From Escherichia coli (GTDB lineage: Bacteria > Pseudomonadota > Gammaproteobacteria > Enterobacterales > Enterobacteriaceae), in assembly GCF_003019035.1 (NCBI RefSeq), contig NZ_CP027448.1: a stretch of 64,000 bases of DNA; one strand, written 5' to 3'. Both the position numbers and the translations under genes were made by a program. Numbering within the stretch: position 1 is the stretch's first letter; each line of letters begins with the position of its first letter. Positions 1 through 64,000 of the stretch are shown here, in pieces. The notes under the pieces were generated by a model. The model did not search any database and was not told the origin of the DNA. It saw only the letters and a list, made by a program, of their open reading frames with translations.

Positions 1-539
1 CGCTGTCTGTTTTCCCATTCAACACGACTGCGGCGCGCAGCAACCACTGCATCCTCAGACACATCAAGGGCGGCAAATAGCGCCGGTGTGAACGTGATAT
101 TGGTCGGAATGTAGCACCCGATAAGCGGATCATATTCCGTCTGGTAGGTAATCAGTCCCAGCTCTGCAAGGAACGTCAAGGCTCGGGTGGCCCGGGTGAT
201 GGAGAGTTTTCCGGCAGCAGACTCCGTCGCCAGTCCGCACTCAATGGCCAGCGTAGTGATGGAGCACTGGACGCGGTTGGCCAGCGGGTCATAGTGAAAA
301 CACAGCCCCTGCAGCAGCGCATCAATAGCCCGGCGACGCAGTACCGGTGGCATGCGCCGACGCAGTCCCTTCGAACGGGCATGTGCCACATGAATGGCGA
401 AATCAAAACGGGAGGTGAAGTCCACCGCCTTTTCCATCAGTTTTTCGCAGAACTTCAGCGTTCCGGCACCTTCACGGGGTGTGAATACCGGATTCGGGTT
501 CTTTACCTGGCGGTAATACGTTTGTTGAAGATCAGTCAC
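1..539 (-). CDS. repA1: RepA1 replication initiator (IncFII/RepFIIA), N-terminal ~179 codons; rest lies beyond window start
   Basis: Minus-strand frame open from window edge up to GTG at 539..537; translation (V)[91 protein letters not shown]... recognised as R100/R1-type RepA1; GTG overlaps tap stop as in R1. Absent from ORF track because it runs off the window. Confidence 0.9.
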
Positions 540-606
540 ACCATCCTGCACTTACAATGCGCAGAAGGAGTGAGCACAGAAAGAAGTCTTGAACTTTTCC
601 GGGCAT
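532..606 (-). CDS. tap: Tap (RepA6) 24-aa leader peptide translationally coupled to repA1
   Basis: Manual translation of minus strand 606->532: [24 protein letters not shown]; stop TGA overlaps repA1 GTG (tGTGACTGA), the R1/R100 arrangement. Too short for the ORF track. Confidence 0.75.
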
Positions 607-618
607 ATAACTATACTC

Positions 619-709
619 CCCGCATAGCTGAATTGTTGGCTATACGGTTTTTAGATGGCCCCGGTAATCTTTCATGTCGCCAAACTTGAAGAAGATTATC
701 GGGGTTTTC
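619..709 (+). ncRNA. copA: CopA-type antisense RNA (copy-number control) against the repA1 leader (CopT)
   Basis: Plus strand is antisense to the copB-repA1 leader; long hairpin CCCCGGTAATCTT...AAGATTATCGGGG (659..704) followed by TTTT (705..708) fits CopA stem-loop II/terminator. The 5' end is only estimated from the ~90-nt size of R1 CopA. Confidence 0.6.
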
Positions 710-821
710 ACTTTTCTGGCTCCTGTAAATCCACATCAGAACCGGTTCCCTGCCACCTTATGGCGTGGCCAGCCACAAAATTCCTTAAACGATCAGCAAT
801 CTATCACTCACGCCTGAGATA

Positions 822-851
822 AGCAATAATGTGAATATTCACATTATTGCT
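822..851. promoter_or_regulatory. 30-bp perfect palindrome spanning the copB stop codon; candidate CopB operator / PrepA control element
   Basis: AGCAATAATGTGAAT|ATTCACATTATTGCT read directly; lies just upstream (in repA direction) of the repA leader, where CopB-repressed PrepA sits in R1. Confidence 0.35.
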
Positions 852-1096
852 CTGCGTTTCAGCTCTGATTCAATCAGTTTTTCAAGCATCTGCGCCTGGG
901 TAATACCTTCCTCATCTGCCAGTTCACTCAGCCTGTCTTTTAAACGGGCCTGGATAACCGCATGAAAAGCCTTATGAGTGTTGCTTCTGCGAGCCAGAGA
1001 AGCCCTTTGCCTCTCTCTGGCCGGAACAGGGTTACCTTTCCGGTATGCACGCTTGTTACCTGATGAGGAAGTCACTGCATTTTCTGTCTGCGACAT
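839..1096 (-). CDS. copB: CopB/RepA2 transcriptional repressor of repA
   Basis: 85-aa [14 protein letters not shown]...[19 protein letters not shown]; same start and C-terminal helix pattern as R100 RepA2/CopB; position immediately upstream of CopA/tap/repA1. Confidence 0.85.
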
Positions 1097-1335
1097 CTCG
1101 CCTCCTCAATACTTAAACAGGGATCATTTCGCAGAGGATACTACAGTTTTTTGAAATCAGCGACTTGAGAATTGTGACAAAGATCTGTGTTGGCGCACAA
1201 ATCAACGGGGATTACTGTCGTTTAATGTGATTTAAACTGTGAAATAGTATGGTTTTCAGTTATGGAAACGCCGGGAGCGGAGAAAACTTGCTTTTTCCCG
1301 TTTCCGGGGTTGGACAACTGAGCAACGCGAAGGCG

Positions 1336-1926
1336 TCAGCTACGATGTTCAGGTGGCTGCTGATCAGCCCCTGTTGTATTCAGCCATTCGCCGGTCATCT
1401 GCAGCAGTTTTCTGGCATCGTGGCTTCTGAGCAACGGTATACCAGCCTGCCTCATAACCTCTTCCAGAAGAATATCCCGGCGTCTGCGTTCCGGTCGTAA
1501 ATGGCTGGCATCATCCAGCTCTACTGCTGCAACAATACTGAACGAACGCCGCTCAACGATAACCACATCAACATGCCACTGGGACACCATCCTGAATAAC
1601 TGCCACCACTGACGTGATCGTGGCCGGATATTCCCGTTCAGCTGGACGATATCAGCGCCCCGTACCTGCGGGCACAGATACCACCGCTTCATATCCACAA
1701 TCCTGAACAACCCTTTCATGAAACTGACCTCTCTTTCTGTCAGCAACGTTTTCTGACGCTGCCAGTATTCACCGCTGACCAGTATTCGCTCAGCTTCACT
1801 GGGGCGTATGCCTGCTGCATGTAACCGTATCAGTGCGGGAGGACAGTTTTTACTCCTCCGGAATATTATCCGGACAGACAAAACAGCTATAATAATAACG
1901 ACTACAATGAAAATAATTAAATTCAT
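1336..1926 (-). CDS. Membrane-anchored restriction-endonuclease-fold protein (recalled as DUF2726-like)
   Basis: ATG at 1926 (MNLIIFIVVVIIIAVLSV = N-terminal TM), core HVDVVIVERRSFSIVAAVELDDASH...RRRDILLEEVMRQAGIPLLR resembles the D-x(n)-E-x-D/H nuclease-fold pattern. ORF-track start at 1995 is less likely. Confidence 0.55.
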   Translation of the reverse strand: MNLIIFIVVVIIIAVLSVRIIFRRSKNCPPALIRLHAAGIRPSEAERILVSGEYWQRQKTLLTEREVSFMKGLFRIVDMKRWYLCPQVRGADIVQLNGNIRPRSRQWWQLFRMVSQWHVDVVIVERRSFSIVAAVELDDASHLRPERRRRDILLEEVMRQAGIPLLRSHDARKLLQMTGEWLNTTGADQQPPEHRS

Positions 1927-2077
1927 TATTATGTCCTTAATTACATATGAGTCCAGATGAACGAATGTAGTTTTCACCCGAAGTAAGACTCGCAATATTT
2001 ATCCCATGAATTACCTGAACGTTATCAGAAATACGACAAACCAGATCCGCAACAGATAATTCTGTTGTGATAAGGGG

Positions 2078-2704
2078 TCACCGCCTCGTTAACCAGACAA
2101 TTTTATCAGCCTGGATTTTAATTACCCCACGACGAACCAACTCACTACGTATACTAACAGCCCGTTCTTTATGCCATTCTCCTCGCATATGCGATTTTAA
2201 ATAATTATTAAACCCCTCCACTGACACCGGTAAATTCCGCACATCACTTCCGGATGCCTGCTGCATTCTGTTAGCCCACCGGATAATAACATCCCCCTCA
2301 GGGACAATCAGGTGAGATACCGGCAAATGACTCTCAGCGTGCTCTGGCGCAATACGTTCGCAACGAAAACCCCGTTTTTGCAGAGTATGAATTATTCCAT
2401 CATAGCCTTTATCGTTTGAAATAATATGCCAGGTGTTGTTTCCGGCACTGCAGCACGTCATCCTGCCGAGCTCCATAACAAGGTGAAAGTCAACATTATT
2501 CTTCGAAATGTTATCTATCTGTCTGATACTCACTCTGATATTATCTGGCCAGGTATCAGCAGGTAAGACCACTGTTTGCTGAAGAGGACCAGCAAATAAA
2601 ATCAAATCGGTATAATCAGCAAGCGATATATTTCTCAGATTGCAACAGTTTTCATAATCAATGAGCGCAATGCGTAATGCTTCATTTCTCATCATGTTTT
2701 CCAT
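2078..2704 (-). CDS. Hypothetical protein with NYN/LabA-like N-terminus
   Basis: ATG at 2704 preceded by GGTGA; RIALIDYENCCNL resembles the (A/V)xFIDxEN motif of NYN/LabA-type domains. ORF-track start at 2740 is a TTG. Confidence 0.45.
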   Translation of the reverse strand: MENMMRNEALRIALIDYENCCNLRNISLADYTDLILFAGPLQQTVVLPADTWPDNIRVSIRQIDNISKNNVDFHLVMELGRMTCCSAGNNTWHIISNDKGYDGIIHTLQKRGFRCERIAPEHAESHLPVSHLIVPEGDVIIRWANRMQQASGSDVRNLPVSVEGFNNYLKSHMRGEWHKERAVSIRSELVRRGVIKIQADKIVWLTRR

Positions 2705-3115
2705 TATATATTCACCATAATAAAACAGAATAAACTGCAAACCCGACGCAGTGTATCTACCGGTCTGGTTAAGTTTTCATTATCGGAATATAAAATATTG
2801 TCTGCCGCCAGTCAGGCAGCCCGGAGTTCCGTGAGTGATATAACAAATCAATAAACCACCACTTAATTCATAAACATCCTTGTGTCACTATAAGCCGGTC
2901 GGTTATCCGGTGCGCCATGAGTAATCCGTTCTGAAGAACGGAAATACAGAGTGCCAGGTTGTCTCTCATAATACAAAAGCAAATTTCATGCATCATTCAG
3001 CCTCCTTACCCTGGAGAAACGGAGGCTGTTTTTTTATATTCCTGAAACACCATCCGCAATGATTCATCGCTGGTGAGTTTTATGAATTTAATCTCAAATA
3101 TGCCAGCCTCTTTAT

Positions 3116-3325
3116 TTATTCCTTCCGTCCATATTTCCGGCATCGTTCTGCGCGTAGCCGGGCAAATCGTCGCCAGTCCGCCCGGGGAGCAATTCCGGCG
3201 GCCTGACACCACGCCTCAGCAGCCTCCATCCAGAATCCACGGATTTCCAGATTAACAGCCCTGTGTCCGGTACGCTGCCAGCGCCAGACCTGGCCGTTTC
3301 GTGAACTGTTTCTGAATCCATTCAT
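3116..3325 (-). CDS. Small ANR-family-like (Aar-like) regulator
   Basis: 69-aa ORF with GGGGGA SD; pattern LEIRGFWMEAAEAWCQAA...ADWRRFARLRAERC matches the two-helix W..AA..W..A / W...RA..C signature I recall for ANR proteins. Overlapping ORFs 3112..3321 and 3006..3212 rejected. Confidence 0.45.
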   Translation of the reverse strand: MNGFRNSSRNGQVWRWQRTGHRAVNLEIRGFWMEAAEAWCQAAGIAPRADWRRFARLRAERCRKYGRKE

Positions 3326-3428
3326 TTTCCTGTCCCCCTTTAGTTGTCAGTATTATTGTGATAAATAATTCAGTGGACTAGTTTTCTTTCGGGTACGGAA
3401 GTTATTTCCTTTTAAGCCTTATTTCCCT

Positions 3429-3456
3429 GCCTCCTCTCTCTGAGGGAGGCTTTTTT
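3429..3456. terminator. GC hairpin abutting the finO stop
   Basis: GCCTCC...GGAGGC stem followed by TTTTTT on the plus strand (A-run on the finO strand); the orientation of the U-tract does not match finO, so function is uncertain. Confidence 0.3.
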
Positions 3457-4016
3457 CATTTCTCATCAAGCACGGCCTGAAGTTCTGCCTTTATCCGGTT
3501 CTGGCGGCGGATTTTATCCAGACGCGTTGCCGCATACGCTTCCTCCTCCTGAGAAATATGCTCCGTCACATACCCTTCCGTGTCATACCGGCAGGCACCG
3601 GCTTTCATGGCACACAGATAGCTTTCTGAACGGGTGATGGCCTTCAGCGCCCTGCGCAGTTTTTTATGCGAGAGTGGGATATTCCGCTGCGCCACGTCTT
3701 CCATTAACACGTCCCGGATACCACAGGCCAGAAGCCGGGGTGTGTCACCGTCAAACAATCCCGGCCACCAGGGCTTCAGGGTGTTCACGGCCTCATCCAG
3801 CGTGGGCAGGTTCAGATAAATGGACAGCGCCTGTCTGGCCTGCGCTTTTTTTGCCGCCAGCTCCGCTTCCCGGGCTGCTTTCTCGGCCAGCTTCTGCTTT
3901 TTCACCTTCCATTTTGGTGGCGTGGTGACATTGATGATGGTTTTCCGGCTGCGGACAGGCGTCTCTCCTTCCGTTTTCCGCTTCAGTGTCAGTACAGGTC
4001 GTTTTTGCTCTGCCAT
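3456..4016 (-). CDS. finO: FinO RNA chaperone (fertility inhibition), intact 186 aa
   Basis: From ATG at 4016: [53 protein letters not shown]...[10 protein letters not shown], near-identical to FinO as recalled; no IS interruption. Confidence 0.95.
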
Positions 4017-4118
4017 GCTTACTCTGACCTTCGTGAAAATATGCCCTGCAGGCCGTTGAAACAACTCATCGTAACAGGAAGTTAATTTCAACGACCTTTA
4101 ACGTATAAATACTGACAA

Positions 4119-4978
4119 TTAAAGATATTGTTTAAACCATTGTGTCTGCACAGCTACTACACGTTCAAAAAACGCGCCCTCATAAATATCATAATGGCAT
4201 GCATCAGCTTCCTCGTATAATTCCTTAGTACCAGAAGCAACAGCATCATATAATGCTCTTCCCTGTTCCGGTGGATTAACGCTATCCTGGCCGGCAATAA
4301 CAACCAAAACTGGGCACTGGACGCTGGCTGCACTCTCTGCCGGTTTATATTGCAACGTTTCCATGACCGTAAGGAAAGGTATTTTTATATCCATTTCGGG
4401 ATGCCGGGCTTTGATTTTCTCGAAGAATACCTTCGATTCATTATCACTTAGTACCCGTGTAACCCCCACAAACATCTCTTTCCCGGTGTTTTTCTTCTTC
4501 TCTGCCATTTTATTCAGCGTGGATAGAAAAGACGCTCTCTCCGATTCATTCATCTCTCCGGTAACCAGAACATCACCGTCAGCAAAAGCCAGCTGGCTGA
4601 CAATACATTTTACGCGTTGGTCCTGCGCAGCTGCACTGAAGACATGCCCCCTCCCAGCGATGTTCCCCATAACCCAATACGCTGATTATCAATACATTCC
4701 TGCTTTTCTGCCCAATTGATAACTGAAATAATATCTTCGGTCTGCATTGCAGGAACCAGACGCCCTCGTTCTCCATCACTCTCACCGAATCCTCGATAAT
4801 CAAAAGTAATCGTTGCGAATCCTGCTTCTGTGAAGGCATTCGCAAAGCAAGGGAGCAGAACATTCCTGATACCGCAAAACCCATGGCATAAGATAATCAA
4901 CGGATGTTTTATATTTCCTTCAGGAACACGAAATGTCAGGGCAATACCTTCAGAGAGTTTGTGATCCGTAATTTTCAT
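4119..4978 (-). pseudogene. Alpha/beta-hydrolase gene split by a frameshift in a G/C homopolymer
   Basis: ORF 4610..4978 carries HGFCG and nucleophile elbow GTSLGGG, then goes out of frame. ORF 4119..4670 continues the same fold in another frame (HVFSAAAQDQRVKCIVSQ...). The shift lies in CCCCCTCCC at 4647..4655. Confidence 0.7.
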
Positions 4979-5036
4979 AAATATCCTGTGTTATGTTGTT
5001 TATTAATAATCAGAATCAGCGTCAGTATCATACCAG

Positions 5037-5783
5037 TCACAACGCCAGAATGCCCAGCACAGCCAGATGACAGGCATAGAACGTCGGGAAAAAATCCCCG
5101 GGCCAGAAACGGGGTAATGATTTCCCTGCACACGACACCAGACCAACGGTCAGCACCGTCATCACAAGACCAGCTACAGCCGCCACATCACTGATAGTAA
5201 GGTTAAGAGCAGGAATAACAGCCAGCAGGCATGTAACCAGAACCAGACTCTCCGCTCTGTATTCCGCCCGGTATACCCGGTAGCTGGCCGCTAACATCAA
5301 CACCCCGACAATACCGTAACTGGTACCGGACAAAGGCAGCCATACTGCCAGAAGCGACATAGTCCCTGCGGAACGCCACAGGCTGCGCGTTTCACACCAT
5401 GTCAGCACCTGTGCCGCAACGGCAAAGGCAAACAGGATATTCCCCTCATACCAGGGAAAGCCGGCCAGATAATATGCGAACTGGGCAATCACTGCCCATC
5501 CCCACAACCGGTTAATGGCCTCCTGCCGGATATGCGTATGACGGGACAGATTCAGCCCCCACACCAGGGCAAAAAGCGGAAAGGCTCCTCGACCGGCCAG
5601 AAACATCCACGTCTTGTCCAGATGCAGAATGCGGTTTGCATGGTCCAGTACCATCAGCACCAGTGCCACCGTTTTGATGATATCCCGCTGTCCGGGTGAC
5701 CAGACCAGCAACGACTGCAACCAGGTATCGGTCCGGGCAGCCAGTGAATCGTTACGTGTCGTGTTCGTGTTATCCGTTGTCAT
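5037..5783 (-). CDS. traX: TraX pilin N-acetylase, 248 aa
   Basis: ATG at 5783: MTTDNTNTTRNDSLAARTDTWLQSLLVWSPGQRDIIKTVALVLMVLDH..., polytopic membrane protein, last gene after traI as in F. Confidence 0.93.
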   Translation of the reverse strand: MTTDNTNTTRNDSLAARTDTWLQSLLVWSPGQRDIIKTVALVLMVLDHANRILHLDKTWMFLAGRGAFPLFALVWGLNLSRHTHIRQEAINRLWGWAVIAQFAYYLAGFPWYEGNILFAFAVAAQVLTWCETRSLWRSAGTMSLLAVWLPLSGTSYGIVGVLMLAASYRVYRAEYRAESLVLVTCLLAVIPALNLTISDVAAVAGLVMTVLTVGLVSCAGKSLPRFWPGDFFPTFYACHLAVLGILAL

Positions 5784-5802
5784 CAGTGTTTGTCTTCCTG
5801 TA

Positions 5803-8800
5803 TCAGTCTCCGCCCAGGGTTTTCTCTTTCTGCAGGTCACGAACCATATCCCGCTCCATCTGCTGCAGACGCTCCTGCAGCAGATTTTCCCGGGCAACCT
5901 CCCGGACCGCTTCCCGCTCCCGTTGTGATTCACGCAGCACACTATCCGGCAGCGCGGCTTCCCGTTCAGTTATGGCAGCCCGGTCACGCTCCTGCCCGGC
6001 AATTTCCCTGACAGCCAGCTCTGTTTTGCCATCCGGCAGGTCAGGTTTGTTCTCTGCCATTTTACGGACAATTTCATCTGCGCGGCGTTCCGTTTCACGG
6101 CGGATGGCCTCTTCAGCCTGCCTCTGTGCCAGCACCTCTGCCGTGACCGGTTCGCCATTTCCGGCTCCCGGCTGGACGCTGTTGTCCGGGATATCCCCCC
6201 ACACGCGGCCACCGGTTATGGCACCGGGATTCCACGGACGGCCTTCACCGGCGATTCTTACCACCACACCACTGTCAGGATTATCACGGGCAATCCGGAC
6301 ACCATCCTGCATATTATCAGCCAGCAGGCTTTCTCCGTTACGGCTGCCCTGCAGGGCCACAAACTGTGCATCTTCACTGCCCTTCACCCGGCCTTCACCA
6401 CTGAATCCCCGCAGCCCGTTTCCGTCATCCGTGGTCAGCGGGTTCAGCCAGATACCGGCAGACTTGCCGTTACGGTCAAAAGCCGGCAGTGCCACATACG
6501 GCTGTGGGTATTTGCGCCCCGGAGCAATAAACCGTGCAGGACTGTCTCCCCCGGCCAGCCCCGCCTGACGAAGAACGGCTCGGCCTGCCGCCACGTCCCG
6601 CAGCTCCCGCGCCGTACTGAACAGCCGCTCTGCATTCATGACCTCCCGGTCCGATTTCGGCTCAAACACATCGTGGGCAGTTCCTTTCTGTTCGGCATTG
6701 TTAATGGCATCCGTCCAGCCCTGACGGTTATCGGTGTACACCTGCACATGCTGCTTCATACGCGACAGGGCCACGTAGGCTGACTCAAAGCCGGCCATCT
6801 GTTTCCGGCTGCCTTCCGTGCCTTCAAGCGCAATGGCAAAGGTTTCACTTGCCCCCTGCGCACCGTGGGCGGTGATGGCATAGGCCAGGTCAATATGTTG
6901 CTCTGCCCGCTCCTGACCGGGGCGAATCACCCGGGTCTGCTGTCCGCCCGACAGCGTGACACTGTCACCGGAAACCGCTGTCACCGTCCAGACGCTGTTG
7001 GCCACATAGCCGCGCTCCCGGTCACTCTTCGTGAAGCGCATCCGGTCACCGGTCCCCACCCGGATGGTGTCCGGGGTGTACAGTGTGACACCTTCAGCCA
7101 CCGCCTCCCGGGGCGAAATCAGCCGCGTGTTACCTTCCGCATCCTGCAGGGTTATCAGCCCGTCACCCTTACTGATACCGGCAATCCGGTGATACACATT
7201 ATCCACCAGGACAAGTGCGTCCCGATGTGTCTCCCAGGTGGAGAGACGACGCAACTCCCCGTCGCGTATATTCGCTGTGTTCAGGACAGGCACCATGACC
7301 TGCTCTTTCCCCAGCTCACCGGCCTTTTCCCGTGCATCATGAATCATGCTGTTCAGTACGCGCCGGTCCTCATTCAGGTGCGTGACAATAAGCGTCTGCT
7401 CCCGTGCTTCCGGCGTCCTGCCGGTATAGTCGCGGACAATGGCTTCATACAGTGTCATGGGGACATCCGGAAAAGCCTCGCCGTTCTGCATCGCCTTCTG
7501 CTGCGCTTCTGCCAGTTTCGCTTCCTGGCTGTGACTGAACTCCGTCACAGAGTGCTCCGGTACCCATGCGCCCTCCTGACGTGGCACCTGAGACGGTTTC
7601 ACACTCTCAAGCCCGGACAATGCCCTTTCCACATCCCGGTTAATCAGGCTGTATACCGCCTCCCGCAGTTCCGGCGTCTGACGCACAATCTCCTTCATGA
7701 TGGCCACATCGGCAGCGCTGCGCGTCTGCTGGAGACGGAAAGGCTGACCGGGCGCGATGGCCTGCAGCTGGTCCGTGTCACCGCTGGCCACTGCACGACC
7801 ACCACCGGCCGCAATCAGGGCATATGCCCGTGCCATGTCGGTATTGCCCACCATTGAGCTCTCATCGAGCAGGAACAGCGTGTTGCTGAAATCCGGCGTT
7901 TCTCCGCTGCGCAGCTGCAGCTGCGTGCCATGCAGAAAGGACGCCAGTGTCTGTGCATCCACGCCGGCGCTGCGCATCTCCCCGACCGCACGGTGCGTGG
8001 GCCCCAGCCCCACGACACGGGGACGCTCACTCTCCGGCAGCATGTTCACGGCTGACATCACCGCCCGGAACTGTGTGGTCTTACCCACACCGGCATAGCC
8101 CTGCACCACCGTGAAACGGTCGGACGTTTCCAGTATCATGCGGGTGGCGGCACGCTGTCCTGATGTCAGACTCTCCATGACTCCGCCAGGGACTCTCTCC
8201 ATCAGCGGCGTGACCGCCTCCTTACCTTCGAGAATATGGCGAAGAATGCTCTTTTCTGCCTCATACGACGCACGGGAAACCAGCAGGCCTGTGCCATAGC
8301 CTTTTGCCACATCCACATACAGTAAATCACCGCGTTTTATCTGCGCATTGATTTCCCCTCCCAGTTCAGTAAAACTGGTTCCTTCTGCAGCAAACGACTT
8401 CGCCTCTGTCAGCAGGTCCACCATGCTGAAGGCCAGGTTTTTACTTTCCAGCACAGGAAGGGCCAGATGAATGGCCTGCTGTGCCGGCGTGTGAAGCCCG
8501 GCTTTCTGCAGACTGATAGCGGTTTCCAGCAATGTCTCACCGGCACGCGCCTTTATCTGCTCAGAAACCACCGTAAAGGAGGGATGGCGGGCAAGGTTTT
8601 CCGCCGTACGGGTTTCATCCAGCGAGGAATACAGCCGGACATCACGACCGCTGCGGGCCAGACCGTTCAGGGTGGCGTTGTCCATTGCCATCTGTGTGAC
8701 GGAGGCAAAAACCTTCGCACTGTCGCTGACGGAATGCCCGGGCGTTTCCACCCAGCCGTTCTCCAGCTTCAGTGCCGTGAACGGTGAATCGCTCACAGGC

Positions 8801-11073
8801 AGGGAGGCCGGTTCAGCCCGCCCCGGCACAACAACCGTCATCGAATCTTCACTGACGGATGCCACCTGCAGGCGGTCACCGCCGGAGACGCGGAGTCCGG
8901 GAATTTTCCCTGTCACCCTCAGACGCTCGCCGTCTGCCACCGGCATTTTTTCCGGCCGGAACAGCGACCAGCTGCTGTCCAGGGAGGAAATACGCACCAC
9001 CTGCGTTTCGCCCTGCGCATCCCGCAGGGTCAGGCTGTGACTCTGCGCCGTCACCCGATCGATAACATAGAGGTCATGACTGCGTGTCTCCGGGTTCCAC
9101 TGCTCCATCACCATCCCCGGACGGTACATATCCCGCAGATAACGGCTCCGGCTGTCCAGCCAGACCGGTGACAGAGCGGTCATGGTCACCTCCGGGTGTC
9201 CGAGCACGCCCTGTGTTTTCAGCTCACTGCGAACGGCCTGTGTCAGTATGGCCTGTTCCCGTACCCCGCTGACCTGTGCCACGCTCTCTTCTCCGGCTTT
9301 CACGCTGGCCGCAAAATCTCCGGCCAGCCGGGCATAGCGGACATTACGGTCCGGTTCACTGATGATGGTGGCCGGTCGCTGTTCTCCCCCCTGCCAGCGA
9401 TATGTGTTCACCCCGGCATCTTTCATGGCCATCAGTGCACTGCCTGTACCGGTTCGCTGCCCGCTGTCGGTTATCAGGACCTGTACGTTATGACGTGCGG
9501 CACCGTCCAGCAGGGTTAACGTCTCTTTCAGGGAGAGTTTTTCGCCCTGGTCAACGATAACAGTACTGCCCAGCGTGAAGGCCATGCCTTCCAGCAGCTG
9601 ACGACGTCCGGTTATCAGCTCACCGGACAGCCGTTCATCCTGCTTCAGGTTCATCTGCGAGCGACGGTCAGCAGCGATAATCTGCACTTCCCGCCCCTGC
9701 TCCCGGGCCATCATGACCAGTTCAGCCACCCGCTCACGCTGCCCGGCTGCACCGCCCTGCCCGGACACAATGGCCAGCGACGGACGGTCCTGTGCCAGAA
9801 CACTGACGGCATCGCTGTAGCCGGCCGTCCGGGGGACACTTTTCTCCGGATGTACGGTCACCCGGTTCTGTTTCATGATATCGCGACTGAGTGCCCGGAC
9901 TGACAGTTCATCGAGCACATGAATCCCGGACGTGAACAGCCCCTTCTCACGGTCAAGGGGGATGAGTTGCTCACGGCTGATGGCCTCATCGATACCGGCG
10001 CGTGCCCGTTCAATCACACCATTTTCCGGCGGCAGTATACCGACCGTTCTGGCCAGCACGTCCGTGTACGTAAACTGCACTTTTCGTTCACTTAATCCGG
10101 CAATCGCCTGTGTCACCGCCTGCTGCACATCCGGCCCCTCCTGTGAAACAGCCCCGGGCGCCTGCGTGCGGGTCTCCGCACGCTGATCCGCCGCGTCACG
10201 ATATGCCCGGATGTCGAACCCGGTTTCCTTCAGCGTCTGCATCCATTCAGCCATTCTGACTTCAGGATCGACGTGCTGTTTGGATTTTCGCGTATCCAGT
10301 GCCGCCACATCCCGGGATTTCAGCGAGGCGTCCTCCCCGACGGCCTCCCGGATAGTCTGCGAGCGTCCAGAAAAGGCCTCCACCGGTATGCCCAGCATTT
10401 CCCACATACCGTGCTGACCCACCACTTCGGTTTCATAGCCCAGCGCCTCAACCTGCTCTTTCAGTTTTTCCCGGTAGAGCCTGCCAAAGGCAATCTGATT
10501 AGCGTACACATTCTCAATGAACCCCGTTTTCCCCACTTTGTCACTGCTCAGTGTCTTCCATTCGCCGTTATGCTGCGTGACATTAGCCACCACCGCATGC
10601 GTGTGTAACTGTGGTTCCTGATCGCGACTGGTGTCGTGGTTAAACAGTGCCATCACCAGATTACCGGTCAGCACCGTTTCTGACTGTCCGTCCGTCATCA
10701 CCCGTGTGGAGGCCAGCGCCTCCACCTGACGGACAGCAAAATCCACGGCCTGGTTATGTGCTTCAATAAGACGTTTGTCCCCCCCGAGCATGGCCATCAT
10801 GGAGACACTTTTGGGAGCGGAAAAGGTCAGGTCGTAGCCGGGACGATGCCTGTTACGGCCATCCTGCATGCGGCTTAAATCCGCCCCGTCTGGCAACCTG
10901 CCCTCCAGAAGGCGGGTAAAGACATCCTTATCGACACTGCCCTGCAGCCCCAGTTGTTCAGCCCCCTGGCCGGCCCAGCGTTCTCCCATGCTGCCCAGCA
11001 CATAGTAATTATCCTTGTCGGTATAATAGTTCCCGGCACTTCCGGCCGATCTGACCTGCGCAATACTCATCAT
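5803..11073 (-). CDS. traI: TraI relaxase/helicase, 1756 aa
   Basis: From the MM at 11073: MMSIAQVRSAGSAGNYYTDKDNYYVLGSMGERWAG..., HTHAVVANV (3-His relaxase motif), Walker A GYAGVGKT; length equals F TraI. Confidence 0.97.
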   Translation of the reverse strand: MMSIAQVRSAGSAGNYYTDKDNYYVLGSMGERWAGQGAEQLGLQGSVDKDVFTRLLEGRLPDGADLSRMQDGRNRHRPGYDLTFSAPKSVSMMAMLGGDKRLIEAHNQAVDFAVRQVEALASTRVMTDGQSETVLTGNLVMALFNHDTSRDQEPQLHTHAVVANVTQHNGEWKTLSSDKVGKTGFIENVYANQIAFGRLYREKLKEQVEALGYETEVVGQHGMWEMLGIPVEAFSGRSQTIREAVGEDASLKSRDVAALDTRKSKQHVDPEVRMAEWMQTLKETGFDIRAYRDAADQRAETRTQAPGAVSQEGPDVQQAVTQAIAGLSERKVQFTYTDVLARTVGILPPENGVIERARAGIDEAISREQLIPLDREKGLFTSGIHVLDELSVRALSRDIMKQNRVTVHPEKSVPRTAGYSDAVSVLAQDRPSLAIVSGQGGAAGQRERVAELVMMAREQGREVQIIAADRRSQMNLKQDERLSGELITGRRQLLEGMAFTLGSTVIVDQGEKLSLKETLTLLDGAARHNVQVLITDSGQRTGTGSALMAMKDAGVNTYRWQGGEQRPATIISEPDRNVRYARLAGDFAASVKAGEESVAQVSGVREQAILTQAVRSELKTQGVLGHPEVTMTALSPVWLDSRSRYLRDMYRPGMVMEQWNPETRSHDLYVIDRVTAQSHSLTLRDAQGETQVVRISSLDSSWSLFRPEKMPVADGERLRVTGKIPGLRVSGGDRLQVASVSEDSMTVVVPGRAEPASLPVSDSPFTALKLENGWVETPGHSVSDSAKVFASVTQMAMDNATLNGLARSGRDVRLYSSLDETRTAENLARHPSFTVVSEQIKARAGETLLETAISLQKAGLHTPAQQAIHLALPVLESKNLAFSMVDLLTEAKSFAAEGTSFTELGGEINAQIKRGDLLYVDVAKGYGTGLLVSRASYEAEKSILRHILEGKEAVTPLMERVPGGVMESLTSGQRAATRMILETSDRFTVVQGYAGVGKTTQFRAVMSAVNMLPESERPRVVGLGPTHRAVGEMRSAGVDAQTLASFLHGTQLQLRSGETPDFSNTLFLLDESSMVGNTDMARAYALIAAGGGRAVASGDTDQLQAIAPGQPFRLQQTRSAADVAIMKEIVRQTPELREAVYSLINRDVERALSGLESVKPSQVPRQEGAWVPEHSVTEFSHSQEAKLAEAQQKAMQNGEAFPDVPMTLYEAIVRDYTGRTPEAREQTLIVTHLNEDRRVLNSMIHDAREKAGELGKEQVMVPVLNTANIRDGELRRLSTWETHRDALVLVDNVYHRIAGISKGDGLITLQDAEGNTRLISPREAVAEGVTLYTPDTIRVGTGDRMRFTKSDRERGYVANSVWTVTAVSGDSVTLSGGQQTRVIRPGQERAEQHIDLAYAITAHGAQGASETFAIALEGTEGSRKQMAGFESAYVALSRMKQHVQVYTDNRQGWTDAINNAEQKGTAHDVFEPKSDREVMNAERLFSTARELRDVAAGRAVLRQAGLAGGDSPARFIAPGRKYPQPYVALPAFDRNGKSAGIWLNPLTTDDGNGLRGFSGEGRVKGSEDAQFVALQGSRNGESLLADNMQDGVRIARDNPDSGVVVRIAGEGRPWNPGAITGGRVWGDIPDNSVQPGAGNGEPVTAEVLAQRQAEEAIRRETERRADEIVRKMAENKPDLPDGKTELAVREIAGQERDRAAITEREAALPDSVLRESQREREAVREVARENLLQERLQQMERDMVRDLQKEKTLGGD

Positions 11074-11087
11074 AAACGTATATCCCT

Positions 11088-11116
11088 TTGACATATCCCG
11101 GCATCAATCCCACAAT
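11088..11116 (+). promoter_or_regulatory. Candidate vapBC promoter with ATATCC/GGATAT operator-like repeats
   Basis: TTGACA (11088..11093), 17 nt, CACAAT (11111..11116); ATATCC occurs three times and GGATAT once between 11081 and 11140, upstream of AGGAGG-ATG of vapB. Confidence 0.3.
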
Positions 11117-11154
11117 GGATATACACAAGACATATCCACATAAGGAGGCAAATA

Positions 11155-11382
11155 ATGGAAACCACCGTATTTCTCAGCAACCGCAGCCAGGCGGTCAGAC
11201 TGCCAAAAGCGGTTGCATTGCCGGAAAACGTAAAACGCGTTGAAGTGATTGCTGTCGGACGAACCCGAATCATTACGCCTGCCGGAGAGACATGGGACGA
11301 ATGGTTCGACGGAAACAGTGTCAGCGCTGATTTTATGGATAACAGGGAACAGCCTGGTATGCAGGAAAGGGAGTCATTCTGA
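11155..11382 (+). CDS. vapB: VapB/VagC antitoxin (AbrB/SpoVT-type)
   Basis: 75 aa: METTVFLSNRSQAVRLPKAVALPENVKRVEVIAVGRTRIITPAGETWDEWF...; stop overlaps vapC start (TGATG). Confidence 0.9.
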   Translation: METTVFLSNRSQAVRLPKAVALPENVKRVEVIAVGRTRIITPAGETWDEWFDGNSVSADFMDNREQPGMQERESF

Positions 11383-11780
11383 TGCTGAAGTTTATGCTCA
11401 ATACCAACATCTGCATTTTTACGATAAAGAACAAACCCGCCAGTGTCAGGGAACGTTTTAACCTGAACCAGGGGAGAATGTGCATCAGTTCGGTCACTCT
11501 GATGGAGCTGATATATGGTGCAGAAAAAAGCCAGATGCCTGAACGTAATCTCGCTGTGATCGAGGGATTTGTTTCCCGCATTGACGTTCTGGATTACGAC
11601 GCTGCTGCTGCCACACACACCGGCCAGATAAGAGCAGAACTTGCCCGTCAGGGACGCCCTGTCGGGCCATTTGATCAAATGATCGCAGGTCATGCCCGCA
11701 GTCGGGGACTGATTATTGTGACTAATAACACCCGGGAATTTGAACGTGTGGGCGGCCTGAGAATTGAAGACTGGAGTTGA
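11382..11780 (+). CDS. vapC: VapC/VagD PIN-domain toxin
   Basis: 132 aa: MLKFMLNTNICIF...LMELIYGAEKS...DQMIAGHARSRGLIIVTNNTREFERV; PIN acidic residues in the usual positions. Confidence 0.9.
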   Translation: MLKFMLNTNICIFTIKNKPASVRERFNLNQGRMCISSVTLMELIYGAEKSQMPERNLAVIEGFVSRIDVLDYDAAAATHTGQIRAELARQGRPVGPFDQMIAGHARSRGLIIVTNNTREFERVGGLRIEDWS

Positions 11781-11788
11781 CCTGTTCA

Positions 11789-13942
11789 TCAGAAATCATC
11801 TCCCGGCTCAACATCCTCCCCGCGCTCCCGGTGCACATTAATGTTCACCTCTTCACGACGCTGCATCTGCTGCTGGATGTCCGGATGATTTTCCTGTTGC
11901 CATGCCTCATAAGCGGCCATATCCACCACTTCACCGGATTCACTGATCCCGGGTGGCAGTTGCTGTTCCATCTCTTCTTCCGGTTTCATTTTCAGCTCCT
12001 GCTCGATCCCCCCTACCGGAACATTCACACCTGAATCTGACTTCTTATCGTTGATGGCAGGAGACACCGGCTGTTGCGGCTGTTCAGCCTGAGTCACGTC
12101 TTCTCCGGAAACAACCTCCGGGACATCCGGTTCGAAGAGGCTGGCCATCTGACGACCTTCTGCTTCCCTTGCGGCAAGTACGGCACTCAGACGGTTCTCC
12201 ATTTCCGGGTTGATGTCACGCGGAATAAACTCCGGAGCGACCTTCGGTCGTGTCTGATATTTCAGAGAGAGTTTTACTGCCGGATACGGTCCGGGCAGGG
12301 TGACATAACAGGTCAGATCCGGCAGAGACTGAATGTCGGAATAACTGACCAGCGTCTGGCGCTCCATATCCTTACCGGTCGATACCCCGTCACGTACCGG
12401 ATCAGCACCGTAGGAATACTGCTCGCTGGCTTTCAGGTGCTCTTTCTCACCAATTTCACCGGCAGCGAACTCTGCAATCTTATGGCTGGGAGAACGGAAA
12501 AAGGCACGGGTGTTCATGACGTCAAACAGCGAGGCAGCCGCTTTCTCACCGTAGATATCTTCCAGCTGGGCATAGGACTGGATACCAAACACATAACAGC
12601 CACCGAACTTACGGGCTTCCGGCAGGATCTCCACCAGGTCCGGCAGTTTGTGTAACGTGGGTAACTCATCACAGAAAAACCACACACGACGGTTACGGTT
12701 TTCTCCCATTGCCAGCAGACCACGAATGGCAATGGACAGCCACATGGAGATCACCGGCTTCAGGGAGGCATGGGTGTCGGCATTCGACGAAATAAACAGC
12801 CAGCCGTTTTTCTGATCTTCCCGGACACCACGCATCCAGTCACGGATGGTAAAAGACTCACCGTTATGCTCAATCCCCTGCAGGTAACGGATGGCTTTCA
12901 CGTAGTTGGTCAGCACAGCACGGATGGAAATCGCCGTTTTCTCAATTTTCTCTTCCACCAGGTTGGCCGCCGGTGAATTACGCAGGAAGGTACGCAGTTT
13001 TTCGATTTTGATGGAAAGCAGTGTGTCCACCAGTTTGCTGTAGCTGCGGTTGGGGTCATTACGCATCAGGTACGCCGCTTCCGCAAAAATGGTACGTCCT
13101 GACCCCTGCCAGAACGGGTCCTCTTTTGTGCCCATCGGGATCAGCGTGTTCGCGGTATTATCAAAATCCGGCTGTGTCAGGCACTCCTTCCACAAATCCC
13201 AGGCGGCACAGCGGGCATCCAGCGGATTCAGGATTTTATCGATGGAGGGATCATAGTAACTTTTAACAAATTCCCCTGAACGGTCATAAATCACCACCAT
13301 ATCTCCACGCTGACGGGCGTAGTTGGCCAGACGACGGATAACTTCCGACTTACCGGCCCCGACCGTGCCGTGCAGACAGAAGTTCTGGATTTCGGAATCC
13401 CGGATAATCGGCAGGTCGCCAATCCGTATATCGGAGTCCTTGCCGTCTTTTTTCAGCATCCGGGCAACGTCTTTCGGATTGTCTGTCAGCTGACGACCAC
13501 CTGTGACTTCATTTTCGCTCTGTTGTTTACCCTGACGCCCCAGAATCCAGGAGACAACAAAGAAGGTAATCAGGCAAATAACCAGTGCCACAACTGTGGC
13601 CAGAACGAATGCGGACCATAGCTGCTCTCCGCACCAGATCATATATTTATCATGCAGTACCTGAGCAGCATTCATCCGGAAGGTTTTGCCGTAATACTGG
13701 ATCTCATATACCGGCTGGGACTTGATTAAATCCCGCATGCCTTCCAGCGTGGTACACCACCAGTAAATACAGCCGTTCACAAACGTCTGCCAGCTTATTT
13801 TTACCCATAAAACCAGACCAACGAGTATCCAGAAAAAAATAAACAGGCAGTAAAGCATGATATTGGCGATCTGGCTGAACATGCGGATACGCATGGACGC
13901 AATCTGACCGCCCTGGGTCATATCCTTTGCGTTAAAACTCAT
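11789..13942 (-). CDS. traD: TraD type IV coupling protein, 717 aa
   Basis: [31 protein letters not shown]..., Walker [10 protein letters not shown]-terminal ...[10 protein letters not shown] as in F/R100 TraD. Confidence 0.97.
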
Positions 13943-14193
13943 GATGATATTCCGAAGAAAAAAGTCAGTCGGACTGATTATTAATGATGAAAAGATTAAT
14001 AACCGTTAAATTCCGGCTTCGCCGGCAACACTTCACGGTCGCACAAAGAATTTGCACAACCGCTCAGTGTTTTCATATTTATTTCGGAAACGCCGGGGAG
14101 AAATAAAATTTATTTTATTTCTTTCCGGGGTTGGACAACGAGCAAAGCGAGGCGTCAGTCAGGAGGCCGGTCAGACCAGCCTCCGGAAGATAA

Positions 14194-14925
14194 TCAGAGA
14201 ATATTTGCGATTGATTTGGCCAGCTGGTCTTCGAGAACAGGCTTCGCCTCTTCAAATTTCAGGTTAACCTTGTTCGCACTGGAGACCACACGGGTCTGAT
14301 ATTTATGCTGGTTACCTGTTTCAGTACTGGTCTGAATTTTCGCACCTGAAGTGCCCTGACGCAGGGCGGCAACATTATCTGTTGTCACCGTTGTCTTAGT
14401 ACGCTCTGCAATCTGCACATCCGTGATCATGGTATAGTTCACATCTTCCACCATCGCATCTGCAGCCATACCCACCAGACCAGCAGCAAGGCCCACACCG
14501 AGTGTGGCACCGGCAGAATTGGAATTATATCCGGTAATACCGGCACCTAACGCTGCACCAACAGCTGCGCCTTCATAACCACGGTTCAGCCATCCCTGAG
14601 ACTCCCGCAGATCCATCTTATCGGCCTTCAGCACATTCGCCTGAATCCAGTAGTAGGCTTTATCCGGAGAAGTCACCACCTGATACCCTTTTGCTTTCAC
14701 AGCATCAGCAATTTTGCCCTGCAGCCCACTCATGTCTTTATCAGACGTGTTTTTGATCTGCAGAAATACCGTGCGTTCGCTGGCGGGTTCAAGCCAGATG
14801 GTCTCACTCATCTGGGTCTTCACCTCAAGGTTACGCTTCTTGATTGCTGTGCTCATCGCACCACACCCTGAAAGGGCCAGAGTGGAACTGACCAGTGCAA
14901 CCATCATCAATTTTTTTGTTTTCAT
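14194..14925 (-). CDS. traT: TraT surface-exclusion / serum-resistance lipoprotein
   Basis: 243 aa, lipobox [21 protein letters not shown], sequence recognised as TraT. Confidence 0.96.
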
Positions 14926-14938
14926 CCAAAATATCCTT

Positions 14939-15448
14939 TTAACTAACAGACTCTTTTTTGAACAGCCCTATTACTGAGGCTATAGCTGAGAGATTATAAC
15001 GATTTATGTCTATAGCATAAATAAAGAAAAAGATTATAAACAAAGCAATTAATAAAAACTCATATAAGAGTGTATGGGCAAATGAAACCATTGAAAAAGC
15101 AATCAAAAATGACAAGATATAAGTTTTGTTCTTATCATACATAAAAGATATAACTTTCGACTCATCTCTGAATTTTTCAGGGATAGCAAGATACAACATC
15201 ATTCCATTAGTAATGGCAACAAAAAGGATAAAACCCATTACGCCACTAAAACATATATCAAATCCGGCATCTCGGATATCAATTTTATCTGCCAGCAAAC
15301 GAAGAAATGTTGGCCATAATAAAACCCATAAAAACACATACCCCCCTGGCTTTATGACCTGTAATAATGGCGGGATATTAACCCCGTCTACAGAGAGTAC
15401 ATCCTTTAGTTTCTGTGTCTCCATTTTTATATCATAGTGAGTGATCAT
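14939..15448 (-). CDS. traS: TraS entry-exclusion inner-membrane protein (allele not recognised)
   Basis: 169-aa very hydrophobic, AT-rich ORF in the conserved slot between traG and traT; called by position only. Confidence 0.65.
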
Positions 15449-18270
15449 AATGGCCCCTTCAGTCGTTCCTTTTTACCATCAATCATTTTTTTCACAGCCT
15501 CTCCTGATGGCTCAGGTATTATCTTTTGACTTTCTCGCTCTTCATTATATTTATTATTCTGAGATAATGCTTCTGTTTTATGGTGATTCTGCAGTTCAGA
15601 ATACTGTCCTCTTACAATATTTTCCTCGCCATGTATGCTGTTCTGAGTATCACCTATATTCCCTTTATATTCTGTGACCATATTATCAACCTGATGTTTT
15701 ACATCATTACGGATATTACTGTCCTGTGTTCTTTGATCAATAATGGCCTGATGCCCCTGATGGTCAGCAATAATATTCTGGCTGCCACCACCCGAAGGTA
15801 CGCTCTCCATTCCTTTACCAATATCGCCACGGGATTCACGCCAGGCATTATCAACACCAGGTTGTACCTGTTCTTGCACAAAAGACCATGCCATCGCCCG
15901 ACGGCGTTCTGCAATCTCCGGTGAACTGGTGTTTGTCAGAATAGCTTCTGCATACTGCGGCGCGTGTTTCATCACATACTGTGCAAACTGTTGCGACAGG
16001 TCTTCACTCATCTGCCCACTCATGCTTTCAGTACGGGATGCCATTTCAGCATATTCATGGCTGCGGGTCATATTCGTCGTGTACTGGTCGTAACTCTGTT
16101 TCGCTGAGTTCAGGGCTGCAGACAACTGGTCCACGCGGGAATCGGCATTATTGTCAGTATGGCTTCCGGATTCACTGACTTTGCGACTGGTAAAGTAATC
16201 GCTGGCCTCTTTAAAGTCCTTACTGGCTCTAGCGTCAATATCATGGCGAGCATCATGGGAAGCCCTGCTGCCACTACTGGCTTCATGTGAGTCCAGATCA
16301 CTACCGTCAATACTGGCTCGCCCACCAACCTTAGCGCCAACATCAACACGCACACCAAAAAGGCTGGGCTTTGCATCTAATCCGGCATGAGCATCACCAT
16401 ACAATCCAGCTGATGCAGTCGTACTTCTCGATGCCAGTTCTCTTGTCGCCTGCTCATTACTGATATTATGCGCCTTCGCATAGCTTTCCACTGCACTGCG
16501 CATACGGCTGGCCATCATGGAGTCCTGAGCACTCATCGTGCTGTCAGCACCACCGGTGACAGAATCACTGCTCCCCCGGTTAGAACCAAACTGACTGAGC
16601 GTGTTCCAGGCACTGGCAATACTGCTGCTGAACCCATGCAGGGCACTTTCTGCTCTGTTCGATGCTTCCCGGGCCATTTCCTGTTGTGCCGCCGCAATCT
16701 GACGCGTTGCATTGATGCCGACCGGTAACCGGGACATCGCTCCGCTTGCATCCATCACCATATTACCATCACGGGTCTGTGTGGCGGTTGCGCCACTGCC
16801 GGTCTGGTACATCATCTGACCAAACGACGTGGTGCTGTTGGTGCTCCAGCTGAAGCCGTTCACGTTCTCCGTCTGCATGTTGCCGTAGGAGTAATTACCG
16901 TCAACCACACTGCCTGCTGCACTGGCGGTCGGGCTGATAGCAGAGGAAGCGAAATGGCTGTACACACTGGAAAATCCTGCCCCGAGCCCCCTGACCATCA
17001 TCCAGGATAATGGCGGGATCATCATGGAAAGATACCCGGCAGTGGAAGCCAGATCGGAGTATTTCAGCTGTATCTGTGAAATTTCCGAGAGCACCACCGG
17101 TGCACCATTCTGCTTCGCATAAAATGTCATGGCGCTGTTCAGAATGGCGTACAACATTGGCCATGACTGCAACCACATCAGGGCAAACACATAGCCTTTC
17201 AGGACGGACAGCGTCAGTTTGTTGAAGACAGCCGCCAGTACCAGGAGCGGGAAAATACCGATGGCGATCCCCGTCAGGATGGTCTGCGTCATGGGCAGTG
17301 TCCGCATCGCCACATGACCGATGGAGACATGTGCCAGACGTTGCTTCTCCATCGATGATGTGGTGGCCAGATTCACCAGGCTGGCCGAATCACCATTACG
17401 TGCGGCATAACTGGTGATCCCCTCCTTCAGCGCATTGATGGTGACATTCTGGCGGATGATCTGGCTGGCTGATTTACTTGAGCCATAGAAGTAACTGTAA
17501 CTGTCGCCAATCAGCGTACTGAACAACAGGTTCGGATCAGGGCGTCCACCAAATAGCTGCTGGGCATAATAATGCCATGTTTTTCCGCCACTCTGTGTGT
17601 CCAGATTCAGCTTGTCTTTCAGCGAAACCGACGCGTCCTTACAGGTCACGAAATTATTATTGCTGTCATAAACGCCCCGCAGCGGACTGGGGCGGGAAAA
17701 AATCAGCGTGTAAGGATCAGCGGAGGCCATCAGTTCCTCCAGCGTGTATTTGTGGTTCAGGTAAATATCCCCCATCACGCAGTTCTGCACATAATCCTGG
17801 AAAAGATTGGCGATTTCCGGATTACGGGACAAAAAGTCGGTGCTTTTTGATACCAGTTCTGCGCCAAACAGCATCCCCGTTTTGCTGTAGGTGACACTGT
17901 CCGGTTGCGTGAAGATCATCTCGTAACTGGCCACCATTGCATGCCCGATACGGGTCGTCAGTGAAAGTGGCATCGCCAGTCCGACCGGCACATTATCCAC
18001 CCGGTGAATTTTGACCAGGTCACTGTTATCAATAATCTGCACCGATGTGCGGACATTAACCAGCAGGCTGATAAGCACAAACACGGCCACCCAGCCCAGC
18101 AAATCCATCACGTTGTGCCGCTGTACCCACATTACGGCCACCGCTAGAACAGACAATGTGAGCGCAATTTTTTCAATGGAATCCCACGTCCGGGTCCCCA
18201 TAAAGGCGGCAATGGCATTCAGGTTATTCCGCAACCACTCACCACCGGCAATCACATAAACTTCATTCAC
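15445..18270 (-). CDS. traG: TraG mating-pair stabilisation / pilus assembly protein
   Basis: 941 aa: MNEVYVIAGGEWLRNNLNAIAAFMGT... matches F TraG N-terminus; start overlaps traH stop. Confidence 0.95.
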   Translation of the reverse strand: MNEVYVIAGGEWLRNNLNAIAAFMGTRTWDSIEKIALTLSVLAVAVMWVQRHNVMDLLGWVAVFVLISLLVNVRTSVQIIDNSDLVKIHRVDNVPVGLAMPLSLTTRIGHAMVASYEMIFTQPDSVTYSKTGMLFGAELVSKSTDFLSRNPEIANLFQDYVQNCVMGDIYLNHKYTLEELMASADPYTLIFSRPSPLRGVYDSNNNFVTCKDASVSLKDKLNLDTQSGGKTWHYYAQQLFGGRPDPNLLFSTLIGDSYSYFYGSSKSASQIIRQNVTINALKEGITSYAARNGDSASLVNLATTSSMEKQRLAHVSIGHVAMRTLPMTQTILTGIAIGIFPLLVLAAVFNKLTLSVLKGYVFALMWLQSWPMLYAILNSAMTFYAKQNGAPVVLSEISQIQLKYSDLASTAGYLSMMIPPLSWMMVRGLGAGFSSVYSHFASSAISPTASAAGSVVDGNYSYGNMQTENVNGFSWSTNSTTSFGQMMYQTGSGATATQTRDGNMVMDASGAMSRLPVGINATRQIAAAQQEMAREASNRAESALHGFSSSIASAWNTLSQFGSNRGSSDSVTGGADSTMSAQDSMMASRMRSAVESYAKAHNISNEQATRELASRSTTASAGLYGDAHAGLDAKPSLFGVRVDVGAKVGGRASIDGSDLDSHEASSGSRASHDARHDIDARASKDFKEASDYFTSRKVSESGSHTDNNADSRVDQLSAALNSAKQSYDQYTTNMTRSHEYAEMASRTESMSGQMSEDLSQQFAQYVMKHAPQYAEAILTNTSSPEIAERRRAMAWSFVQEQVQPGVDNAWRESRGDIGKGMESVPSGGGSQNIIADHQGHQAIIDQRTQDSNIRNDVKHQVDNMVTEYKGNIGDTQNSIHGEENIVRGQYSELQNHHKTEALSQNNKYNEERESQKIIPEPSGEAVKKMIDGKKERLKGPL

Positions 18271-19643
18271 AGTGTGCTCCCTCCGAAGTGATAGTTGTTC
18301 TGGTAACGACTGAGCATGCGGGCGGAAAGCTGCTGACGCATGTAGCTCATCTGACGATCGACAACCAGCAGCGCATCCTGCTGTACCTGCACCTGTGACT
18401 GAAACGCCGCAATCTGCCGGGTGGCATCATTCATGTTGTCGTTAATATGCTCGATAACCGCTTCGTCATAATTTCCCGTGGCCACCATCGCCCGGGCCTG
18501 CTGTATCAGCTCCTGAATGTACTGCAGCAGGATGTCGTAACCGATATAGTCCGTCAGCTGGTAAATCATGCTGTTGGAAACGCCGAGCATCTGCGGGTCA
18601 ACCAGATATTTGAAGACGGGGATGGTGGTACTGGAAATAAAACCTTTTTCCTTGTCATCCAGAGGCGTGTCACTGACCGCTTTGTTCTGAATGCTGGCCA
18701 GAAGTTTAGTAATCTGAGACTTCAGTGCATTATCCCGGCTGATGGTCACCGGTGTGTCAGCCACCACTTTCAGGCATTTATCAGAATCGTTGCAGTGATA
18801 AATTTTTGCTGTGCCGCCTTCCATCATGGCCCGGATAATTGAGCGGTCAGAGGTTCTGGCTGACAGCGGTGTGATTTCGCCGTTGGGACCAAACACCAGT
18901 GAGCCGGTCAGCGTCATCACAAATTCTTTCAGCTCTTTGTTGCCGTCAAACATTCTGTTTTTGGAAAGCGCATTCCACATGATGTTGATGTTTTTGGTCA
19001 CCCGCTCCTTATCCTTGTCGCTGGCTTTATCCCTGACACTGTCAGATTTCCCGCCAACGGTACATCCCTGCCGGGAAGCCGCCCAGTCAGCAAAAATATT
19101 GCTCTCACCGGCAATGTCCTGACAGACTTTCTGCTGGGACACCTGCGTCCGGGGGAAAAGCCCGCCGATAATCCCCTGTGCAGCCTGGCAGGAACTGAGG
19201 TTCATACTGTTAATGTCGCTTGCCATTTTCTGCACGAAGTCTTTTGCGGTTTTTATTTCCGGCACCGTTGTCTGCAGGGCAAGGTCAAAAAAGTAACCGG
19301 CAGCATTGCTCATAATCTGCTTAACAAAACGCTGCAACTGCTCACCATTAATAAAACTGAACGAGCCGAGATAGGCGTCGATGCCGCCACATCCAGCATT
19401 GATATCCGGCAGCGTCATGGAAATTAGCTGAACATTTTTGACCTGAGTACGGGCATACAGGGAGCCACCGTAAGCATAGCCGGCGGCCTGCCCCTGCCAG
19501 ACGCCCGGCTGTGTGGTATTGGAAGCAAATCCCAGCTTATTAAAGAACTGATTCATGTCGCTGTTCACATCCGCTGACGCTGCAGGCGTCACCGTCAGTA
19601 AGGCGGCACAAAGAACCAGAAGAGGTTTAATGCGTGGCATCAT
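18267..19643 (-). CDS. traH: TraH pilus assembly protein, 458 aa
   Basis: Signal peptide MMPRIKPLLVLCAALLTVTPAASA; size and order as in F. Confidence 0.93.
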   Translation of the reverse strand: MMPRIKPLLVLCAALLTVTPAASADVNSDMNQFFNKLGFASNTTQPGVWQGQAAGYAYGGSLYARTQVKNVQLISMTLPDINAGCGGIDAYLGSFSFINGEQLQRFVKQIMSNAAGYFFDLALQTTVPEIKTAKDFVQKMASDINSMNLSSCQAAQGIIGGLFPRTQVSQQKVCQDIAGESNIFADWAASRQGCTVGGKSDSVRDKASDKDKERVTKNINIMWNALSKNRMFDGNKELKEFVMTLTGSLVFGPNGEITPLSARTSDRSIIRAMMEGGTAKIYHCNDSDKCLKVVADTPVTISRDNALKSQITKLLASIQNKAVSDTPLDDKEKGFISSTTIPVFKYLVDPQMLGVSNSMIYQLTDYIGYDILLQYIQELIQQARAMVATGNYDEAVIEHINDNMNDATRQIAAFQSQVQVQQDALLVVDRQMSYMRQQLSARMLSRYQNNYHFGGSTL

Positions 19644-20020
19644 TCTTGCCCTCCCTTAATGTGTTCTCCCGGTGCATACGACATTTCAGCAGGAATATCT
19701 TGATATTTCCGTATATTAATTCGTACATTGGGGACAGAAAAAAATGTAACAAGAAACCCGGCTGCAAGCGCATATAACGTATACGGAATGGCATATATCA
19801 GGATATTCCACATATAACTCGAATTATTTAATTCCGGGTCCGCTTTCCACGAATCAATACAGGCATCAAAAATAATATCCATAACTGTCCATAAAACAAT
19901 TCTGGCAGTCAGGAATACCAGAGACAACCCAGCATACCTGCCAGTAATTCTGGAAATGTATTTATAATCTCGTTCTGTACTTCTGATTTTGAGTTCAGGA
20001 TTACTTTTATTTTCTCTCAT
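19640..20020 (-). CDS. trbF: TrbF, 126 aa membrane protein
   Basis: ATG at 20020 (MRENKSNPELKIRS...) gives the F TrbF length; position between trbJ and traH. Confidence 0.7.
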   Translation of the reverse strand: MRENKSNPELKIRSTERDYKYISRITGRYAGLSLVFLTARIVLWTVMDIIFDACIDSWKADPELNNSSYMWNILIYAIPYTLYALAAGFLVTFFSVPNVRINIRKYQDIPAEMSYAPGEHIKGGQE

Positions 20021-20288
20021 TATAAGCCCCCTCTGATATTTCCGATAATTCATTCAGACCGGTCATGCGGCTGTAATATATTTCAGACACCGAAATCCAT
20101 CCCACAATTGCCCCCACAAAAAACACAACAGAAACAGAAAAGGTAAGACTCAGAGAAACGACAATTTCTACAGGGCTGGCGGGATAAAAAAGCCCCTGAC
20201 GGATAAAGGGGATATTCAGGCTGACGATTATTCCCGTCACGATGCCGGATATTCCGGCAATGAGTAACACCACCTGCTTATTTCGCAC
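20007..20288 (-). CDS. trbJ: TrbJ, 93 aa membrane protein
   Basis: Size and position match F trbJ; two predicted TM segments. Confidence 0.7.
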   Translation of the reverse strand: MRNKQVVLLIAGISGIVTGIIVSLNIPFIRQGLFYPASPVEIVVSLSLTFSVSVVFFVGAIVGWISVSEIYYSRMTGLNELSEISEGAYNERK

Positions 20289-20823
20289 CTTTTTTTCCTC
20301 CGTACATCTGCAAAACGGTATTCACCCGCGCCATAAAACCGGCGGCATCCGTTGCCCCCTGTAAAAGCGGTAATGCCTCAAGCGTGTTGACGTTGACCAG
20401 GAAGGTGGTCGGTGTGGCCACCGGGATATTCGGGAAGAAGGTCTGCATCACCTCCGGTGGCACCGGTAATGCTTCAGGAAAGGCCGTATCCCCCTGACCA
20501 TCCAGGGTGTAGGAAAAAACGGAAAAGCCGTACTGCTGTGCCAGCTGTTTCAGTACCGGGTCAAACTGGTGACAGTAAGGGCAATGCCCCTGCATAAACA
20601 GCACCACCTTCCAGTCGGCCAGGTTAACCTGCCTGCCATTACTGAGGCGGAACCAGCGGGGAGTCGGCTTTGCTGTCCTGGCTGACGTGCCTGCTGCCGG
20701 TTGTGCAGGCTGCGTAGCCATACCCTGCGGATTCCAGAGTCGCTCTATTTCATCCCGGGTGGAGGCCTGCACAGCAGCGGCGCTCAGCAACAGGGTGAAC
20801 AGCAGTGATTTAGTGAGAGACAT
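20278..20823 (-). CDS. trbB: TrbB periplasmic thioredoxin-fold disulfide isomerase
   Basis: 181 aa, signal peptide, CPYC active site (QGHCPYCHQF). Confidence 0.9.
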   Translation of the reverse strand: MSLTKSLLFTLLLSAAAVQASTRDEIERLWNPQGMATQPAQPAAGTSARTAKPTPRWFRLSNGRQVNLADWKVVLFMQGHCPYCHQFDPVLKQLAQQYGFSVFSYTLDGQGDTAFPEALPVPPEVMQTFFPNIPVATPTTFLVNVNTLEALPLLQGATDAAGFMARVNTVLQMYGGKKGAK

Positions 20824-21094
20824 GTCCGCCCTCCTGCTGCCCTTCCATCATGGCCTGTTGCCTGGCTTCCAGTGCCTCACGCTCTTCCCGGCTGACACGG
20901 GCAATCCATGCATCCAGCACCTGGTATGCGCCGAACAGTACGAGAATGGCCGCAATCAGCTCCGCCAGAAAAAAAGCCATCCAGGGTTTGCTGTAAACAA
21001 GACGGGCGACGATATGAAACCAGACACCCAGGGAAAATACCCACATTCCCGTAATATCAAGCCGGGGTAAAGAGAATCTGCGTTTACTTATCAT
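20810..21094 (-). CDS. traQ: TraQ pilin chaperone, 94 aa
   Basis: Size, hydrophobic core and position (between trbA/artA and trbB) as in F. Confidence 0.82.
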   Translation of the reverse strand: MISKRRFSLPRLDITGMWVFSLGVWFHIVARLVYSKPWMAFFLAELIAAILVLFGAYQVLDAWIARVSREEREALEARQQAMMEGQQEGGHVSH

Positions 21095-21174
21095 GTTAAA
21101 CTCCGGTTATTATTTACATGAGAGTATTCATGTCTGTAATATTCGCGTTTGTGTGATATTAATCAGAGGTACAA

Positions 21175-21489
21175 ATGGAAAAGCGATCTTTTAAAGAAAA
21201 ACTGGAAATAATCAGAAACATAATAAGAGAGTCGTTACTGGGAAATGCGGCAATTATTGCGCTGATATATGCAGCATCACATTCATTACCGGTCAATGCC
21301 TTCCCTGACTATCTTGTAATAACTTTATTAAGTATCGCAGCAGGCATCGTTGTATTATGGTTATTTTCAATTATCTATATTTATTTTTGTGAGCTATTCA
21401 GAAGCCACTGGATTGCGGTATGGTTTATCATATGGTCTTCAGTAATCAACCTCATTATTTTGTATGGTTTTTATGACCGTTTTATATGA
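21175..21489 (+). CDS. artA: ArtA, 104-aa membrane protein on the anti-tra strand
   Basis: Only plus-strand ORF in a gap of the tra operon, 104 aa like F artA, between traQ and trbA. Confidence 0.6.
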   Translation: MEKRSFKEKLEIIRNIIRESLLGNAAIIALIYAASHSLPVNAFPDYLVITLLSIAAGIVVLWLFSIIYIYFCELFRSHWIAVWFIIWSSVINLIILYGFYDRFI

Positions 21490-21490
21490 C

Positions 21491-21838
21491 TTAGCCTGTC
21501 ATAAGCCCCCTTATAAAAAACCACATCACTCCGGACCATACCGATGACAACACAATACAGATAAATATTCTTCTGAACCTGTCGAAGTTCGTAACGTCCG
21601 GTAATGCGGCCGCAACTATTGAAACAACCAGTGCTGCGCCCTGACTCATAATTGCACCACACAGAGACCAGAGACTGGCGGTAAGCACATATAAACACGC
21701 GATATTAATAACAAGGAAAACCAGTGAGCTCAAGAGAAACATTTTCCTGTCATTACGCTCAGAAAAGAAATAACCGGCAATAATGACAAATATTAACAGA
21801 ACAACACCTGTAAACATTTTCAAATAATCTTCACTCAT
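21491..21838 (-). CDS. trbA: TrbA, 115-aa membrane protein
   Basis: Size and position as F trbA. Confidence 0.7.
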   Translation of the reverse strand: MSEDYLKMFTGVVLLIFVIIAGYFFSERNDRKMFLLSSLVFLVINIACLYVLTASLWSLCGAIMSQGAALVVSIVAAALPDVTNFDRFRRIFICIVLSSVWSGVMWFFIRGLMTG

Positions 21839-21853
21839 AAATCAAATCCGCGA

Positions 21854-22597
21854 TTAAAAATTGGGTTTAAAATCTTCAGAAACGTTCAGGAACTGTTTTG
21901 CCAGGTCGTCCTGCGAAATAAAGCCGTATGATAACGGGCGAACACTGCCCTGTTTCGGGTCAACCAGCATCATGGCCGGGAAATATTTCACGCCGAGGCG
22001 CTGCGCCTGCCCCTGGTCAGTCCGGGAATCCGGCAACAGCGGATTAATCACGCCATCCACGGAAACGGGAATAACACTCAGACCATACGTATCCCGGAAG
22101 CCATTAATGACCTGCGCCAGTTGCCCGTCGATGGGGTCCTGCCCCCGGTAAAAAAACATGATGCCGTAGTGTTCAGCCAGTTTCGCAATGGCCTGTCGCT
22201 GCTGCGCCTGGTCTGCTGCCAGCTGGTTCCGTACCGTGCCGTTGTAATGGCTGTACTGCAGGTTATAGTCCAGTTCAGGATGTGCCAGCATGGCCTTTCT
22301 GGCGCTCATGGTGAAAAGCCCGGCCTGCTGAGTCCAGTAATTTTGCAGCCGGAAATATTTCACAAAATTATCCACGCCGGGATACAGAATGGCTTCGTAC
22401 AGCGCCCGCTTTGTTGCCGTCTGCAGTGCGGCCAGTTTCTGCATAATATCCGGTTCCTGACGGGGGGCTGCAGGTACAGGTTTATTTTCTTTTTCCTTCG
22501 GATTTATTTTCTCGTTATACCACTGCCAGCCTGCATCTTTTCCTGACGCCGGAAAAATAAAGCAGCAGAGTAACAGTGGCAGTAATGCTTTATTCAT
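21854..22597 (-). CDS. traF: TraF pilus assembly protein (thioredoxin-like fold), 247 aa
   Basis: ATG at 22597: MNKALLPLLLCCFIFPASGKDAGWQWYNEKINPKEKENK... recognised as F TraF. Confidence 0.93.
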   Translation of the reverse strand: MNKALLPLLLCCFIFPASGKDAGWQWYNEKINPKEKENKPVPAAPRQEPDIMQKLAALQTATKRALYEAILYPGVDNFVKYFRLQNYWTQQAGLFTMSARKAMLAHPELDYNLQYSHYNGTVRNQLAADQAQQRQAIAKLAEHYGIMFFYRGQDPIDGQLAQVINGFRDTYGLSVIPVSVDGVINPLLPDSRTDQGQAQRLGVKYFPAMMLVDPKQGSVRPLSYGFISQDDLAKQFLNVSEDFKPNF

Positions 22598-22850
22598 CTT
22601 CATTCCTTTCATCACTTTTTCTTTCATCAGGTTTCTGCAGGTCAGTCAGGGCAGAAAAACAAAAATACAGAATAAACAGGAGCACACCGGAGTAAAGGAT
22701 AACGAAAGCAGCGGCAAGCATCCCGTCTGCCGTGGTTTCTTTTACCGTATCCCACGACCAGATAATTACCGGAGAAATGACAATCGCTGTAATCAAAAGC
22801 CGGATAAGAAAATCAATAAAACGGTTCGACGTGAATATGACTTTCATCAT
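22590..22850 (-). CDS. trbE: TrbE, 86 aa membrane protein
   Basis: Size and position between traN and traF. Confidence 0.7.
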   Translation of the reverse strand: MMKVIFTSNRFIDFLIRLLITAIVISPVIIWSWDTVKETTADGMLAAAFVILYSGVLLFILYFCFSALTDLQKPDERKSDERNEDE

Positions 22851-22873
22851 TTCCCCCGGTTATTTCCCATACC

Positions 22874-24682
22874 TTACTGTCCTGCCTGTTTCAGCTGGTC
22901 AGCAATCTGCTCTTTCACTTTCTGCGTCAGAACGCCACTGTCCGGGATTTTCTGGTTATTCATCAGGTCTTCGTAGAAGTTAGTGAAATCCAGTCTGTTG
23001 AACTGAATTTTCTGCAGCTCATCAACCGTAATCCCCCGACAGTCAGGATGCTTCGCTCTGCCAAAACTGATACGCAACTGACCGTTGCGCCCCTGCTGCT
23101 GGACTATCTGCGCCAGCTTCGAATCAAACTGACAGTAGCTGCGTTTTTTCTCCAGACAGACGCCCAGCACTTTCTTCGAACAGAACTCCCCGACGCTGAC
23201 GGTCAGTTTGTTTGATTTTGCTTTAGCCAGGGCTTTTTCATCACTGCTGCATTTGGCCAGCCCGATATCCTGTCCCCAGCCGCTGTCCTTACAGCAGTTG
23301 CTGTATCCGGCTGCAGCCTTCTTACAAAATTTCGCCTGACCGGTGAAAGCACGGACATCCACCCCGTTCAGCGCCGCAACATCCTTACCTGCAGCGGCCA
23401 GTGCTGCCAGCTGAGAAACAGCTTCAGCAAAATCATTACTCTTCCCGCCCTGAGCCTTATCGCATTCGCCATCGAGACAGAAGACGTCTCCCCCACAGAC
23501 CATCACTTTCCCTGATGTTTTTGACTCGCAGGAGTAGGTGGCATATTCATGCAGACAGGCACCTTCTTCGGAGTAAAAGGCGCACTGGTGTGACACCAGG
23601 GTACAGGCAGGATTGTCGGTGTAGGTCTGACAAGTTCCCTTGTCTGCTGACTGCGTGACATACGTGTCCCGGTATGCCCAGCAGCTCTGGTACATGCTGT
23701 ATGACTGACCATCTTTCACCAGCGTCCTGTTCCCGCCAGCCTCCGTACATTCTGTTTTTGTCAGTTTCCCCAGCTCCTTGCTGAACGGGCAGCTTTCAGA
23801 CCAGACAACATACGGGGTGTACGAGGCTTTTTTTACCCTGACAACCAGACGCAGCTTCATTGCCGTATGACGTTTGAATTTTGTATTCCCGACCCGGACG
23901 GGGTGAGATGACGTAAAAGCCACACCGGCAGTCAGTGTTTTCTGTACTGGTGTAAATGAGGCATCTGCTGAGTATTTGGCATTCCAGCTCAGTGGGGTTC
24001 CCAGTACTGTAATTGTCATAGGTACACTCTTCTGCAAGTAAGTACGACTCCAGCTGTAATGCGCATCGACAATTTCACCGGTAACGGGAGAGGTAATGGA
24101 GACAACATACTGACCATTCACTTCACGTGCAGGTAGCTGACTCATTTCATACTCCAGCGTCCGGGTTTCCCATGTGGTACTCCCCTGCAGCTTCATACGG
24201 GCAGTTCGTGTGCAGTACTGCTCCACCTGTAAATCCCGCTCACAGGTGTAATTCGTGTATTCACTCCTGCTAATCTCCTGCGCACTGCACTGCTGCCCGG
24301 TGTTTCCCACAATGCTGTCAGCCCGGTTCACCACATCCCTGCCGGTCTGGATAAACGGTGCATCCGGTGAAAGAATGTCTTTCGGCTTGTTCATGAATGA
24401 TTCTGTAATGGTTTTTCCGGTTTCACCGGTCGCCCATTCCGTGGTGCCGTCATTTTTCAGGCCGCCATCCCCGCCGGCAGTCACGCCACCGTAATATTTT
24501 GTCTCGTCCGGATTCGCGTTATAGCCGGGGATACTCTCCTGTGGCTTAAAGCCCTGAATACTGCTGCTTCCCTGCCCTTTGATCTGGTGAGCAAAATCAG
24601 AACCGGCCCGGTAATCACTGTTGCTGTCAGCCTGTGCCATGCCGGCAACCAGAGCCAGTATCAGAGGTAAAATACGTTTCAT
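22874..24682 (-). CDS. traN: TraN outer-membrane mating-pair stabilisation protein, 602 aa
   Basis: Signal peptide MKRILPLILALVAGMAQA, Cys-rich C-terminal half, F TraN length. Confidence 0.95.
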   Translation of the reverse strand: MKRILPLILALVAGMAQADSNSDYRAGSDFAHQIKGQGSSSIQGFKPQESIPGYNANPDETKYYGGVTAGGDGGLKNDGTTEWATGETGKTITESFMNKPKDILSPDAPFIQTGRDVVNRADSIVGNTGQQCSAQEISRSEYTNYTCERDLQVEQYCTRTARMKLQGSTTWETRTLEYEMSQLPAREVNGQYVVSITSPVTGEIVDAHYSWSRTYLQKSVPMTITVLGTPLSWNAKYSADASFTPVQKTLTAGVAFTSSHPVRVGNTKFKRHTAMKLRLVVRVKKASYTPYVVWSESCPFSKELGKLTKTECTEAGGNRTLVKDGQSYSMYQSCWAYRDTYVTQSADKGTCQTYTDNPACTLVSHQCAFYSEEGACLHEYATYSCESKTSGKVMVCGGDVFCLDGECDKAQGGKSNDFAEAVSQLAALAAAGKDVAALNGVDVRAFTGQAKFCKKAAAGYSNCCKDSGWGQDIGLAKCSSDEKALAKAKSNKLTVSVGEFCSKKVLGVCLEKKRSYCQFDSKLAQIVQQQGRNGQLRISFGRAKHPDCRGITVDELQKIQFNRLDFTNFYEDLMNNQKIPDSGVLTQKVKEQIADQLKQAGQ

Positions 24683-25320
24683 TTCCCGGCATCTCCTTTC
24701 CCTGCCAGTAAATCATGAGCCACCTGCCGGCAGTCACCCGTGGCGGCCACTTTCTCCAGCGCCTGGCCGACCCGCAGGTTTCCCCGGATGATGTCGTATC
24801 CCTGACTGCAGAACACCACCAGTGCCGGTACAGTGCGAATGCCGTACTGTGAAAACAGCGTCGGGTCGATCTGAACACCATCAGTCGCGCCGTCTTTCAC
24901 CAGGGACAACACAGCTTCAGCGGTGGTCTTCAGGTCATTGTTCACCATGCCCCGCAGTGTGGCCGGAATACCGTAGTGCCGGGTTTCGCCCAGCATTCGT
25001 TTCAGCCCCTCTTCGGGAATGGAAAACGACACAAAATACAGAGCACCCTGCCGGGGTTTCCCGTCCTGCGAAGCCTGCTGTTTACGAACCAGCTCATCCA
25101 GGAAATGGTTATCTGAACGCTGAAGGGGGTTTTCCAGCACCTGTTTCTCCGCCCAGGCTTTCAGCTGATGGTCAGGTTTTTCACGCAGTTGTCTGCTTAA
25201 ATTTTCCTGCTGCTTCAGGAACTGGCGGTTTTCAGGAGTGTTCACGTTTTCTGACGCCATAACCGCCCCGTTCAGCATCATCAGCAGTGCTGCCAGAGAT
25301 TTCATACTCAGCTTCATCAT
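24679..25320 (-). CDS. trbC: TrbC pilus assembly protein
   Basis: 213 aa, signal peptide; overlaps traN start; F order. Confidence 0.88.
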   Translation of the reverse strand: MMKLSMKSLAALLMMLNGAVMASENVNTPENRQFLKQQENLSRQLREKPDHQLKAWAEKQVLENPLQRSDNHFLDELVRKQQASQDGKPRQGALYFVSFSIPEEGLKRMLGETRHYGIPATLRGMVNNDLKTTAEAVLSLVKDGATDGVQIDPTLFSQYGIRTVPALVVFCSQGYDIIRGNLRVGQALEKVAATGDCRQVAHDLLAGKGDAGK

Positions 25321-25325
25321 TCACC

Positions 25326-26318
25326 TCACAGGAAGACACAGTTACGTTTACGCCACATCAGGTAGCCGAAGTTTTTCTTTGTGTTGGGCGGATTTTTCCC
25401 GGTTTCCCAGCGGGTCACGCTGCGCCCGAACGGGTGGCACTGCCCGCTGTCCGGATACATATTCACCATCTGGTAACGCCAGCGTTCTTTGGGCAGGATT
25501 GGGGACGGATATTCATTACAGACGGCGTTATTTTTCCCGATGGTTTCCATAATCATGCCCTGACGGTGCAGCTTGAACGCCATGCGTTCACTGACCAGCA
25601 GGGAGGACTGCAACGGACTGGACTCATTACTCACCCAGCCATTGAACGGGTACATACTTCCCTGCGAACCGGCACACCAGAACAGAACATCGAGAGGCAT
25701 ATTAAAGGCGCTGGCAATCGCATCTGCTGCGCAGGCTCCCTGTGCTATCGGATTGGCAAAGATGACAGCTTCCGGATTGAGAATGGTGGTCAGGCTGCTG
25801 TCCGTCCAGGTGGGGTCAATTTCAGAAAGATAAGCGATATCCAGGTCACCACCTTCCAGACAGCCCAGCGATGTGATGATGTTCAGCCAGTACGTCAGCG
25901 GGTATTTGTACCAGTGAACGTGATAGAACGCCCCATTTACCTGCTTCTCATCCTTTTTCGCCGTTCCCTGTGCCGTTTTACCAAAAGCCGGCAGGCTGAA
26001 GCCCAGGTTCACCATGCATCCCGGTGACCGGGTGACGTCCGTCAACGCCATCGGCTCCCAGTAACCAATGGCCAGCCCGATACGCCTGAACAGCGGCGGC
26101 GGTGCCGGACAAATCTGAATGGGCATCGACGGGTTCGCCGTGTCGGGGACCTTACCCTGACTGACTTTGATACTGCCCAGCGAGAGCGGGAAAATACAGC
26201 TCCAGCAGATATCTGTGATCGGGTTTACAAAACGCCCCTCACAGGCAGAATCCGCAGACGCCGCAGGGACATGACCGGCGAAAAGGAATAACATCAGCAG
26301 CCACAGCCTTCGCTTCAT
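25326..26318 (-). CDS. traU: TraU, 330 aa
   Basis: MKRRLWLLMLFLFAGHVPAASADSACEGRFVNPITDICWSCIFPLSLG... recognised as TraU. Confidence 0.95.
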   Translation of the reverse strand: MKRRLWLLMLFLFAGHVPAASADSACEGRFVNPITDICWSCIFPLSLGSIKVSQGKVPDTANPSMPIQICPAPPPLFRRIGLAIGYWEPMALTDVTRSPGCMVNLGFSLPAFGKTAQGTAKKDEKQVNGAFYHVHWYKYPLTYWLNIITSLGCLEGGDLDIAYLSEIDPTWTDSSLTTILNPEAVIFANPIAQGACAADAIASAFNMPLDVLFWCAGSQGSMYPFNGWVSNESSPLQSSLLVSERMAFKLHRQGMIMETIGKNNAVCNEYPSPILPKERWRYQMVNMYPDSGQCHPFGRSVTRWETGKNPPNTKKNFGYLMWRKRNCVFL

Positions 26319-26947
26319 TTTCTGCCCTCCTCTGCCGGAATAAATTCCACCTTCAGGAAGCGATCGCCGGGAACGGCGTTCACCCGTGCCGGGACCTGAT
26401 CAATGCCGAGGCGCTGGCAGAGCACACCGTTCTGGTCAAAGTAAACACGGCTGTCCAGAGACTTCTGCATCTCCGGGATACTGCCCTGCACGAGGATAAT
26501 TTTGCTCTCCAGTGTGGGCGGCGTCTGGCGTTTCATCCAGGCCACCTGCGCCGGATCATCGCCATTGATGAAATACAGCGTCTGGTTAAAAGGAACATAC
26601 TGCAGCGGATTCATCACTTCACCCTGACGGGCAAACACCCGCCCTTCGTTATCCCGGATATCCGCAGCCAGTCTGACGGACGGGTCAAACAACCGGCTGC
26701 CGTATTTCTCCGTGCGTCCGATACCGGGCACGGCAGGGGGCCGCAGACTGTTGCGGATCACCCGCTCCTTAAAGGCATCCATTTTCCGGCCCATCTCACC
26801 GGACTGCTCCAGTGCCGTCAGGCGCTGCATGATCACCGTCAGCATGTCCGGCTCCTTTACCGGCCACAGATCGCCCCAGGTACCAAGATCGGCGGCGGCC
26901 ACACTCTGCCCCCATATCAGCAGGGCAATCAACCCCCGGCATCTCAT
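26315..26947 (-). CDS. traW: TraW, 210 aa
   Basis: ATG at 26947 (MRCRGLIALLIWGQSVAA...) overlaps trbI stop (ATGA); the upstream extension in the ORF track is unlikely. Confidence 0.92.
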   Translation of the reverse strand: MRCRGLIALLIWGQSVAAADLGTWGDLWPVKEPDMLTVIMQRLTALEQSGEMGRKMDAFKERVIRNSLRPPAVPGIGRTEKYGSRLFDPSVRLAADIRDNEGRVFARQGEVMNPLQYVPFNQTLYFINGDDPAQVAWMKRQTPPTLESKIILVQGSIPEMQKSLDSRVYFDQNGVLCQRLGIDQVPARVNAVPGDRFLKVEFIPAEEGRK

Positions 26948-27330
26948 GGTTCCGCCCTCATTCGCCGGGCAATATCCTGCTGGATTTCCCGGGTGATATC
27001 CGGTGCCCCCTGTACCACAGCAGGCGACACCAGAATGACCGCGTGGTGTTTCTGCTGCCACGCCTGCAGGCTGGCTTCCAGTGCCGTGTTAAAACGCGCT
27101 GAAAGAGCTTTTGACTGCGCTTCTGACAGTTGTTTCTGACTGGCGCTGTCAAAAAACGCATCCACGGTCTGTTTCATGTTGAAGGCGACAGTCACCGGTG
27201 CGTTCAGTCTGACAATGCCGTAACTGACGGCTGCGTTCAGTAACACCATTGCCAGGCATCCCGGCACCGTCCACCACCAGTGGCTGCGTCGTTCTGCCGT
27301 GACGTCGGCGGGTTTCTGCGTTGAACTCAT
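26944..27330 (-). CDS. trbI: TrbI, 128 aa
   Basis: Size and position between traC and traW; one TM. Confidence 0.82.
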   Translation of the reverse strand: MSSTQKPADVTAERRSHWWWTVPGCLAMVLLNAAVSYGIVRLNAPVTVAFNMKQTVDAFFDSASQKQLSEAQSKALSARFNTALEASLQAWQQKHHAVILVSPAVVQGAPDITREIQQDIARRMRAEP

Positions 27331-29954
27331 GCCACACTCCTGTATTTCTCATGTTCTTCCAGCCAGGCTTCCAGCGAAGCCATTTCCGGCCCTGACTTCT
27401 TCCACGCCAGCTGCCACACTGCCTCATGAATACTCAGCCCCTCTTTACGCTTCTGCTGCACAAACTCAAAATCCGGGCCGTCAGAGCTGTACATGGCGCG
27501 GCTTAACGGGTCCACAAACAGACGGTGCCAGGAGGAATGGTTTTCCACCTGCAGCAGGAAGGAACTGAACCACTGGTCTTTGGCCGCACCAAACTTACCA
27601 ATCATGTCACGCTGCAGTGGCAGGAACTGGTCCGGATACAGTTGGTTGTATTTCGCGAACTCCTTCGCACTCTGTTTGAGGATAATTTTGTAGGAGGAGT
27701 TACCCCATGCCGCGCGGGCAGCACTGGAGGCCTTATCAGAGTCAAAGTCGACGATGTTCTGTGTGATGGTGATATAGGCACCGGTATGACGGCGGGCCGT
27801 ACGGTAGCCTTTCTCAATAAATTCACCGACCTTGTGATTTTTGAAGTCCAGCAGACGCCAGCCTTCATCAATAACGTTCAGTTTCTTGAGGTTACGCGGC
27901 GTGCGGTACATCCTGTTCTCGATGTAGATAATCAGGGAGAACATCACCGCAACCAGCAGTGACGGACGGTCTTCCAGTCCGCCCAGCTCCAGCACCACCA
28001 TTTTTGCGTCATCCCTCAGGGACGGCTCATCAGAGTTAAAATACTGGCCGTAAGTGCCGTTGGCAGTGTACTGGTCAAGCAGCACAATCATTTCGTCCAG
28101 ACGGCTGCGTATAGTTGGTGACTCGGCATACTGCTCGCTGTCACTGGCGTTTTTCAGGAAATCCACCACGTCATCAATACGTGCTCTGTTCTCTTTGGCC
28201 AGCCAGGAGGCTCTGACCGCCTGCAACAGCAGACCTTCATGCACTTCATCCAGGTTACCGTTGGGGCTGGCCATCACTGACAACTGGTCACGGACACGCT
28301 CCGCTGACTGGTCAATATCGGTGATGTTCGCAAACGGGTTAAAACGCAGGGTTTCACCGTCCAGATACACCCCGCCCATGTTCTCACACAGGGACTTGTA
28401 TCCATCCCCCATGTCGAACACCACGGCAAAGCCTCCGGAGTCCAGCACGCTGCGGATAAGTGGCTGTATCAGCCCGGTTTTACCGGCCCCGGAGGTGCCA
28501 CAGACCGCCATGTTGTAGTTGGTGTTATTCATCCCCCGGAAGAAAATATCGATAAACGCCAGCTGGTTACGGTAGGTGGGTGCCAGCAGACCTGCCGGTG
28601 TCAGGGGGTTATCCGCCACTAACGGCATCAGGTTGGCAACATTAAAGCTCTCTGCGCGCTGAACCACTCCGGCCTCTTTCAGCTGTTTAAACAGCCCTTT
28701 CCCGGCCATAAAGGGCAGGCAGGTCAGGAAATTGCGCATGTGGTTAAAGCGCGGTGAAATCAGCTCAAAACCGTTTTTACGAAAGCTGTTCAGGATGTCC
28801 TGCTCCACTTCCAGCGCCGTTTCATTATTGTCCTTGCAGAATGCTGTGATGTTGAGGAAGTAGGACACCACGGAGGACTGACCGGAGCCCAGCCGCTGAC
28901 GCAGTTCCCCCCACTCCTTCGCCTCTTTCTCCACGGACGGAAACCATTTGGCATAGGAGGTCTTCGACTTTTTCTCCAGGTCCATGTACTTCAGGTTGGC
29001 TTCGCTGTGGGTTTTCACCTGGTCTTCCACCACCAGAGTCAGCGTCAGGATGAACGGACAGGAGATGGACAGTTCCGGGTTCAGCAGGTTGCTGTAGTTG
29101 TCGGCCATGTTCCACAGGAAAGCGATTTCCGGGTTACGGGCCAGATGGAAATTCAGGATGCGGGCCGTGCTGTTCCTGCCGTTCTCACGCAGGCCCAGCG
29201 TCAGGTAATCAGCCCGGACTTTCAGATCAAAACTGTCCTCCACACACTGATAATTCAGATCAGAATACGGGTCCAGCTGACGTCTTTTCGGGTACAGGGA
29301 GTCCGGGTTATGGTTAATCATCTCCCCGACAATATCGATAAAGACCTGTGCATCCACCGTCTGTGTGGTGATACTGGCCCCCTGTAACGACGCCCGGATG
29401 ATTTTCACCAGGTTTTCCATTTCCAGAATGTCGGCCCGGCTTTTTTTCTTCGAAGGAGAACAGTACGAGATAAACACCCGGTAATGGCGCAGGGTCAGGG
29501 GCAGATTCATCCCCTCCGGCAGCGGAAACTGTGTCGCTGCCGCTTTCATATAATAGGCCCGGGTAATGGCGTTAAACCGTTCAGCCTGTTCACCTGACCA
29601 GGAGAACTCACGCAGCCCGTATTCAATCCTGTCACCAACCAGCTGACTGGACATCAGATGGATACACAACGGAATACCGCGCGGCAGTTTGGTGCGCAGC
29701 ATGTGATCGAGGGCCTCCACAATGGACTCATTCGCCCCATTGATGGGAATGGCTTCCAGCATAAAGCCCATCGTGGTGTCATTCATGAACAGACCGGATT
29801 CCTGGTTGTAATCACGGTACGGCAGCAGACGGCTGAACTGCGGGAAGCTCATTTCGCCCAGAACTTCATTGGCCTTTGCGGATTCGTCAGGCAGTTTCAG
29901 TGCTGTGACGAGGGAGTTAACCGCCTGAGTGACGGCCTCAAGTGGGTTATTCAC
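27327..29954 (-). CDS. traC: TraC VirB4-family ATPase, 875 aa
   Basis: MNNPLEAVTQAVNSLVTALKLPDES..., Walker A GTSGAGKT; F TraC length. Confidence 0.97.
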   Translation of the reverse strand: MNNPLEAVTQAVNSLVTALKLPDESAKANEVLGEMSFPQFSRLLPYRDYNQESGLFMNDTTMGFMLEAIPINGANESIVEALDHMLRTKLPRGIPLCIHLMSSQLVGDRIEYGLREFSWSGEQAERFNAITRAYYMKAAATQFPLPEGMNLPLTLRHYRVFISYCSPSKKKSRADILEMENLVKIIRASLQGASITTQTVDAQVFIDIVGEMINHNPDSLYPKRRQLDPYSDLNYQCVEDSFDLKVRADYLTLGLRENGRNSTARILNFHLARNPEIAFLWNMADNYSNLLNPELSISCPFILTLTLVVEDQVKTHSEANLKYMDLEKKSKTSYAKWFPSVEKEAKEWGELRQRLGSGQSSVVSYFLNITAFCKDNNETALEVEQDILNSFRKNGFELISPRFNHMRNFLTCLPFMAGKGLFKQLKEAGVVQRAESFNVANLMPLVADNPLTPAGLLAPTYRNQLAFIDIFFRGMNNTNYNMAVCGTSGAGKTGLIQPLIRSVLDSGGFAVVFDMGDGYKSLCENMGGVYLDGETLRFNPFANITDIDQSAERVRDQLSVMASPNGNLDEVHEGLLLQAVRASWLAKENRARIDDVVDFLKNASDSEQYAESPTIRSRLDEMIVLLDQYTANGTYGQYFNSDEPSLRDDAKMVVLELGGLEDRPSLLVAVMFSLIIYIENRMYRTPRNLKKLNVIDEGWRLLDFKNHKVGEFIEKGYRTARRHTGAYITITQNIVDFDSDKASSAARAAWGNSSYKIILKQSAKEFAKYNQLYPDQFLPLQRDMIGKFGAAKDQWFSSFLLQVENHSSWHRLFVDPLSRAMYSSDGPDFEFVQQKRKEGLSIHEAVWQLAWKKSGPEMASLEAWLEEHEKYRSVA

Positions 29955-30113
29955 ATGAATTCCTTAGTTGAAAAATAAAGCGAGAAATGCGGTAGCCATG
30001 AAGGGAATACCTGTAATTAACGCACCATTTCCCGGCGCATATACAAAGATTTCTGTTTTCTGAATATCCACTCATGTTCATCCGGAATTAAATCACTATG
30101 TTCTGCGACTGAC

Positions 30114-30335
30114 TTATGCATAATGTTTTCTCTGTCTTTCCTGATACGCCTGACATTCAACGCACAACGTCACACCGGGAAATATTTTCCGCCGGGCTTC
30201 CGGAATAGGATTTCCGCATGCTTCACAGAGATAAACAGGAATACCATGAGCATTTATTTTCTGGCGTATCCGGTTTATTCCTGTCATGCTCAGTTGTTCT
30301 GTCACTGAATATGCTTCATCGGCTTCATCACTCAC
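30114..30335 (-). CDS. traR: TraR (DksA/TraR C4 zinc-finger family), 73 aa
   Basis: CEACGNPIP...CVECQ zinc finger; position between traV and traC. Confidence 0.9.
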   Translation of the reverse strand: MSDEADEAYSVTEQLSMTGINRIRQKINAHGIPVYLCEACGNPIPEARRKIFPGVTLCVECQAYQERQRKHYA

Positions 30336-30469
30336 GGAATATTCCTCCCGACATGTTCTGACACGCTACCGCCCATCCCTTTTCACGCACAGGGCACTCG
30401 TTTTACAGGCAGATTTTGAATACAGAAAGCCCGCCGGCATTGCCGGCTGATATACAACTTCAGGGCCAG

Positions 30470-30985
30470 TTAATTAATACGTGGTTTTCCCCATGCAGAC
30501 GGTTTAATAACAAAAAACACACTGGATGGCTGATGATAAACATCCTGATTATCAATATAAGGCGCTATCCATAATGCAGCCGTCTGCTCACCTGTTCTTA
30601 GCGGACGGGGAGGTGTTACCGGCGCAACTGAACTGACCGGAACAACCGTTTTCACTTCCCGGGCAGCGGTAAACAGCGGGCGTGGTGCCAGCAGTTTCTG
30701 CTCCGGATGAGCAGTCACTACAGGCCCGCTGCCGGATGGACTGGCCGTGCTGGCGGCCCGCACCGTGGTTGTCCGGAAGTTCCCTTCAGCCAGGCGCGGC
30801 AGTGATGCCGCAGCCGGCTTTGCATCTGCAGGCTGTTCCAGCTTTTTGGCCTTCTCGTTGGCCTGCTCCATCGTCATACAGGTATCGGATGTGGTGGCGT
30901 TACACTCAAATTCCGTACTGGTTCCGGCACAGCCGGAAAGTAATAAGGTCCCCAGCAGAGGAATAAATAAAGAAATCTGTTTCAT
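30470..30985 (-). CDS. traV: TraV outer-membrane lipoprotein, 171 aa
   Basis: Lipobox LLLSGC, Pro/Ala-rich; F size. Confidence 0.9.
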   Translation of the reverse strand: MKQISLFIPLLGTLLLSGCAGTSTEFECNATTSDTCMTMEQANEKAKKLEQPADAKPAAASLPRLAEGNFRTTTVRAASTASPSGSGPVVTAHPEQKLLAPRPLFTAAREVKTVVPVSSVAPVTPPRPLRTGEQTAALWIAPYIDNQDVYHQPSSVFFVIKPSAWGKPRIN

Positions 30986-31233
30986 TGTCCCTCACCTTTC
31001 TCATCGCAGTTCACAAAATCCTTCTTCAAATCCCTGACCGTACAGGTTTTTACAATGTCAGGATTTTCAAAAACCGTACTCCGTGATGATTTATAAACAT
31101 ATGCCACAATGCGTTTTCCCCCCGCATCAGGTTCTGGTGCACTGACTTCACATAACGGAGGTGTTATTCCGGACTCATACAGCACCGGATAATTTATTTT
31201 TTTGACGCTGCCATCAGAAACCAGCTTATTCAT
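30982..31233 (-). CDS. trbG: TrbG, 83 aa
   Basis: Size and position as F trbG. Confidence 0.65.
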   Translation of the reverse strand: MNKLVSDGSVKKINYPVLYESGITPPLCEVSAPEPDAGGKRIVAYVYKSSRSTVFENPDIVKTCTVRDLKKDFVNCDEKGEGQ

Positions 31234-31244
31234 CGAAGGGTTCC

Positions 31245-31442
31245 TTATATTTCTGAATTCTTCATCACACCGACAGCAGTCATATTAAAATTGTCCGGCA
31301 ATGACTCAGAACCGAATTTCTCCGGTGCAGGAAGTACGATTCTTGTGGCGCAGTTACTGAGAACAGCATGCATAAAATCATCTGACACGGTTTTACCCGG
31401 CACAGAGAGGGCTGTAATAACATTAATATTACGCATGTTCAT
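31245..31442 (-). CDS. trbD: TrbD, 65 aa
   Basis: ATG at 31442 (MNMRNINVITALSVPGK...) gives the F TrbD length; overlaps traP 3' end. Confidence 0.65.
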   Translation of the reverse strand: MNMRNINVITALSVPGKTVSDDFMHAVLSNCATRIVLPAPEKFGSESLPDNFNMTAVGVMKNSEI

Positions 31443-32019
31443 TTTTATCTCCGTTGTTTCTGTTTGTTCTGTCATCAGGAAGATAAACAGGGCATTTCCT
31501 GATTTTTCCCGGCAGGGAAGCGTCTTCCGTATAAACTTCCTTCAGATGTTCATCTGCGGTTACCCCCCGGATACATTTCATTTTTCCGGGTCGCACCGGA
31601 TATTTCCCGGTGATCGCTGCCAGCGAGACATACATCAGTGCCAGTGTTGCCCATAATGCGGTGACCAGTTGCATCAGTGACCGGTCAGTCTCCCTGACAT
31701 AATCTGCAGCATCAGCCGCACGGTAATGGCAGATATCCTGTATTTCTGATCTGCCTGAAGAATCAGAGGAAGAAAACCAGCATTCACTGACCGGGAACTG
31801 TCCGGCAGGTGCTGTTTGTCTTACGAAGTTAATCTCCTTAACCAGTAATTTCCCCGGCGTGGTGTTGTCCTTCCATAAAACAAACAGAGCCATCAGGGCC
31901 ATTGTGGCCAGTGGCAGAATGACTGTGTACTTCAGACACCAGAACAGTCCTCGCAGAACCCGGGCGACAACATACCGAGCGGCATGGCACGCCTGACGGG
32001 ACGACATATTATTTGCCAT
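31429..32019 (-). CDS. traP: TraP, 196 aa membrane protein
   Basis: Size and position after traB. Confidence 0.8.
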   Translation of the reverse strand: MANNMSSRQACHAARYVVARVLRGLFWCLKYTVILPLATMALMALFVLWKDNTTPGKLLVKEINFVRQTAPAGQFPVSECWFSSSDSSGRSEIQDICHYRAADAADYVRETDRSLMQLVTALWATLALMYVSLAAITGKYPVRPGKMKCIRGVTADEHLKEVYTEDASLPGKIRKCPVYLPDDRTNRNNGDKNEHA

Positions 32020-33436
32020 CGTTGCCCCCTCCCTGGCTGCCGGACATAAACTGCTGCGGATTCAGGTTGCCCAGCTGCTTCAGCATCTGGTCAGTATTAA
32101 AGCCGTTAAGATGACTTTCAGCCGATGGCGGAACAGGAACCGGACTTTCCGGATTGTCTTCTTCCGCTCTGCTCTGCGTGCGTTCCAGCGCCATCTCTTC
32201 CACGGTTTTCAGCTGGAAGCCGTCCTGGAACACCACGGTCACTTCGTTGCCCGCACCAATCGGTATCACCGGGTGATACTGTTCGGCACGTTTGATGTAG
32301 TAGTCACTGAGCGTCTGTGCGGCTTTCGATGCGCCGCCACCGATACCCATTTTCAGGACATCACCAGCCCCGTAAGCGGCTGTGGCACCCAGCCCGACAG
32401 CCGGCTGGGAGGCGCGCTCCATTCCCTGACCGATACCGTCAACAAATCCCGCGCCCCATGCCCAGCCGAGGATTTTGCCGTTACGCATCACCACTTCGCC
32501 CTTGATACCGTTTTTACCCCGGAAGCTGACATGCCCCTTAATCGGCATATCAATAGTTTTGCCGTCCTTCAGGCAACTGATATTGCGGGTGCGTACAATG
32601 GCACGCTCACTGGACACATCCCCCCAGGCTTCCAGACCCACAAAACATCCCGTTGCGTCATACGTCTTGCTGTTCGGCATTTCCACCAGGCCGGTGATAC
32701 GCAGCTGCATCGGCACCGTGGATTCATTACCGGTGACAGAGGCATTGGCATCCGCCCCTTCAATCAGCATGGCTTTCGCAAAACTTCCTGACGGAATGTA
32801 CGGCAGTGATGGTCCCTGTTTTCCCTCATTACGGGTAAACACCTTACGCTGTATCCGGTTAGGCACCGGCACAGACTGGTACGTCACCTGTGGTGGTGGC
32901 GTGACACCATTCCCGGGATAAAACGCCGTCGGCGGTGGAACAGCAACGCTGCCCTGCGGCGGGAAGGATACGGGGCTGTTTCCTGGCTGTGGTTCGCCTT
33001 CCGGGCCGGGCGGTGAGGCTGGCATCTGCGGTACTGGCTCACCGGTCGCCGTGACAGGATTAGCACCTAGGGCTTTCACCTGCTCTGCCAGGGCGGCATT
33101 GTCCTGTCCCAGCTTTTCAATACGACGCTGGTCATCACCGCGCTGTTTGTTCAGGACATCCAGCTCGCGACGGATTTCCTCATACTGCTTCTGCATCTGC
33201 GCTGCCGTCACCTGCATCTCTGTGGTGGCATGCTGACGCACCTTGTCATCAAAGGTCGTATCCACCACACCGGTCATATCCGGCACGGGTTCCTGTTCAG
33301 CCACGGCCTCACCGTTACCGGACATGTCCACATCAGACAGATACAGTGCACCACCAATCGCGGAGGCTGTACCGACAACCACAATCCCCAGCCACAGGTA
33401 CTGCTTGCGTTTCACAATGGTATTGATACTGGCCAT
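32009..33436 (-). CDS. traB: TraB (VirB10-like), 475 aa
   Basis: N-terminal TM, Pro-rich linker, conserved C-terminal domain; F length. Confidence 0.95.
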   Translation of the reverse strand: MASINTIVKRKQYLWLGIVVVGTASAIGGALYLSDVDMSGNGEAVAEQEPVPDMTGVVDTTFDDKVRQHATTEMQVTAAQMQKQYEEIRRELDVLNKQRGDDQRRIEKLGQDNAALAEQVKALGANPVTATGEPVPQMPASPPGPEGEPQPGNSPVSFPPQGSVAVPPPTAFYPGNGVTPPPQVTYQSVPVPNRIQRKVFTRNEGKQGPSLPYIPSGSFAKAMLIEGADANASVTGNESTVPMQLRITGLVEMPNSKTYDATGCFVGLEAWGDVSSERAIVRTRNISCLKDGKTIDMPIKGHVSFRGKNGIKGEVVMRNGKILGWAWGAGFVDGIGQGMERASQPAVGLGATAAYGAGDVLKMGIGGGASKAAQTLSDYYIKRAEQYHPVIPIGAGNEVTVVFQDGFQLKTVEEMALERTQSRAEEDNPESPVPVPPSAESHLNGFNTDQMLKQLGNLNPQQFMSGSQGGGNDGK

Positions 33437-34164
33437 CAGTTGCCCTCCCCGTCACGGATGACATACACATCCATGCGCGCACCTGCCAGTAACTGGCTGG
33501 CAGGCTGGCTGAACATCACGGCACGGGTTCCCGGCTGCCAGAAGTCACTTTCCCGGATATTCAGGGCAGACAGCGTTTTATTTTCCACGGCAAAGCGGAC
33601 CATCTTCAGGTGATTCCCCGTCCATACGGCATCTGCCACTGAAGACAGCCCCGCTGGGGCCTGCAGGGTTTCCTTTGTCACCGGGACCTGATACCAGCCT
33701 GCGGGTAATTTTCCGCCACGGACGGCCTGGCTGATGGTCACAAGCAGGGATTCGTAAGGCGTGGACGTTTCCCACGCACCGGCTTCTTCTCCGGTTCCGC
33801 GCAGGTCACTGACCAGCTGAATGGTACGCCCCGCGCCTTCACGGGGAACGGCCTGAATGGAAAGATTCAGACCACGTTCTGTTTCCAGAATGAACGTAAA
33901 GGGCTTTTTGTTGACGGTGGCAACCACCACACCGCCGGAGGCGGTCTGCTCATTATTGGTCAGGGCACCATCCAGACTGTTCACGGCGATAATCCGGTCA
34001 CCGGGAACGGTAAACAGATTCGGACTGGTATTGCTGATGGCAATACTGGCCTGACCACCGTTCACCATTGGCACCACGGTGGGGGCCAGCGTACCGTTTG
34101 CGGCCATCACGCTGCAGGAAAAAAACAGGCTGCCGAATATTATTGCCGTATTATTTTTTCTCAT
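33436..34164 (-). CDS. traK: TraK (VirB9/secretin-like), 242 aa
   Basis: Signal peptide; F length and order. Confidence 0.92.
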
Positions 34165-34717
34165 CGTCTGTTTCCCCGAAATTATCCAGCCAGGTCACCC
34201 CGTTTTCCCGCTTCAGAATAAGGATGTAATGTTTGATATCAGTGAAAGGTTTTGAATCACCAATCCAGGTTTTAAGCACACCACGAATTTCCACACGGCC
34301 ATACTGAGGCCAGACACGAACACTGGTCTGGAAAAAGGCTGAGTTCACGTTATCGTTTTTAATACGCTTAGCTTCTTCAGCCAGAATAACTTTCATCTGG
34401 TTCTGTGCGCCCGGGCGGATATATTGCAGAAGCGCCTGATGTGAGGCATCGACGGTTTCTGATGAAACATTCAGACGGAGGGCAATAAATGACAGCGCCA
34501 TCTGCTGTAAATAAGAGGCGTCGGCACTGTTCTGTGACACGGCAAAGGGGGCATTAAATGCCATTGGCGTCACGGCAGTGCGTTGCTCATTCTGAAGACG
34601 GTAGTTATTCACCCCCTGAATGACGTTAACAGAGAGGCTGAGAACAATAAGCACTGACATAAATATAAAGGCGATGGCCATTACACGACTGGTACTTAAA
34701 CGGGCACCGTGTTCCAT
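34151..34717 (-). CDS. traE: TraE (VirB8-like), 188 aa
   Basis: Single N-terminal TM; F length and order. Confidence 0.92.
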
Positions 34718-34738
34718 ATAACAATCCTGGTATCAGTT

Positions 34739-35050
34739 CTATTTAATCCACTGCCGGAAACACGAATCGGGAACATTATGAAAAATACCGCGCAGCAGGG
34801 CTGTTGGCATATACCAGTAAATCAGGTCTCGTAACCAGGAACTGCCCCGCCCTTTTTTCAGTTTTTTAATCCCGAAATAAACCAGAACCGCTGCACCAAT
34901 ACCGAACAGATATTTCGATGTTGTGATACCCCAGCCAATACAGATTGCTGCGGGGATCAGTTCATCCAGTGGCAGGCCAAACCAGCGGCTCTGGTTGGTC
35001 AGTGTTTCCGGGAAACGATATTTCTTAAGTTTATTCTCGTCTCCCGACAT
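34739..35050 (-). CDS. traL: TraL (VirB3-like)
   Basis: 103 aa: [33 protein letters not shown]... Confidence 0.9.
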
Positions 35051-35064
35051 CGTTTTATTTCCTG

Positions 35065-35430
35065 TCAGAGGCCAACGACGGCCATACCCACAGCAATAAA
35101 TACAGAGATGATGGCAAAACCGGCCAGGAACTTGACGTTTTTGGTCATCATGTACATGACAGCACCGACCAGAACTTCAGCCAGAACAACCCATTTAACA
35201 ACACTGGAGTCCTTACCGAAGGTCGCCTTAACCGTGGTGTTACCGCTTGCCATCAGGTCCTGACCACTGCTACCGGCGGCCATCGCCAGCTGCGGGAAGA
35301 ACATCATCAGAACAGCAGCCGGGATCACAGCGCGAGCCAGGCGAAGTATATTCAGACGAGTGAATTTGGAAAAAAACGATTTCTTTTTGACGGGCGAAGA
35401 AGCACCCTGAACACTTAAAACGGCGTCCAT
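35065..35430 (-). CDS. traA: TraA propilin, 121 aa (F-type mature pilin)
   Basis: Leader ...FFPQLAMA then [70 protein letters not shown]. Confidence 0.96.
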
Positions 35431-35463
35431 ATGATTCCTCTGTTTAATATTGATAGATAAAAA

Positions 35464-35691
35464 CTAAAGTTCTTTAAATGTTGACTCGCTCTCTTCGGTC
35501 ACCTCCCTGAATATTTCTTCGTTATAGAAATCAGGAAACCGTTTCAGATGATCTCTGAGACGGATCTGGACTTCTATCGTTTTACTTCTTCCACTACGAT
35601 CTTTGGCCTTAATAAGTCGGTTATTTGTATCCTCATCGAGATACACCGAGACCGTTCTGCTTATACCGCCTCTCGCGTTACGCCTCCTCAC
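35464..35691 (-). CDS. traY: TraY (ribbon-helix-helix oriT/PY accessory protein), R100-type 75 aa
   Basis: GTG at 35691 preceded by GAGG: (V)RRRNARGGISRTVSVYLDEDTNNRLIKAKDRSGRSKTIEVQIRLRDHL...; the longer ORF-track start at 35784 would abut the traJ stop (35785) with no spacer or SD. Confidence 0.8.
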   Translation of the reverse strand: MRRRNARGGISRTVSVYLDEDTNNRLIKAKDRSGRSKTIEVQIRLRDHLKRFPDFYNEEIFREVTEESESTFKEL

Positions 35692-35784
35692 TAAATTCAC
35701 CTCTGTTTCCCGACTAATAAAATTATGATTGCACAGAAATCGGCGAAAAAAAACACGCCAAAATTGGCGTGTCTTATTTAACAT

Positions 35785-36471
35785 TTATTTAACACCATAA
35801 AATTCACGAATTATACTTAATAGCGAATCTATTTCTCCTTTATATATACATGACACTCTGAATAAATCAAAGTGTTCAAAAAACTCTTTTATTTTCCGTT
35901 TAACTGGTTTAATTCGATCCTCAGATGCTCTGTCTGTAATACCCAATTCTCTGGCAATTGTTGCGTGACCAACACCCAGCATATAAAAAGAGAAAACAAC
36001 CAATGTTCCTGGAGAAAGATCATTCCATATCGTTAATTGACCAGAAGTATTTGTATTACTTACACTCTGATTTAACGCAAAAAATGGATAATCAGGAAAC
36101 GGATTAATTTGCCATAAAACAACAGATTCGTCATTATAAAAAGAAACATTCTCCATCCTTATCTGATAGATTTCGCCATGAAAATTAAAACGACGACAAA
36201 ATGCAGAGCCATGTCCAAGAGCCTGGCATTCCAGTTCAAGTGATGAAAGAAAAATTTCAACCTGCAGACGTATATAACTCTCTCCGGATAAAGGTTTATC
36301 TTCTCTGGAAAAGAGTTCAATAAAAGCCCCATTGGCATAAAGGATTTTCCGGTTTTTGTTACGGACACAAACCGGAACGGGAGAATTTCTGTAGATATTC
36401 TGAACGTTAAGGATGTATTTATTTACAGATTGACTGTTTAGTGGCCTTTCTCTACGATCCAGCGCACACAT
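35785..36471 (-). CDS. traJ: TraJ transfer activator, R100-like allele
   Basis: ATG at 36471 with GGAGG SD: [40 protein letters not shown]...; C-terminal HTH ([18 protein letters not shown]). Confidence 0.85.
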
Positions 36472-36540
36472 AGGAACCTCCAGTAAGGATTCTATGGACA
36501 GTCGATGCAGGGAGTTACAGCTCCCTGCATCGGCGATTTT
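36464..36540 (+). ncRNA. finP: FinP antisense RNA against the traJ 5' UTR/start
   Basis: Plus strand opposite the traJ RBS has two hairpins: ATAGGAACC..GGATTCTAT over the anti-SD, and GTCGATGCAGGGAG-TTACAG-CTCCCTGCATCGGC followed by GATTTT (ends 36540). The 5' end is approximate. Confidence 0.7.
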
Positions 36541-36660
36541 CAGTTTCAATTTTTAACGTGGTATTAACCACATAATTAATATACTAATTATCTGACGTAT
36601 TGTCATCTTTTTGAATCATAAAAATTCTTATATTTGAACCAACTCAAACTTCATTTTCAT

Positions 36661-37044
36661 TTATTCATCATCATTTTTTGGGAAAAACCGGTCCATCTCA
36701 ACAGACACTTTCTCTCTGATATCGTCAACCATACTGGCATATTCAAACTTCGGGTTTCCGGAGACATGAGGACTGAGAGACTCAATACCTAAAATTTTCG
36801 CTACTGATGATTGTGTTTTTACAACGCATTCAAGAAGTAATTTATTAAACTCAGTCTGATTAAATGCAGACTCTTTACGCTCCATCTGAGCGTCATATAC
36901 ACGGAGCCCTAATTCAAGAAGCATTGAAGCAGTTCCTGAAAGGCTTATATCTTTATCTCTTGCTCCCTCCTGACGACGCTTTTCAACAATCATGTTAATT
37001 TTTTCATGAACCTCATTACTGATATACAGATTTACTCTGGCCAT
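36661..37044 (-). CDS. traM: TraM relaxosome accessory protein, 127 aa
   Basis: MARVNLYISNEVHEKINMIVEKRRQEGARDKDISLSGTASMLLELGLRVY... recognised as TraM. Confidence 0.95.
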   Translation of the reverse strand: MARVNLYISNEVHEKINMIVEKRRQEGARDKDISLSGTASMLLELGLRVYDAQMERKESAFNQTEFNKLLLECVVKTQSSVAKILGIESLSPHVSGNPKFEYASMVDDIREKVSVEMDRFFPKNDDE

Positions 37045-37458
37045 AAGACAGTACCTTTTAGATTCTGAAATAAGAGTTTTATTTCATCTACTCATAGTAT
37101 GGTCTGAAAAAATAAGAGCACCCCTAGCAGCGCCCCTAGGGGCATACTATAAAAAAACGCACGGCGCTGCTAGGGGCGGCCCTAATATATCCAAATGTTT
37201 TTCATGAAAATTGTCAAAACTGACCCTAACAAGGGTCGTCATAGGGTCGTTATAGGGTCGTCAACGACCCTATTTAATAATGTAAAATAAATTAAAATAC
37301 ATTATTTAGAACATAAACTAATGATTTAAAAAACAAATCAGCAAAAACTTGTTTTTGCGTGGGGTGTGGTGCTTTTGGTGGTGAGAATCACCAACCTGTT
37401 GAGCCTTTTTGTGGAGTTGGTTAAATTATTTACGGATAAAGTCACCAGAGGTGGAAAA
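37045..37458 (+). other. oriT: oriT; nic between 37367 and 37368 on the plus strand
   Basis: TTTGCGTGGGGTGT|GGTGCTTTTGGTGGTGAGAATCACCAACC is the F/R100 TraI recognition/nic sequence with the adjacent inverted repeat. A BglII site (37502..37507) lies ~140 bp away, as in F oriT maps. The plus strand is therefore the T-strand, entering the recipient 5'->3' towards higher coordinates. Confidence 0.9.
37121..37273. promoter_or_regulatory. TraM-binding (sbm-type) inverted repeats / traM promoter region
   Basis: CCCCTAGCAGCGC (37121..37133) and its exact complement GCGCTGCTAGGGG (37164..37176). GACCCT-AACA-AGGGTC and ATAGGGTCGT-CA-ACGACCCTAT plus repeated AGGGTCGT units lie in 37222..37273. Confidence 0.6.
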
Positions 37459-37968
37459 ATGAAAAAATGGATGTTAGCCATCTGCTTGATGTTTATAAAT
37501 GAGATCTGCCATGCCACTGATTGCTTTGATCTTGCAGGCTGGGATTACAAAATAGATCCTGATTTACTGAGAGCAATATCATGGAAAGAATCCCGTTACC
37601 GGGTTAATGCCATCGGTATTAATCCGGTAACGGGATATGGCAGCGGACTGATGCAGGTAGATTCCCAGCATTTTAACGAACTGGCCCGCTACGGAATTAA
37701 GCCAGAACATCTGACAACAGATCCCTGCATGAACATTTATACCGGTGCTTATTATCTGGCAATAGCATTTAAAAAATGGGGCGTCACCTGGGAGGCCGTT
37801 GGTGCATACAATGCAGGATTCAGGAAATCCGAACGCCAGAACCAGAGACGTCTTGCCTACGCATCAGAGGTTTACCGGATTTATACCGGGATAAAAAGCA
37901 GTAAAGGTATCCGGCTTCCGGCCACGAAGAAATCACTTCCGGAAATTAACAGCGTGCAGAACAATTAA
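37459..37968 (+). CDS. Lytic transglycosylase (gene X / orf169 / P19-like), 169 aa
   Basis: ATG at 37459: [19 protein letters not shown] signal, then ...[15 protein letters not shown]...GLMQVDSQH...AYNAG (SLT catalytic Glu-Ser and family motifs). Confidence 0.92.
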
Positions 37969-38226
37969 TCTTACAGATATTGTCAGATACCGGTTATGCC
38001 GCAAAAGCGGCATGGAAGGCCACACACAAAAATATCATATGAGTGACAATACTGACTGGCCGAAGCCCCGCGAAGAGGTAACCCATCTTATATATACCCG
38101 GTAACTGCGCAGCCTCCTGCCAGACCATTTTTCGCGGGCACAATATTTACAGACAACCGGAAATCCGGTCGATGAAATTGAGGTATATCAGACGACACAG
38201 CAATGCCGAAAAATGATAATATAAGT

Positions 38227-38254
38227 AAAGCCCCGAAAAATTTTTCGGGGCTTT
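38227..38254. terminator. Perfect 14+14 palindromic hairpin, likely bidirectional terminator
   Basis: AAAGCCCCGAAAAA|TTTTTCGGGGCTTT, 10 nt beyond the stop (38265) of the orf273-like frame. Confidence 0.55.
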
Positions 38255-38264
38255 ACTTATATTA

Positions 38265-39086
38265 TCATGACTTCCACTTTCTGAACTGTTCGGCAATCAC
38301 CCATAACGCCTTGTTGATTCTTATATCACCATCAATACCTGTAATGGCTCTTGTCCTGGTATTTTTCCCGGAGGCACTTCACCCCGATAATCCACCTTTT
38401 ATCATATTCTCCTGAACCCGCTGCCAGGTTGTCCAGAGATCGTTCTGTTTGTCTTCCCGACGACGGGGAGTAATTATCTGTTCAGGTGTCACTGGCGTTT
38501 TATTTTCATCTTCATACCTGACCATCAGTGCAGCTCTGCCAAATAAATGTTGCTCGTCACTGTTAAGATGAATTTCTTTCATCGCCTCCATATTATCAGT
38601 GACCTTATCAAAGACACCGAGCACTTCATACGCTCCCTCGATAACCTGCCCGACAATATCACCTTTATGTGGAACGCGGATTTCGCCAAAATTATTTCCG
38701 CACACCAGGCCATTTGTGCAGACAAAACGAAAAATTCCGGGGATCATCTGATAACTGGATGAACCATCATGTGAATTAAGCAGGATAATTTCAGGAGCTT
38801 CCTGTCCGTTAATATGCCCTTCCCTGCGAAGACGTAACATATGTTTACTGTATTCGCGACGTCCCAAATCACGAACCCGACTCTGACAGGCAAAGAATGG
38901 CTGGAAACCTTCATCACGTAACTTATTGATGATATTGATTGTTGGAATATACGTATAACGTTCACTCCGGGACTCATGTTTATCACCGGAAAATACCGAA
39001 GGCACGAACTGCATTAATTCATCATCCGTTAAAGGACGTTCACGGCGGATGGAATTATACCGACCAAAACGGGAAGCTAATCGCAT
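38265..39086 (-). pseudogene. orf273-like leading-region gene (recalled as DUF932 family) with an in-frame TGA after codon 235
   Basis: ATG 39086 (AGGAG SD), MRLASRFGRYNSIRRERPLTDDELMQFVPSVF...NMIKGGLSG, TGA at 38381..38379. The same frame then continues SASGKNTRTRAITGIDGDIRINKALWVIAEQFRKWKS* to 38265; total 273 codons. Confidence 0.75.
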
Positions 39087-39204
39087 AACAGCTACTCCTT
39101 TATGAAAGAATAAATTTAATAAAAAATTTTTCCGCTTAATATCATCCCCCCTGATCTCCATTAACAAGATTGCAACAATCAGGAGGGATATTCATCACAT
39201 CCGG

Positions 39205-39492
39205 TCAGCAGATCGCCCGGATATCGAGGCCGGCACGCTTAATCTGACGCAGGAACTGTTTGAAGTGATCGGCTTCCGCAATGTTGATATGGCGGAACTG
39301 CTTATCCACACCCTGACTGAGCGCGTAGCTATAACTGAAGGCCATCTTTTCCGGGTGGCTTTTGCGATATTTTTTCAGCTCAGTCAGGCTGCTGAATTCC
39401 AGGACGTCCCACTCTTCCCTGGTGTTTTTTTTCTTCCCGGCAACAAGAAGCGTGTACGACGCGGTGTTAACGTGGATATTTCGGGTACTCAT
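39205..39492 (-). CDS. orf95-like leading-region protein, 95 aa, function unknown
   Basis: First ORF downstream of Frpo-like repeat 1, SD GAGAGGAGAAAG; size and position match orf95 of the F leading region. Confidence 0.65.
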   Translation of the reverse strand: MSTRNIHVNTASYTLLVAGKKKNTREEWDVLEFSSLTELKKYRKSHPEKMAFSYSYALSQGVDKQFRHINIAEADHFKQFLRQIKRAGLDIRAIC

Positions 39493-39513
39493 CCTGCTTT
39501 CTCCTCTCTCTGG

Positions 39514-40142
39514 TTTTCAGCCCCCATCATCTTTTGAGTTTCGGGAGCCGCGGTTTTGACGTTTTGCGGGGACCTGCCTTTTGTTCCCTCCGGTATTCAC
39601 CATCACCTTTTTGAGAACCTTCGCCGCAAGGGGCATCACTGCCACGGACGGAAACGACTGTCCGGGGGCAGACCGCAAAAGTTTTTGCCTGCTTTTGAGC
39701 AAAAAGTTTTGCGGGATGTACATTTCACCCCTGGACTGGCGGAGACGGTTGTGGCTGTATCAGCCCCCGGCGACAGGGGCTTAAACAGGTGAATGGCACC
39801 GGACAGAACAACGGGCAGGGACCCGCCGCAACGACGTGAAGCGCGGTTTGCGAAACGGCGTTGCCCCTTACATCCCGGCGGCCTTTTGCCGGGATGCCGG
39901 GAGCGCAGGCCACGGCGCGACAGAGGCGGCGCGACCGGAACGGTCGCTGCAAGCCCGGGGTTTTCACGCATCGGACCGTAGCGACAGCCCGAAACCGCGC
40001 CAGCGGGTTCGGCGGAGACTGGCAGGTGCGCCAGCAGCTGCCTGTCGGAGTCGGGCCTGACGACCGGATGCCGCCAAGCAGCCGGGAGCCGAAGGTGCGC
40101 CCGGCAGATAGGACAACACTGCAGTAGTCAGAATCAGAGCAG
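39514..40142. repeat. Frpo/ssi-like GC-rich repeat, copy 1 (candidate single-strand DNA promoter)
   Basis: 629 bp, near-identical to 44937..45565 and, over its distal two thirds, to 48264..48879. Multiple hairpins, e.g. CATCCCGGC-N8-GCCGGGATG at 39871..39896; abuts the RBS of the orf95-like gene. Confidence 0.8.
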
Positions 40143-40413
40143 AAAGAAAAAGAGAATAATCACAGGGAAGGTGATGTGATTTCTGACAGGCCATAACCAG
40201 AGAAGGCGGGGGAAAAGAACGGGCGCCGCAGGCGCGCGTTCATCCCCGTTCCTGAAGGGAAACGACCTTCCTGAAGTCAGGTTGTTCATGCCCGTACAAC
40301 ATCAGCAAGGAGAAAGGGGCTACCGGCGAACCAGCAGCCCCTTTATAAAGGCGCTTCAGTAGTCAGACCAGCATCAGTCCTGAAAAGGCGGGCCTGCGCC
40401 CGCCTCCAGGTTG

Positions 40414-40572
40414 CTACTTACCGGATTCGTAAGCCATGAAAGCCGCCACCTCCCTGTGTCCGTCTCTGTAACGAATCTCGCACAGCGATTTTCGTGTCAG
40501 ATAAGTGAATATCAACAGTGTGAGACACACGATCAACACACACCAGACAAGGGAACTTCGTGGTAGTTTCAT
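40414..40572 (-). CDS. hok: Hok/FlmA host-killing toxin, 52 aa
   Basis: Manual translation: [52 protein letters not shown]; below the ORF-track length cutoff. Confidence 0.95.
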
Positions 40573-40630
40573 GGCCTTCTTCTCCTTGCGCAAAGCGCGG
40601 TAAGAGGCTATCCTGATGTGGACTAGACAT
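40418..40630 (-). CDS. mok: Mok (modulation of killing) overlapping reading frame, 70 aa
   Basis: 70-aa [29 protein letters not shown]... overlapping hok in another frame, as in R1 parB. Confidence 0.8.
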
Positions 40631-40686
40631 AGGGATGCCTCGTGGTGGTTAATGAAAATTAACTTACTACGGGGCTATCTTCTTTC
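40621..40686 (+). ncRNA. sok: Sok antisense RNA
   Basis: Plus strand: TTGCGC (40586..91), 17 nt, TATCCT (40609..14). The transcript would then start ~40621, covering the mok start (40630) and containing the GGTTAAT-GAAA-ATTAAC hairpin. Ends are approximate. Confidence 0.6.
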
Positions 40687-40851
40687 TGCCACACAACACG
40701 GCAACAAACCACCTTCACGTCATGAGGCAGAAAGCCTCAAGCGCCGGGCACATCATAGCCCATATACCTGCACGCTGACCACACTCACTTTCCCTGAAAA
40801 TAATCCGCTCATTCAGACCGTTCACGGGAAATCCGTGTGATTGTTGCCGCA

Positions 40852-41571
40852 TCACGCTGCCTCCCGGAGTTTGTTCGGCACCATCCACCGCTCCATCTCA
40901 CGGACAGCGTGACCGGCCTCTCTTGCTGCAAGACTGGCTTCCGCAATAACCTGCCAGAACGGCATATCCTGCCACTGCCAGCGTTCCATTCCGGCCAGTG
41001 ACGGAAAACGCTCGCCCCACTGCCAGAACAGGGTTTCCAGGTCATGCTCTGCCACCCGGTCACTCCAGCGTGCATGCCAGCTTCCGACTGTTTCCGGCGA
41101 ATGGAATGCCAGTTCGATTTCAGCCTGAGCGACCAGCGCCTGGTACGCACGGGCTTTCTGCTCTGCCTCCCTCGCCTGCTGGCGGCTGTACTTCTGCATG
41201 ACCAGCGCGGATTTATGGCGACTGCGTTCCCTGACACGAAACCGCACCGACGGGAACAAGCGCTCTGCTGCATCACCGGGAAGGGGAAGGAGGCAGACCT
41301 CGCCCTGTGTTTCAATCAGCACATCGATGGCATACAGCCACTGAAGACGGTTGCCGTGCAGTTCTTCTGCGGTCAGGGACGGCATGAAAAATCGCAGGTC
41401 AGACAGCGATATCCTGCGGCTTCCGTTCAGACAGCGGAAAAACGCCCCCGCATACGGATATTCAGCCAGCGTGTTACCCTGATGGCGGCGTTTTTCGGTC
41501 TCCGCCACCGCCCGCCATACGGCCTGTTGCTCTGTGCTGAGGGGAACCAGTGCCTGTGAACGTGCGCTCAT
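40852..41571 (-). CDS. psiA: PsiA, 239 aa
   Basis: [62 protein letters not shown]... recognised as PsiA; overlaps psiB stop. Confidence 0.95.
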
Positions 41572-42002
41572 GCCTGACCTCCTTCCGCCATCAGGATATG
41601 GATGATGTCACTGACGCTGTACCCCTGCGCGTCCAGTGACGCCGCCAGTGCCAGTGAATGGCTGACGGCTTCCGGTGCAAACCGCCGCTGTACCTGAACC
41701 ACCGCAAACGGCTCACCACCGGCATTCACCAGAACCAGCACCCAGACCTGAGAGACATCGCCCGGTGAACATAACGCCAGGTGAAAACGTTCGTGGGCAG
41801 GCGTGAAACGGACCTGGACGGGGAAAAATCCGCCAAACTCGCTGCCGTACTCGCCGTTCATCGTCCAGTTGTCCGGCGCATCCAGCTCCCGCATCACGGC
41901 GTGTGTCAGCTCACGGCGTTCATCACTTCCGGCAGCCCGGATATCTTCATATTCCTGTGTGTTCATGGTCTGTAATACATTCAGGGTCAGTTCAGTTTTC
42001 AT
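41568..42002 (-). CDS. psiB: PsiB plasmid SOS inhibitor (RecA antagonist), 144 aa
   Basis: ATG at 42002: [53 protein letters not shown]... Confidence 0.95.
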
Positions 42003-42056
42003 CACGGTATCTCCCTTGCTGCCGCCCCGTCTCCGGCGGGGCGGTGTGGTTGTTCA

Positions 42057-44015
42057 TCAGGCGGCATCAGCCAGGTTATCGGTGCGTTCAGTGGCATCCG
42101 TCTGTGGGCGTGGTGCACACATCCAGCCAGGCACCCAGCGGTTGTCTTTCATATGGTGCTCTGCATGTTCAGCCGCATCGCCTTTCTTCATCTTCTCCGC
42201 GTCCCGTGCAGCACCGGACAGTCCTGCCTCATTCAGGGCTGCGATAATCTGCGGCTTTTTCAGGTGTCCGAAGAAGTTTGCTTTTGTCGGCTGCCACCAG
42301 TCGCGCATGTGAAAGCCGATGGCGCTTTCCAGCGAATCCAGCGGACTGCGTGACGTGTGACCATACTCACGGGTCTGAACACCGTGGATGCTGCATGCAG
42401 TGCAGAAACTGAGCAGGGACAACAGAACCTCCTGGCTGAGTGACAGGAACGTCGTCATATCCCGTGCCCATCCCTCCGGTAACAGGGCTGCAAGACGGGC
42501 TTTTTCTGCCATCATCGCCATGAATGCGGCACCGTCCTTCCCCGATGGCGCATCGCTGGTCAGCGCATAATGCTCACATTCCAGACGAATTTTTGCGGGA
42601 TTGCTGTACGCCCCGCTACCAAACACATTCAGGCAGAGCGTCCATGCCAGCAGTGCCAGGGATTTGTCCGGCTGTTGCATAAGCGCCGCCTGGACTGCCA
42701 GCGTGCGCTCTGAGGACATTTTCGTCAGCAGTGGCAGACTGATTTCCTCCACGGAGGCTTTCTCCTGCACCTGTTCCGTGTGGTCAGCGTCGTCAGCCAC
42801 ATCATCCTCACTGCGTAACTGCACACCACGCTGGACACATACGTTTCCATAACGCCAGGACACCACCACGCCACTTCCGGCACGCATCTCCGGCGTCCAC
42901 GCCCTGACCTTCGCCATGCAGTCAATCAGCTTCATTTCTGCTTCCAGCAGGTCGGATTCCTCACACTGGTTTTCCAGCGCATCGTAACGTGCCATCAGTT
43001 CGTTCAGGCGTTCTTCTTCTGCCTCCGTCAGCACCGCTTCCGGCTCCGGCAGACTGCGGTATGTTCCGGCATCCTCACGGCACTCACCAACGGCCTCCAT
43101 GCGTCCGGCACACCATCCCCAGCCCTCGGCTTCCCGAAGGTGTTCAGCAACAGCCTGGAGTTTTTCCAGCAGGGCAGCATCGAGCGCAACACAGTCCACA
43201 TAGCCACCCTCGTCGTCGCTGAACAAATCGGTGCGCAGTTCATCTGGCGAGAAGGCATCAGCCCCCACAAAGCGGAATTTAGTGTTCCCCACCACCGCCA
43301 CTTCACTTTCGGTCACCAGACGACGAATGGTCTGTACTCCCGGTTTTCCGCCCCATCCCGACTGACAGGCAGCTTCAAACACCTGCACCTGACGCGCGGT
43401 GTCGTTCTCCAGCGCCAGCGCCTGACAGTGCTCTGTGGTGATGCGGTCTTCTGCCAGCGCATCGAGGATGACAGGCGCAAGGTCTGCCAGTTTCAGCATT
43501 CGCTGAACGTGGCGGGGTGAATAGCCCAGCAAATCACCGATTTGTGCAGGCGTTTTGCCTTCCTGCGCCATTGCACGGAATCCGGCAATCTGTTCGGCAG
43601 GGTGCATATCCCGACGATGACCGTTTTCAGTCATTGATGCGGCAGTCGCCAGTTCCTGCGGAATAACCTTCACGCGGACAGGCCAGTCAGCAGGAAGGAT
43701 GTTGCGCTCTGCCAGCATGTTGAGTGCTGCCAGTCGGCGACCGCCTGCGGCGACACCGTAACGGTCACCTGGCAGGGCATGAACAACCAGATTCTGCAGC
43801 AGGCCGACGCCCTTAATGGACTCTGCCAGTTCGCTGACGGACTCCGCAGAATACGGCACCGTGCGCACATTCAGCGGTGACTTAATCAGCGAGGCCAGCG
43901 GCACGCTCACTTCAGCCGTCTCCGCCAGCAGGGCCGACAGGACTGTTTCCTGCGTTTTTGCAGGTTTACGGCTGGATTTACGCTCCGTTTTTACCTTAGA
44001 CTCTGTAACTGACAT
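42057..44015 (-). CDS. ParB-like nuclease-domain protein, 652 aa (F leading-region orf652 type)
   Basis: ATG 44015 with AAAGGAG SD; N-terminal ParB/Srx-like box (LLQNLVVHALPGDRYGVAAGGRRLAAL), HTH (TPAQIGDLLGYSPRHVQRML). Confidence 0.85.
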   Translation of the reverse strand: MSVTESKVKTERKSSRKPAKTQETVLSALLAETAEVSVPLASLIKSPLNVRTVPYSAESVSELAESIKGVGLLQNLVVHALPGDRYGVAAGGRRLAALNMLAERNILPADWPVRVKVIPQELATAASMTENGHRRDMHPAEQIAGFRAMAQEGKTPAQIGDLLGYSPRHVQRMLKLADLAPVILDALAEDRITTEHCQALALENDTARQVQVFEAACQSGWGGKPGVQTIRRLVTESEVAVVGNTKFRFVGADAFSPDELRTDLFSDDEGGYVDCVALDAALLEKLQAVAEHLREAEGWGWCAGRMEAVGECREDAGTYRSLPEPEAVLTEAEEERLNELMARYDALENQCEESDLLEAEMKLIDCMAKVRAWTPEMRAGSGVVVSWRYGNVCVQRGVQLRSEDDVADDADHTEQVQEKASVEEISLPLLTKMSSERTLAVQAALMQQPDKSLALLAWTLCLNVFGSGAYSNPAKIRLECEHYALTSDAPSGKDGAAFMAMMAEKARLAALLPEGWARDMTTFLSLSQEVLLSLLSFCTACSIHGVQTREYGHTSRSPLDSLESAIGFHMRDWWQPTKANFFGHLKKPQIIAALNEAGLSGAARDAEKMKKGDAAEHAEHHMKDNRWVPGWMCAPRPQTDATERTDNLADAA

Positions 44016-44079
44016 ATATTTCTCCTTTGACCGGGGTGGTTGTATGTCTGCCGGACGTGATCCCCGTCCGGCACCTCTC

Positions 44080-45565
<1,486 letters not shown>

Positions 45566-45777
45566 CAGGAAAAAGAAGAACAGTAGCAGTAGCAGTAGCA
45601 GGAACAACAACATCAGTAACAGACAAATGACAGGCATGAAGAAACAGAAGCCCCCATCAGAACGTCCGCGTAATGAAAGGGGCGGCGCGTGAGCGCGGCC
45701 CCTTTCAGCGCCACCGGCGCGCGGTCTTTTCCCGGCGCGGGCAGACGGGCATTTATCCTCCCGCCTGCCCGGCGTCT

Positions 45778-46341
45778 TCAGGCACGCAGACGAATAATCA
45801 TCGTCGGGACATCGGTATAAGCAAACGTGCCGCGCGGCAGCTCCTCGCGGACGTCAGAAAACGGTAACAGCTTCTCCTGCTGGCGTGGTCCGTTGAGACA
45901 GACGGCGACCAGCACGCCACCCGGACGCAACAGGGAAAAGGCCCGCAGGATATGCCGGATATCCTGCCCGTGGCTGAACGGCGGATTCATGATAACCCGG
46001 CTGTAATACTGCGCCGGCTGCCATTCCATGAAGTCGCCACACTGAACCCTGACACCGTTAAAATTTTCCCGCAGATACCGGACCAGCCCGCTGTTGATTT
46101 CCACCGCATCACACATGGCCCCCGGCGCGGTATCCCGAATCGCCCGCAGTATGGCCCCGGTGCCGGCAGAGGGTTCCAGAATGTGATCACGGTTGCTGAT
46201 CTCCGCCAGCATCACCAGGCGATCACAGACCGGGGCAGGAGTCACAAAAAGCTGAGATTCAGCCCGGATTTCAGCAACCGGCGCGGCGTTATCCAGCCTT
46301 GCGCGCATCAGCCGGATACGTTCTCTTAACTGACTGTGCAT
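45778..46341 (-). CDS. Orphan class-I SAM-dependent (probable N6-adenine DNA) methyltransferase, 187 aa
   Basis: Motif I ILEPSAGTGAIL followed by motif IV VIMNPPFS; no adjacent restriction gene. Confidence 0.78.
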   Translation of the reverse strand: MHSQLRERIRLMRARLDNAAPVAEIRAESQLFVTPAPVCDRLVMLAEISNRDHILEPSAGTGAILRAIRDTAPGAMCDAVEINSGLVRYLRENFNGVRVQCGDFMEWQPAQYYSRVIMNPPFSHGQDIRHILRAFSLLRPGGVLVAVCLNGPRQQEKLLPFSDVREELPRGTFAYTDVPTMIIRLRA

Positions 46342-46388
46342 GTCATTATCTCCGTCATCCCCCGGGGATTTTCCCGGGGGGATATACC

Positions 46389-47750
46389 TTATTTCTGTGG
46401 AATTTCCGTGATTTTCATGTCGGTGATATACACATTCACCAGGCGGAAATTATTGTCCATTGTGCGGCGGTAGCGGTATGCCCCGTGGTCTTCTGCTTCT
46501 GCCACACTGCGCACGGCCTTACAGTCCCGGGGCAGGGCGGCCCACTGTGCCTTTGTCATTTCCCGGAAACCTTCCCCCGGATAGTTGACTACCGGCGGAC
46601 GCTTCGCGGCCTGACTGGCGACGGCAGCCTCTTCTGCCGATGGTGCTTTGTAGTCCGTGATGCGATCGGGCGTCACTTTCATCGTGCCGCTGTACCCGAG
46701 AAAACTGTAATTTGGCGTTGTGACTGAACTCACCACCCCGTTGCTTTTGTTCACACGGATGATGGTCAGCCACTCGCCCCGGCTGAAAACCTGTCCGCCC
46801 GGCTCAAAATCCTGTGTCCGGGTAACCACGCCGCCGCTTTCGTCCAGCATGGCACGCTCATAGATCAGGCGGTTCTGATAGTGGTTAACCCAGCGTTGCT
46901 GACGCTGGATCTGCCGTTCATGACAGCGGATCGCAATTTCGCGGGCCTGCTCCGTGGTGATGATGTCATCATCCAGGGCCGACCATAACGATCGACTTCC
47001 TTCATACTGGCTTTTTTCTGCCGGGCGCGGATACGTATCCAGCGGGAAACAGGCGCTAATATGGTCATGACTGCTGATGAGTTTTGCCATATTCAGATCC
47101 AGCGATTCAGCCCGCCACATCGTCAGATATTTCTGCGACTGTGCGATGGTCTTTTCAGCCTTGCGCAAATCAGCTTCGATTTTTTTGATACGACGCCAGC
47201 GAACGTCCGGACGTTCTTTATACTTCGCGTGAAGCAGTGCCGACCGCGCGCGTTCTTCCCAGTATTCCGCACGTTCAAAGAGCATCACGGCACGTTTCAT
47301 GCCGTTTTCAATACGCTGCGCATCACGACGGGCGCGGCGTTCGCTGTGATGCCCCACAAGAATGGGCTGACCGGGCGGGATCATCGCGGCCAGTCTTTCC
47401 ACTTCATCAAGTGCCTGTGCGGATTCACTGGCCCGCTTTCCGCTGTATCCGGTAAACCGCTCCGCCCGTGCTTCCTGACGTTCAGCGAGCGTGCTGTCTT
47501 CATCCTCAATCTCTCCGGCAAGTGAGAGGAGCACGTCTTCCCGGCCCGGTGTCCAGGCTGGCGCGACAAACAGCGCCTGTTTGGGTGCCCAGCGAAAACC
47601 GGCATCATGCACTTTTTTATACGTCTCCGGGTCGAGGCGTGACGCGGCATACAGGCGCAGTTTGTTGTCATCCGGTGAGTAGGTCGCGCGGTACATCTGC
47701 ACAGGGCTGGCGGCTTCCGGGGCGGTCATGGTGATGGCTGCTAATGTCAT
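46389..47750 (-). CDS. Conserved leading-region protein, 453 aa, unknown function (recalled as DUF3560-like)
   Basis: Long uninterrupted ORF with a coiled-coil-like middle; in a block with the methyltransferase downstream of repeat 3. Confidence 0.6.
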   Translation of the reverse strand: MTLAAITMTAPEAASPVQMYRATYSPDDNKLRLYAASRLDPETYKKVHDAGFRWAPKQALFVAPAWTPGREDVLLSLAGEIEDEDSTLAERQEARAERFTGYSGKRASESAQALDEVERLAAMIPPGQPILVGHHSERRARRDAQRIENGMKRAVMLFERAEYWEERARSALLHAKYKERPDVRWRRIKKIEADLRKAEKTIAQSQKYLTMWRAESLDLNMAKLISSHDHISACFPLDTYPRPAEKSQYEGSRSLWSALDDDIITTEQAREIAIRCHERQIQRQQRWVNHYQNRLIYERAMLDESGGVVTRTQDFEPGGQVFSRGEWLTIIRVNKSNGVVSSVTTPNYSFLGYSGTMKVTPDRITDYKAPSAEEAAVASQAAKRPPVVNYPGEGFREMTKAQWAALPRDCKAVRSVAEAEDHGAYRYRRTMDNNFRLVNVYITDMKITEIPQK

Positions 47751-47801
47751 AAAATGTTCTCCTTCCGTCTGTTGCCGCCCCTCGCGGGGCGGCTCACCTC
47801 A

Positions 47802-48032
47802 TCAGTTAAAAGCGCGTTTCAGTTCGAGTGTGCGGAGCACCTGCCCGAAGGCCGTGTTTTTCATGGCGGGGATGTGTACACCACGCCCCCGGTGAAAACT
47901 CCGGGCTATGTGTCGCCCGAAGGCTTTCAGCACGGGGTCAATTTCCGGCGCGGGGATGTCTTCGCGTCTGAAACGGGGATGACGGCGGGGCTTTACAGCC
48001 GCTGCGGAAGGTGAAACAATACTTACCGTCAT
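47802..48032 (-). CDS. Hypothetical basic protein, 76 aa
   Basis: First ORF downstream of repeat 3; no recognisable motifs. Confidence 0.4.
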   Translation of the reverse strand: MTVSIVSPSAAAVKPRRHPRFRREDIPAPEIDPVLKAFGRHIARSFHRGRGVHIPAMKNTAFGQVLRTLELKRAFN

Positions 48033-48263
48033 AAATGAAACTCCTTATGACTGTTGAATGGAACCGCAGAAACTGCTCGAACAGTTTTTGCGGTGTGGAT
48101 TAAGCAGGTCCTCCCCGGCCTGCTTTTTTCATATCTGCGTCTGACGTTCTCCGGTGTTTTCCTCCTTCTGTTCCTGCGTTCTCATTACCTGCCAGCCGGA
48201 TGACTGACAGAACAAATAAATGCGTATTGCCGGAGCCTGAAATAAATCCTGATTTTTAAAGAA

Positions 48264-48879
48264 CATCACCCGTTGAGTTTCGGGAGCCGCGGTTTTGACG
48301 TTTCGCGGGAACCTGCTGCTGTATTCCCTGTGGTATGAACTTCACCCGTTTGAGAACCTTCGCCGCAAGGGGCATCACTGCCACGGCCTGACGCACCTGT
48401 CCTGGGCAGAACGCAAAATTTTTTACCGGGTTTGGGGTAAAAAATTTTGTGGGCTGTTCATTTACCCTGGACAGTCAGTGCGGCAGGTTGTGGCTGTATC
48501 AGCCCCCGGCGACAGGGACTCATACGGGTGTGTGGCACCCGGCAGGCAATGAGCAGGGACCCGCCGCAACGACGGAGAGCGCGTGCGCGAAACGGCGTTG
48601 CCCCTTACATCCCGGCGGCCTTTTGCCGGGATGCCAGGAGCGCAGGCCACGGCGCGACAGAGGCGGCGCGACCGGAACGGTCGCTGCAAGCCAGGGGGTT
48701 TCACGCATCGGACCGTAGCGGCAGCCCGAAACCGCGCCAGCGGGTTCGGCGGAGACTGGCAGGTGCGCCAGCAGCTGCCTGTCGGAGTCGGGCCTGACGA
48801 CCGGATGCCGCCAGGCAGCCGGGAGCCGAAGGTGCGCCCGGCAGACAGAACAACACTGCAGTAGTCAGAATCAGAGCAG
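48264..48879. repeat. Frpo/ssi-like GC-rich repeat, copy 3 (proximal third diverged)
   Basis: 48264..~48560 only loosely similar to copies 1/2, with shared blocks GTTGAGTTTCGGGAGCCGCGGTTTTGACGTTT and TTTGAGAACCTTCGCCGCAAGGGGCATCACTGCCACGG. From ~48560 to 48879 it is almost identical. Confidence 0.75.
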
Positions 48880-49072
48880 CAGATAAAGGAACAACAACAA
48901 CATCAGGAACAGTTCCACAACATAAGAAAGAAACACTCCTGAGTCAGACACATCACAGACGGGAAGGGTAACGGGCGACGCGCCAGCGTGGCCCGCTTCC
49001 CTTCCGGCAGGCGTCAGCCTGCCAGGGGTTTTCGCGCGGGCTGACAGGCGGCCTCCACCGCCTGCCCCTGTA

Positions 49073-49264
49073 TCACCTGTTTCTGCTGCCCTGTAAGATG
49101 TAGTGACCGCCCAGGAAAACCGCCTGCTGATTCGCCACAAAATCGCAGATTTCATCAACAATCTGCGCGGTGGTGAGCGGTTTCTGCCCCATTTCACGAC
49201 GCCGCGCATTAATCACGGCCCTGTAATTACGCAGAATTTCGCGGGTTTCTGTGCTGATATTCAT
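49073..49264 (-). CDS. Hypothetical protein, 63 aa
   Basis: ATG overlaps the stop of the upstream ORF (49261..49264), suggesting coupling. Confidence 0.45.
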   Translation of the reverse strand: MNISTETREILRNYRAVINARRREMGQKPLTTAQIVDEICDFVANQQAVFLGGHYILQGSRNR

Positions 49265-49683
49265 GACATCGTCTCCCCGTCCAGCGCCTGTAACACAACG
49301 TCCATTGCTTCGCGTTCCTCCCTGACGAATGCGTCACCGTCGCCCCCGTTCTCACTCCCGACGGCATACAGGCGCTTCATTTCACTGCCTGCCAGCGCCA
49401 TCACTTTTTCCAGCATCACCGCCGGGACTGTCACATGACGGCTGGCGCGCTTTTCTTCCATCAGTTCACGAACAACGTCGTGAACAACGCTGACATCCGC
49501 ACCATGCTCAAAGGCATCGTCCAGCCGCTGCATGACGGTTTCCAGCTCATCGTCTGCCAGACTCCAGTCCTGAGCTATGTGGCGCACATCCCCACGGGTC
49601 AGCACCACGGCAAAAACGCATTCACTGTCCGGCACGTCTGTATCCAGCACTTCGCGGATAATTTCTTTAACAGTACAGTACAT
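49261..49683 (-). CDS. Leading-region protein, 140 aa (recalled as DUF1380-like), paralogue of 51390..51824
   Basis: Shares with the other copy the pattern MY.T..E...E...[n]...L.D.E...V..RL.D...[n]..R.VTVPA..L. Confidence 0.55.
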   Translation of the reverse strand: MYCTVKEIIREVLDTDVPDSECVFAVVLTRGDVRHIAQDWSLADDELETVMQRLDDAFEHGADVSVVHDVVRELMEEKRASRHVTVPAVMLEKVMALAGSEMKRLYAVGSENGGDGDAFVREEREAMDVVLQALDGETMS

Positions 49684-49729
49684 GTTCTCGTCTCCTTTAC
49701 AGGGGCGGCATTGCCGCCCCGTCCGTTAA

Positions 49730-50155
49730 TCAGTCCAGTGCCGCGTAAATCGCGTTACATTCGGGGTGAAATTCGATGTGGCTCCACAACTGCGCATCGC
49801 GCATCCTGTACAGGTGAGTCAGTCCTGCATCACCGCTGTCGTGGTACAGCCACAACTGACGGTTAATCACAAGGGAAGTCACAATGATGCCTGCGGCATC
49901 GGCGCTGACCGTACGGTCAAACCAGTTTTCACCGTTCACCATGTGGAAACGGTCGCCATCCGGCATCATGTAACCGCCACCGTCCGGCAGGCGGATGAAG
50001 TGCCAGAATCCGCCTTCATATTCCGGCATCATTTTTTTCGCCAGCGCGTACACAGATGCCTCGGCATACAGAAAATCATTGCCAAACAGATACAGCAGAA
50101 AGGAGAGACGGTCGCATTCTTCAACATTCAGAGTGACAGGTTTCGCATACTGCAT
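49730..50155 (-). CDS. klcA: KlcA/ArdB-type antirestriction protein, 141 aa
   Basis: ATG 50155 (GGAGG SD): [93 protein letters not shown]... recognised as KlcA. Confidence 0.85.
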
Positions 50156-50537
50156 GGGATTTCCTCCGTTGTTCACATATTCCGCGACACCGGGCGGTGC
50201 CGTGCCTCCATAAAAGCCGGGCGATAAGGCGGGGATGCACAGGGCGCAAGGGAAGCCGCAGCCTGACGCACACGGCTGACGGGAGTTGGAGGGGGAGACC
50301 GCGAAATCTGAGCGGGTGAACGACCGGAAAATCACGGCAGACGGGAAGGAGGGACCGGGTGACCGCAGCGTTCATTTTACCCTTGCATCCCCGCCAGCCC
50401 GGCTAAGATGGAGGCACGGCACAGCCCGCACACGACACGGTGGCCACATAACTGAAAACCCACAAGGCCATGCCTGCATGGCCGGGTAAAGCGGAGCCGG
50501 CGGCGACTTCCTTTGTGCTCTGTCCGGGGACCGGCAG

Positions 50538-50562
50538 AAAAAAAAGCGGGGATTTTCCCCGC
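50538..50562 (-). terminator. Rho-independent terminator after ORF 50568..51344
   Basis: Minus strand: GCGGGG-AAAAT-CCCCGC followed by T8 (plus-strand A-run 50538..50545), starting 5 nt after the stop. Confidence 0.7.
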
Positions 50563-50567
50563 CATCA

Positions 50568-51344
50568 TCAGCCCCTGATTTTTGCCAGGGCATCCGCCAT
50601 GCTGCGGATTTCGGCCCGGGCTTCCCGGACAACTTCCCGCAGAACACCACGGTCAAACCTCTGGCGGGGCGGTTCATCCGGTATACGCAGCACATCGCAG
50701 GCCAGCCCACTGGACAGGATATGTTCAATACAATCGCTGACCAGATACATTTCCACCGCCGAAAAACGTGCGCCCCGGTTCAGGATGGCATCGAGCACCA
50801 CGGGCAGGTTTTCGTCGTCCTCATCGAGCCAGCAGGGGTGATCGCTTTCCTTCACGACCAGGCGAAAGCGGCGCGTCTGGCGGGTCAGTAACGTCTGACC
50901 AGTGGTGGTCAGCGCCGCCCGGATACGCCGCGTATCTTCTGCCACCCGGCAACTGACACTGCGTACCGCATCGCGCACCGCCGCAAGTACAGCCCTGATT
51001 TCGTCTTCGGTCAGCCATTCACCGGCATACGGAAAAGACACCTGCGTTCCGTCTGCCGGAAGTACCGGCAGCGACTGCCACTGACTGCCGGACAGTACAA
51101 GTTCCTCCCCGGTTCCGGTCAGTTTGTGAATGGCGGAGGCCAGGAGCGGCGGCAGTACGCCGCCGTGACGGTTTATAAGTAACGTCGCCAGCTGGGGCGC
51201 ATCCAGCCGCACGTAAATGCTGATCCAACCCGGATAGTTCGGGTTTCGCTGGTCAACATCAGTCTCTTCCGGCCAGCCCTGCGCCAGCAGCAGGTCGCGG
51301 GCGTGACGACAAATCAGTGCATTCAGCGTTGTGTTTTCGTTCAT
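50568..51344 (-). CDS. Conserved leading-region protein, 258 aa, unknown function
   Basis: Clean ORF with its own terminator; no motif recognised. Confidence 0.55.
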
Positions 51345-51389
51345 GATTAATCGTTCTCCCTGTATCGCCGCCCGGAGGCGGCGATAACA

Positions 51390-51824
51390 TCAGTCGTTTT
51401 CGTGTGTGTTGTTTTTCAGCAGGCTGCGGGTCTGATTAACCACCGCCTGACGGCGGGTGACGCATTCCGGGACGGCGAGGCCGTTATCACGGGCGGCCCA
51501 TTCACGCTTCCACAGTGCCTGTTCAGCGGTCTGAATCAGGGACGCCAGCAGTTCAGCAGGGACGGTCACCTGGCGGTTTTCACTCACGTTGCTGATAATC
51601 TCCATCGCCGCACAGGAAGAAATACCGGACTCAGTCCGCTGGTCTTCCGGGATGTCCTCCAGCCGCGCCAGGACGGTCCTGATTTCATGATCGGACAGGG
51701 AAATATCCATTCCGTCAGCGAGGGCCTGAGTTTCTTCCGGGGACCAGATAACCAGCATCAGCGGCGTGTCTCCCGGATACTGCGCTGCCAGCTCCCGGCA
51801 CAGCGTTTCGCATGTTCCGTACAT
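51390..51824 (-). CDS. Leading-region protein, 144 aa (DUF1380-like paralogue)
   Basis: See 49261..49683; MYGTCETLCRELAAQYPGDTPLMLVIW...RQVTVPAELLASLIQTAEQAL. Confidence 0.55.
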   Translation of the reverse strand: MYGTCETLCRELAAQYPGDTPLMLVIWSPEETQALADGMDISLSDHEIRTVLARLEDIPEDQRTESGISSCAAMEIISNVSENRQVTVPAELLASLIQTAEQALWKREWAARDNGLAVPECVTRRQAVVNQTRSLLKNNTHEND

Positions 51825-51837
51825 TCTCGTCTCCTTC

Positions 51838-52059
51838 TCAATCTTTGAAGCAGGAATCCAGTTCCAGAATTTCGGTATACGCCTCCATAAACAGGCGATT
51901 GGCGCGATACAGCGTCTGGCGTGTCAGGCGTTCAACAAGCACATCGGAATCAAAGCGACAGCGATGCTCCATATCGTTCAGCCTGGCCCGAAGGTCACAC
52001 ATGGTGTTGGCCACCTCCGCCACGTCGGCGCGAAGTTTTTCGTGTCCGGCATAGTTCAT
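51838..52059 (-). CDS. Hypothetical helical protein, 73 aa
   Basis: Start codon directly abuts the stop of the methylase gene (52060), so probably co-translated. Confidence 0.5.
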   Translation of the reverse strand: MNYAGHEKLRADVAEVANTMCDLRARLNDMEHRCRFDSDVLVERLTRQTLYRANRLFMEAYTEILELDSCFKD

Positions 52060-52743
52060 TTACGCAGCCTCCGGTTCAAACCAGTTATCATTCGCGGCCC
52101 CCTGCTGCATGGCCCGTTGCACGGCGGCCATTCGTTGCTGTCCGGCACGGTGATACTGTTCAAGCAGCTCGATACCGATATACCGGCGTCCGGACTGAAG
52201 GGCGACCACGCAGGTTGAGCCGCTGCCTGCAAACGGGTCCAGCACAATCGCGTTCGGATGTGTGAAGCTCTCAATCAGTGGTTGCAGGCTGGTAACGGGC
52301 TTTTCCGTCGGGTGATGGCGGTTGCCTGAATATTTCCAGCCCAGCACGTCCGGCAGCAGGTTTTGTGGCAGACGTGGACGGCCTTTTGCCAGGATGTAGG
52401 CGCATTCGTGGCGATAGCCCACATATGCGGCCTTCGATGTGTAGTTTTTGGTGAAGACCAGGTGCTCGACCACACTGAATCCCGCATTTTTCCAGGCGGC
52501 CATAAAGCGATCGACGCGGTTCCAGCCATAGAGGCTCACCATCAGCGCGTCTTTTTTCAGCACACGGTACATTTCATTACAGGCCGGTTGCAGCCATTCA
52601 TCGGTTTTATCACCCGCGATGGTACGTCCCTGACGGTCACGAAAACCGACGAGGTACGGCGGGTCAGTCAGCATGAAATCAATGGCGTTATCAGGGATAC
52701 GGGCCATAACATCGATGCAGTTACCGAGGACAAAACGGGACAT
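52060..52743 (-). CDS. Orphan DNA N6-adenine/N4-cytosine methyltransferase (beta-class), 227 aa
   Basis: Motif IV LTDPPYL near the N-terminus, motif I VLDPFAGSGSTC near the C-terminus, HPTEKP in between; no cognate endonuclease. Confidence 0.88.
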   Translation of the reverse strand: MSRFVLGNCIDVMARIPDNAIDFMLTDPPYLVGFRDRQGRTIAGDKTDEWLQPACNEMYRVLKKDALMVSLYGWNRVDRFMAAWKNAGFSVVEHLVFTKNYTSKAAYVGYRHECAYILAKGRPRLPQNLLPDVLGWKYSGNRHHPTEKPVTSLQPLIESFTHPNAIVLDPFAGSGSTCVVALQSGRRYIGIELLEQYHRAGQQRMAAVQRAMQQGAANDNWFEPEAA

Positions 52744-53085
52744 AACAACGCTCCTTCTTTCACAGAGGGCACCGGGAGGGCCCCCTGTGGTGCCCGTTCC
52801 CCGCTGCCTGTGGGCTGTTCACCGCGTCCGGTAACTGGTCAGGCCGACCGTGGAATACCGCAGCCGTCGTCTTTTTGACGGCAAGGTTATGCCGCGAAAG
52901 CGGCTTGAAGGGCGTTCATCAGAAAAGGGCGACGGGCTGGCGTACACTGTCACCGACGCCAGCCGGGAGCGGTAAAAGCGACCGTTCCGTGCCCGCCGGA
53001 CGCGGGACACTGACCACAGGCAGCGTTCCTGCCGCGCCGCGTCAGCCGGCGCAGTAAAAAGAGGAGCACGGCGACATCCTTTGTC

Positions 53086-53114
53086 GGAAAAGAAACGGGC
53101 GGTTGCCCGCCCGT
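53086..53114 (-). terminator. Terminator hairpin after ORF 53127..54053
   Basis: Minus strand ACGGGCGG-GCAA-CCGCCCGT followed by TTCTTTTCC. Confidence 0.55.
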
Positions 53115-53126
53115 CTCCGTCATACT

Positions 53127-54053
53127 TCATCCGCCATAATGCGCCACATTGTCGACTATCCACGCAGGTCCGGTGACCTCCGGCAGCTCATCGTCATCTG
53201 TCGGGGAAGACCATTCCTGTTCCCCCCACAGAACATCAACAAGCTCTCCACGCTCATATCGCTGCCAGCCACAGAAATTGCAGCCCTGTTCGGCATACCA
53301 GTGCTCCAGCGTGCAGCCGAAACGGCGGCTTAATTCTGCAACAACGTCGCTTTCCGGCTGACACCACGGCGTGTCAAAATCCACCTGAATGAAGTTTTCT
53401 CCCTGACGGCCGATATTCAGGTCATACCCACAAGGCCACTTCACGCCATACCGTTCCGTATACCAGTGATATGCAGAAGGAACACCGTTCAGAACACCAC
53501 CGTTAAAGCCGTTCACTTCAACATCCAGGCGGGTCGGCAGAACCGTCAGCAGGTCAAACGGCATGGTTTTTTCCGGCACTACGTTGTCACACAGACGGTT
53601 CCACCACACCGATACATCCTCGTTACTCCAGAAGCCACACCAGTCACCTCTTTTTGCGGTGAAAAGTGCGGTGATGGTATCCCTGACATCGTCCGGTAAT
53701 CCTTCCCAGCGACGCTGTCCAGTACCGCTCTGCAGCCAGAGTTCATGCAGCATCAGGCAGTTTTGCTCATCCAGCAGTACACCGTCCTGCAGATATGTCA
53801 GCCAGCGGGTGAACGCGATATTCTCCGGCGATACAACGCCACGCCCGGCAGCCGTCAGTCCGGGGCATGGTTCAAACCGCACATCTTCAGTGGTCTGCAG
53901 AAGTCCGGCACTTCCGGCCAGAAACAGCTGAATACCTTCATTTGTGGCGCGGCGATAAAGCGGTGTGACTGCGCCGCTGGCCAGTCGTTTAATCTCAGCG
54001 ATCTGTGCCGGTTCACCAGAAAAATACATACGATTCGAGCACCAGTTTGGCAT
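53127..54053 (-). CDS. Conserved leading-region protein, 308 aa (recalled as DUF1281-like)
   Basis: ATG 54053 with GAGGAG SD: MPNWCSNRMYFSGEPAQIAEIKRLASGAV...; the upstream extension in the track is unlikely. Confidence 0.6.
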   Translation of the reverse strand: MPNWCSNRMYFSGEPAQIAEIKRLASGAVTPLYRRATNEGIQLFLAGSAGLLQTTEDVRFEPCPGLTAAGRGVVSPENIAFTRWLTYLQDGVLLDEQNCLMLHELWLQSGTGQRRWEGLPDDVRDTITALFTAKRGDWCGFWSNEDVSVWWNRLCDNVVPEKTMPFDLLTVLPTRLDVEVNGFNGGVLNGVPSAYHWYTERYGVKWPCGYDLNIGRQGENFIQVDFDTPWCQPESDVVAELSRRFGCTLEHWYAEQGCNFCGWQRYERGELVDVLWGEQEWSSPTDDDELPEVTGPAWIVDNVAHYGG

Positions 54054-54407
54054 GGGAATTCTCCTCTCACATGCGGCCTCCATCAGGCCGTGCCGCACCT
54101 GTAACCGGGCGACCGCATACGAATGCAGGTGCGGCCCCGAAGCCGCAGCGCGTGGAGGAGGAACGACGAAACGTGACCGGGTGAGGAGGCCGGCGACAGC
54201 GACACACTTGCATCGGATGCAGCCCAGTTAACGTGCCGGCACGGCCTGGGTAACCAGGTATTTTGTCCACAGAACCGTGCACAAAATGCTGTGGATAAGC
54301 TGGACACAGCAGCCCACAGCAGGCATACAGCCACACCCTCAGAGAATTGAACGTTTTTTAGCCGCAACAATGACATTTGACTGTATGTGGATTCAGTTAT
54401 TAGAATG

Positions 54408-54423
54408 CTGTATATGCATACAG
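54408..54423 (+). promoter_or_regulatory. LexA (SOS) box of the impCAB operon
   Basis: CTGTATATGCATACAG = perfect CTGT-N8-ACAG, 24 nt upstream of impC; a weaker box CTGTATGTGGATTCAG lies at 54381..54396. Confidence 0.8.
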
Positions 54424-54446
54424 CAAAAGAAAAGAGAGATGAGAAC

Positions 54447-54695
54447 ATGATCCGCATTGAAATTCTTTTCGACCGCCAGAGCACAAAAAACCTCAAATCA
54501 GGCACACTTCAGGCGCTACAGAATGAAATCGAACAACGACTGAAACCACACTACCCGGAAATCTGGCTGCGTATAGACCAGGGCAGCGCCCCGTCTGTAT
54601 CTGTCACAGGAGCCCGCAACGACAAGGATAAAGAACGTATCCTGTCTCTGCTGGAAGAAATCTGGCAGGACGACAGCTGGCTGCCTGCAGCATGA
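54447..54695 (+). CDS. impC: ImpC, DinI-family protein, 82 aa
   Basis: ATG 54447: MIRIEILFDRQSTKNLKSGTLQALQNEIEQRLKPHYPEIWLRIDQGSA... (DinI-like pattern); overlaps impA start (ATGA). Confidence 0.8.
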   Translation: MIRIEILFDRQSTKNLKSGTLQALQNEIEQRLKPHYPEIWLRIDQGSAPSVSVTGARNDKDKERILSLLEEIWQDDSWLPAA

Positions 54696-55129
54696 GTACC
54701 GTTTATCACCGTCCGGCTGACCCTTCAGGCGATGACAGTTACGTGCGACCGTTGTTTGCCGATCGTTGCCAGGCCGGTTTTCCTTCGCCTGCCACTGATT
54801 ATGCTGAGCAGGAACTGGATCTGAACAGCTATTGCATCAGCAGACCTGCAGCCACCTTCTTTCTGCGCGCCAGCGGTGAATCGATGAACCAGGCTGACGT
54901 GCAGAATGGTGATCTGCTGGTAGTGGACAGGGCCGAAAAACCACAACACGGGGACATCGTTATCGCTGAGATCGACGGTGAGTTCACCGTCAAACGACTG
55001 CTGTTGCGCCCACGCCCGGCACTGGAGCCGGTTTCAGACAGCCCGGAGTTCCGCACACTGTATCCGGAAAACATCTGTATTTTTGGTGTTGTCACTCACG
55101 TGATACACAGGACGCGGGAGTTACGCTGA
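54692..55129 (+). CDS. impA: ImpA, UmuD-family S24 self-cleaving protein, 145 aa
   Basis: ...GFPSPATDY..., catalytic Ser in RASGESM and Lys in FTVKRL. Confidence 0.9.
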   Translation: MSTVYHRPADPSGDDSYVRPLFADRCQAGFPSPATDYAEQELDLNSYCISRPAATFFLRASGESMNQADVQNGDLLVVDRAEKPQHGDIVIAEIDGEFTVKRLLLRPRPALEPVSDSPEFRTLYPENICIFGVVTHVIHRTRELR

Positions 55130-55256
55130 TGTTTACACTGGCTGATATCAACAGTTTCTACGCCTCATGTGAAAAAGTTTTCCGCCCGGACCTTCGCAAC
55201 GAACCGGTCATCGTACTCAGCAATAACGATGGCTGTGTGATCGCACGCAGCCCAGA
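55129..55256 (+). pseudogene. impB: impB (UmuC-family Y-polymerase) 5' fragment, codons 1-42
   Basis: MFTLADINSFYASCEKVFRPDLRNEPVIVLSNNDGCVIARSP, then the frame is lost at 55257. Confidence 0.9.
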
Positions 55257-55301
55257 TTATGTGGAATTGCAAGTAACGTTGTAGTGCTGATGAGGAAAAT
55301 T

Positions 55302-57530
55302 TTATCTGACTACAATATTGATATCGTTTTCCGCAACAATCAGCATCACGGCAGGTAAACCCTCCACACGCATTTTCTGGTGTAATTTTTTGATTAAATT
55401 ATCATCTTCATTACTGGCTTTTGCGGAAAAGCCTTGTGGATGGGAGTGCCATTCGCCAACATAATCGACAACACGAGCGGTCAACTGGTGAACCCGTTCT
55501 AATGCTTCTTGTTGTCCCGCTTCTCCCCGGACAAAGGAGGCTGGAGAGGATTTACTGTCGATAGGTTCAGGGAGCACGTCAACCAGAATAATCGTTTTGT
55601 TCTTAAAATCTGTTATGCCAACAATTGCACCTCCTGTTTCATTAGGCAGTGCCTGTAAGCGGGTGTGCTGCAATTTTTGCGCTAAGCCCTGGTCATATTT
55701 AACAACCCATTCGCCAGAAATTATAGATACCACGGAATAGAGTTCAATTTCATGTGCATCCATCGCGCCTGATATTTCATCAGATACCCAGATACACAAT
55801 CGAGCATTTCCTTTGAGTGCAGTCTGGCGAAGTTGGCGTGAGAGGATACCGGCATGAACATGAATACATTCACTGGACATACGTACAGAAATATCCCGAC
55901 ATCCACCACCGACCCAACGATCGCCATAATTGTGCTGTAGGTGAGTACTTCCCCACTCACTGCTCAAAATTGCCCGATAGTATTGCCCCTCAATTGCATC
56001 AATTCGGCATTGTCTGTCTACATCCTCCATTAACATCACGCTAGACTGACCCGATGGAGTCAGAAACAGGCTAACTATTCTGGGTATATCATCTTTTAAC
56101 ACTAGAGTCCTCGGCACCTCAAAGGTGGTACTGACATCCACAACTAAGTCTGCCTCATTCATTGCCTTAGCAATATCATCATCGTCATCAAGAATACTTT
56201 TATGGATCGCCTGAGGGAGGGGCTCATGCGGATAAATAGATTTGGCAATATGCTGAATAATATGGGGTTTTGAGACTCCAATATGACAATCAAACCCAAT
56301 ATGGCGAGACAAATTATGTGGAAGAAGCCGATCTGGATCAATAAAAGTCCATGTCCCCCACCCCATTCGAATCCAAATATCAGCCAATGTACTACCAAGA
56401 GCGCCAACTCCAGCTAAAATACCTCGAAAAGCTGCACTCTCTGAATCAACAGCAGATATGTCTCTCGCATGTGTGGCCTTCATAGCCGAACGTATTTCAA
56501 CTGGTAAAAGCGGTAATTGTCGCCACTTGGTACTAATTGATCCGCCAAGAAGCCGTACGCGATGCTGTACTCCTCGCTCATTTTTTGGCGCCAGCATATC
56601 TAGTGCAGTGGCAAGTTCACCGAGTGAACTTTGCACAACATAGCCCATCACATCCGTACGTTCTGTTTCTCCGTTTCTTAGACGGGGGATCCAAAGCAGG
56701 ATAAGTAAGCCTTCTCCTTTACCAGACGTTGGGCGGATACCATCACTTGGTATTGCTTCATAAACAGCGTCAGTTAGTGGTTTTAGGAGCTCACTTCCCC
56801 ATTCATTAAGTTGTTCTTCTAATTTTCCCAGATTATCCGGGTATGTAGCCACCGTAGAAACATCGACAGGAGGAACAGCAATAGTTAATAAGCGAAATGG
56901 CTTAACGCTTGAGGTATCTTGTTCTGGTACAGCCCTTAAAATAATCGGTCGCCCCTCACTGACCATCTGGAGACTGAGCTTATTGTCAGTCGCGTGATGA
57001 TAATCGGGGTAATTGGCTGGCAAAATGAGCTGATAGGGACTCAAATAAAAAAGTTGCTCAAGTGGCTGATCTTCTCGATGTAGATGCAGTTCGGCCGATT
57101 CTCTAAGCCACCAAAAAATGCGCTCAAGGAATCTCTCGGGGGTCCAACTGCGCTCAACTGCGCTCCAGGAGGCCTCATATAGGCAAAGAATTCGTGGTGA
57201 GCCAGGTTCTCCAGCATGCTGGTGAGAAAGAACAGGGAAATCTTTCCGCAATGCATGAACCAAGATAGGTATGCTTGATTTGGGATTGACCTCAATAGCC
57301 AATCGTTCTTTACGACGAATACGGGCTTGATTACCAGAAGCCACAGTCCCATCAGCAGCATCAATGATTAGATATTCCGAGCGGTTATCATTTATTTCAG
57401 AAAATCGTAATTCTCTGACTGTGACGTAAGGATGATTCTCGCATGCTTTAAGCAGCGAAATCGTTTGTGGATAAAGGCTATCGCGCCCCGATGAATCGAG
57501 GCGCTCACCCAATTCGAAATATTCGATCAT
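55302..57530 (-). CDS. E2-like / E1 (ThiF) adenylation / JAB deubiquitinase-like triple-fusion protein, 742 aa (Cap2+Cap3-like)
   Basis: E2-like LSHQHAGEPGSPRILC(116)LYE. E1 GILAGVGALGS (G374-x-G-x-x-G379), FIDPDRLLPHNLSRH, ADLVVDVSTTFE, GGGC(544)RD. JAB NE(631)TGGAIVG and EWH(695)SH(697)PQGFSAKAS(706)NED(709). Confidence 0.8.
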   Translation of the reverse strand: MIEYFELGERLDSSGRDSLYPQTISLLKACENHPYVTVRELRFSEINDNRSEYLIIDAADGTVASGNQARIRRKERLAIEVNPKSSIPILVHALRKDFPVLSHQHAGEPGSPRILCLYEASWSAVERSWTPERFLERIFWWLRESAELHLHREDQPLEQLFYLSPYQLILPANYPDYHHATDNKLSLQMVSEGRPIILRAVPEQDTSSVKPFRLLTIAVPPVDVSTVATYPDNLGKLEEQLNEWGSELLKPLTDAVYEAIPSDGIRPTSGKGEGLLILLWIPRLRNGETERTDVMGYVVQSSLGELATALDMLAPKNERGVQHRVRLLGGSISTKWRQLPLLPVEIRSAMKATHARDISAVDSESAAFRGILAGVGALGSTLADIWIRMGWGTWTFIDPDRLLPHNLSRHIGFDCHIGVSKPHIIQHIAKSIYPHEPLPQAIHKSILDDDDDIAKAMNEADLVVDVSTTFEVPRTLVLKDDIPRIVSLFLTPSGQSSVMLMEDVDRQCRIDAIEGQYYRAILSSEWGSTHLQHNYGDRWVGGGCRDISVRMSSECIHVHAGILSRQLRQTALKGNARLCIWVSDEISGAMDAHEIELYSVVSIISGEWVVKYDQGLAQKLQHTRLQALPNETGGAIVGITDFKNKTIILVDVLPEPIDSKSSPASFVRGEAGQQEALERVHQLTARVVDYVGEWHSHPQGFSAKASNEDDNLIKKLHQKMRVEGLPAVMLIVAENDINIVVR

Positions 57531-58708
57531 TGGTTTGATACACCTGCCCTAGGAGCGGCGGCCGTAGCAGCACTTACCGCAGCTGAAACAGCACCAACAA
57601 TAGCGGGTATTAACTTCCCGTCTCCAGCCACTTCAAATTCAAGGAACGCTGTATCTTTAAGATCCCCCGTACAGCTAAACCAACCATCAACACTGTCCAG
57701 AATATCCTCATACTCACGCTTAGCCCGGATGCACGGTGGATCATAATCATCATCAAGTATCTGATTGCTACTCGATACAATTGTTGCCCCGGAACGAGCC
57801 TGACCTAAAGCATTACGGGCCGCATCACAAACTTCAGCATTCTCCCCCCATTGTGACCAGCTATCATAGGAAAGTGAATGCCATGAACAATGATGCGGTG
57901 TGAGGAGAAGATCATATTCTAGTGCCTCAGCATTGCTTTTGTAACGATCCCATAATCGCTCCCAGATGAGAACTTCTGCGTCTCCACCTAATAGAAAGTG
58001 CATAGGATTACGGGAATATGCAGAGGGCAGTATTTTCATGTTCATGATGATACTGGATTCGTTTTTAGAAAGAGCTTCTTCCAAATATTCATCATCTTCA
58101 TGTGGTGCGGGCGCCAGAAGCTGTGCGGAGAACACTTCTGAAATTTGCCCGTCAATTCTGGTGAATGTATCTCCAGCTTTGATAAGAATGGCACTCAGAT
58201 CATCTGTTTTGCCATTAATATCTTCACCCATGATAAGGATTCGATTACCGCTAGATGCATAACCATGTTCCCGCCAGTATTTTACTCGGCGCCGTGCTTC
58301 TGTATTAAATGCCTGAGCATCTTCGCAAAGTGTGTGACTTTTGGAACGACGCCGAAAAATCAATGGTGATGACCACAATTCTCGAATAATGATACGCTTT
58401 TCTGAACGTTTCACATCGTCATCTGGATAATCTTCAGGACGGCCCAGCCAGAAATGTTTACGCAGGCCACCGCAATGATCCTGATCGGGATGACTGAGCA
58501 TAAAAACATCAATAAAGGGACGATCTTTTTCATCATACTTCAATCTGCTACGTAATGCCGAGGCAACATCAGGTGTGTCATCATTGGGGTTATCAGCAGC
58601 AGAGCGAATATGTACATCAATCAGAATGGATGTGCCCCGGGTGTCGGCCAAACGTACCAGTGTCATATCACCGTTGCCGACTTGGAAAAAAGTAATTTTG
58701 GCTGCCAT
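57527..58708 (-). CDS. Metallo-beta-lactamase-fold hydrolase, ComEC/Rec2-like subtype, 393 aa, with Ala/Gly-rich C-terminal tail
   Basis: FFQVGNGDMTLV, LSHPDQDHCGG, LLGGDAE and LTPHHCS follow the ComEC-type MBL motif order. The AGGAG SD favours ATG at 58708 over 58714. The stop overlaps the next gene's start (ATGA at 57527..57530). Confidence 0.78.
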   Translation of the reverse strand: MAAKITFFQVGNGDMTLVRLADTRGTSILIDVHIRSAADNPNDDTPDVASALRSRLKYDEKDRPFIDVFMLSHPDQDHCGGLRKHFWLGRPEDYPDDDVKRSEKRIIIRELWSSPLIFRRRSKSHTLCEDAQAFNTEARRRVKYWREHGYASSGNRILIMGEDINGKTDDLSAILIKAGDTFTRIDGQISEVFSAQLLAPAPHEDDEYLEEALSKNESSIIMNMKILPSAYSRNPMHFLLGGDAEVLIWERLWDRYKSNAEALEYDLLLTPHHCSWHSLSYDSWSQWGENAEVCDAARNALGQARSGATIVSSSNQILDDDYDPPCIRAKREYEDILDSVDGWFSCTGDLKDTAFLEFEVAGDGKLIPAIVGAVSAAVSAATAAAPRAGVSNQ

Positions 58709-58767
58709 CGACATCTCCTTTAGGGATACGAAAGATTGAGGTTAAGAGCATCTATTGCTAAGATACA

Positions 58768-58795
58768 TCTAGTAATTATACTAGTCTAGTAATTA
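58768..58795. promoter_or_regulatory. Candidate operator in the divergent promoter region
   Basis: Direct repeats TCTAGTAATTA at 58768..58778 and 58785..58795, enclosing the palindrome TACTAG-T-CTAGTA (58779..58791). Confidence 0.4.
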
Positions 58796-58842
58796 GACGT
58801 ATATTTTGGACTTAAATTGTAAGTACAGGAAATTATTGATAA

Positions 58843-59697
58843 ATGAGTGATAAAATGGTGAGAACTGGTCATTGGAGCCAAGAAAGACGGCTTGAATTCA
58901 TCGATTTTCGCCTACTGTGGGAAGGTCGGCTTAACCGTGCAGATCTCACGACATTTTTCAGAATTTCAGTTCCGCAAGCCTCATTAGATTTGGCAAAATA
59001 TCAAGAAGTTGCGCCAAACAACATGGTGTATGATCGAACTCAGAAGGCTTACATTACGACTCCTGATTTCAAACCTGTTTTTACAAGCTTTGACAGTAAT
59101 CATTACCTGAATGAACTACTTGGGCGAGAAAATGAAATAGTGGATCCTGATGATAGTTTCATTGGGTGGGTACCCCCGGTAGCCAGCCTTCCTCTCCCTG
59201 CCAGGAAAGTACAACCTGAAATATTGATTGATTTAATTCGAGCCATGCAAAGAAAACAGGCTTTGGTTGTTGATTATCGCTCAATGACTAATGAACCAGC
59301 AATTCGTACGCTATACCCAACAGCATTTGCACATGATGGGCATCGGTGGCATGTTCGTGCTTATTGTTTTAAGTCTACAATGTTTAAAGATTTTGTTCTT
59401 GGTAGGTTTTTTAAAATCGTTGAATTTGTTTCCCCACCGACATCAATTCCACAAGATGTGGACTGGAATACATTTATTGACGTGGTAATAGGTCCAAACC
59501 CTAACTACGATATGAATAAACGGCTATCTATTGAACATGATTATCAAATGGTAAAAGGAGAAGCAAAAATCCACATACGTAAAGCGCAATTATATTATCT
59601 TAATCGTCGATTAAATTTGGATGTAAATAGCGATGGTTCAATAGATGACAAACAGCAGATCATCATGCTCAGAATAGACGAGTCTAAAACCTATTAA
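58843..59697 (+). CDS. wHTH-WYL-domain transcriptional regulator (CapW/BrxR-like), 284 aa
   Basis: N-terminal RRLEFIDFRLLWEGRLNRADLTTFFRISVPQASLDLAKYQ (wHTH); WYL-type core ALVVDYRSMTNEPAIRTLYPTAFAHDGHRWHVRAYCFKSTMFKDFVLGRF. Confidence 0.78.
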   Translation: MSDKMVRTGHWSQERRLEFIDFRLLWEGRLNRADLTTFFRISVPQASLDLAKYQEVAPNNMVYDRTQKAYITTPDFKPVFTSFDSNHYLNELLGRENEIVDPDDSFIGWVPPVASLPLPARKVQPEILIDLIRAMQRKQALVVDYRSMTNEPAIRTLYPTAFAHDGHRWHVRAYCFKSTMFKDFVLGRFFKIVEFVSPPTSIPQDVDWNTFIDVVIGPNPNYDMNKRLSIEHDYQMVKGEAKIHIRKAQLYYLNRRLNLDVNSDGSIDDKQQIIMLRIDESKTY

Positions 59698-59709
59698 GGG
59701 AATATTTAT

Positions 59710-60228
59710 ATGAATGCGAATGATGTTAACAAACGGAATAAAGAATGGATGATTGTAATCATTATTATCTATCTTTTTATTTTGTTATGTATAGCAACAT
59801 ACGCTATTGGGGCTATGTCTCTAGGTTGGTTACCAACACCTTACGCACCATTAAGGGTGCCACTGATGTGCGGAGCAATTGCCTATATAGGTGGTTGTTT
59901 ATATTGTTTTCGTGCAATTTACCTCAATAAATGTATTAGAAAACAATGGGATCCAGATTGGCATGTATGGTATTTCATTCGCCCACTGACCAGTACAATC
60001 GCAGGTGCTATCAGTTATTTATTCCTTAAGGCGGGGTTGTTAGTTTTGGAGTCTAGTTCCAATGTAGGAGCTAGTGAAATGGGTTTCTTTGCGCTGGCAT
60101 TTATTGCTGGTTTTAACGTCGATAAATTTGTCGCAAAAATCGAGGAAGTTGCAAAGGCTGTCTGGGGTATTGAAAAAACTCGAAGCTCGACTAATAATGA
60201 TGCGAAAAATTCGGAAAAAAAAGAATAG
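59710..60228 (+). CDS. Four-TM membrane protein with charged C-terminal helix, 172 aa
   Basis: Hydrophobic segments ~13-35, 50-70, 85-108 and 122-137; starts 13 nt after the WYL gene stop; no motif recognised. Confidence 0.6.
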   Translation: MNANDVNKRNKEWMIVIIIIYLFILLCIATYAIGAMSLGWLPTPYAPLRVPLMCGAIAYIGGCLYCFRAIYLNKCIRKQWDPDWHVWYFIRPLTSTIAGAISYLFLKAGLLVLESSSNVGASEMGFFALAFIAGFNVDKFVAKIEEVAKAVWGIEKTRSSTNNDAKNSEKKE

Positions 60229-60274
60229 TCTGGATGTATTTAAATTAAAATGAAATTAGTGCTGAGCTATTTTA

Positions 60275-62486
60275 TTACTTTCTCTTATTTCCTGGGGTCG
60301 CGCCCCCAGTGAGCTTATTCAAAAGTTTGTCCACTGCCTGTATATCGTTTTCTACAGCGGCTTGTTCGTCATCAGTCAAAGGGATTTCCTGCATCAGCTT
60401 GAGTAGATTCTGGCGACCTTCCAAGTATTGTGCTTCAGATGAAGATTTTGGCATATAAAATGAGCATTTTGCACATGCCATCCGATGGGGGCATTGCTCA
60501 AAAAAGTCATAAGTACAGAAACCGTGTCCAAGATCATAATAACGCCATGGCTTCCCGGATGCTACCAGCCCTTCAGCTATCGCGTCTTGATCAATGAGAA
60601 CTGAAACCATGCGGCGATTACATTCAAAGTAACCAGCTTTATCCAGTGATCCTGCCAACCTCGTCGGTGTAATTTCGACATAATGTCGGGTAGATTCAGG
60701 TGAAGAATGCCCCAACCATTTCTGTAGCTCAAAAATATCAAGTGGTTCCCTGGCGTTGTAAAGCTGACTGGCTATAGTGGCTCTTGCCCGATGGCTGGTG
60801 ATTTTACCTCTGGCATCCTGCTCAGGTATACCAGCCTTTCTGCATAGCAAAGGGATTAGCGAATTATTAATATAACTACTGTGTACCCGTTTCCCCCTGT
60901 GCATGAACAAAAAACGGACGCTTTCACCTGTTTTAGAATCTTCCTGGAGGGGGTGGGGGTTACGAACAAGTTCCCATTGTTCGATATATTCCCCGATAAT
61001 AGGGTCAACTGGCTTTGTGAATGCCGCGTAAGTCTTGCTAACGGGTACATCTATCAGACAGATACGGGATACATTATTTTCTTCTGGCTGTTGCCAGCGG
61101 ATACACCCACACTGCATACGTAGAATTTCATCACGTCTGAGGCCTCCAAATAACCAGAGAACGCTGAGTGCTCTGACCATCTCCAGTGGATAAAAATAAG
61201 GATATGCAACACAGTTTGGTAAATCCGACTCCTGCAGGTTCTGTCCGGCGTGAAGTAATTTACACCACATATCATCGGCCACAATACGAGGCTCTGGTCC
61301 AACCAGGGAAGTCAAGCTACGCGGTGCCCTGAAAACTCTTTCTGGGCTGAATCGTACAGGTATCCATCCCCATTCCTGCAAGTCATGAAAGAAAGTTCTA
61401 ATATGACCCAACATCCTGGCTCTCGCTGCAGGCATCATCATTTTGCCACGACGGTCACGATACATGCCCCCAGGGGTTGCCCATTCACCAACTTTCATTC
61501 TACAAGCGGCGGTCACCCAGACGATCGCGGTGTCCCGTGTCCAATCAGATGGTGACAGACAGGTTGGATAGCACTCAGCTAACCAGCTGACCACACTTTA
61601 GCAAAACGTACCAACCGGACAAAATAGATGAAGGGCGAAGTACTGAGGTAGCACGCCACCGTTTGCACCATACCAGCCATTTAGTTGGTACATCAGCTGT
61701 TGCATTATATTCGCGGGGAGGACGGCGACGTTGTGTTATTCGGTAATCAACCCCTTCCTCAATAGTCCCTGATGCAGCCAGTATACGCGATAGAGTAGCT
61801 GAGGCTTCCCGGAGGGAATCCGGGCACGTTGCAGCAATCTGTTGCAACGTGGTCACGGTGATATGGTCTAGTTGAGCATCCCTTTGCAGAAGCATTGCCA
61901 TACACATGGCATTTCTGATGCCGTTGTTCCGACTATCACGAGGCACATATCCCAGAACCTGCATCATATTGTCAAGCTGGCTGACGGCAAAATCGGTGCT
62001 CTGTCGGCCAAAAACCTTAAGACAGAGCCGATATTGATAGAATATGCCACAGTGTTCCAGCCGCTCAAACCCACATAGCAACCATGCTAACGCTATAACA
62101 TATTGCCGACAGTTGCCGCTGGCTCCAAACCGTCGACGAAATTCCCCTTCGCTGTTGCAAATAACTTCTAACCACTCTTCTTGTGTCCAGGCCCAGTATG
62201 TTTTCCGGATGCGCTGCATCTCTAGGACTATATCGTGAATAGATGAATTGTAGGGGGCCTTGGCCGCATGCATTTTTGTTAGCGTGTCGCGTAGTGGTAA
62301 AAGAAGGCGGGAAAGCCGTTTTTGTATATCAGGTGACCAGTTTTTACCTCCTTGCTGGAAGTGGTCGACCAATGTATCCAGTGCCGCAAGCTCGCTTTCA
62401 GAGATCTCCGATCGGGTATCCCAAAGTAGGGCAGGAAGACTGAGTGATGTTGTCGGACAAGGCGCTGTATGTTCAGATTGCATCAT
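60275..62486 (-). pseudogene. Large tyrosine recombinase (Tn554 TnpB-like) split by a 1-nt frameshift into 303-aa N-terminal and 439-aa catalytic ORFs
   Basis: ORF 61575..62486 has no catalytic residues and ends ...GWYVLLKCGQLVS*. ORF 60275..61594 (track start is a GTG) continues ...WLAECYP... and carries GGLRRDEI, SHRARATIASQL, GHSSPESTRHYVE (R-H-R-Y) and a CPHRMACAKC motif. The frames overlap at 61575..61594. ATG 62486 overlaps the upstream stop (ATGATG). Confidence 0.65.
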
Positions 62487-63535
62487 GGAGAAGGATCCTG
62501 CTGTTGTAGTACAGTAAGGCGGCAAGTATGCAAGGATGCGACCGTGTAATTGAAACGACTACTCAGATCACGTGCGCTGAGATGAATATAGAGCAGAGTT
62601 GACTGGATACGACGGTGGCCAGCGAATGCAGCAATTTCGTGGATGTCCCACCCCACGCGTGCCAGTTCTGTCAGACAAAGATGTCGGAATGTGTGGGTGC
62701 TGATGAGTGGAAGATCAGCCTTAATAGCTAAACCGCGAACTACTTTTGACCAAGTCCAGTTGCTAATAGGTTCTGCCCGATTACGCGGAGAGCGTGAGAG
62801 AAACAACGGACCGCGAGATGAGCTTAGCATACGACGTTCAGTGAGCCATGCTGTGTAGAGTTCCCCCGTCACAGGAGAATAGGGCACAACCCGACCAAAG
62901 CGGTTTTTGGTATGCTCAGCGCGCACAGTGAGCAAGCGTTGAGAAGGGTCAATATCTCCGGTAGCTACTGTGCAAAGTTCTTCTCTGCGTAATCCGCAGT
63001 CGTAGGCCAGTGCCAGCATAAAACGAGTACGGATATCAGCTTGTCCGGCTACCTCAAGAAAGCGCAACCACTCCGCATCATCCGGGATCCACGGTAGCCG
63101 CCGCTGCAACGGCACTATACCAGCTTTTCCTTTCCCTCCGTTTTTCCAGACACCTCGTCTGACAGGATTTCTCTCCCGTATCCCCTCCTCACAAAGCCAA
63201 TAGTTGTACAGTCGTACCACCGTCAGCCGGTGGCGGATAGTGGCAGCTGCCAGCTGGCGACCGGTATGCAGGCTGCGGACATAGAGTGCGACCGTATCAC
63301 GTCCAGCGACAGCAGCCGTCAGGGCAACAGAGTGACAGAAAGCGAGCCAGTCATTGACGCCACGGGCATAGGCATCAATGGTGTTTGGAGCACACAGCAG
63401 GTCCTCCTGCAGGCACACCCACCGGCAAGCTGAAGGATCGGCCGACAGAAAAGGCAGCGCATCCAGCAGTTTCTTGTGCACAGCATCCCCCTTTTCGATA
63501 ACAGAATGTGTTGTATGAAATATAGTCAATTCCAA
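62483..63535 (-). CDS. Tyrosine recombinase (TnpA/XerD-like), up to 350 aa
   Basis: Catalytic set GLRREEL, HTFRHLCLT, GHRRIQSTLLYIH. The track start (63535) is a TTG only 8 nt from the element end; GTG at 63481 with a GGGGGA SD is a plausible alternative. Confidence 0.85.
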   Translation of the reverse strand: MELTIFHTTHSVIEKGDAVHKKLLDALPFLSADPSACRWVCLQEDLLCAPNTIDAYARGVNDWLAFCHSVALTAAVAGRDTVALYVRSLHTGRQLAAATIRHRLTVVRLYNYWLCEEGIRERNPVRRGVWKNGGKGKAGIVPLQRRLPWIPDDAEWLRFLEVAGQADIRTRFMLALAYDCGLRREELCTVATGDIDPSQRLLTVRAEHTKNRFGRVVPYSPVTGELYTAWLTERRMLSSSRGPLFLSRSPRNRAEPISNWTWSKVVRGLAIKADLPLISTHTFRHLCLTELARVGWDIHEIAAFAGHRRIQSTLLYIHLSARDLSSRFNYTVASLHTCRLTVLQQQDPSP

Positions 63536-63543
63536 ATAACATA

Positions 63544-64000
63544 GAAGCGAAGCGGCTGGGCATAAAAATGGGAGTACCGTGGTTTCAGCTGAAGTCGGTG
63601 AAATTTCCGGAGCCGGTCATCGCCTTCTCCAGTAATTACGCGCTATACGCATCGATGTCGAACAGGGTTATGTCTCATCTCGAGGAGCTGGCGCCGGGCG
63701 TGGAGCAGTACAGTATTGATGAGATGTTTCTCGACGTGCGGGGTATTGACAGCTGCATCGATTTCGAGGATTTCGGCCGGCAGCTGCGTGAACACGTCAG
63801 GAACGGGACTGGCCTGACTATCGGTGTCGGAATGGGGCTAACCAAAACGCTGGCAAAGTCAGCACAGTGGGCTTCCAAAGAGTGGCCACAGTTTGGTGGC
63901 GTGCTGGCGTTAACGCCAGGCAATATCCGCCGTACGGAAAAACTGCTGTCACTGCAGCCGGTGGAGGAAATCTGGGGGGTAGGCAGCAGGATATCAAAGA
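63544..64000 (+). pseudogene. impB: impB 3' portion (from codon 43), continues beyond window end
   Basis: Open frame EAKRLGIKMGVPWFQLKSVKFPEPVIAFSSNYALYASMSNRVMSHLEELAPGVEQYSIDEMFLDVRG...GVGMGLTKTLAKSAQWASK...IWGVGSRISK, colinear with UmuC residues ~43-195. Confidence 0.9.

Follow-up and report, generated by a model that had tools for sequence, protein, structure and literature searches.

We identified two copies of one unit of approximately 75 bp on the plus strand of the analysed 64-kb stretch (the window), which is from an IncFII/F-like plasmid whose tra genes lie on the minus strand. The unit is an undescribed conserved non-coding element of F-type plasmids that has neither an annotation nor an Rfam family, is more conserved than its neighbouring genes, and contains a hairpin whose folding is selected on the plus strand, not on the gene-sense strand. 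The plus strand is the strand nicked at oriT and transferred (T-strand), and also the template strand of the tra genes. We tentatively read the unit as an ssi/sso-type signal that would act on the T-strand in folded, single-stranded form, and consider this reading somewhat short of probable.

Two copies of one unit in the window

Both copies are laid out on the plus strand as (G)GAAAC, a 16–19-bp hairpin, and GGGGTTGGACAAC...GCG..AGGCGTCAG. Copy 1 runs from GGAAAC at 1264–1269 to GTCAG at 1335–1339, and the corresponding limits of copy 2 are 14086–14091 and 14154–14158. TTTCCGGGGTTGGACAAC has exactly two exact occurrences in the window, both on the plus strand, while 0.07 matches with up to three mismatches would be expected by chance; GGAAACGCCGGG is exact in both copies. 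A hairpin-plus-box motif common to two 3' flanks had been proposed in an earlier note on this DNA and was borne out by formal alignment, in which the similarity proved far from chance level: the local alignment of the two copies (140-nt regions) scored 73, compared to a mean of 15.9 (sd 2.4, max 28) for 2000 dinucleotide shuffles (z = 24). A covariance model built from relatives detected only these two sites in 64 kb. No further copies or complementary partners of the unit were found in the window, where 9–12-mers in common with it occur at chance level, and GGAAACGCCGAG at 18576 lies within a coding sequence and is unrelated to the unit. Copy 1 is 100% identical in the nearest relative, NZ_CP062205. 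A protein-coding unit was rejected, since indels that distinguish the copy types disrupt the reading frames. The features are as follows.

1264–1339, plus strand: copy 1 (site A), from repeat, alignment, and covariance model (100.9 bits)
1267–1311, plus strand: hairpin of copy 1, from RNA and DNA folds, with pairs that covary in relatives
1308–1339, plus strand: conserved box of copy 1, GGTTGGACAACTGAGCAACGCGAAGGCGTCAG
1336–1338, minus strand: TGA stop codon that the unit's terminal CTGAC provides to the DUF2726 ORF
14086–14158, plus strand: copy 2 (site B) in the traT–traD spacer, from repeat, alignment, and covariance model (81.2 bits)
14089–14132, plus strand: hairpin of copy 2, from RNA and DNA folds
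14131–14158, plus strand: conserved box of copy 2, TTGGACAACGAGCAAAGCGAGGCGTCAG

The hairpin of copy 1 is closed by AAC/GTT pairs, leaves G1270 and G1308 unpaired, and continues as a stem of 1271–1286 with 1292–1307. Its RNA fold (91-nt context) has −38.6 kcal/mol on the plus and −30.2 kcal/mol on the minus strand, and its DNA fold −19.5 and −16.0, respectively. Copy 2 combines an AT-rich stem (AGAAATAAAAT/ATTTTATTTCT) with an extension (CCGGGG/TTCCGG) that includes two G·T pairs, and folds with −28.7 (plus) and −19.3 kcal/mol (minus) as RNA in a context of about 90 nt and with −16.5 and −11.9 as DNA. What had been described as a variable hairpin loop is indeed variable, but is really a full 16–19-bp stem that differs in sequence between the copies and keeps its pairing. 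A small second hairpin is contained in the box of copy 1 (ACGC-GAAG-GCGT at 1325–1336) and takes the form GACGCC-N7-GGCGTC in Klebsiella-type copies. Among BLAST-derived relatives the box is almost unchanged from E. coli through Klebsiella to Buttiauxella; this conservation refers to the BLAST-derived relatives, the larger metagenome set having been fetched by the box pattern.

Fixed sites, neighbouring genes, and distribution

The unit occupies two fixed sites in one orientation, one where the transfer region ends, ahead of repA2/hok/PLD, and the other behind traT. Site A is the last item after the post-finO accessory genes, 168 nt before the start of repA2/copB (839–1096, minus strand), and provides a landmark for the fixed border of the variable accessory genes located between finO and the replicon. 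Site B is located 143 nt before the traD start at 13942 and 35 nt after the traT stop (14194–14196), as expected from its earlier placement shortly after that stop. The box of copy 1 had likewise been placed at the stop codon of a nuclease-fold ORF, which is confirmed by the DUF2726 ORF at 1336–1995 (196/219 aa; Pfam DUF2726, E = 2.9e-21): its TGA is the complement of 1336–1338, within the last 5 nt of the unit. Across contexts, the unit is always directly behind a co-oriented gene, from at least 16 unrelated upstream families (including TraT, DsbA, DUF2726, and FinO), and its own TGA is the stop codon for at least six of these. Both edges adjoin unrelated DNA (49 flank contexts), and the left flank varies by context between the PLD 5' end, the copB promoter region, the hok region, and the traD leader. 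Direct orientation of the two copies applies to the window as well as to the two metagenome contigs in which both sites are present (L134/L203 and L174/L191).

The unit was found in more than 5000 PLSDB records, i.e., the motif is widely present in related plasmids. In E. coli (5426 genomes) it has 6146 plasmid places compared to 52 chromosomal ones (52/6198), with a median of two places per genome having any. It is confined to F-like (MOBF/MPF_F) backbones, and a role as part of the IncFII replicon is not supported by pCD1, which has an IncFII replicon, no tra region, and no unit. A 15-mer pattern proved too short for scanning genome contigs and gave mostly chance matches in unrelated phyla, with genuine matches only in L044, L055, L067, and L122. 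Rfam 15 gave no match at gathering score and only noise of up to 19 bits at E ≤ 10. No mention of the box sequence was found in the searchable literature, and publications on traT/traD and IncF terminators, plasmid sRNAs, ssi, and Term-seq provided context and no description of the element. The pSLT antisense RNA IesR-1 belongs to a different locus.

The sharp edges of the unit, beyond which the DNA is non-homologous and variously combined, would also be expected of a functionless sequence, be it a junction of modules or a hotspot of recombination, a breakpoint associated with the palindrome, or a scar left by a former mobile or site-specific system. Such an origin, which would further agree with the unrelated ORFs that end on the unit's TGA, with the position of the unit at the edge of the hok-module indel separating the window from most relatives, and with two loci (L055 and L200) in which two copies bracket a 2.5-kb gene block, appears improbable to us. 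The crossover in L055 is beside the unit, not inside it, and no hybrid contexts pointing to recombination of site A with site B were found. Target-site duplications were absent, the terminal inverted match amounts to just 5 bp (ACGCC/GGCGT), and the unit has one or two copies per plasmid and few chromosomal places. A scar would also decay, whereas the box of the BLAST-derived relatives is nearly invariant and the stem shows compensatory, strand-specific evolution. The earlier idea of a recombinogenic or modular sequence fits the unrelated DNA at both edges.

Strand preference of the stem and its possible readers

Among 50 distinct relatives, changes on both sides of the pair were counted in 34 stem cells, compared to 6.3 ± 2.2 in shuffles, and the covariation score of the stem was above all 500 shuffles. 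Stem cells are paired to 96.7% on the plus strand and to 81.2% on the minus strand. On the plus strand there are 135 G·T cells vs. 4 A·C cells; 11 of the 17 pair positions show G·T, and every A·C is a singleton. The substitutions form a GC↔GU↔AU series that is workable on the plus strand only, in a sample that was retrieved by box pattern and not by synteny and hence carries ascertainment bias. All distinct hairpins (43/43) fold better on the plus strand (means of −28.3 and −19.8 kcal/mol on plus and minus; 77 vs. 2 wobble pairs), and composition does not explain this asymmetry because the plus strand of the window is C-rich, not G-rich. In a sliding fold scan of the window, the plus strand was favoured by 6.1 kcal/mol at site B (about 3 sd from the window mean) and by only 3.5 kcal/mol at site A (about 2 sd); as the tails of the scan reach ±8.8, the argument rests on the comparative evidence, not on the scan.

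Of the earlier note's reading, the discrete non-coding module at the 3' flanks of unrelated minus-strand genes, kept in IncF relatives, stands, and the coding-strand terminator or RNA-stability hairpin is not supported, given the wobble pairs on the plus strand, the lack of a U-tract, and the read-through required at both sites. On the tra-sense strand, 15.9% of the stem cells are A·C mismatches and G·U is almost never used. A terminator scan (at least five T in 8 nt) calls neither site on either strand, no canonical U-tract is present, and the minus-strand tail reads GUUUCC and is then A-rich. The start of the PLD nuclease gene follows 26–42 nt past the unit in 14 contexts (one outlier, 265), which leaves no room for a promoter, so that transcription must pass the unit; likewise, the long PY transcript must cross site B for expression of traD and traI (PMC13596475). 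The unit is therefore probably not a plain terminator.

The main alternative, which we consider rather unlikely, is an element of minus-strand RNA, either an attenuator or terminator of weak effect or a hairpin that stabilises 3' ends. Such an element would close constitutive units (traS–traT; finO and the accessory genes), shield traD/traI, hok, and the repA2–repA1 copy control, and let some transcription pass; if it is a tra-sense attenuator, the unit marks the border at which constitutive transcription is kept away from copy-number control, hok, and traD/traI. The constant position behind co-oriented genes of at least 16 unrelated families, with the stop codon inside the unit in at least six, is what would be expected of it. 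Moreover, the hairpin retains stability on the minus strand (−13 to −31 kcal/mol), where a conserved GUUUC(U) comes after it. RNA-seq of an IncFIIK plasmid shows an RPKM drop from 35 to 13 from a hypothetical gene to nucC, the two genes on either side of the unit in related plasmids of the IncFIIK type, and another from 282 to 8 past traT, behind which pBIC1a may carry the unit (PMC6286996). The title of a 1987 publication on F traS/traT speaks of terminator activities. However, the tra-sense reading leaves the 30-nt conserved box upstream of the hairpin unexplained.

The wobble pattern on the plus strand suits RNA and DNA alike. The hairpin and box could accordingly belong to an anti-tra sRNA or antisense RNA that would have two stems like FinP and overlap the upstream gene at its 3' end. 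Two anti-tra RNAs are encoded on the plus strand of the window (FinP, 36465–36540; AS-traG, 17466–17551), the FinP spacer UGGACAGU resembles the box UUGGACAAC, and AGGAUUUU comes after the second hairpin of Klebsiella-type copies in several contexts. We nevertheless regard a plus-strand RNA as quite unlikely: the left flank varies, no plus-strand promoter was called at either site, the window copies lack a U-tail, and no Rfam family was obtained even at E ≤ 10. FinO RIP-seq in Salmonella with pSLT, a plasmid type that holds the unit, recovered only FinP and RepX as major ligands (PMC8136791). An RNA from the plus strand would need a promoter in the context-variable left flank, whereas the T-strand is single-stranded in every context, which favours DNA. 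We infer a single strand of DNA, not of RNA, and likewise its reader.

The identity of the T-strand is given by the TraI nic motif GGGTGTGGTGCTTT, which is exact at 37362–37375 on the plus strand. On the same strand are the matches to the F ssiD/Frpo and ssiE sequences from the literature (39521–39870, 44944–45293, 48275–48607, and 37963–38151), and ssiD and ssiE are the most stable and most plus-favoured DNA folds in the whole-window scan, a positive control with the same sign as the unit. The confinement of the unit to F-like backbones together with its absence from pCD1, and the direct orientation of both copies, were counted for a signal on the T-strand. Read 5' to 3' on this strand, the unit presents a T-rich tract, GAAAC, a stable 16–19-bp hairpin of free sequence, and an exposed conserved tail (GGTTGGACAAC...GGCGTCAG) with the small second hairpin, which is the layout of signals read on ssDNA, such as ssi/Frpo, sso origins, and primase or HUH-enzyme sites. 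The late-entering part of the T-strand would be single-stranded and SSB-coated in the recipient while the hairpin would stay duplex; the hairpin may thereby offer the box to a factor, of host or plasmid origin, by which synthesis of the complementary strand is initiated or organised or the T-strand is processed in another way. Of the two sites, one lies just ahead of the entry of the tra region and the other inside it. The start and timing of complementary-strand priming in F have been described as unresolved (PMC9849209; PMC7690428), which we count as a question that the unit could answer.

Several observations weigh against a T-strand signal. The favoured strand had a 50% prior of being the T-strand, and the constant position right behind a stop codon would suit an mRNA element at least equally well. 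Non-conjugative derivatives, e.g., pO157-type plasmids, keep the unit almost unchanged. DnaG uses a CTG triplet on G4-type sites, and such a triplet is present in the E. coli site-A type only. The 1991 shotgun screen of Nomura et al. for ssi in F and R100 is not known to have yielded a site here; of its eleven ssi sequences, ssiD and ssiE were compared with the unit. If the T-strand reading is true, it bears on how and where F-type complementary-strand synthesis starts in the recipient, and a unit acting on the T-strand offers a concrete, mutable site at which conversion to double-stranded DNA after entry can be tested. Resistance and virulence genes of E. coli, Klebsiella, Shigella, and Salmonella are mainly carried by IncF plasmids, thousands of which contain the unit.

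Comparison with known systems

Intrinsic terminators and REP-type 3' stabilisers are like the unit in that a hairpin stands right after co-oriented stop codons, between operon segments of different expression, and is stable on both strands. The unit differs from them by its lack of a U-tract, by wobble pairs that fit the antisense strand, and by its long conserved box; REP/BIME is moreover a dispersed, high-copy chromosomal family, whereas the unit is plasmid-specific with one or two copies. Integron attC sites also occur at the 3' end of many unrelated genes, at times over the stop codon, and are imperfect, variable palindromes with a strand-specific fold. GTTGGAC of the unit on the plus strand fits the attC R' core GTTRRRY, but the R'' core (RYYYAAC) is missing: the partner position holds GGAAAC/AGAAAC, which pairs only via AAC/GTT. 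While attC sites are devoid of a conserved box, that of the unit is conserved in sequence. At most two copies were present in any locus examined, without cassette arrays, and no integrase was annotated in the neighbourhoods examined, where nucleases, FinO, TraX, and RepA are found. A Tus/Ter site was rejected as no match to the Ter core was obtained near either copy, and a DnaA box, an IHF site, a Tn3-family terminal repeat (GGGGT...), Xer/dif, and a MITE with target duplications were by eye too weak or missed defining parts.

The nic region of F-type oriT shares with the unit the strand and an A-run/CTTG/T-run hairpin followed by a G-run. The unit could accordingly be a pseudo-oriT, a secondary recognition or pause site for TraI on the T-strand that derives from or mimics the nic-proximal repeat and the G-rich nic region. 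The oriT repeat GCAAAAACTTGTTTTTGC followed by GTGGGGTGT|GG loosely resembles the apical stem GGAAAACTTGCTTTTTCC followed by GGGGTTGG, and the best plus-strand match of the covariance model outside the two copies is this repeat (37341–37358). We consider a pseudo-oriT very improbable, since the match is not significant (10.2 bits, E = 0.28), the unit lacks the nic consensus of F-type oriT (inverted repeat and GGGGTGT|GG), its spacing to the G-run differs from that in oriT, and traT-type copies have a different apical stem. In K. quasipneumoniae pKAM645_3 (L251), the apical stem and the oriT repeat of the same plasmid show no co-variation.

The ssi/Frpo sites (F ssiD and ssiE; ColIb-P9 Frpo1–3) are strand-specific folds on the transferred strand of the same plasmid family, favoured on the plus strand in the window as is the unit, and are proposed starters of RNA/primer synthesis on incoming ssDNA (PMC7690428). 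They differ from it in size (about 330 nt vs. 75 nt), in location (leading region vs. late-transferred part), and in the −35/−10 hexamers that Frpo carries in its stem. No such hexamer pair was found in the 16–19-bp stem of the unit, which is too short for a Frpo-like promoter, and blastn-short of the unit against F ssiD, F ssiE, and ColIb Frpo1–3 gave only chance 7–10-mers (E ≥ 0.07). The ssi sequences have been called functionally comparable to the sso (PMC7690428). The single-strand origins of rolling-circle plasmids (ssoA/ssoU) combine, like the unit, orientation dependence with a variable hairpin and short conserved blocks, and they act only on the displaced single strand. Their signature blocks, RSB and CS-6, are not evident in the unit. 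Unlike the unit, they comprise 150–300 nt and belong to a different plasmid class and host range. It is possible, with less assurance than for a T-strand signal as such, that the unit represents a previously unrecognised type of signal on the T-strand, situated in the half of F-like plasmids that is transferred late, which would recruit priming or other ssDNA processing.

A conserved non-coding repeat at two sites of an F-like plasmid

Two copies of a ~75-bp hairpin-plus-box element (the unit) lie on the + strand of the window, which belongs to an IncFII/F-like conjugative plasmid. They run from (G)GAAAC to GGCGTCAG and are located where the earlier note had seen them, at 1264-1339 (site A, end of the transfer region) and 14086-14158 (site B, behind traT). 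Their similarity withstood formal alignment (local score 73; 2000 dinucleotide shuffles gave 15.9±2.4 with a maximum of 28). Both copies contain a perfect match to the 18-mer TTTCCGGGGTTGGACAAC, which has no third site at ≤3 mismatches (0.07 expected). A covariance model built from relatives scored the two copies at 100.9 and 81.2 bits and found no other site in the 64 kb. The repeat is genuine, with a similarity far above the chance level. The DUF2726 ORF, whose stop codon was previously placed at the box of copy 1, indeed terminates within the final five bases of this copy (complement of 1336-1338), and 35 nt separate the end of copy 2 from the traT stop.

Features of the window
624-713, + strand: CopA (Rfam)
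839-1096: repA2/copB (annotation of nearest PLSDB relatives)
1336-1926/1995: DUF2726 protein (annotation of nearest PLSDB relatives)
5803-11094, - strand: traI (long ORF)
11789-13942, - strand: traD (long ORF)
14162-14186: GC-rich hairpin GGAGGCCGGTCAGACCAGCCTCC between the traT stop and copy 2, outside the repeated unit; no U-run on either strand
14194-14925, - strand: traT (long ORF)
36465-36540, + strand: FinP (Rfam)
36466-36573, - strand: traJ 5' UTR (Rfam)

Further long minus-strand ORFs are traS and traG, and Rfam also matched sok, AS-traG (17466-17551, +) and AS-pc01 (48027-48128, +). The latter two are antisense RNAs first described on plasmid pHK01, so transcription of the anti-tra strand is to be expected here. 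Annotations of the nearest PLSDB relatives comprise repA, tap, repA2/copB, a DUF2726 protein, a NYN-domain protein and FinO. Between finO and the replicon, the variable segment encodes almost exclusively predicted nucleases/RNases of the NYN, PIN, DUF2726 (restriction-endonuclease-like) and PLD-family (phospholipase D) Nuc types (window 2078-2740 and 1336-1995; comparison loci L003, L010, L005, L006). The leading region harbors a perfect 56-bp palindrome with 28-nt arms and zero spacer (38213-38268), just past oriT and ssiE.

On the + strand, the unit is composed of a T-rich tract, GAAAC, an unpaired G, a 16-19-bp stem with a 4-6-nt loop and a second unpaired G, followed by GTT (pairing with AAC), GGACAAC, 7-8 variable bases and GCG(A/G)AGGCGTCAG. 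The 3' part can form a small second hairpin (E. coli type ACGC-GAAG-GCGT, Klebsiella type GACGCC-N7-GGCGTC). Stem sequences diverge strongly between types with pairing preserved (e.g., GGGAGCGGGGAAAAC, GGAATCGGGGGAAAC and GGAGACGGGGAAAAC; behind traT, GGGGAGAAATAAAAT or GGGAGGTGACAAAAT). Damaged copies were also observed: a metagenome contig (L243 4377-4410) has lost the hairpin by clean deletion and retains the box, IS26 interrupts the hairpin in L009 (2505-2551), and another truncation affects L205.

The motif, whose absence from related plasmids would have refuted the earlier reading, is present in them: an 86-nt query matched at least 5000 PLSDB records. Among the matches listed, the host genera were Escherichia, Klebsiella, Shigella, Salmonella, Enterobacter, Citrobacter, Yersinia and Serratia, and conjugative MOBF/MPF_F plasmids formed the majority. 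In 5426 complete E. coli genomes, 6146 places were on plasmids vs 52 on chromosomes, with a median of 2 places per genome with any copy. Scanning metagenome contigs with a specific pattern, and adding the plasmid and genome loci collected before, yielded 134 instances (57 distinct sequences). Conservation of CCGGGGTTGGACAAC, GCG and AGGCGTCAG in this sample is partly by construction, because the pattern required them to be exact; BLAST-derived copies (L004, L055, L200) have merely 1-2 changes within these blocks. Yersinia pestis pCD1, which has an IncFII-type replicon and no tra region, yielded no copy even with filters off. One copy is on an 8.2-kb contig assigned to Streptomyces morookaense (L067, NZ_JABBXF010000146.1, contig146) and is identical over 129 nt, flanks included, to that of a Klebsiella pneumoniae IncF plasmid (L003), most likely due to contamination of the assembly. 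F-like plasmids thus widely share this conserved non-coding module, which lacks annotation and occupies two fixed sites.

Gene neighbors and edges of the unit

We grouped the instances into 49 flank contexts, using called flanking ORFs and RefSeq annotation. The upstream gene is co-oriented (minus strand) in every context and derives from at least 16 unrelated families, including DUF2726, TraT, a DsbA-family protein, several hypothetical proteins and FinO (gene order finO - unit - PLD - repA2 - repA in L044); in at least six families, the ORF stop is the TGA within the unit's terminal CTGAC. Downstream, the PLD nuclease gene starts 26-42 nt away in 13 of 14 contexts (265 nt in one outlier), and other neighbors are repA2/copB (171 nt), traD (about 146 nt), hok-side ORFs or an extra gene before traD. 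Homology between contexts ends within a few bases of either edge. In most relatives, a hok/srnB module separates the unit from repA2; the window lacks this module, with the break at the unit's left edge. This stretch of ~1.1 kb, a Hok/Gef (srnB-type) toxin module plus an unannotated ORF (L001 2600-3824 vs window 1097-1263), is missing from the window and its two closest relatives. Many relatives have a hypothetical gene of ~260 aa inserted between the unit and traD, and in one relative an additional gene of 86 aa separates traT from the unit (L007 1627-2406; L191; L008 2538-2798 for the two kinds of insertion), which makes site B a boundary that tolerates insertions as well.

The sharp edges, together with the stop codon common to several families, point to recurrent recombination at this element; a rival reading is a recombination hotspot or functionless scar. 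Copies are direct repeats on contigs holding both sites, and L055 (Buttiauxella MAG) and L200 have two copies 2.5 kb apart with a gene block between them; the crossover relative to L005 is beside the unit, within the PLD gene and outside the unit itself. Against this explanation, the unit has no target duplications, long terminal repeats, dispersal or site A/site B hybrids, and a functionless scar would not evolve the strand-specific compensatory changes described below. An integron attC site was rejected, as the inverse core site fails and no integrase is annotated in the neighborhoods covered.

Strand preference of the hairpin

Standard pairs make up 96.7% of 847 stem cells (91.3±0.4% shuffled), and 34 cells are changed on both sides (6.3±2.2 shuffled). 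The covariation score exceeds 500 of 500 shuffles and every slid register, and changes follow a GC-GU-AU series. On the + strand, G·T occupies 135 stem cells, spread over 11 of the 17 pair positions, and A·C just four, each in one sequence; gene-sense (minus-strand) pairing is only 81.2% because the G·T cells become A·C mismatches there. Folded individually, each of the 43 distinct hairpins was more stable as the + strand (means -28.3 vs -19.8 kcal/mol), with 77 wobble pairs on + vs two on -. Mutation or composition bias was rejected as the cause: the + strand of the window is C-rich (GC skew -0.05 to -0.15), and, in the 5' arm, replacement of G by A is fixed precisely where the partner is T. 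Together, these patterns show that the + strand fold is under selection. A minus-strand RNA hairpin is unlikely to be the selected form, because G·U on that strand, expected at least as often, is almost unused.

The plain tra-sense terminator proposed earlier did not hold up, as neither strand has a U-tract, neither site was called in the scan, and the wobble pattern fits the other strand. The gene-sense tail of the unit reads GUUUC(C/U) and is then A-rich. The main rival is a partial tra-sense attenuator or 3'-end stabilizer module, which we consider less likely than the mechanism favored below. RNA-seq of an IncFIIK plasmid that may carry the unit shows RPKM declining from 35 to 13 between a hypothetical gene and nucC, the two genes on either side of the unit in related IncFIIK plasmids, and dropping from 282 to 8 past traT (PMC6286996); the title of a 1987 paper on F traS/traT also reports terminator activities. 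However, transcripts of the PLD gene, 26-42 nt downstream, must cross the unit, and at site B expression of traD and traI requires passage of the RfaH-dependent 32-kb PY transcript (PMC13596475). An antisense RNA from the + strand would have precedents in FinP and AS-traG but is rated unlikely, because it would start in the left flank, whose sequence differs per context, and no promoter was called at either site.

A candidate single-stranded DNA signal

An exact match to the TraI nic motif GGGTGTGGTGCTTT lies on the + strand at 37362-37375. In F oriT, the nicked strand bears this motif and exits 5' end first into the leading region; the + strand is therefore the transferred strand (T-strand). 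The hairpin is thus under selection on the transferred strand, which is antisense to the tra genes. As independent evidence on strand identity, F ssiD (Frpo) and ssiE, single-strand initiation signals with sequences in the supplement of PMC11541004, match the + strand at 39521-39870, 44944-45293 and 48275-48607 (ssiD/Frpo; 95.7%, 94.9% and 78% identity) and 37963-38151 (ssiE; 97%), all in the leading region. The same supplement has the Frpo-driven reporter gene on the complement of ssiD, and the ssiD strand is therefore the template, i.e., the T-strand. A fold scan of the whole window (90-nt steps, DNA energy parameters) ranked ssiD/Frpo and ssiE top in stability and in preference for + over -, a positive control of the same sign as the unit. 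At site B, + was favored by 6.1 kcal/mol, which is within the tails of the distribution and by itself no proof for the unit.

We tentatively favor, as the likeliest mechanism, a signal in folded single-stranded DNA that may act during transfer or immediately after it. The T-strand is single-stranded in every flank context during conjugation, and a stable hairpin of free sequence beside an exposed conserved tail would suit an element read as single-stranded DNA. Reviews and a live-cell study describe the place and timing of the start of complementary-strand synthesis in F as unsettled. The nic-proximal repeat of oriT, GCAAAAACTTGTTTTTGC then GTGGGGTGT|GG (37341-37375), loosely resembles the unit's apical stem and G-run; it scored 10.2 bits (E=0.28) under the unit's covariance model, and the two did not co-vary in the one other plasmid compared. 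No homology of the unit to Frpo or ssiE was found, and its stem has too few base pairs to hold a promoter of the Frpo type. The layout, a hairpin of free sequence plus an exposed conserved tail, is the same as in ssi/Frpo, sso and primase/HUH-enzyme sites.

Follow-up and report, generated by a model that had tools for sequence, protein, structure and literature searches.

The three long direct repeats in the leading region of this F-like plasmid are very probably class-1 single-stranded DNA promoters, of the F Frpo/ssiD type and related to ssi1-3 of ColIb-P9. Homology, position, strand, hairpins and strand bias were all observed in the window, by which we mean the whole 64,000-nucleotide stretch of DNA that was analysed. 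The original prediction had read the repeats as Frpo/ssi-type promoters, and this reading was supported by the homology, by the hairpins on the plus strand, by a geometry like that of F and by the location of copies 1 and 2 at the Frpo1 and Frpo2 positions.

Repeat search, alignment and BLAST showed exactly three direct copies in the window, at coordinates within about 10 nt of those first proposed:

39513-40153, plus strand: repeat copy 1 in full (0.64 kb), ahead of the orf95/ygeA-like and DUF932/ygeB-like genes, at the Frpo1 position
44936-45576, plus strand: repeat copy 2, upstream of ssb, DUF905, ParB-like, psiB and psiA, at the Frpo2 position
48264-48888, plus strand: repeat copy 3, upstream of the genes for the 76-aa ORF, the DUF3560 protein and the class I SAM methyltransferase, with a core of the F Frpo2 sequence type

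Copies 1 and 2 had been described as almost identical, and they showed 96.4% identity over 641 nt. Copy 3 showed 87.6-87.7% identity with the other two. Identity was 97% over the distal 300 nt but only 67% over the proximal 300 nt (ungapped comparison), in line with the near-perfect distal and diverged proximal parts reported earlier, and the outer stem of copy 3 was diverged. The repeat-bearing region was present in at least 5000 plasmid records, and a published survey lists 13,089 Frpo homologues among 6,006 conjugative elements (PMC11541004).

The assignment to an F-like plasmid is accompanied by an exact match to the F nic motif:

37359-37375, plus strand: oriT nic motif, GTGGGGTGT followed by GGTGCTTT, with nic between 37367 and 37368

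Since the exact F motif lies on the plus strand, this is the transferred strand (T-strand) and the template for the minus-strand leading genes. The orientation of the motif indicates that the T-strand would enter 5' to 3' toward higher coordinates. All three repeats lie 2-11.5 kb downstream of nic on the plus strand, with all leading-gene blocks on the minus strand. In F the nic motif is likewise on the strand opposite the leading genes, and the nic orientation given in the original prediction was confirmed. Alignment also placed the F priming signal ssiE in the window (37963-38151).

We aligned the repeats to Frpo/ssi reference sequences from the supplements of PMC11541004. F ssiD/Frpo showed 95.7% identity with copy 1 (39521-39870), 94.9% with copy 2 (44944-45293) and 78.2% with copy 3 (48275-48607), always on the plus strand and over about 340-352 nt per copy. 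By alignment, copy 3 was 91.8% identical to a functional Frpo2 fragment, the one that drove acrIIA4 in vivo (PMC11541004). ColIb-P9 ssi1-3 aligned to the apical core of the repeats with E = 1e-10 to 1e-17. The similarity to Frpo/ssi that had been expected was thus found. Of each 0.62-kb repeat, just the proximal ~350 nt make up the Frpo element; the earlier assignment of whole repeats to Frpo/ssi holds for this gene-proximal part but not for the distal ~290 nt, which are a separate module that the Frpo model does not explain.

The genes downstream of the repeats form three blocks; Pfam and an annotated relative with 98.4% identity confirmed what the genes are:

38379-39492, minus strand: block 1, with the orf95/ygeA-like gene (39205-39492) and the DUF932/ygeB-like gene (38379-39167)
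40852-44914, minus strand: block 2, with ssb (44375-44914), DUF905 (44080-44313), ParB-like (42057-44111), psiB (41568-42005) and psiA (40852-41571)
45778-48032, minus strand: block 3, with the 76-aa ORF (47802-48032), the DUF3560 protein (46389-47750) and the class I SAM-dependent methyltransferase (45778-46341)

Each copy had been said to end a few nucleotides from a ribosome-binding site. This was the case for copies 1 and 2, which stop 21 nt short of the ATG (orf95-like, 39492; ssb, 44914) with a GGAG-type RBS between, but not for copy 3, which lies 231 nt from the ATG of the 76-aa ORF (48032). The Rfam antisense RNA AS-pc01 falls in the copy 3 spacer on the opposite strand. Copies 1 and 2 occupy the published positions of Frpo1 (ygeA/ygeB) and Frpo2 (ssb to psiA), before the same operons, and F derivatives deleted for Frpo1 or Frpo2 no longer expressed these operons early or made their proteins early (PMC9849209).

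The repeats could instead be mainly priming signals (ssi) for the complementary strand, with downstream expression as a side effect or driven by duplex promoters. As summarised in PMC7690428, ssiD of F was originally recovered for its priming activity, and RNA made from Frpo can prime DNA synthesis in vitro; ssp1/Frpo transcription has a share in early conversion inside cells (bioRxiv 10.64898/2026.01.09.698686), and ssiE, another F priming signal, is present at 37963-38151. We consider this explanation improbable, as every copy lies upstream of a correctly oriented operon and the F deletions put an end to early synthesis of the proteins encoded downstream. Both roles have support in the literature, so that priming is not truly exclusive of the promoter reading.

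Folding of the plus strand as single-stranded DNA, proposed earlier as a check, gave a stable hairpin of ~320 nt in all three copies (-95.5 to -102.4 kcal/mol):

39538-39856, plus strand: Frpo hairpin of copy 1, 117 bp, apical loop CTGCTTTTGA at 39689-39698; -95.6 kcal/mol, z = -9.2
44961-45279, plus strand: hairpin of copy 2; -102.4 kcal/mol, z = -10.1
48277-48593, plus strand: hairpin of copy 3; -95.5 kcal/mol, z = -7.8
39673-39714, plus strand: apical A/T-rich stem, CCGCAAAAGTTTTTGC and GCAAAAAGTTTTGCGG with an N10 loop between, conserved in F and ColIb-P9 elements
39719-39727, plus strand: conserved 8-10-nt bulge TACATTTCA on the 3' arm, from duplex displays of homologues

The plus strand folded about 9-11 kcal/mol more strongly than its complement (copy 1: -95.6 vs -84.4 kcal/mol). 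A homology-free fold scan of the window, using 300-nt windows and a threshold of -75 kcal/mol, picked out all three repeats. Compensatory pair changes maintain the stem: four in copy 3 relative to copy 1, 8 in a Serratia element and 4-5 in insect-metagenome elements. The 3'-arm bulge was seen in 7 of the 12 folded sequences (copies 1 and 3, F Frpo2, ColIb-P9 ssi1 and ssi2, insect metagenome and Salmonella); in the remaining five the routine printed only the apical or an unrelated stem, in which the bulge could not be checked. The apical A/T-rich stem resembles an UP element and may act as one.

One arm of the hairpin also contains a 68-aa ORF (39517-39723, minus strand; twin in copy 2 at 44940-45146, minus strand), which raises the alternative that the repeats encode small proteins. 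In relatives this ORF carries the name "single-stranded DNA-binding protein", as do most members of the cluster of 80 database proteins to which it and its twin belong. However, it matched neither Pfam nor NCBIfam families and has no SSB domain, it is not in copy 3, the GC-rich sequence around it has ORFs in several frames on both strands, and the real SSB gene lies just downstream. Of the explanations considered, we regard this one as the least credible.

To place a promoter in the single-stranded form, we compared candidate boxes in the copy 1 stem:

39732-39737, plus strand: candidate -35 TGGACT, part of the conserved CCCCTGGAC duplex of the 3' arm and directed away from the loop
39756-39763, plus strand: candidate -10 or melting site TGTATC(A), overlapping an internal loop, 18 nt from TGGACT
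39611-39639, plus strand: alternative promoter TTGAGA-N17-CATCAC from a position-weight scan, on the 5' arm, oriented toward the loop and relying on that same internal loop
39556-39561, plus strand: TTGACG box, on the outer 5' arm

We slightly favour the 3' arm as the polymerase site, with TGGACT at 39732-39737, an 18-nt spacing and the mismatch loop at 39756-39763; on this reading transcription would start near 39630. The TGGACT/CCCCTGGAC duplex is conserved in the F-type, Serratia, insect and ColIb elements, and the internal loop is 4 nt by 3 nt, with atca (39760-39763) facing atc (39635-39637). TGTATC(A) is a weak match to the -10 consensus, with no A at -11. The 5'-arm alternative TTGAGA-N17-CATCAC is conserved in F-type, Serratia and insect elements but not in ColIb, and the functional construct of PMC11541004 lacks the sequence with which TTGAGA would pair. 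The TTGACG box singled out in the original prediction is present, but it is probably not the -35 of a single-stranded promoter, because the best -10 candidate 17 nt downstream (TTTTGT) is not usable and because a published Frpo2 fragment remains functional although it lacks the pairing partner of TTGACG (PMC11541004, supplement 11). A simple consensus scan covering copy 1 and its flanks (39400-40250) gave no canonical -35/-10 pair, and the position-weight scan gave no strong promoter match conserved across the family.

Beyond the main hairpin, copy 1 contains the following:

39871-39896, plus strand: small hairpin H2, CATCCCGGC-N8-GCCGGGATG, just distal to the main hairpin
about 39932-39948, plus strand: palindrome GCGACCGGAACGGTCGC
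39925-40150, plus strand: distal GC-rich module, outside F ssiD/Frpo by alignment

With these, all three palindromes quoted earlier for copy 1 were located (39871-39896; about 39932-39948; 39673-39714). By-eye comparison showed a hairpin of different stem sequence at the H2 place in the ColIb, insect and Salmonella elements. At least 5000 plasmid records contain the distal module, and in a sample of 30 of them most list it in 2-3 places; it folded only moderately better than shuffled sequences (z = -3.3).

This modest folding is compatible with a further explanation, that the repeats work as plain duplex DNA in regulation or recombination (repressor-controlled promoter cassettes as in IncN, or mobile-element remnants) and that their hairpin potential merely comes with GC-rich palindromes. 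The copies share 97% identity in their distal halves, and the two copies of F share their own different, shorter distal sequence, which suggests gene conversion. Repeat recombination has also reshaped leading regions, as in the F Frpo2 mosaic and an IncI case (PMC3817090). However, the 320-nt hairpin is far beyond chance (z = -7.8 to -10.1), biased to the T-strand and kept by compensatory changes, a scan of copy 1 with its flanks (39400-40250) found no sigma-70-like duplex promoter, and the units are flanked by neither a transposase nor terminal inverted repeats. We judge this explanation very unlikely. In IncN pKM101, long conserved upstream repeats of >400 bp precede establishment genes, and several leading-region units follow such repeats as they do here; compared by literature description alone (PMC6294495), these are thought to be repressor-controlled duplex elements, unlike the present repeats.

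The single-stranded promoters of F are the closest known system. F carries Frpo1, which is ssiD (Masai & Arai 1997), and Frpo2 (Couturier et al. 2023, PMC9849209), named ssp1a/ssp1b in bioRxiv 10.64898/2026.01.09.698686. Common to F are 95% identity (copies 1 and 2), the Frpo2-type core (copy 3), position relative to nic, downstream operons and strand, as well as a ~320-nt hairpin with an A/T-rich apex, the CCCCTGGAC duplex and internal loops. In contrast, F has two copies rather than three, lacks the block of the 76-aa ORF, DUF3560 and methyltransferase that copy 3 precedes here, and has a different, shorter sequence in place of the distal ~225 nt. F Frpo2 is a hybrid: of the sites that distinguish copies 2 and 3, 48 of 50 in its distal part agree with copy 3 and 52 of 54 in its proximal part with copy 2.

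ColIb-P9/IncI1 ssi1-3 (Bates 1999; Nasim 2004), class 1 of Wen et al. 2025 (PMC12672017), likewise comprise three dispersed copies, each before a leading-region operon and with the same hairpin architecture. The apical core is 75-81% identical over about 110 nt, and the motif AGCGCAGG(C/T)CACGGCGCGACAG distal to the hairpin is conserved. However, the outer stems have diverged past BLAST alignment and the downstream genes are partly different (ardA in IncI1). Class 2 (ssp2, 'Frpo3') and class 3 promoters follow the same logic, a T-strand hairpin before anti-restriction or methylase operons (PMC12672017; bioRxiv 10.1101/2025.04.03.647016), but have no sequence similarity to the three repeats. 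A class-2 reference (klcA/ardB-type hairpin) aligned only to 50184-50517 and to none of the repeats; class 2/3-type elements occur elsewhere in the window, at 50184-50517 and probably at 52725-53124. Hexamers are easier to recognise in the class-2 element, whose 3' arm has TTGCAT-N15-TAAGAT.

The F and ColIb-P9 elements support sigma-70 transcription only from the single strand and are silent as duplex (PMC9849209, PMC12672017). In mating, the plus strand would be nicked between 37367 and 37368 and enter the recipient 5' end first. On arrival the proximal ~320 nt of each repeat would fold into a long imperfect hairpin, part of whose stem may mimic a double-stranded sigma-70 promoter. Host RNA polymerase would initiate there and read the same strand toward lower coordinates, producing mRNA for the downstream block before a complementary strand exists. 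The RNA started at the hairpin could also prime the complementary strand; conversion to duplex would then remove the hairpin and switch the promoter off. Promoters of the Frpo/ssi type have already been described, and their presence here is ordinary for this kind of plasmid.

A direct repeat of ~0.63 kb was recovered by repeat search, three-way alignment and self-BLAST alike, in exactly three copies in the window, as the original prediction had proposed:

39513-40153, + strand, copy 1
44936-45576, + strand, copy 2
48264-48888, + strand, copy 3

Copies 1 and 2 were 96.4% identical over 641 nt, and copy 3 shared 87.6-87.7% identity with them. The near-identity of copies 1 and 2 was thus confirmed, and so was the predicted divergence of copy 3 on its proximal (gene-near) side, where 300 nt showed 67% identity (ungapped) compared with 97% for the distal 300 nt. 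The GC content of the repeats (0.63-0.65) marked the maxima of the region, and the predicted palindromes and TTGACG box were present. The gap from ATG to repeat was 21 nt for both copy 1 (orf95-like gene, 39492) and copy 2 (ssb, 44914), with the RBS inside the gap. The claim that every copy ends near the RBS of the first gene therefore held for these two copies but not for copy 3, where a spacer of 231 nt separates the repeat from the start of the 76-aa ORF (48032). AT skew peaked at 0.31-0.52 just distal to the repeats (40128-40220, 45577-45650 and 48889-48960), and likewise at a class-2 element elsewhere in the window. In these tracts the transferred strand is rich in purines and in A, which gives the coding sense a pyrimidine-rich sequence containing short repeats of the TGTTG/TGCTAC type; F carries a CTT-rich tract at the equivalent position.

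The F nic motif was found as an exact match, and the genes of the three blocks were identified from Pfam and the annotation of a relative:

37359-37375, + strand, F nic motif GTGGGGTGT|GGTGCTTT
39205-39492, - strand, block 1, orf95-like gene
38379-39167, - strand, block 1, DUF932 (ygeB-like) gene
44375-44914, - strand, block 2, ssb
44080-44313, - strand, block 2, DUF905 gene
42057-44111, - strand, block 2, ParB-like gene
41568-42005, - strand, block 2, psiB
40852-41571, - strand, block 2, psiA
47802-48032, - strand, block 3, 76-aa ORF
46389-47750, - strand, block 3, DUF3560 gene
45778-46341, - strand, block 3, class I SAM methyltransferase gene

To the left of the nic motif lie traM, the traJ 5' UTR and FinP, and to the right lie the leading genes, all on the - strand. 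The nic motif of F is likewise on the strand opposite the leading genes. The window thus shares the geometry of F, as predicted: transfer of the + strand runs 5' to 3' toward higher coordinates, and that strand templates the leading genes. The 14-kb region matched at least 5000 plasmid records, mostly from Escherichia, Klebsiella, Salmonella and Shigella. Identity was 98.4% in the best of these, of which the one inspected closely was of the IncFIA type. The DUF932 ORF (38379-39167, - strand) is a divergent allele inside a region that is otherwise 98% identical; it encodes at most 262 aa here, compared with 273 aa in F and the closest relative, and less sequence separates it from the orf95-like gene in the window. 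Between copies 1 and 2, Rfam placed the sok antitoxin RNA of a hok/sok (flm) locus at 40570-40746 (- strand, 88.9 bits). This locus has been suggested to guard the Frpo1-Frpo2 segment against recombinational loss (PMC9849209). Rfam also placed AS-pc01 (RF02875, 'antisense to pHK01_035') at 48027-48128 (+ strand, 89.7 bits), inside the 231-nt spacer of copy 3. With this RNA facing the leader and start codon of the 76-aa ORF, the copy-3 operon may carry a second, antisense layer of control.

Reference sequences of single-strand promoters were taken from the supplements of PMC11541004 and compared with the window by BLAST. F ssiD (= Frpo) matched copy 1 at 39521-39870 (95.7% identity), copy 2 at 44944-45293 (94.9%) and copy 3 at 48275-48607 (78.2%), in each case on the + strand. 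Copy 3 was 91.8% identical to a functional Frpo2 fragment, from which an anti-CRISPR gene was driven from the transferred strand in vivo (PMC11541004). ColIb-P9 ssi1-3 matched the apical core of copy 1 (39658-39770) at 75-81%. Alignment with F showed that Frpo1, upstream of ygeA/ygeB, occupies the position of copy 1, and that Frpo2, upstream of ssb through psiA, occupies that of copy 2. Transconjugants receiving F without Frpo1 or Frpo2 no longer made the downstream proteins early (PMC9849209). A survey found 13,089 Frpo homologues in 6,006 conjugative elements (PMC11541004). The Frpo/ssi elements were later grouped as class-1 ssDNA promoters (PMC12672017), and those of F were also named ssp1a/ssp1b (bioRxiv 10.64898/2026.01.09.698686).

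When the + strand of each copy was folded as ssDNA, all three gave a single, stable, imperfect hairpin of ~320 nt:

39538-39856, + strand, copy 1 hairpin, -95.6 kcal/mol, z = -9.2
44961-45279, + strand, copy 2 hairpin, -102.4 kcal/mol, z = -10.1
48277-48593, + strand, copy 3 hairpin, -95.5 kcal/mol, z = -7.8

The complement of copy 1 reached only -84.4 kcal/mol. All three repeats were also recovered by a homology-free fold scan of 36000-58000 (300-nt windows, threshold -75 kcal/mol, as in PMC12672017), in which the + strand was favoured by 9-10 kcal/mol in the hairpin halves. Double-sided compensatory changes relative to the copy 1 pairing, counted arm by arm with a script over the ~340 positions of the hairpin, numbered 4 in copy 3, 8 in a Serratia element and 4-5 in insect-metagenome elements; the MAFFT alignment of the apical part was faulty for the more distant homologues. 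A shared architecture was seen in seven of the 12 folded sequences, those displaying the full hairpin (copies 1 and 3, F Frpo2, ColIb ssi1 and ssi2, one insect-metagenome and one Salmonella element), while the other five gave an apical or unrelated stem only. It begins at the apex with an A/T-rich stem and, in the 3' arm, a bulge of 8-10 nt; toward the base follow the CCCCTGGAC duplex, an internal loop with atca facing atc, a duplex of GCCCC and finally the outer stem. With ssiD homology, transferred-strand hairpins and operon positions in agreement, the original reading of the repeats as Frpo/ssi-type promoters was correct in substance. A GC-rich stretch at 45650-45974, lying between copy 2 and the methyltransferase gene, matched the repeats in folding strength (-83 kcal/mol) but showed no strand preference, and so does not look like a transferred-strand-specific element.

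In the Rfam search no family covered the repeats, and the sole weak match, mir-208, was dismissed as chance. Two ORFs inside the hairpins carry a protein name at NCBI:

39517-39723, - strand, 68-aa ORF in the copy 1 hairpin, 'single-stranded DNA-binding protein'
44940-45146, - strand, 68-aa ORF in the copy 2 hairpin, 'single-stranded DNA-binding protein'

The ORF belongs to a cluster of 80 proteins, yet neither an SSB domain nor any Pfam or NCBIfam match was found in it, and copy 3 does not contain it. A protein-coding reading was rejected on these grounds, and the SSB label is probably spurious, a propagated annotation error.

A consensus scan of copy 1 found no canonical promoter, and a position-weight scan of 11 class-1 elements, with the class-2 element of the window for comparison, found no strong match conserved across the family. 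The top position-weight match in copy 1, TTGAGC-N18-TACATT, was rejected, as it lies partly in the loop and is not kept in copy 2. Two putative sites flank one common internal loop:

39732-39737 TGGACT, 18-nt spacer, 39756-39761 TGTATC, 3' arm, directed away from the loop, candidate B
39611-39616 TTGAGA, 17-nt spacer, CATCAC, 5' arm, directed toward the loop, candidate C

Candidate C has the better hexamers (the copy 2 equivalent of CATCAC is TATCAC), but it is missing from ColIb, and its -35 partner is not in the working Frpo2 construct (PMC11541004). That construct keeps the candidate B part, and the TGGAC box of B is kept even in ColIb. The A/T-rich apex is positioned as an UP element would be, and the class-2 element arranges its hexamers like candidate B (TTGCAT at 50383, N15, TAAGAT at 50404, on the 3' arm of its hairpin). 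Candidate B is favoured as the polymerase-binding site with slightly better than even confidence, and candidate C is a possible but rather unlikely one. Binding at B would predict transcription starting near 39630, with a ~140-nt leader. The TTGACG box was judged unlikely to be a -35 element, since its sole possible -10 is TTTTGT, the box is not in ColIb and its pairing partner is not in the working construct; it probably belongs to the leader or outer stem instead.

Of each repeat, ssiD/Frpo covers no more than the proximal ~350 nt. The ~70 nt beyond it hold a small hairpin (39871-39896), kept with a different stem sequence in the ColIb, insect and Salmonella elements, and a conserved motif, AGCGCAGG(C/T)CACGGCGCGACAG, common to the ColIb ssi sequences. 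The remainder is a separate module:

39925-40150, + strand, distal module of copy 1, last ~225 nt, separate from Frpo

This module was 97% identical across the three copies and occurred in at least 5000 plasmid records, at two to three places in most of the 30 sampled, whereas both copies in F have a different, shorter sequence instead. Being alike within a plasmid and different in F, it suggests gene conversion among the copies, and it could be a mere passenger of that process. Its fold was moderately better than that of shuffled sequences (z = -3.3), the module had no Rfam match, and its ORFs had no protein-family match; these results lend no support to a function of its own, though it may have one. 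On a rather unlikely reading, the 0.62-kb unit would be a composite of the Frpo hairpin and a GC-rich distal module of ~225-290 nt with a purine-rich transferred-strand tract, the module being exchanged between lineages and having its own job on the incoming strand. Such a module might insulate the hairpin from the upstream operon, aid hairpin formation against SSB, or delay synthesis of the complementary strand, an effect reported for ssp2.

F does not contain block 3 (76-aa ORF, DUF3560, methyltransferase). We scored F Frpo2 (NC_002483, 8265-8605) at the sites where copies 2 and 3 differ. Its distal and inner part had the copy 3 state at 48 of 50 sites and its proximal part the copy 2 state at 52 of 54, with the switch in a ~27-nt stretch (copy 2 equivalent 45031-45057, copy 3 equivalent 48347-48373). 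From this pattern F Frpo2 looks like a recombinant of copy-3-type and copy-2-type repeats, which would account for the missing DUF3560/methyltransferase block; most simply, recombination between the two would have removed the 3.3-kb block from F. Similar recombination between Frpo repeats is described in IncI plasmids (PMC3817090).

Further putative single-strand elements were seen in the window. The stretch at 50184-50517 (+ strand), upstream of an antirestriction gene (ORF 49730-50335), is 83% identical to a published class-2 ssDNA promoter candidate. At 52725-53124 (+ strand), just upstream of an N6_N4 DNA methylase gene (52060-52743), there is a strong fold (a 300-nt window reached -83.5 kcal/mol); the location is that expected of a class-3 ssDNA promoter, for which the stretch is a candidate by position and fold. 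Finally, 37963-38151 (+ strand) shares 97.4% identity with ssiE of F, a further single-strand initiation signal; on the transferred strand it is ~0.6 kb away from nic.

The Frpo/ssi elements are already known: experiments on F and ColIb-P9 have characterised them, and catalogues list them for thousands of plasmids. The result for the window is confirmatory, and a first reading without database searches had recognised the elements correctly; annotation of other plasmids could take the clean map of this F-like leading region, with its three copies, as a template. Promoters of the Frpo type explain how genes for SOS inhibition, SSB, anti-restriction and other establishment functions are expressed within minutes of entry, before the DNA is duplex, and through this early expression they are central to the spread of resistance plasmids.

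Follow-up and report, generated by a model that had tools for sequence, protein, structure and literature searches.

The closest described counterparts of the locus analyzed here lie in the leading regions of plasmid F and the IncI1 plasmid pESBL. The pESBL class 2 and class 3 single-stranded DNA (ssDNA) promoters have been mapped by 5′ RACE, and transconjugants show induction of the homologous F operons (PMC12672017). Activity of the Frpo1 and Frpo2 promoters has been demonstrated in F (PMC9849209), and a preprint describes how F ssp2 forms a roadblock that UvrD resolves, together with anti-restriction phenotypes (10.64898/2026.01.09.698686). M.EcoGIX is a single-strand-specific SAY adenine methylase whose properties are published (PMC7736820); pESBL from which it has been deleted transfers less well to EcoGIII and EcoRI recipients (PMC4288162). 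When the promoter that drives yfgB is deleted from F, transfer drops into EcoKI and EcoGIII recipients and into a number of wild E. coli strains (10.64898/2026.01.09.698686); KlcA/ArdB deletions in two other plasmids had no detectable effect, and KlcA/ArdB activity varies with expression level (PMC11602122). In a pESBL TnSeq screen, transfer into a laboratory recipient required none of the listed genes that correspond to our block (PMC4288162).

Here we compare these systems with positions 45778 to 54053 of a 64,000-nt stretch of Escherichia coli contig NZ_CP027448.1 (the window). A preliminary description, made from the sequence alone, had read this block as an anti-restriction and anti-defense island in a plasmid leading region. 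We assign a probability of roughly 0.85 to a more specific reading, in which the block forms the oriT-distal half of a conserved F/R100-like IncF leading region and comprises three operons templated by the transferred strand plus a lone DUF1281 gene.

Results

The direction of transfer is set by an oriT nick site outside the block at 37359 to 37376 on the plus strand, an exact F-type match (GTGGGGTGT/GGTGCTTTT, nick at the slash; 0.05 chance matches expected for GTGGGGTGTGGTGCTTTT). Nicking of the F type on the plus strand makes this the transferred strand, entering first from about 37368 upward, and coordinates above 37368 are thereby defined as the leading region. Genes near the nick fit this placement (SLT transglycosylase, 37366 to 37968; DUF932; PsiA; PsiB), and the block begins 8.4 kb and ends 16.7 kb from it. 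All 11 block open reading frames (ORFs) are carried on the minus strand, so that the transferred plus strand is their template, as had been proposed; each has an ATG start, a GGAG-type ribosome-binding site, and an annotated counterpart in RefSeq relatives. Every ORF in the preliminary description proved real, and to these we add two conserved small ORFs (47802 to 48032 and 49073 to 49264), the antisense RNA AS-pc01, and three structured noncoding regions that split the block into operons, all absent from that account.

No sigma-70-type sites were found on the minus strand across 44.9 to 54.5 kb. The only large intergenic gaps (1,040, 412, and 383 nt, corresponding in that order to the class 1, class 2, and class 3 hairpins) all coincide with strongly folding blocks. 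In a 300-nt ssDNA folding scan of 37 to 56 kb, the intergenic blocks that fell below −75 kcal/mol numbered exactly five, each upstream of operons; a sixth low-energy block (45.6 to 46.0 kb) extends into the 3′ end of the 187-amino-acid (aa) gene described below. Just outside the block is a class 1 (Frpo/ssi-type) putative ssDNA promoter repeat (copy B, 44936 to 45573, plus strand), which is one of three direct repeats of about 640 nt and lies upstream of ssb, DUF905, a ParB-like gene, psiB, and psiA. Its 300-nt folds reach −92 kcal/mol, compared with an average of −50 kcal/mol for the region.

Within the block, the operon nearest the nick is predicted to start at another Frpo-type repeat (copy C, 48252 to 48887, plus strand), a member of the same direct-repeat family with 94% identity to F Frpo2 and 300-nt folds of −80 to −91 kcal/mol. 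Its first cistron is a basic 76-aa ORF (47802 to 48032, minus strand; pI 11.9) with an ATG preceded by an AAGGAG ribosome-binding site; it is annotated in RefSeq relatives and has a homologue (46% identity) in the pESBL leading region. AS-pc01 (48027 to 48128, plus strand; Rfam RF02875, 89.7 bits, above the gathering score of 79) spans the ribosome-binding site and start codon of this ORF and has its own promoter-like site (47992 to 48020, plus strand) and terminator-like hairpin (48102 to 48125). A 453-aa DUF3560 protein follows (46389 to 47750, minus strand), and the last gene encodes a 187-aa class I SAM-dependent methyltransferase (45778 to 46341, minus strand; Pfam MTS and Methyltransf_25).

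The 187-aa enzyme had been called an orphan DNA methyltransferase, and the methyltransferase part of that call is borne out by its fold and by motifs in gamma-type order (EPSAGTG at residue 56, NPPF at residue 119). PHROG matches fall within giant multidomain proteins and "DNA methyltransferase" families. A DNA target is plausible, but rRNA methylase models give similar scores. Its nearest solved structure, M.TaqI, aligns over the catalytic domain only (E = 1.2e−6), and no target-recognition domain was found in the 187-aa protein. One alternative, which we consider unlikely, is that some of the uncharacterized proteins are methyltransferase accessory subunits, with DUF3560 supplying DNA binding or oligomerization to this enzyme and YubE, perhaps with DUF1380 and YchA, serving the M.EcoGIX-type enzyme of the distal operon. 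The catalytic-domain-only alignment would fit such a partnership, as would conservation of the DUF3560/small-methylase pair in Serratia plasmids (69% identity); apparent DUF3560-methylase fusion proteins, however, may be frameshift artifacts of short read-assembled contigs.

The distal operon bears on the same alternative. A class 3 hairpin equivalent to F ssp3 (52744 to 53126, plus strand) is predicted to drive genes for an M.EcoGIX orthologue, YubE, DUF1380, and YchA. The hairpin region is 96 to 98% identical to pESBL and 95% to F, folds at −109.6 kcal/mol (z = −6.3), and has 92 consensus pairs, 22 of which show compensatory change among six sequences; promoter boxes were sought in this hairpin sequence and none could be placed. 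A RefSeq "hypothetical protein" ORF over the hairpin is probably spurious. The first product (227 aa; 52060 to 52743, minus strand) is, judged by its motifs and family matches, a beta-class N6-adenine DNA methyltransferase (R64 YfbB, F YfeA), in agreement with the earlier call: it carries DPPY at residue 27 and FAGSGS at residue 171, matches PF01555 N6_N4_Mtase (136 bits) and NCBIfam NF010253 (486 bits; cutoff, 244), and is 92% identical to pESBL M.EcoGIX. The 73-aa YubE-family gene (51838 to 52059, minus strand; phrog_4830) follows with a 0-nt gap, and its homologues in syntenic loci carry the precomputed PF27407 YubE assignment; compared with DUF905, it proved unrelated. Next come an acidic 144-aa DUF1380 protein (51390 to 51824, minus strand; pI 4.55; PF07128, 176 bits), for which no related solved structure was found, and a 258-aa YchA-family protein (50568 to 51344, minus strand) without a Pfam family, whose confident predicted structure has no structural neighbor. 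A terminator-like hairpin with a T-run directly 3′ of the 258-aa gene (50545 to 50563, minus strand) is the predicted end of this operon.

The 0-nt gap, together with methylase-YubE adjacency that is kept in plasmids of Serratia and other hosts even without DUF1380 and YchA, is what an accessory role for YubE would lead one to expect. Against that role, M.EcoGIX expressed from vectors without partners methylates SAY in vivo (PMC7736820), and YchA occurs in two loci (L005 and L007) without an adjacent methylase. In three of the four contigs with distant YchA homologues (25 to 39% identity), the homologue lies immediately upstream of KlcA or ArdA; in the fourth, a single 111-aa ORF separates YchA from the antirestriction gene.

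Between these operons lies a third, predicted to run from a class 2 hairpin equivalent to F ssp2 (50156 to 50567, plus strand; main stem pairing 50191 to 50428) through KlcA/ArdB, a second DUF1380 protein, and a 63-aa ORF. The 3′ arm holds a −35-like TTGCAT (50383 to 50388) and a −10-like TAAGAT (50404 to 50409), with a 3×3 internal loop within the −10-like box; the 15-nt spacer is atypical, and every one of the eight sequences compared has the same T1, A2, and T6 in the −10-like hexamer. The region shares 97% identity with its F equivalent, whereas in pESBL the sequences preceding klcA and ardA match it at 93% and 91%, respectively; it folds at −103.7 kcal/mol (z = −5.4). The hairpin shows strong covariation: across the eight sequences, 92.4% of cells are paired (35 to 40% in slid controls), and 36 pairs show compensatory changes, a result equaled by none of 500 shuffles. 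The KlcA/ArdB identification in the preliminary description holds: this 141-aa protein (49730 to 50155, minus strand; PF03230 Antirestrict, 94 bits) matches the solved structures of KlcA (PDB 2kmg, E = 4e−17) and ArdB (2wj9, E = 9e−7) and is 94% identical to the F (YfgB) and pESBL proteins. The acidic 140-aa protein that follows (49261 to 49683, minus strand; pI 4.4) had been paired with the 144-aa protein as a paralogue, a relationship that is real but distant (27% identity, pairwise E = 6e−9); the DUF1380 match is strong for the 144-aa protein and below cutoff for the 140-aa protein (E = 2.9e−4). The 63-aa ORF (49073 to 49264, minus strand) overlaps the upstream stop codon by 4 nt and is 98% identical in both F and pESBL. 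On contig L009, another 63-aa ORF, alike in size and position, lies just downstream of the antirestriction gene.

At the far end of the block, an acidic 308-aa DUF1281/Api92-like protein (53127 to 54053, minus strand; PF06924 and PF18406; PDB 2ijr Api92, E = 1.5e−51) stands alone outside the hairpin-driven operons: the region upstream of its gene lacks a strong hairpin, reaching only −67.5 kcal/mol per 300 nt (z = −2.9).

The block is widespread, matching at least 5,000 PLSDB plasmids at 90 to 99% identity, 3,083 of which cover at least 80% of it, and the DUF3560/187-aa methylase operon is common among IncF plasmids. It is improbable that some portion of the block consists of cargo, dispensable or in decay, that now serves no function and is kept only through linkage to useful genes. 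The TnSeq screen does score Hp8 to Hp11 as fully nonessential (PMC4288162), the DUF1281 gene is frameshifted in F, and neither F nor pESBL has the DUF3560 operon; that screen, however, used a permissive laboratory recipient. Moreover, every ORF here is intact with a strong ribosome-binding site, protein identity is 91 to 98% across IncF and IncI1 backbones except for YubE (77%), and gene order persists down to 25 to 39% identity.

Discussion

Orthology to F and pESBL suggests how an IncF leading region of this kind would act. The plus strand would enter the recipient single stranded, and its intergenic regions would fold into long hairpins that recreate −35 and −10 boxes, allowing host RNA polymerase to transcribe before a complementary strand exists (zygotic induction). 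The M.EcoGIX-type enzyme would then methylate single strands at the adenine of the loose SAY motif, blunting many type II enzymes, while KlcA/ArdB would block type I restriction. The class 2 hairpin may stall complementary-strand synthesis until host UvrD melts it, lengthening the expression window, and the switch to double-stranded DNA would turn the ssDNA promoters off.

This anti-restriction interpretation, as in the preliminary description, gains support from experiments on the orthologues M.EcoGIX and F YfgB. The same description offered the uncharacterized ORFs as candidate inhibitors of recipient defenses, and none of them maps to housekeeping or plasmid-maintenance families; the candidacy is weakened for DUF1281, with its frameshift in F and lack of a strong upstream hairpin. 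For the two DUF1380 proteins, DUF3560, YubE, DUF1281, and YchA, the most likely role is that of additional entry-phase factors, whether small binding proteins, inhibitors, or partners of the two methylases. It is possible, though we hold it only tentatively, that these six and the 76-aa and 63-aa ORFs are instead nondefense establishment factors that reprogram host physiology, help with ssDNA handling or priming, or mitigate cost, and are expressed early only through shared ssDNA promoters. The adjacent leading-region ParB-like protein YfjB/HerB reprograms host transcription and blocks no defense (PMC13370423), SSB and PsiB work on SOS and ssDNA physiology (PMC9849209), and the uncharacterized proteins match no known anti-defense or defense family. 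The position of YchA homologues next to KlcA or ArdA points the other way, as does, suggestively, the strong acidity of the DUF1380 and DUF1281 proteins, which resembles that of DNA-mimic inhibitors.

We favor the reading as an IncF leading region. The block is not a new island; its biology is established at textbook level and has recently been published for F and pESBL, and it consists of ordinary IncF entry-phase anti-restriction genes present in thousands of plasmids. Gene order corresponds one to one with that of F and pESBL, and promoter regions are 93 to 98% identical to pESBL and 95 to 97% to F. The distal F operons ssp3 (yfdA to yffB, including YfeA) and ssp2 (yfgB onward) share the order methylase, 73-aa protein, DUF1380, 258-aa protein, hairpin, KlcA, DUF1380, and 63-aa ORF; F differs in lacking the third Frpo copy with its 76-aa/DUF3560/187-aa methylase operon and in having DUF1281 as a pseudogene. 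Copy B upstream of ssb is also closer here to F Frpo1 (96% identity over 451 nt) than to Frpo2 (88%), which suggests recombination among repeats. The leading region of IncI1 pESBL and R64, which includes M.EcoGIX (YfbB), Hp8 to Hp11, KlcA, and class 2 and class 3 promoters, has the same order of DUF1281, M.EcoGIX, YubE, DUF1380, YchA, KlcA, DUF1380, and 63-aa ORF, adjoining dinI-umuDC. These plasmids differ in their IncI1 backbone with NikB relaxase, and pESBL further lacks the DUF3560 operon and has a YubE just 77% identical; its ArdA gene follows an additional class 2 promoter, an arrangement absent from the window. The 227-aa enzyme shares beta-class motif order, DPPY, and leading-region position and orientation with M.EcoGIX/M.BceJIII (Fomenkov et al. 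2020), and no difference from M.EcoGIX was detected in a comparison by sequence. KlcA (IncP) and ArdB (R64) belong to the same Pfam family as the protein here, with solved structures matched and no difference detected; the F KlcA orthologue and R64 ArdB are reported to share 93% identity (10.64898/2026.01.09.698686). With the islands of Samuel et al. (Nature 2024), the block shares its leading-region position, the transferred strand as template, Frpo-like promoters, and orphan methylases and anti-restriction genes adjoining SSB and PsiB; it differs in that none of its genes was recognized as an anti-CRISPR or as any other newly described anti-defense gene.

Orientation, gene content, and distribution of the block

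An ORF listing recovered every gene named in the preliminary description at an unchanged position on the minus strand, and all 11 ORFs of the block (45778-54053) start with ATG and carry a GGAG-type ribosome-binding site a few bases ahead. An F-type nick sequence, GTGGGGTGT/GGTGCTTTT, is matched exactly on the plus strand at 37359-37376 (chance expectation, 0.05 matches), and its neighbors include an SLT transglycosylase gene, DUF932, hok/sok, psiA, psiB, a ParB-like gene, DUF905, and ssb. Because the nick sequence is on the plus strand, this is the transferred strand and the template of all block genes; it enters the recipient 5′-first from ~37368 toward higher coordinates, with the block 8.4 to 16.7 kb from the nick. 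The earlier claim that the block genes are templated by the T-strand is thus borne out. Between the first of the promoter repeats described below (Frpo copy A) and psiA, a sok antitoxin RNA on the minus strand (40570-40746; Rfam RF01794, 88.9 bits) marks a hok/sok (flm) module.

The block has the attributes of the leading-region anti-defense islands of Samuel et al. (2024): it belongs to the first-entering DNA, is templated by the transferred strand, carries known anti-defense genes, and has single-stranded-DNA promoters. We regard the original observation as confirmed and its interpretation as supported. Membership in housekeeping or plasmid-maintenance families had been named as evidence that would count against an anti-defense role; none of the uncharacterized proteins maps to any such family, so the idea stands on this point. 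For these proteins defense inhibition is no more than a candidate role.

A megablast search of 45778-54053 against PLSDB returned at least 5000 matching records, and in 3083 or more of these a single uninterrupted stretch covers 80% or more of the block. Identity is 90 to 99% for all of the matches listed, most of which are conjugative IncF plasmids of Escherichia, Klebsiella, Salmonella, and Shigella. The window ORFs map one-to-one to the RefSeq annotation of a 96.6%-identical plasmid.

Structured single-stranded-DNA promoter regions

The preliminary description overlooked the noncoding architecture of the block, with its three structured intergenic regions. Long intergenic gaps number only three (1040, 412, and 383 nt), all others being at most 51 nt. 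Between 37 and 56 kb, the transferred strand was folded as single-stranded DNA in 300-nt segments, following Wen et al. (PMC12672017) in both procedure and threshold (-75 kcal/mol). Energies averaged -50.4 kcal/mol over the region (sd, 13.1), and exactly five intergenic blocks, all scored on the plus strand, fell under the threshold: 39.5-40.2 kb, 44.9-45.6 kb, and 48.25-48.9 kb (class 1 copies A, 39513-40150; B, 44936-45573; and C, 48252-48887), 50.15-50.47 kb (class 2), and 52.7-53.1 kb (class 3). No sigma-70-type sites were found on the minus strand between 44.9 and 54.5 kb. A further sub-threshold stretch on the plus strand (45574-45990; -90.9 kcal/mol, z = -4.05) extends from the spacer next to Frpo copy B into the 3′ end of the 187-aa methyltransferase gene; it may be the terminator of that gene's operon or an extension of the copy B promoter element.

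The three class 1 copies are direct repeats of ~640 nt, each 94 to 97% identical over ~430 to 450 nt to the nearer of Frpo1 and Frpo2 of the conjugative plasmid F, and promoters of this type drive early expression in F (PMC9849209). They fold at -80 to -92 kcal/mol per 300 nt, compared to the mean of -50, and are located ahead of operons templated by the transferred strand. The copy ahead of ssb (B) is 96% identical to F Frpo1 and 88% to Frpo2, and the one ahead of the DUF3560 operon (C) is nearest to F Frpo2 (94%). These affinities imply that the repeats have recombined or exchanged cassettes in the past.

The class 2 region (50.2-50.4 kb) has 97% identity to its F counterpart, and the sequences ahead of klcA and ardA in the IncI1 plasmid pESBL-EA11 (pESBL) match it at 93% and 91%, respectively; Wen et al. 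describe this klcA/ardA-upstream pattern for class 2 promoters, mapped by 5′ RACE (PMC12672017). Its fold energy is -103.7 kcal/mol (z = -5.4). For covariation we aligned eight sequences, some of them from plasmid contigs with no more than 25 to 39% identity in the flanking proteins, and obtained a consensus structure of 74 pairs. Paired cells make up 92.4% of this structure, compared to 35 to 40% when partners are slid by 1 to 3 columns; 36 pairs show compensatory double changes, compared to 6 to 12 in the slid controls; and none of 500 shuffles matched the observed values. The 3′ arm carries a -35-like TTGCAT (50383-50388) and a -10-like TAAGAT (50404-50409) separated by an atypical 15-nt spacer. 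All eight sequences agree at T1, A2, and T6 of the -10-like hexamer, whose middle AAG falls within a 3×3 internal loop. A transcript from these boxes would exit the hairpin base at ~50200, with ~45 nt to go to the start codon of klcA.

The class 3 region (52.7-53.1 kb) shares 96 to 98% identity with the pESBL sequence upstream of M.EcoGIX and folds at -109.6 kcal/mol (z = -6.3); 22 of the 92 consensus pairs in a six-sequence alignment have compensatory changes. Convincing -35 and -10 boxes were sought in this hairpin, and none could be assigned. RefSeq annotates a "hypothetical protein" of ~100 aa here (52819-53163, minus strand; 19030-19341 in the compared plasmid contig L001). Apart from the 4 nt that it shares with the 3′ end of the DUF1281 gene, this ORF falls within the hairpin, and the call is probably spurious, made on a noncoding element that is structured and rich in GC.

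Taken with gene order, these promoters would divide the block into three operons and one stand-alone gene. The class 3 hairpin would serve the M.EcoGIX orthologue, YubE, DUF1380, and YchA, the last followed directly by a terminator-like hairpin (50545-50563); the class 2 hairpin would serve KlcA, the second DUF1380, and a 63-aa ORF (49073-49264); and Frpo copy C would serve a 76-aa ORF (47802-48032), DUF3560, and the 187-aa methylase. DUF1281 (53127-54053) would stand outside the three operons. A hairpin-type promoter was considered upstream of DUF1281 and rejected, as the fold there reaches only -67.5 kcal/mol per 300 nt (z = -2.9).

Methyltransferases and antirestriction protein

The 227-aa product of 52060-52743 is, as first described, an orphan methyltransferase: it is a beta-class N6_N4 methylase (PF01555, 135.7 bits) in which DPPY (motif IV, residue 27) precedes FAGSGS (motif I, residue 171). 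It is 92% identical over all 227 aa to the product of pESBL 54782-55465, identified as M.EcoGIX by Yamaichi et al. (PMC4288162), and it scores 486 bits against NCBIfam model NF010253 (cutoff, 244). The gene lies in the leading region on the transferred-strand template with a class 3 single-stranded-DNA promoter ahead of it. The protein thus appears to be a single-strand-specific methyltransferase of the M.EcoGIX type, for which m6A in SAY, on single-stranded DNA only, is the predicted product in this allele. M.EcoGIX itself methylates adenine in the loose motif SAY, acts on single strands only, and is silent during vegetative growth (PMC7736820); its deletion reduces pESBL transfer to EcoGIII and EcoRI recipients (PMC4288162).

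The KlcA/ArdB assignment of the 141-aa protein (49730-50155) likewise holds, given its score of 94.1 bits to PF03230 (gathering score, 25) and its similarity in sequence searches to the solved KlcA and ArdB structures 2kmg (E = 4.3e-17) and 2wj9 (E = 8.9e-7). It is 94% identical to YfgB of F, and by analogy to its F and R64 orthologues, it would alleviate type I restriction.

The second proposed orphan DNA methyltransferase, of 187 aa (45778-46341), is a more qualified case. Its motifs and class I SAM fold are as expected, with EPSAGTG (motif I, residue 56) ahead of NPPF (motif IV, residue 119) in the gamma-type order. Among solved structures it comes closest to the M.TaqI catalytic domain (E = 1.2e-6), aligned over residues 22 to 122 of the 421-aa chain, and the protein, at 187 aa in all, lacks a target-recognition domain. 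It matches PHROG "DNA methyltransferase" families and also Erm/KsgA and PrmC models (E = 1e-8 to 1e-5, far below their cutoffs); its scores on rRNA methylase models are similar, and DNA is thus no more than a likely substrate of this putative methylase. A search for a named phage antirestriction methylase as a relative (tblastn against phages) returned only small hypothetical proteins of ~34% identity, mostly from Vibrio and Pseudomonas phages, and such a link was accordingly abandoned.

The DUF3560 operon and its antisense RNA

DUF3560 (453 aa, 46389-47750) and the 187-aa methylase have no counterpart in F or pESBL by tblastn. They are present in most of the matching IncF records listed, and the pair is conserved in Serratia plasmids between KlcA and ParB-like/PsiB genes. 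Since the operon is flanked by two Frpo copies, it looks like an Frpo-led cassette that could be gained or lost by recombination among the repeats. Apparent DUF3560-methylase fusion proteins were set aside as probable frameshift artifacts, having come from 2- to 3-kb read assemblies.

The antisense RNA AS-pc01 lies on the plus strand at 48027-48128 (Rfam RF02875, 89.7 bits; gathering score, 79), with its own promoter-like site (47992-48020) and a terminator-like hairpin (48102-48125), and covers the start codon of the operon's first cistron, the 76-aa ORF, along with the ribosome-binding site of that ORF. Its template is the complementary strand, and it can therefore be transcribed only after conversion to double-stranded DNA; that it shuts off the DUF3560 operon is our conjecture. 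The 76-aa ORF was compared with an ORF of equal length in the plasmid contig L009, and the two are unrelated.

Uncharacterized proteins

YchA (258 aa, 50568-51344) matched no family in Pfam and NCBIfam searches, and its own family comprises 178 representatives among 1.84 billion proteins. An AF2 model is confident (pLDDT, 88.5; pTM, 0.82), and the predicted fold has no structural neighbor among solved or viral structures. The invariant residues (A144, R155, E166, and W172) suggest a protein without a catalytic motif. In three of four plasmid contigs, the gene for a homologue of 25 to 39% identity lies immediately ahead of the one for KlcA or ArdA, and in the fourth one 111-aa ORF intervenes; in all four the gene is next to umuDC, and two of the four lack the methylase. 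The distant plasmid contig L010 has apparent tandem YchA-like genes (6799-8789; 267 and 262 aa), the 267-aa one judged by size and position alone; in this contig, as in the window, the methylase and KlcA are each followed by a DUF1380 gene.

No nucleotides separate the YubE gene (73 aa, 51838-52059) from the methylase gene, and the two remain neighbors where DUF1380 and YchA are absent; direct comparison ruled out that YubE is a DUF905 paralogue. Both DUF1380 paralogues (140 aa, 49261-49683; 144 aa, 51390-51824) and the 308-aa DUF1281 protein are strongly acidic (pI 4.4 to 4.6). DUF1281 matches Api92 (PDB 2ijr), a structural-genomics protein with no assigned function, and searches of solved-structure sequences gave no meaningful match for DUF3560, DUF1380, or YchA. 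Every block gene listed in a pESBL TnSeq study was dispensable for transfer into a laboratory strain, a result that applies to such a recipient and does not extend to defense-proficient ones (PMC4288162), and the neighboring ParB-like protein HerB acts on host transcription instead of inhibiting a defense (PMC13370423).

With a probability of only about one in four, YchA could be an undescribed entry-phase inhibitor of a defense or repair pathway of the recipient and, separately, DUF3560 could pair with the 187-aa methylase as the two components of a second methylation system under its own Frpo copy, which AS-pc01 would shut off once the complementary strand exists.

Neighboring insertion in umuC

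Beyond the block, in the stretch 55129-58714, umuC is truncated at 55284 by an inserted module. The module encodes a 742-aa E2/ThiF (E1)/JAB fusion on the minus strand (55302-57530) as well as a 395-aa partner that matches no Pfam family (57527-58714), and looks like a defense module of the ubiquitin-like-conjugation type. Further on, in 58843-63535, are the gene for a regulator with a WYL domain (58843-59697) and those for two tyrosine recombinases (60275-61594 and 62483-63535), the latter two separated by a 316-aa ORF of no Pfam family; all are probably part of the same inserted element.

Comparison with F and pESBL

Block genes occur on clinical resistance plasmids of the IncF and IncI1 groups, in the thousands, and help incoming DNA survive restriction, which makes the block medically relevant, though it is already under active published study in F and pESBL (2015 to 2026). 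What remains of interest is narrow: six conserved, uncharacterized proteins that would be expressed on entry, above all YchA, plus the operon of DUF3560 and the small methylase.

The window, F, and pESBL-EA11 share the gene run (DUF1281), methylase, 73-aa ORF, DUF1380, 258-aa ORF, KlcA, DUF1380, 63-aa ORF, and ssb, which in F and pESBL-EA11 adjoins dinI-umuDC or partition genes. Protein identities to F and pESBL are 91 to 98%, except for YubE (77% to pESBL). The DUF1281 gene of F (4856-5778 in our F sequence, L004) is a pseudogene in two reading frames, whereas the window and pESBL copies are intact. Window operons 1 and 2, led by the class 3 and class 2 hairpins, are counterparts of ssp3 and ssp2, respectively, in F. 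Synthesis of the complementary strand in F is reported to stall at the ssp2 hairpin until this is resolved by UvrD of the host, a delay that prolongs zygotic induction, and ssp2 deletion lowers transfer 5-fold into EcoKI recipients, 36-fold into EcoGIII recipients, and at least 21-fold into the wild strains HS, B, and ED1a, with ED1a below detection (preprint 10.64898/2026.01.09.698686). By orthology, the window plasmid would use the same sequence of stall, UvrD resolution, and zygotic induction. The block is the canonical IncF/IncI1 leading region, whose methylase, antirestriction gene, promoters, and operon structure are already known from work on F and pESBL published between 2015 and 2026.

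Follow-up and report, generated by a model that had tools for sequence, protein, structure and literature searches.

How did the polymerase gene of an SOS-regulated operon on an Escherichia coli plasmid come to lie in two pieces, and what separates them? We addressed this question in a stretch of 64,000 nucleotides (hereafter the window), in which impB is interrupted by an insert of 8,287 bp (55257-63543). Our analysis indicates that the insert is very probably a site-specific integrative element with one short and one long tyrosine recombinase, which uses one umuC site, carries a 6A-MBL cargo and is present here as a disabled copy with chimeric flanks.

The split impB gene and its SOS operon

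The features of the locus, in order along the window, are as follows.

54377-54423, plus strand: imp operon promoter-like site, TTGACT-18-TAGAAT, including the LexA box CTGTATATGCATACAG (54408-54423); consensus scan
54447-54695, plus strand: impC, DinI-like, intact; Pfam DinI, E=8e-18
54692-55129, plus strand: impA, UmuD-like S24 peptidase, intact; Pfam Peptidase_S24, E=1e-23
55129-55256, plus strand: impB N-terminal fragment, 42 codons plus GA, 'type Z' ancestry; translation, 127/128 identical to the intact L099 gene
55251-55256, no strand: CCCAGA, central region of the target type (umuC nt 123-128), whose last two bases are the crossover dinucleotide GA; the repeat begins directly after nt 128 in 17/17 relatives
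55257-55269, plus strand: cargo-side terminal inverted repeat TTATGTGGAATTG; end comparison
55302-57530, minus strand: 6A-MBL Cap2_3 protein, a 742-aa E2-E1(ThiF)-JAB fusion; NCBIfam NF058523 equivalog, 661 bits (cutoff 320), and Pfam Prok-E2_A, ThiF and Prok-JAB
57527-58714, minus strand: 6A-MBL MBL-fold protein; NCBIfam NF058524 equivalog, 426 bits (cutoff 220)
58843-59697, plus strand: WYL/BrxR-type transcriptional regulator; Pfam WYL, and RefSeq calls the CEC15 copy BrxR family
59710-60228, plus strand: 172-aa predicted membrane protein, a constant cargo companion; no family match
60275-62486, minus strand: long tyrosine recombinase B, a pseudogene in the window copy; frame split into 316-aa and 439-aa ORFs
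62483-63481, minus strand: short XerC/D-like tyrosine recombinase A, alternative TTG start at 63535, stop overlapping the B start; Pfam Phage_integrase, E=6e-29, and SAM-like domain
63498-63526, plus strand: weak (9/12) outward-facing promoter-like site at the recombinase end; consensus match only
63527-63539, minus strand: recombinase-side terminal inverted repeat (complement TTATTTGGAATTG); end comparison
63540-63545, no strand: element-type central region CATAGA, in which CATA is the element's and GA the crossover dinucleotide; CATAGA is kept in Klebsiella pneumoniae L001 and CEC15 L087
63544-64000, plus strand: impB C-terminal fragment from codon 43, 'type W' ancestry, continuing past the window end; translation, and identity to L004/L100/L101

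The N-terminal fragment of impB (55129-55256) translates as MFTLADINSFYASCEKVFRPDLRNEPVIVLSNNDGCVIARSP plus GA, and frame 0 from 63544 reads EAKRLGIKMGVPWFQLKS... with no stop up to 64000. The gene resumes at codon 43 with zero codons lost. When joined with a single GA, the halves are colinear with the intact homologues of Citrobacter (L004, ...ARSAEAKRLGIKMG) and of E. coli pZ1323CEC0015-2 (L099, ...ARSPEAKALGIRMG). These alignments bear out the initial annotation, which had described impB as split after codon 42 by an insertion and its joined sequence as colinear with UmuC, and the GA that it had reported at both junctions is present at 55255-56 and 63544-45.

The same annotation had placed intact impC and impA genes behind a LexA box and proposed that the operon kept these two genes and lost its polymerase subunit. 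We found Pfam matches for both genes, and CTGTATATGCATACAG is the sole CTGT-N8-ACAG match within the window. The impA gene is 99.8% identical to that of the intact L099 operon. Viewed as an impCAB/umuDC operon, the locus thus keeps the LexA box, the DinI-like gene and the S24 peptidase gene, and has no intact Y-family polymerase, its two impB halves being of differing origin. The element disrupts impB at a codon-clean position and inactivates the polymerase.

Junctions, target site and recombinases

The element is bounded by terminal inverted repeats of 13 bp, whose arms agree at 12/13 positions, with the right arm offset by 4 nt (CATA) from GA. Imperfect inverted repeats had been noted before, and they do exist; the gapped alignment first given for them was wrong. 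The 11-mer TTATGTGGAAT is conserved at element ends across phyla, and the repeat TTAYGTGGAAT flanks A and B in most of 80 loci from several phyla. A literature search for a published description of the end-repeat sequence returned unrelated primer matches only.

Relatives in at least five phyla occupy exactly the same nucleotide of a umuC homologue. Counted from the first base of the S-N-N-D-G-C codons, the repeat starts after exactly 38 nt at 17/17 N-side junctions, a set that includes an E. coli plasmid and chromosome, Klebsiella, Pantoea, Paracoccus, another Alphaproteobacterium and Acidobacteriota, among others. The target is umuC nt 123-128 (codons 41-43), within the conserved block ...NNDGC(V/I)IAR-x-x-(E/D)AK, and its arms show no resemblance to the element arms. 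Plasmid impB, chromosomal umuC and Klebsiella umuC were hit in independent events.

The GA at the two junctions had been taken as either a 2-bp duplication or the crossover core. The empty K. pneumoniae site reads ..GTTG-TA-AACT..; when occupied, it shows TA at the cargo-side junction and GA at the recombinase-side junction. The order is reversed at the occupied site of the E. coli G3/10 chromosome, with GA at the cargo end and TA at the recombinase end, and there the empty site has GA. Since the flanking dinucleotides are unequal at both occupied/empty pairs, GA is the crossover core and not a target duplication. In the K. pneumoniae copy, which is inverted, the dinucleotide falls at nt 123-124 rather than 127-128, at the opposite end of the same six bases. 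In keeping with a six-base centre, another member, L011, is flanked by the 6-bp direct repeat TCGCCG. In some family members the two dinucleotides disagree (L006, GG/GA; L014, CG/CC), so the homology requirement is loose or the model incomplete.

From these junctions we infer a precise attachment-site model. A and B would excise the element as a circle, whose predicted junction, CAATTCCAAATAA-CATAGA-TTATGTGGAATTG, would hold a 6-bp centre between two repeat arms and act as attP. The circle would recombine with the umuC site with an effective crossover at the GA end of the centre, so that the target's six bases would remain at the cargo end and the element's own six at the recombinase end. The empty umuC/impB site restored by excision would read ...CCCAGAAGC... 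or ...GCTGAGGCA....

Comparison of copies in different replicons indicates movement. E. coli CEC15 is a natural strain with a B-intact element in two targets, impB of pCEC15 and the chromosomal umuC, and the annotated proteins of these copies are identical; the E. coli CI5 plasmid copy and the CEC15 chromosomal copy differ at 0/8,287 bp. The presence of the B-intact element in both CEC15 targets demonstrates, at the level of sequence, that this version is mobile.

A is 332-350 aa long and intact B, which is WP_046201802.1 in CEC15, 736 aa, and both match Pfam Phage_integrase. RefSeq annotates A as a 999-bp CDS in L003, L087 and L102. A begins beside the 3' impB fragment and points away from that fragment; a scan for a promoter-like site for A within the element found none on the right strand. 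What had been described as three tandem recombinase ORFs are two genes: alignment to intact copies revealed a 1-bp insertion at 61588, which divides B into ORFs 61575-62525 and 60275-61594. Programmed frameshifting was considered and rejected, as GGTC[A]GCTGG is no slippery sequence and the extra base is absent from intact copies. In structure and fold searches with B, the N-terminal ~260 residues and the Cys/His tail gave no informative match, and the canonical recombinase part alone was identified. The recombinase module holds no additional ORF, and the cargo-free elements (L006 and L031, 3.3-3.8 kb) contain A and B only. 'Minimal' 3.3-kb copies on about 100 ColV plasmids at first resembled a natural cargo-free element and were set aside, the one inspected (pAPEC-O2-211A-ColV) carrying an IS1-truncated remnant with the same B lesion. 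Given the B frameshift, the window copy is probably an immobile fossil, a now-disabled element.

Two other kinds of element were weighed against this pair of tyrosine recombinases. A DDE-type transposon or IS-mediated insertion with a 2-bp GA target-site duplication would account for the GA that flanks both sides in the window and on the CEC15 chromosome. But the element encodes no such transposase, its only recombination genes being the two tyrosine recombinases, and the target position is invariant across phyla; the unequal TA/GA and GA/TA junctions, set against single TA or GA empty sites, refute this explanation, to which we attach practically no probability. A three-integrase element of the GInt (ginABCD) or RIT (ritABC) type was suggested by the three tandem minus-strand ORFs, two of which match Phage_integrase, and elements with a recombinase trio are found in rulB at nearly this position (Rhodes 2014, PMC4542609). 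Against membership, the second and third ORFs form one 736-aa gene in all non-frameshifted copies, so that the third ORF is a frameshift artefact; a ginD/TnpC-like fourth gene is absent; and in p12939-PER a true trio with other gene sizes adjoins an A/B pair, from which it clearly differs. We therefore regard a three-integrase origin as extremely improbable.

Cargo and chimeric flanks

The cargo is a predicted 6A-MBL anti-phage system. The Cap2_3 and MBL-fold genes are adjacent with a 4-nt overlap, and both exceed the NCBIfam equivalog cutoffs, which were decisive for typing; PADLOC 2023 gave generic E1-E2/JAB matches only. 6A-MBL is among the known jumbo-phage defences (bioRxiv 10.1101/2025.09.30.679545), from which the window system shows no sequence-level difference, the WYL/BrxR and 172-aa membrane genes being extra companions here. 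Homologues of the WYL gene match WHD_BrxR and BrxR_CTD, and the 172-aa gene adjoins the WYL gene in L001, L002, L087, L088 and L090-L094. Other cargos among the relatives are an R-M system and a type III effector.

The search for an empty site of the window's impB allele exposed a chimeric ancestry instead. The initial annotation had assumed a simple, one-step insertion into a single resident impB, of which both halves would be pieces. In favour of this view, the join keeps every codon and aligns colinearly with intact homologues, and the CI5-type plasmids do present such a matched case, with 98.4%, 94.9% and 92.9% identity to intact L099 over three segments. In the window, however, the N-part is 99.2% (127/128) identical to L099, whereas the C-part reaches just 61.7-66.2%; the nearest relatives of the C-part are L004/L100/L101 (83-89%), whose N-parts are just 69-74% identical to the window N-part. 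This ancestry switch lies within 3 nt of the junction. No intact gene spanning the impB join exceeds 82% identity among the 72,556 plasmids of PLSDB, and among 5,426 complete E. coli RefSeq genomes none has an intact gene that reaches 80% coverage of the join. The type-W C-part allele was seen in more than 100 plasmids, always as an interrupted form or a remnant, and neither an intact empty type-W impB nor the reciprocal recombination product was observed in the present analysis. The element differs from the CI5 copy at 46 positions; because these are evenly distributed, no recombination breakpoint within the element was found to account for the chimera. A one-step insertion is quite unlikely. 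Since the impB halves come from two alleles, an outcome that the initial annotation had itself named as refuting its reading, the locus is chimeric: by these identities, impC-impA-impB' is derived from one allele and the 3' part of impB from another. A mosaic impB allele that predated the insertion could be an alternative source of the chimeric flanks. Our comparison points to a later attachment-site exchange between two replicons rather than a single insertion.

The position of the element also raises the question of whether it is kept for its effect on regulation. As proposed earlier, SOS-induced transcription would read into the element antisense to the E2-E1-JAB gene: the orientation agrees, a scan of 54300-55500 found no terminator-like site, and the LexA-controlled promoter would therefore read antisense into the defence operon. 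Selection might then have retained the insertion as more than a parasite, either for antisense SOS read-through over 6A-MBL or for less plasmid-borne mutagenesis without ImpB. The antisense orientation of nearly all site-1 members is consistent with this reading, as are the clear path from the LexA-box promoter into the element and the type-W C-part that is found only interrupted or as a remnant. The orientation may, however, simply reflect recombination-site asymmetry, the same element is inverted in Klebsiella plasmids, and persistence is expected regardless after the B frameshift. We consider regulatory retention rather unlikely. It is compatible with the main explanation, a mobile element with two tyrosine recombinases. 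The sense arrangement occurs only in the inverted Klebsiella copy, L013 and L022.

A possible wider family and known relatives

Homologues of A and B in Pantoea and Erwinia are 73-81% identical to those of the window, and long recombinases encoded on plasmids of Rhodococcus and Streptomyces share 40-42% identity with B. A/B relatives in P. syringae and Raoultella use a second umuC site, after ..FSSNYxL, at about codons 86-88. Tentatively, two-recombinase 'homing' transposons may form one pan-bacterial superfamily with near-universal TTAYGTGGAAT ends and a 6-bp centre, each clade using one conserved codon block, and the window element would be one of its tips, a proposal that we hold possible and short of probable. 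The targets seen are umuC (two sites), parB-like genes, IS605 tnpB, rad52, a SNF2-type helicase gene, a Bro-N gene and a DUF6094 methyltransferase gene. Most of these clade target genes are typical of other mobile elements.

If true, the superfamily would unite the Pseudomonas rulB ILEs, tmexCD-toprJ modules, ICEPan umuDC islands and actinobacterial 'Tn554-related' pairs. Its recombinases could swap attachment sites between replicons, as the two-allele impB chimera hints, and the elements would then shuffle plasmid backbones besides carrying defence and resistance cargo. A homing tyrosine-recombinase family would explain the frequent breakage of umuC-type genes on plasmids, ICEs and chromosomes. 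Such umuC-homing elements ferry clinically or ecologically relevant cargo, which is anti-phage here and elsewhere comprises R-M systems, type III effectors and probably tigecycline efflux pumps. For the window plasmid lineage, the SOS polymerase is lost, and the element is probably stuck because B is frameshifted.

Tyrosine-recombinase islands in umuC/rulB have already been described (Pseudomonas ILEs, tmexCD-toprJ IMEs and ICEPan islands), and the window element is another member. It shares with them a conserved position in a umuC-family gene (17/17 site-1 junctions) and tandem recombinases at one end (60275-63481) with variable cargo at the other, and B shows 35% identity across 88% of its length (E=6e-118) with the long recombinase encoded by a rulB-borne effector element, that of plasmid pPP1-1 in P. 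syringae pv. pisi. That element (rulA-rulB'-A-B-effector-'rulB) also has a terminal repeat of the same type. The recombinases of the described islands are co-directional with the truncated 5' umuC and directly downstream of it, where the SOS promoter can drive them, and those of the window are not.

The Pseudomonas rulB ILEs, including the T3SE-ILEs of P. syringae, resemble the window element in their umuC-homologue site, their tyrosine recombinases at one end and their variable cargo. The ILE of Pseudomonas FH1 interrupts rulB at 123 bp and is flanked by the short repeat GAT (Rhodes et al. 2014, PMC4542609), and ILE integration has been demonstrated experimentally and is abolished by rulAB deletion (PMC4542609). 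FH-type ILEs have three recombinases (385, 525 and 535 aa) compared with two in the window element, their cargo differs, and ILE recombinases are co-directional with rulAB' and thought to be SOS-driven, whereas those of the window are antisense. The tmexCD-toprJ module (int1-int2-hp1-hp2-tnfxB-tmexCD-toprJ) lies in umuC-like genes of plasmids and chromosomes (PMC9769766, PMC12108250, PMC12627040). By description, it is like the window element in its two adjacent integrases at one end, its conserved umuC-like sites and its multiple copies per genome, and unlike it in the sense order umuD-ΔumuC-int1-int2 and a cargo that is an RND efflux pump. In Enterobacterales, islands of ICEPan and Erwinia plasmids with xerC/xerD-like recombinases break umuC at UmuC position 88 or 37 (De Maayer et al. 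2015, PMC4458695) and are common to several genera (PMC4458695). They were described as non-conserved, with metabolic or stress-related cargo, and without a mechanism, end repeats or an att site (PMC4458695).

In the 'Tn554-related' pairs, a recombinase of ~350 aa stands next to an abnormally long one of 611-828 aa, and both read in the same direction (Van Houdt et al. 2012, PMC3414803). The window element is like Tn554 in this architecture of a short TnpA-like and a long TnpB-like recombinase, the homology link being indirect, via the Rhodococcus and Streptomyces long recombinases. Tn554 is likewise site-specific and makes no true target duplication, as the window family does with its TA/GA and GA/TA junctions against single TA or GA empty sites. 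The third small gene of Tn554, tnpC, is absent from the window element, which has clear terminal inverted repeats, whereas Tn554 is not known to have any. Because this kind of element is already known, the present case is instructive rather than new.

Structure and gene content of the impB insertion

The initial annotation described impB as cut by an insertion at a codon-clean point, and this is borne out by the reading frames and by alignment with intact homologues. Translation of 55129-55256 gives 42 codons of a UmuC-family polymerase plus GA, and frame 0 from 63544 reads EAKRLGIKMG..., with no stop up to the window end. Joined with one GA, the halves are colinear with the intact genes of Citrobacter (L004; ...NNDGCVIARSAEAKRLGIKMG) and of E. 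coli plasmid pZ1323CEC0015-2 (L099; ...ARSPEAKALGIRMG), with 0 codons missing at the join. As had been proposed, the polymerase subunit is lost from the plasmid, its N-terminal 42 residues being cut off from the remainder, and impC and impA are intact behind a LexA box. We found the following features, those within the insert being listed along the plus strand:

54408-54423: CTGT-N8-ACAG box, the sole such box in the window, preceding impC-impA together with a promoter-like site
Upstream of impB: impC, DinI-like, intact
Upstream of impB: impA, Peptidase_S24, intact
55257-63543: the insert, 8,287 bp
In the insert, first, minus strand: E2-ThiF(E1)-JAB fusion of 742 aa, 6A-MBL cap2_3
In the insert, second, minus strand: MBL-fold protein of 395 aa, 6A-MBL system
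In the insert, third, plus strand: WYL/BrxR regulator
In the insert, beside the WYL/BrxR gene, plus strand: membrane protein of 172 aa
In the insert, last, minus strand: recombinase genes

The E2-E1-JAB protein matches the NCBIfam equivalog "anti-phage 6A-MBL system cap2_3" (661 bits) and its neighbor the 6A-MBL equivalog "MBL-fold protein" (426 bits), both far over cutoff. Known jumbo-phage defences include 6A-MBL (bioRxiv 10.1101/2025.09.30.679545). The impC and impA genes stay under SOS control. Since a scan of the window found no terminator-like site between the imp promoter and the element, antisense read-through from this promoter into the 6A-MBL operon is plausible. At the recombinase end, a weak promoter-like site (ATAACA-17-TATAGT, 63498-63526, plus strand) points outward toward the 3' impB fragment, resembling the outward promoters reported for GInts.

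The recombinase module comprises two genes, the short A and the long B, rather than the three that its tandem ORFs suggest. The second and third ORFs form a single 2,211-bp gene in the annotations of a K. pneumoniae plasmid (L001), the E. coli CI5 plasmid (L002) and both CEC15 copies (L087, L102), and alignment with L001 and L002 places one extra base in the window B at 61588. Programmed frameshifting was rejected: the site is not slippery, so the extra base is a lesion. The same frameshift occurs in pSE11-2 and pAPEC-O2-211A-ColV, and CEC15 is without it. With its B gene frameshifted, the window copy can probably no longer move by itself and would need B in trans.

Element ends and crossover site

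The imperfect inverted-repeat ends noted initially are present, and their extent is redrawn as a 13-bp terminal repeat: TTATGTGGAATTG at 55257-55269 matches the complement of 63527-63539 at 12/13 bases. The recombinase-side repeat is followed by CATA and then GA. In a circle closed with one GA, the repeat arms would lie on both sides of a 6-bp centre, CATAGA. Two arms around a 6-bp centre are the usual geometry of tyrosine-recombinase core sites.

The GA had been read as either a 2-bp duplication or the crossover core, and comparison with empty sites favors the core. In Klebsiella umuC, the empty site is ...GCTCGTTG-TA-AACTGG..., and the junctions carry TA on the cargo side (the end that lies at 55257 in the window) and GA on the recombinase side. 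In the chromosomal umuC of E. coli G3/10, the empty site is ...AACGCT-GA-GGCAAAGG..., and the junctions carry GA and TA, respectively. Because the flanking dinucleotides are unequal, they are not copies of one target sequence, which excludes a target-site duplication. Target bases are kept at the cargo-side junction, and bases travelling with the element at the recombinase-side junction. This pattern fits conservative site-specific recombination with the crossover beside the dinucleotide.

The inverted Klebsiella insertion lies at umuC nt 123-124 instead of 127-128. As the two positions are opposite ends of one six-base stretch, they support a central region of 6 bp at nt 123-128. The direct repeat flanking one relative (L011) is a full 6 bp long. 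The four bases on the element side (CATA, TAAG and similar) stay conserved when relatives occupy different targets, so the six-base centre does not appear to be exchanged at every move. By analogy with Xer/CTX-type and CTnDOT-type reactions, the junction pattern would result from one strand exchange, at the GA end, with replication as the next step.

Chimeric flanks and mobility of the element

The initial annotation took both halves of impB as one gene and named an origin from different genes as grounds for rejecting this. The identity pattern reveals such an origin: the N- and C-terminal parts come from different alleles.

Nucleotide identity of intact impB homologues to the joined window-lineage impB (3' part from pSE11-2, which has the same flanks)
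Homologue; nt 1-128; nt 129-600; nt 601-1275
L099; 99.2% (127/128); 61.7%; 66.2%
L004, L100, L101; 69-74%; 83-89%; 84-86%

The switch coincides with the junction. The L099 operon also shares the DinI-like protein of the window, and the two impA genes are 99.8% identical. CI5-type plasmids are 98.4%, 94.9% and 92.9% identical to L099 over the three segments, with matched halves, and represent a clean insertion. No intact allele matching the window C-part was found in PLSDB or E. coli RefSeq.

Homologous recombination within the element was rejected as the source of the chimera, since the 46 substitutions between the window element and the CI5 copy are spread evenly. A mosaic impB allele predating the insertion is possible. 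From these sequences, the most economical reading would be an attachment-site exchange between two replicons, in which, for instance, attL recombines with the empty or occupied site of a different umuC homologue and the product is then resolved. Through the element, one and the same left flank (impC-impA-impB') leads into different 3' polymerase fragments in two plasmid lineages (CI5 L002 versus window 63544-64000), with different partition genes beyond them (ParA versus ParB-family/AAA ATPase). This suggests a backbone exchange at the element.

As the initial annotation had advised, we searched other plasmids and chromosomes, and found the same element in plasmid impB, chromosomal umuC and Klebsiella umuC. 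At least 80% of the region is present in 37 PLSDB plasmids, and matches occur in 129 of 5,426 complete E. coli genomes, at 16 places on chromosomes. Independent insertions of what is essentially one element lie in IncF impB (window and pSE11-2), in CI5-type plasmids, in the umuC gene on the E. coli CEC15 chromosome, with hlyE/umuD on one side and dsbB on the other, and, in opposite orientation, in umuC of Klebsiella IncFIB/HI1B plasmids. The CI5 plasmid and CEC15 chromosomal copies differ at 0 of 8,287 positions, and CEC15 holds the element twice (pCEC15 impB and chromosomal umuC), with all six annotated proteins identical. These identities strongly indicate that the element moves when B is intact.

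In K. pneumoniae L001 (NZ_CP023917.1, 10275-11459) and about 20 similar Klebsiella plasmids with the element inverted in umuC, RefSeq starts the 1,185-bp CDS of A at the umuC ATG, so that UmuC(1-41) and A are fused in frame. With this fusion placed immediately after umuD, A would be SOS-controlled in these plasmids.

In about 100 E. coli plasmids, many from avian strains, all that is left is A, a portion of B and the 3' impB part. The sole remnant inspected, pAPEC-O2-211A-ColV (2485-5810), adjoins IS1 and has the same B frameshift; from this example, IS1 appears to have deleted the cargo and impCAB'. Across this plasmid group, the insertion or what is left of it is widespread. In E. coli G3/10, the chromosomal umuC is occupied by an 83%-related element with the same cargo; there an ISSen4-like IS3 element disrupts B (L088, 10014-13449), making it a further, independently decayed copy.

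Recombinase family and comparison with known systems

For a survey of the B family, 80 loci were fetched from representative genomes of Enterobacterales, Alphaproteobacteria, Acidobacteriota, Chloroflexota, Bacteroidota, Cyanobacteria and others. B is preceded by an A homologue at nearly all of these loci, and TTAYGTGGAAT is found upstream of A, at a distance of about 80-140 nt, and again, inverted, downstream. Many elements are 3.3-3.8 kb and carry A and B alone. The long recombinases form a large group of about 730-780 aa, with a conserved helical N-terminal domain of about 260 aa and an invariant Cys/His cluster (..CTYDFFxQCPHRMACAKCxFY..; C656, C664, H666, C670 and C673 in P0002 numbering, alignment A2) C-terminal to the catalytic tyrosine. 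Neither has a counterpart among solved structures, and both are candidates for target recognition. In the actinobacterial relative on Rhodococcus qingshengii pN9T4-1 (L098, 2218-5564), the long recombinase is annotated as two CDSs (1,245 and 1,062 bp), as would result from another independent frameshift or from a truly divided form of the gene.

A split UmuC homologue hosts the element in 11 of the 80 loci. The repeat begins after umuC nt 128, exactly 38 nt past the first base of the S-N-N-D-G-C codons, at all 17 N-side junctions examined; among these is a 61%-related enterobacterial clade whose copies, in many genomic contexts, bear the same 6A-MBL cargo. In most split-umuC members, the recombinases run antisense to umuC, as they do in the window. 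Other clades (L031, L064, L048, L047, L061, L035; reconstructed empty sites, Pfam) interrupt ParB-like, SNF2-type helicase C-domain, IS605 OrfB/TnpB, DUF6094 methyltransferase, Bro-N and Rad52/22 genes, and non-umuC targets are mostly typical of other mobile elements. Telmatobacter bradus has three 3,496-bp copies with A and B only (L071, L072, L074; each 8665-12160), each just past the ATG of a paralogous gene (between ..ATGTATCTG and AGAACAAAGC..); the pattern resembles that of a site-specific insertion sequence.

Experiments have shown Pseudomonas rulB to be a hotspot for integron-like elements, which insert 123 bp into the gene with GAT flanks, and no insertion occurs once rulAB is deleted (PMC4542609). 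The P. syringae pv. pisi plasmid pPP1-1 (L095, 1871-7398) reads rulA-rulB'-A-B-effector-'rulB, with the same kind of end repeat as the window and a 35% identical B homologue. Its clade, which includes Raoultella pHNNC189-4 (L096, 7490-16431), uses a second umuC/rulB site after ..FSSNYxL (about codons 86-88), has ends GTTAAGTGGAAT / ATTCCACATAA and, unlike the window element, is co-directional with umuD (sense). The cargo is a type III effector on pPP1-1 and an R-M system plus AAA ATPase on pHNNC189-4. In P. aeruginosa p12939-PER (L097, 900-16585), two different tyrosine-recombinase elements, a set of three genes (385, 528 and 599 aa) accompanied by mer genes and an A/B pair with chlorite dismutase, lie upstream of one umuC C-terminal fragment and look like tandem accretion at the two umuC sites.

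The ICEPan/Erwinia umuDC islands carry xerC/xerD at UmuC position 88 or 37 (PMC4458695), and the tmexCD-toprJ module has int1-int2 and inserts specifically into umuC-like genes (PMC9769766, PMC12108250, PMC12627040). Target, architecture and homology support placing the window element in this umuC-targeting group. Its recombinases lack the SOS-driven sense orientation that characterizes described members. Short-plus-long recombinase pairs have been termed Tn554-related (PMC3414803); B is 40-42% identical to actinobacterial long recombinases. The window element has no TnpC. GInt and RIT membership is ruled out because there are only two recombinases.

Taken together, the insertion is genuine and clearly delimited, and most of its biology can now be explained: it is a defence-carrying, locally decayed umuC-homing tyrosine-recombinase element of a kind already known. 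Four points go beyond the searched literature: the end motif shared across phyla, the model of a 6-bp centre, the presence of the element at two sites in CEC15, and the chimeric flanks.
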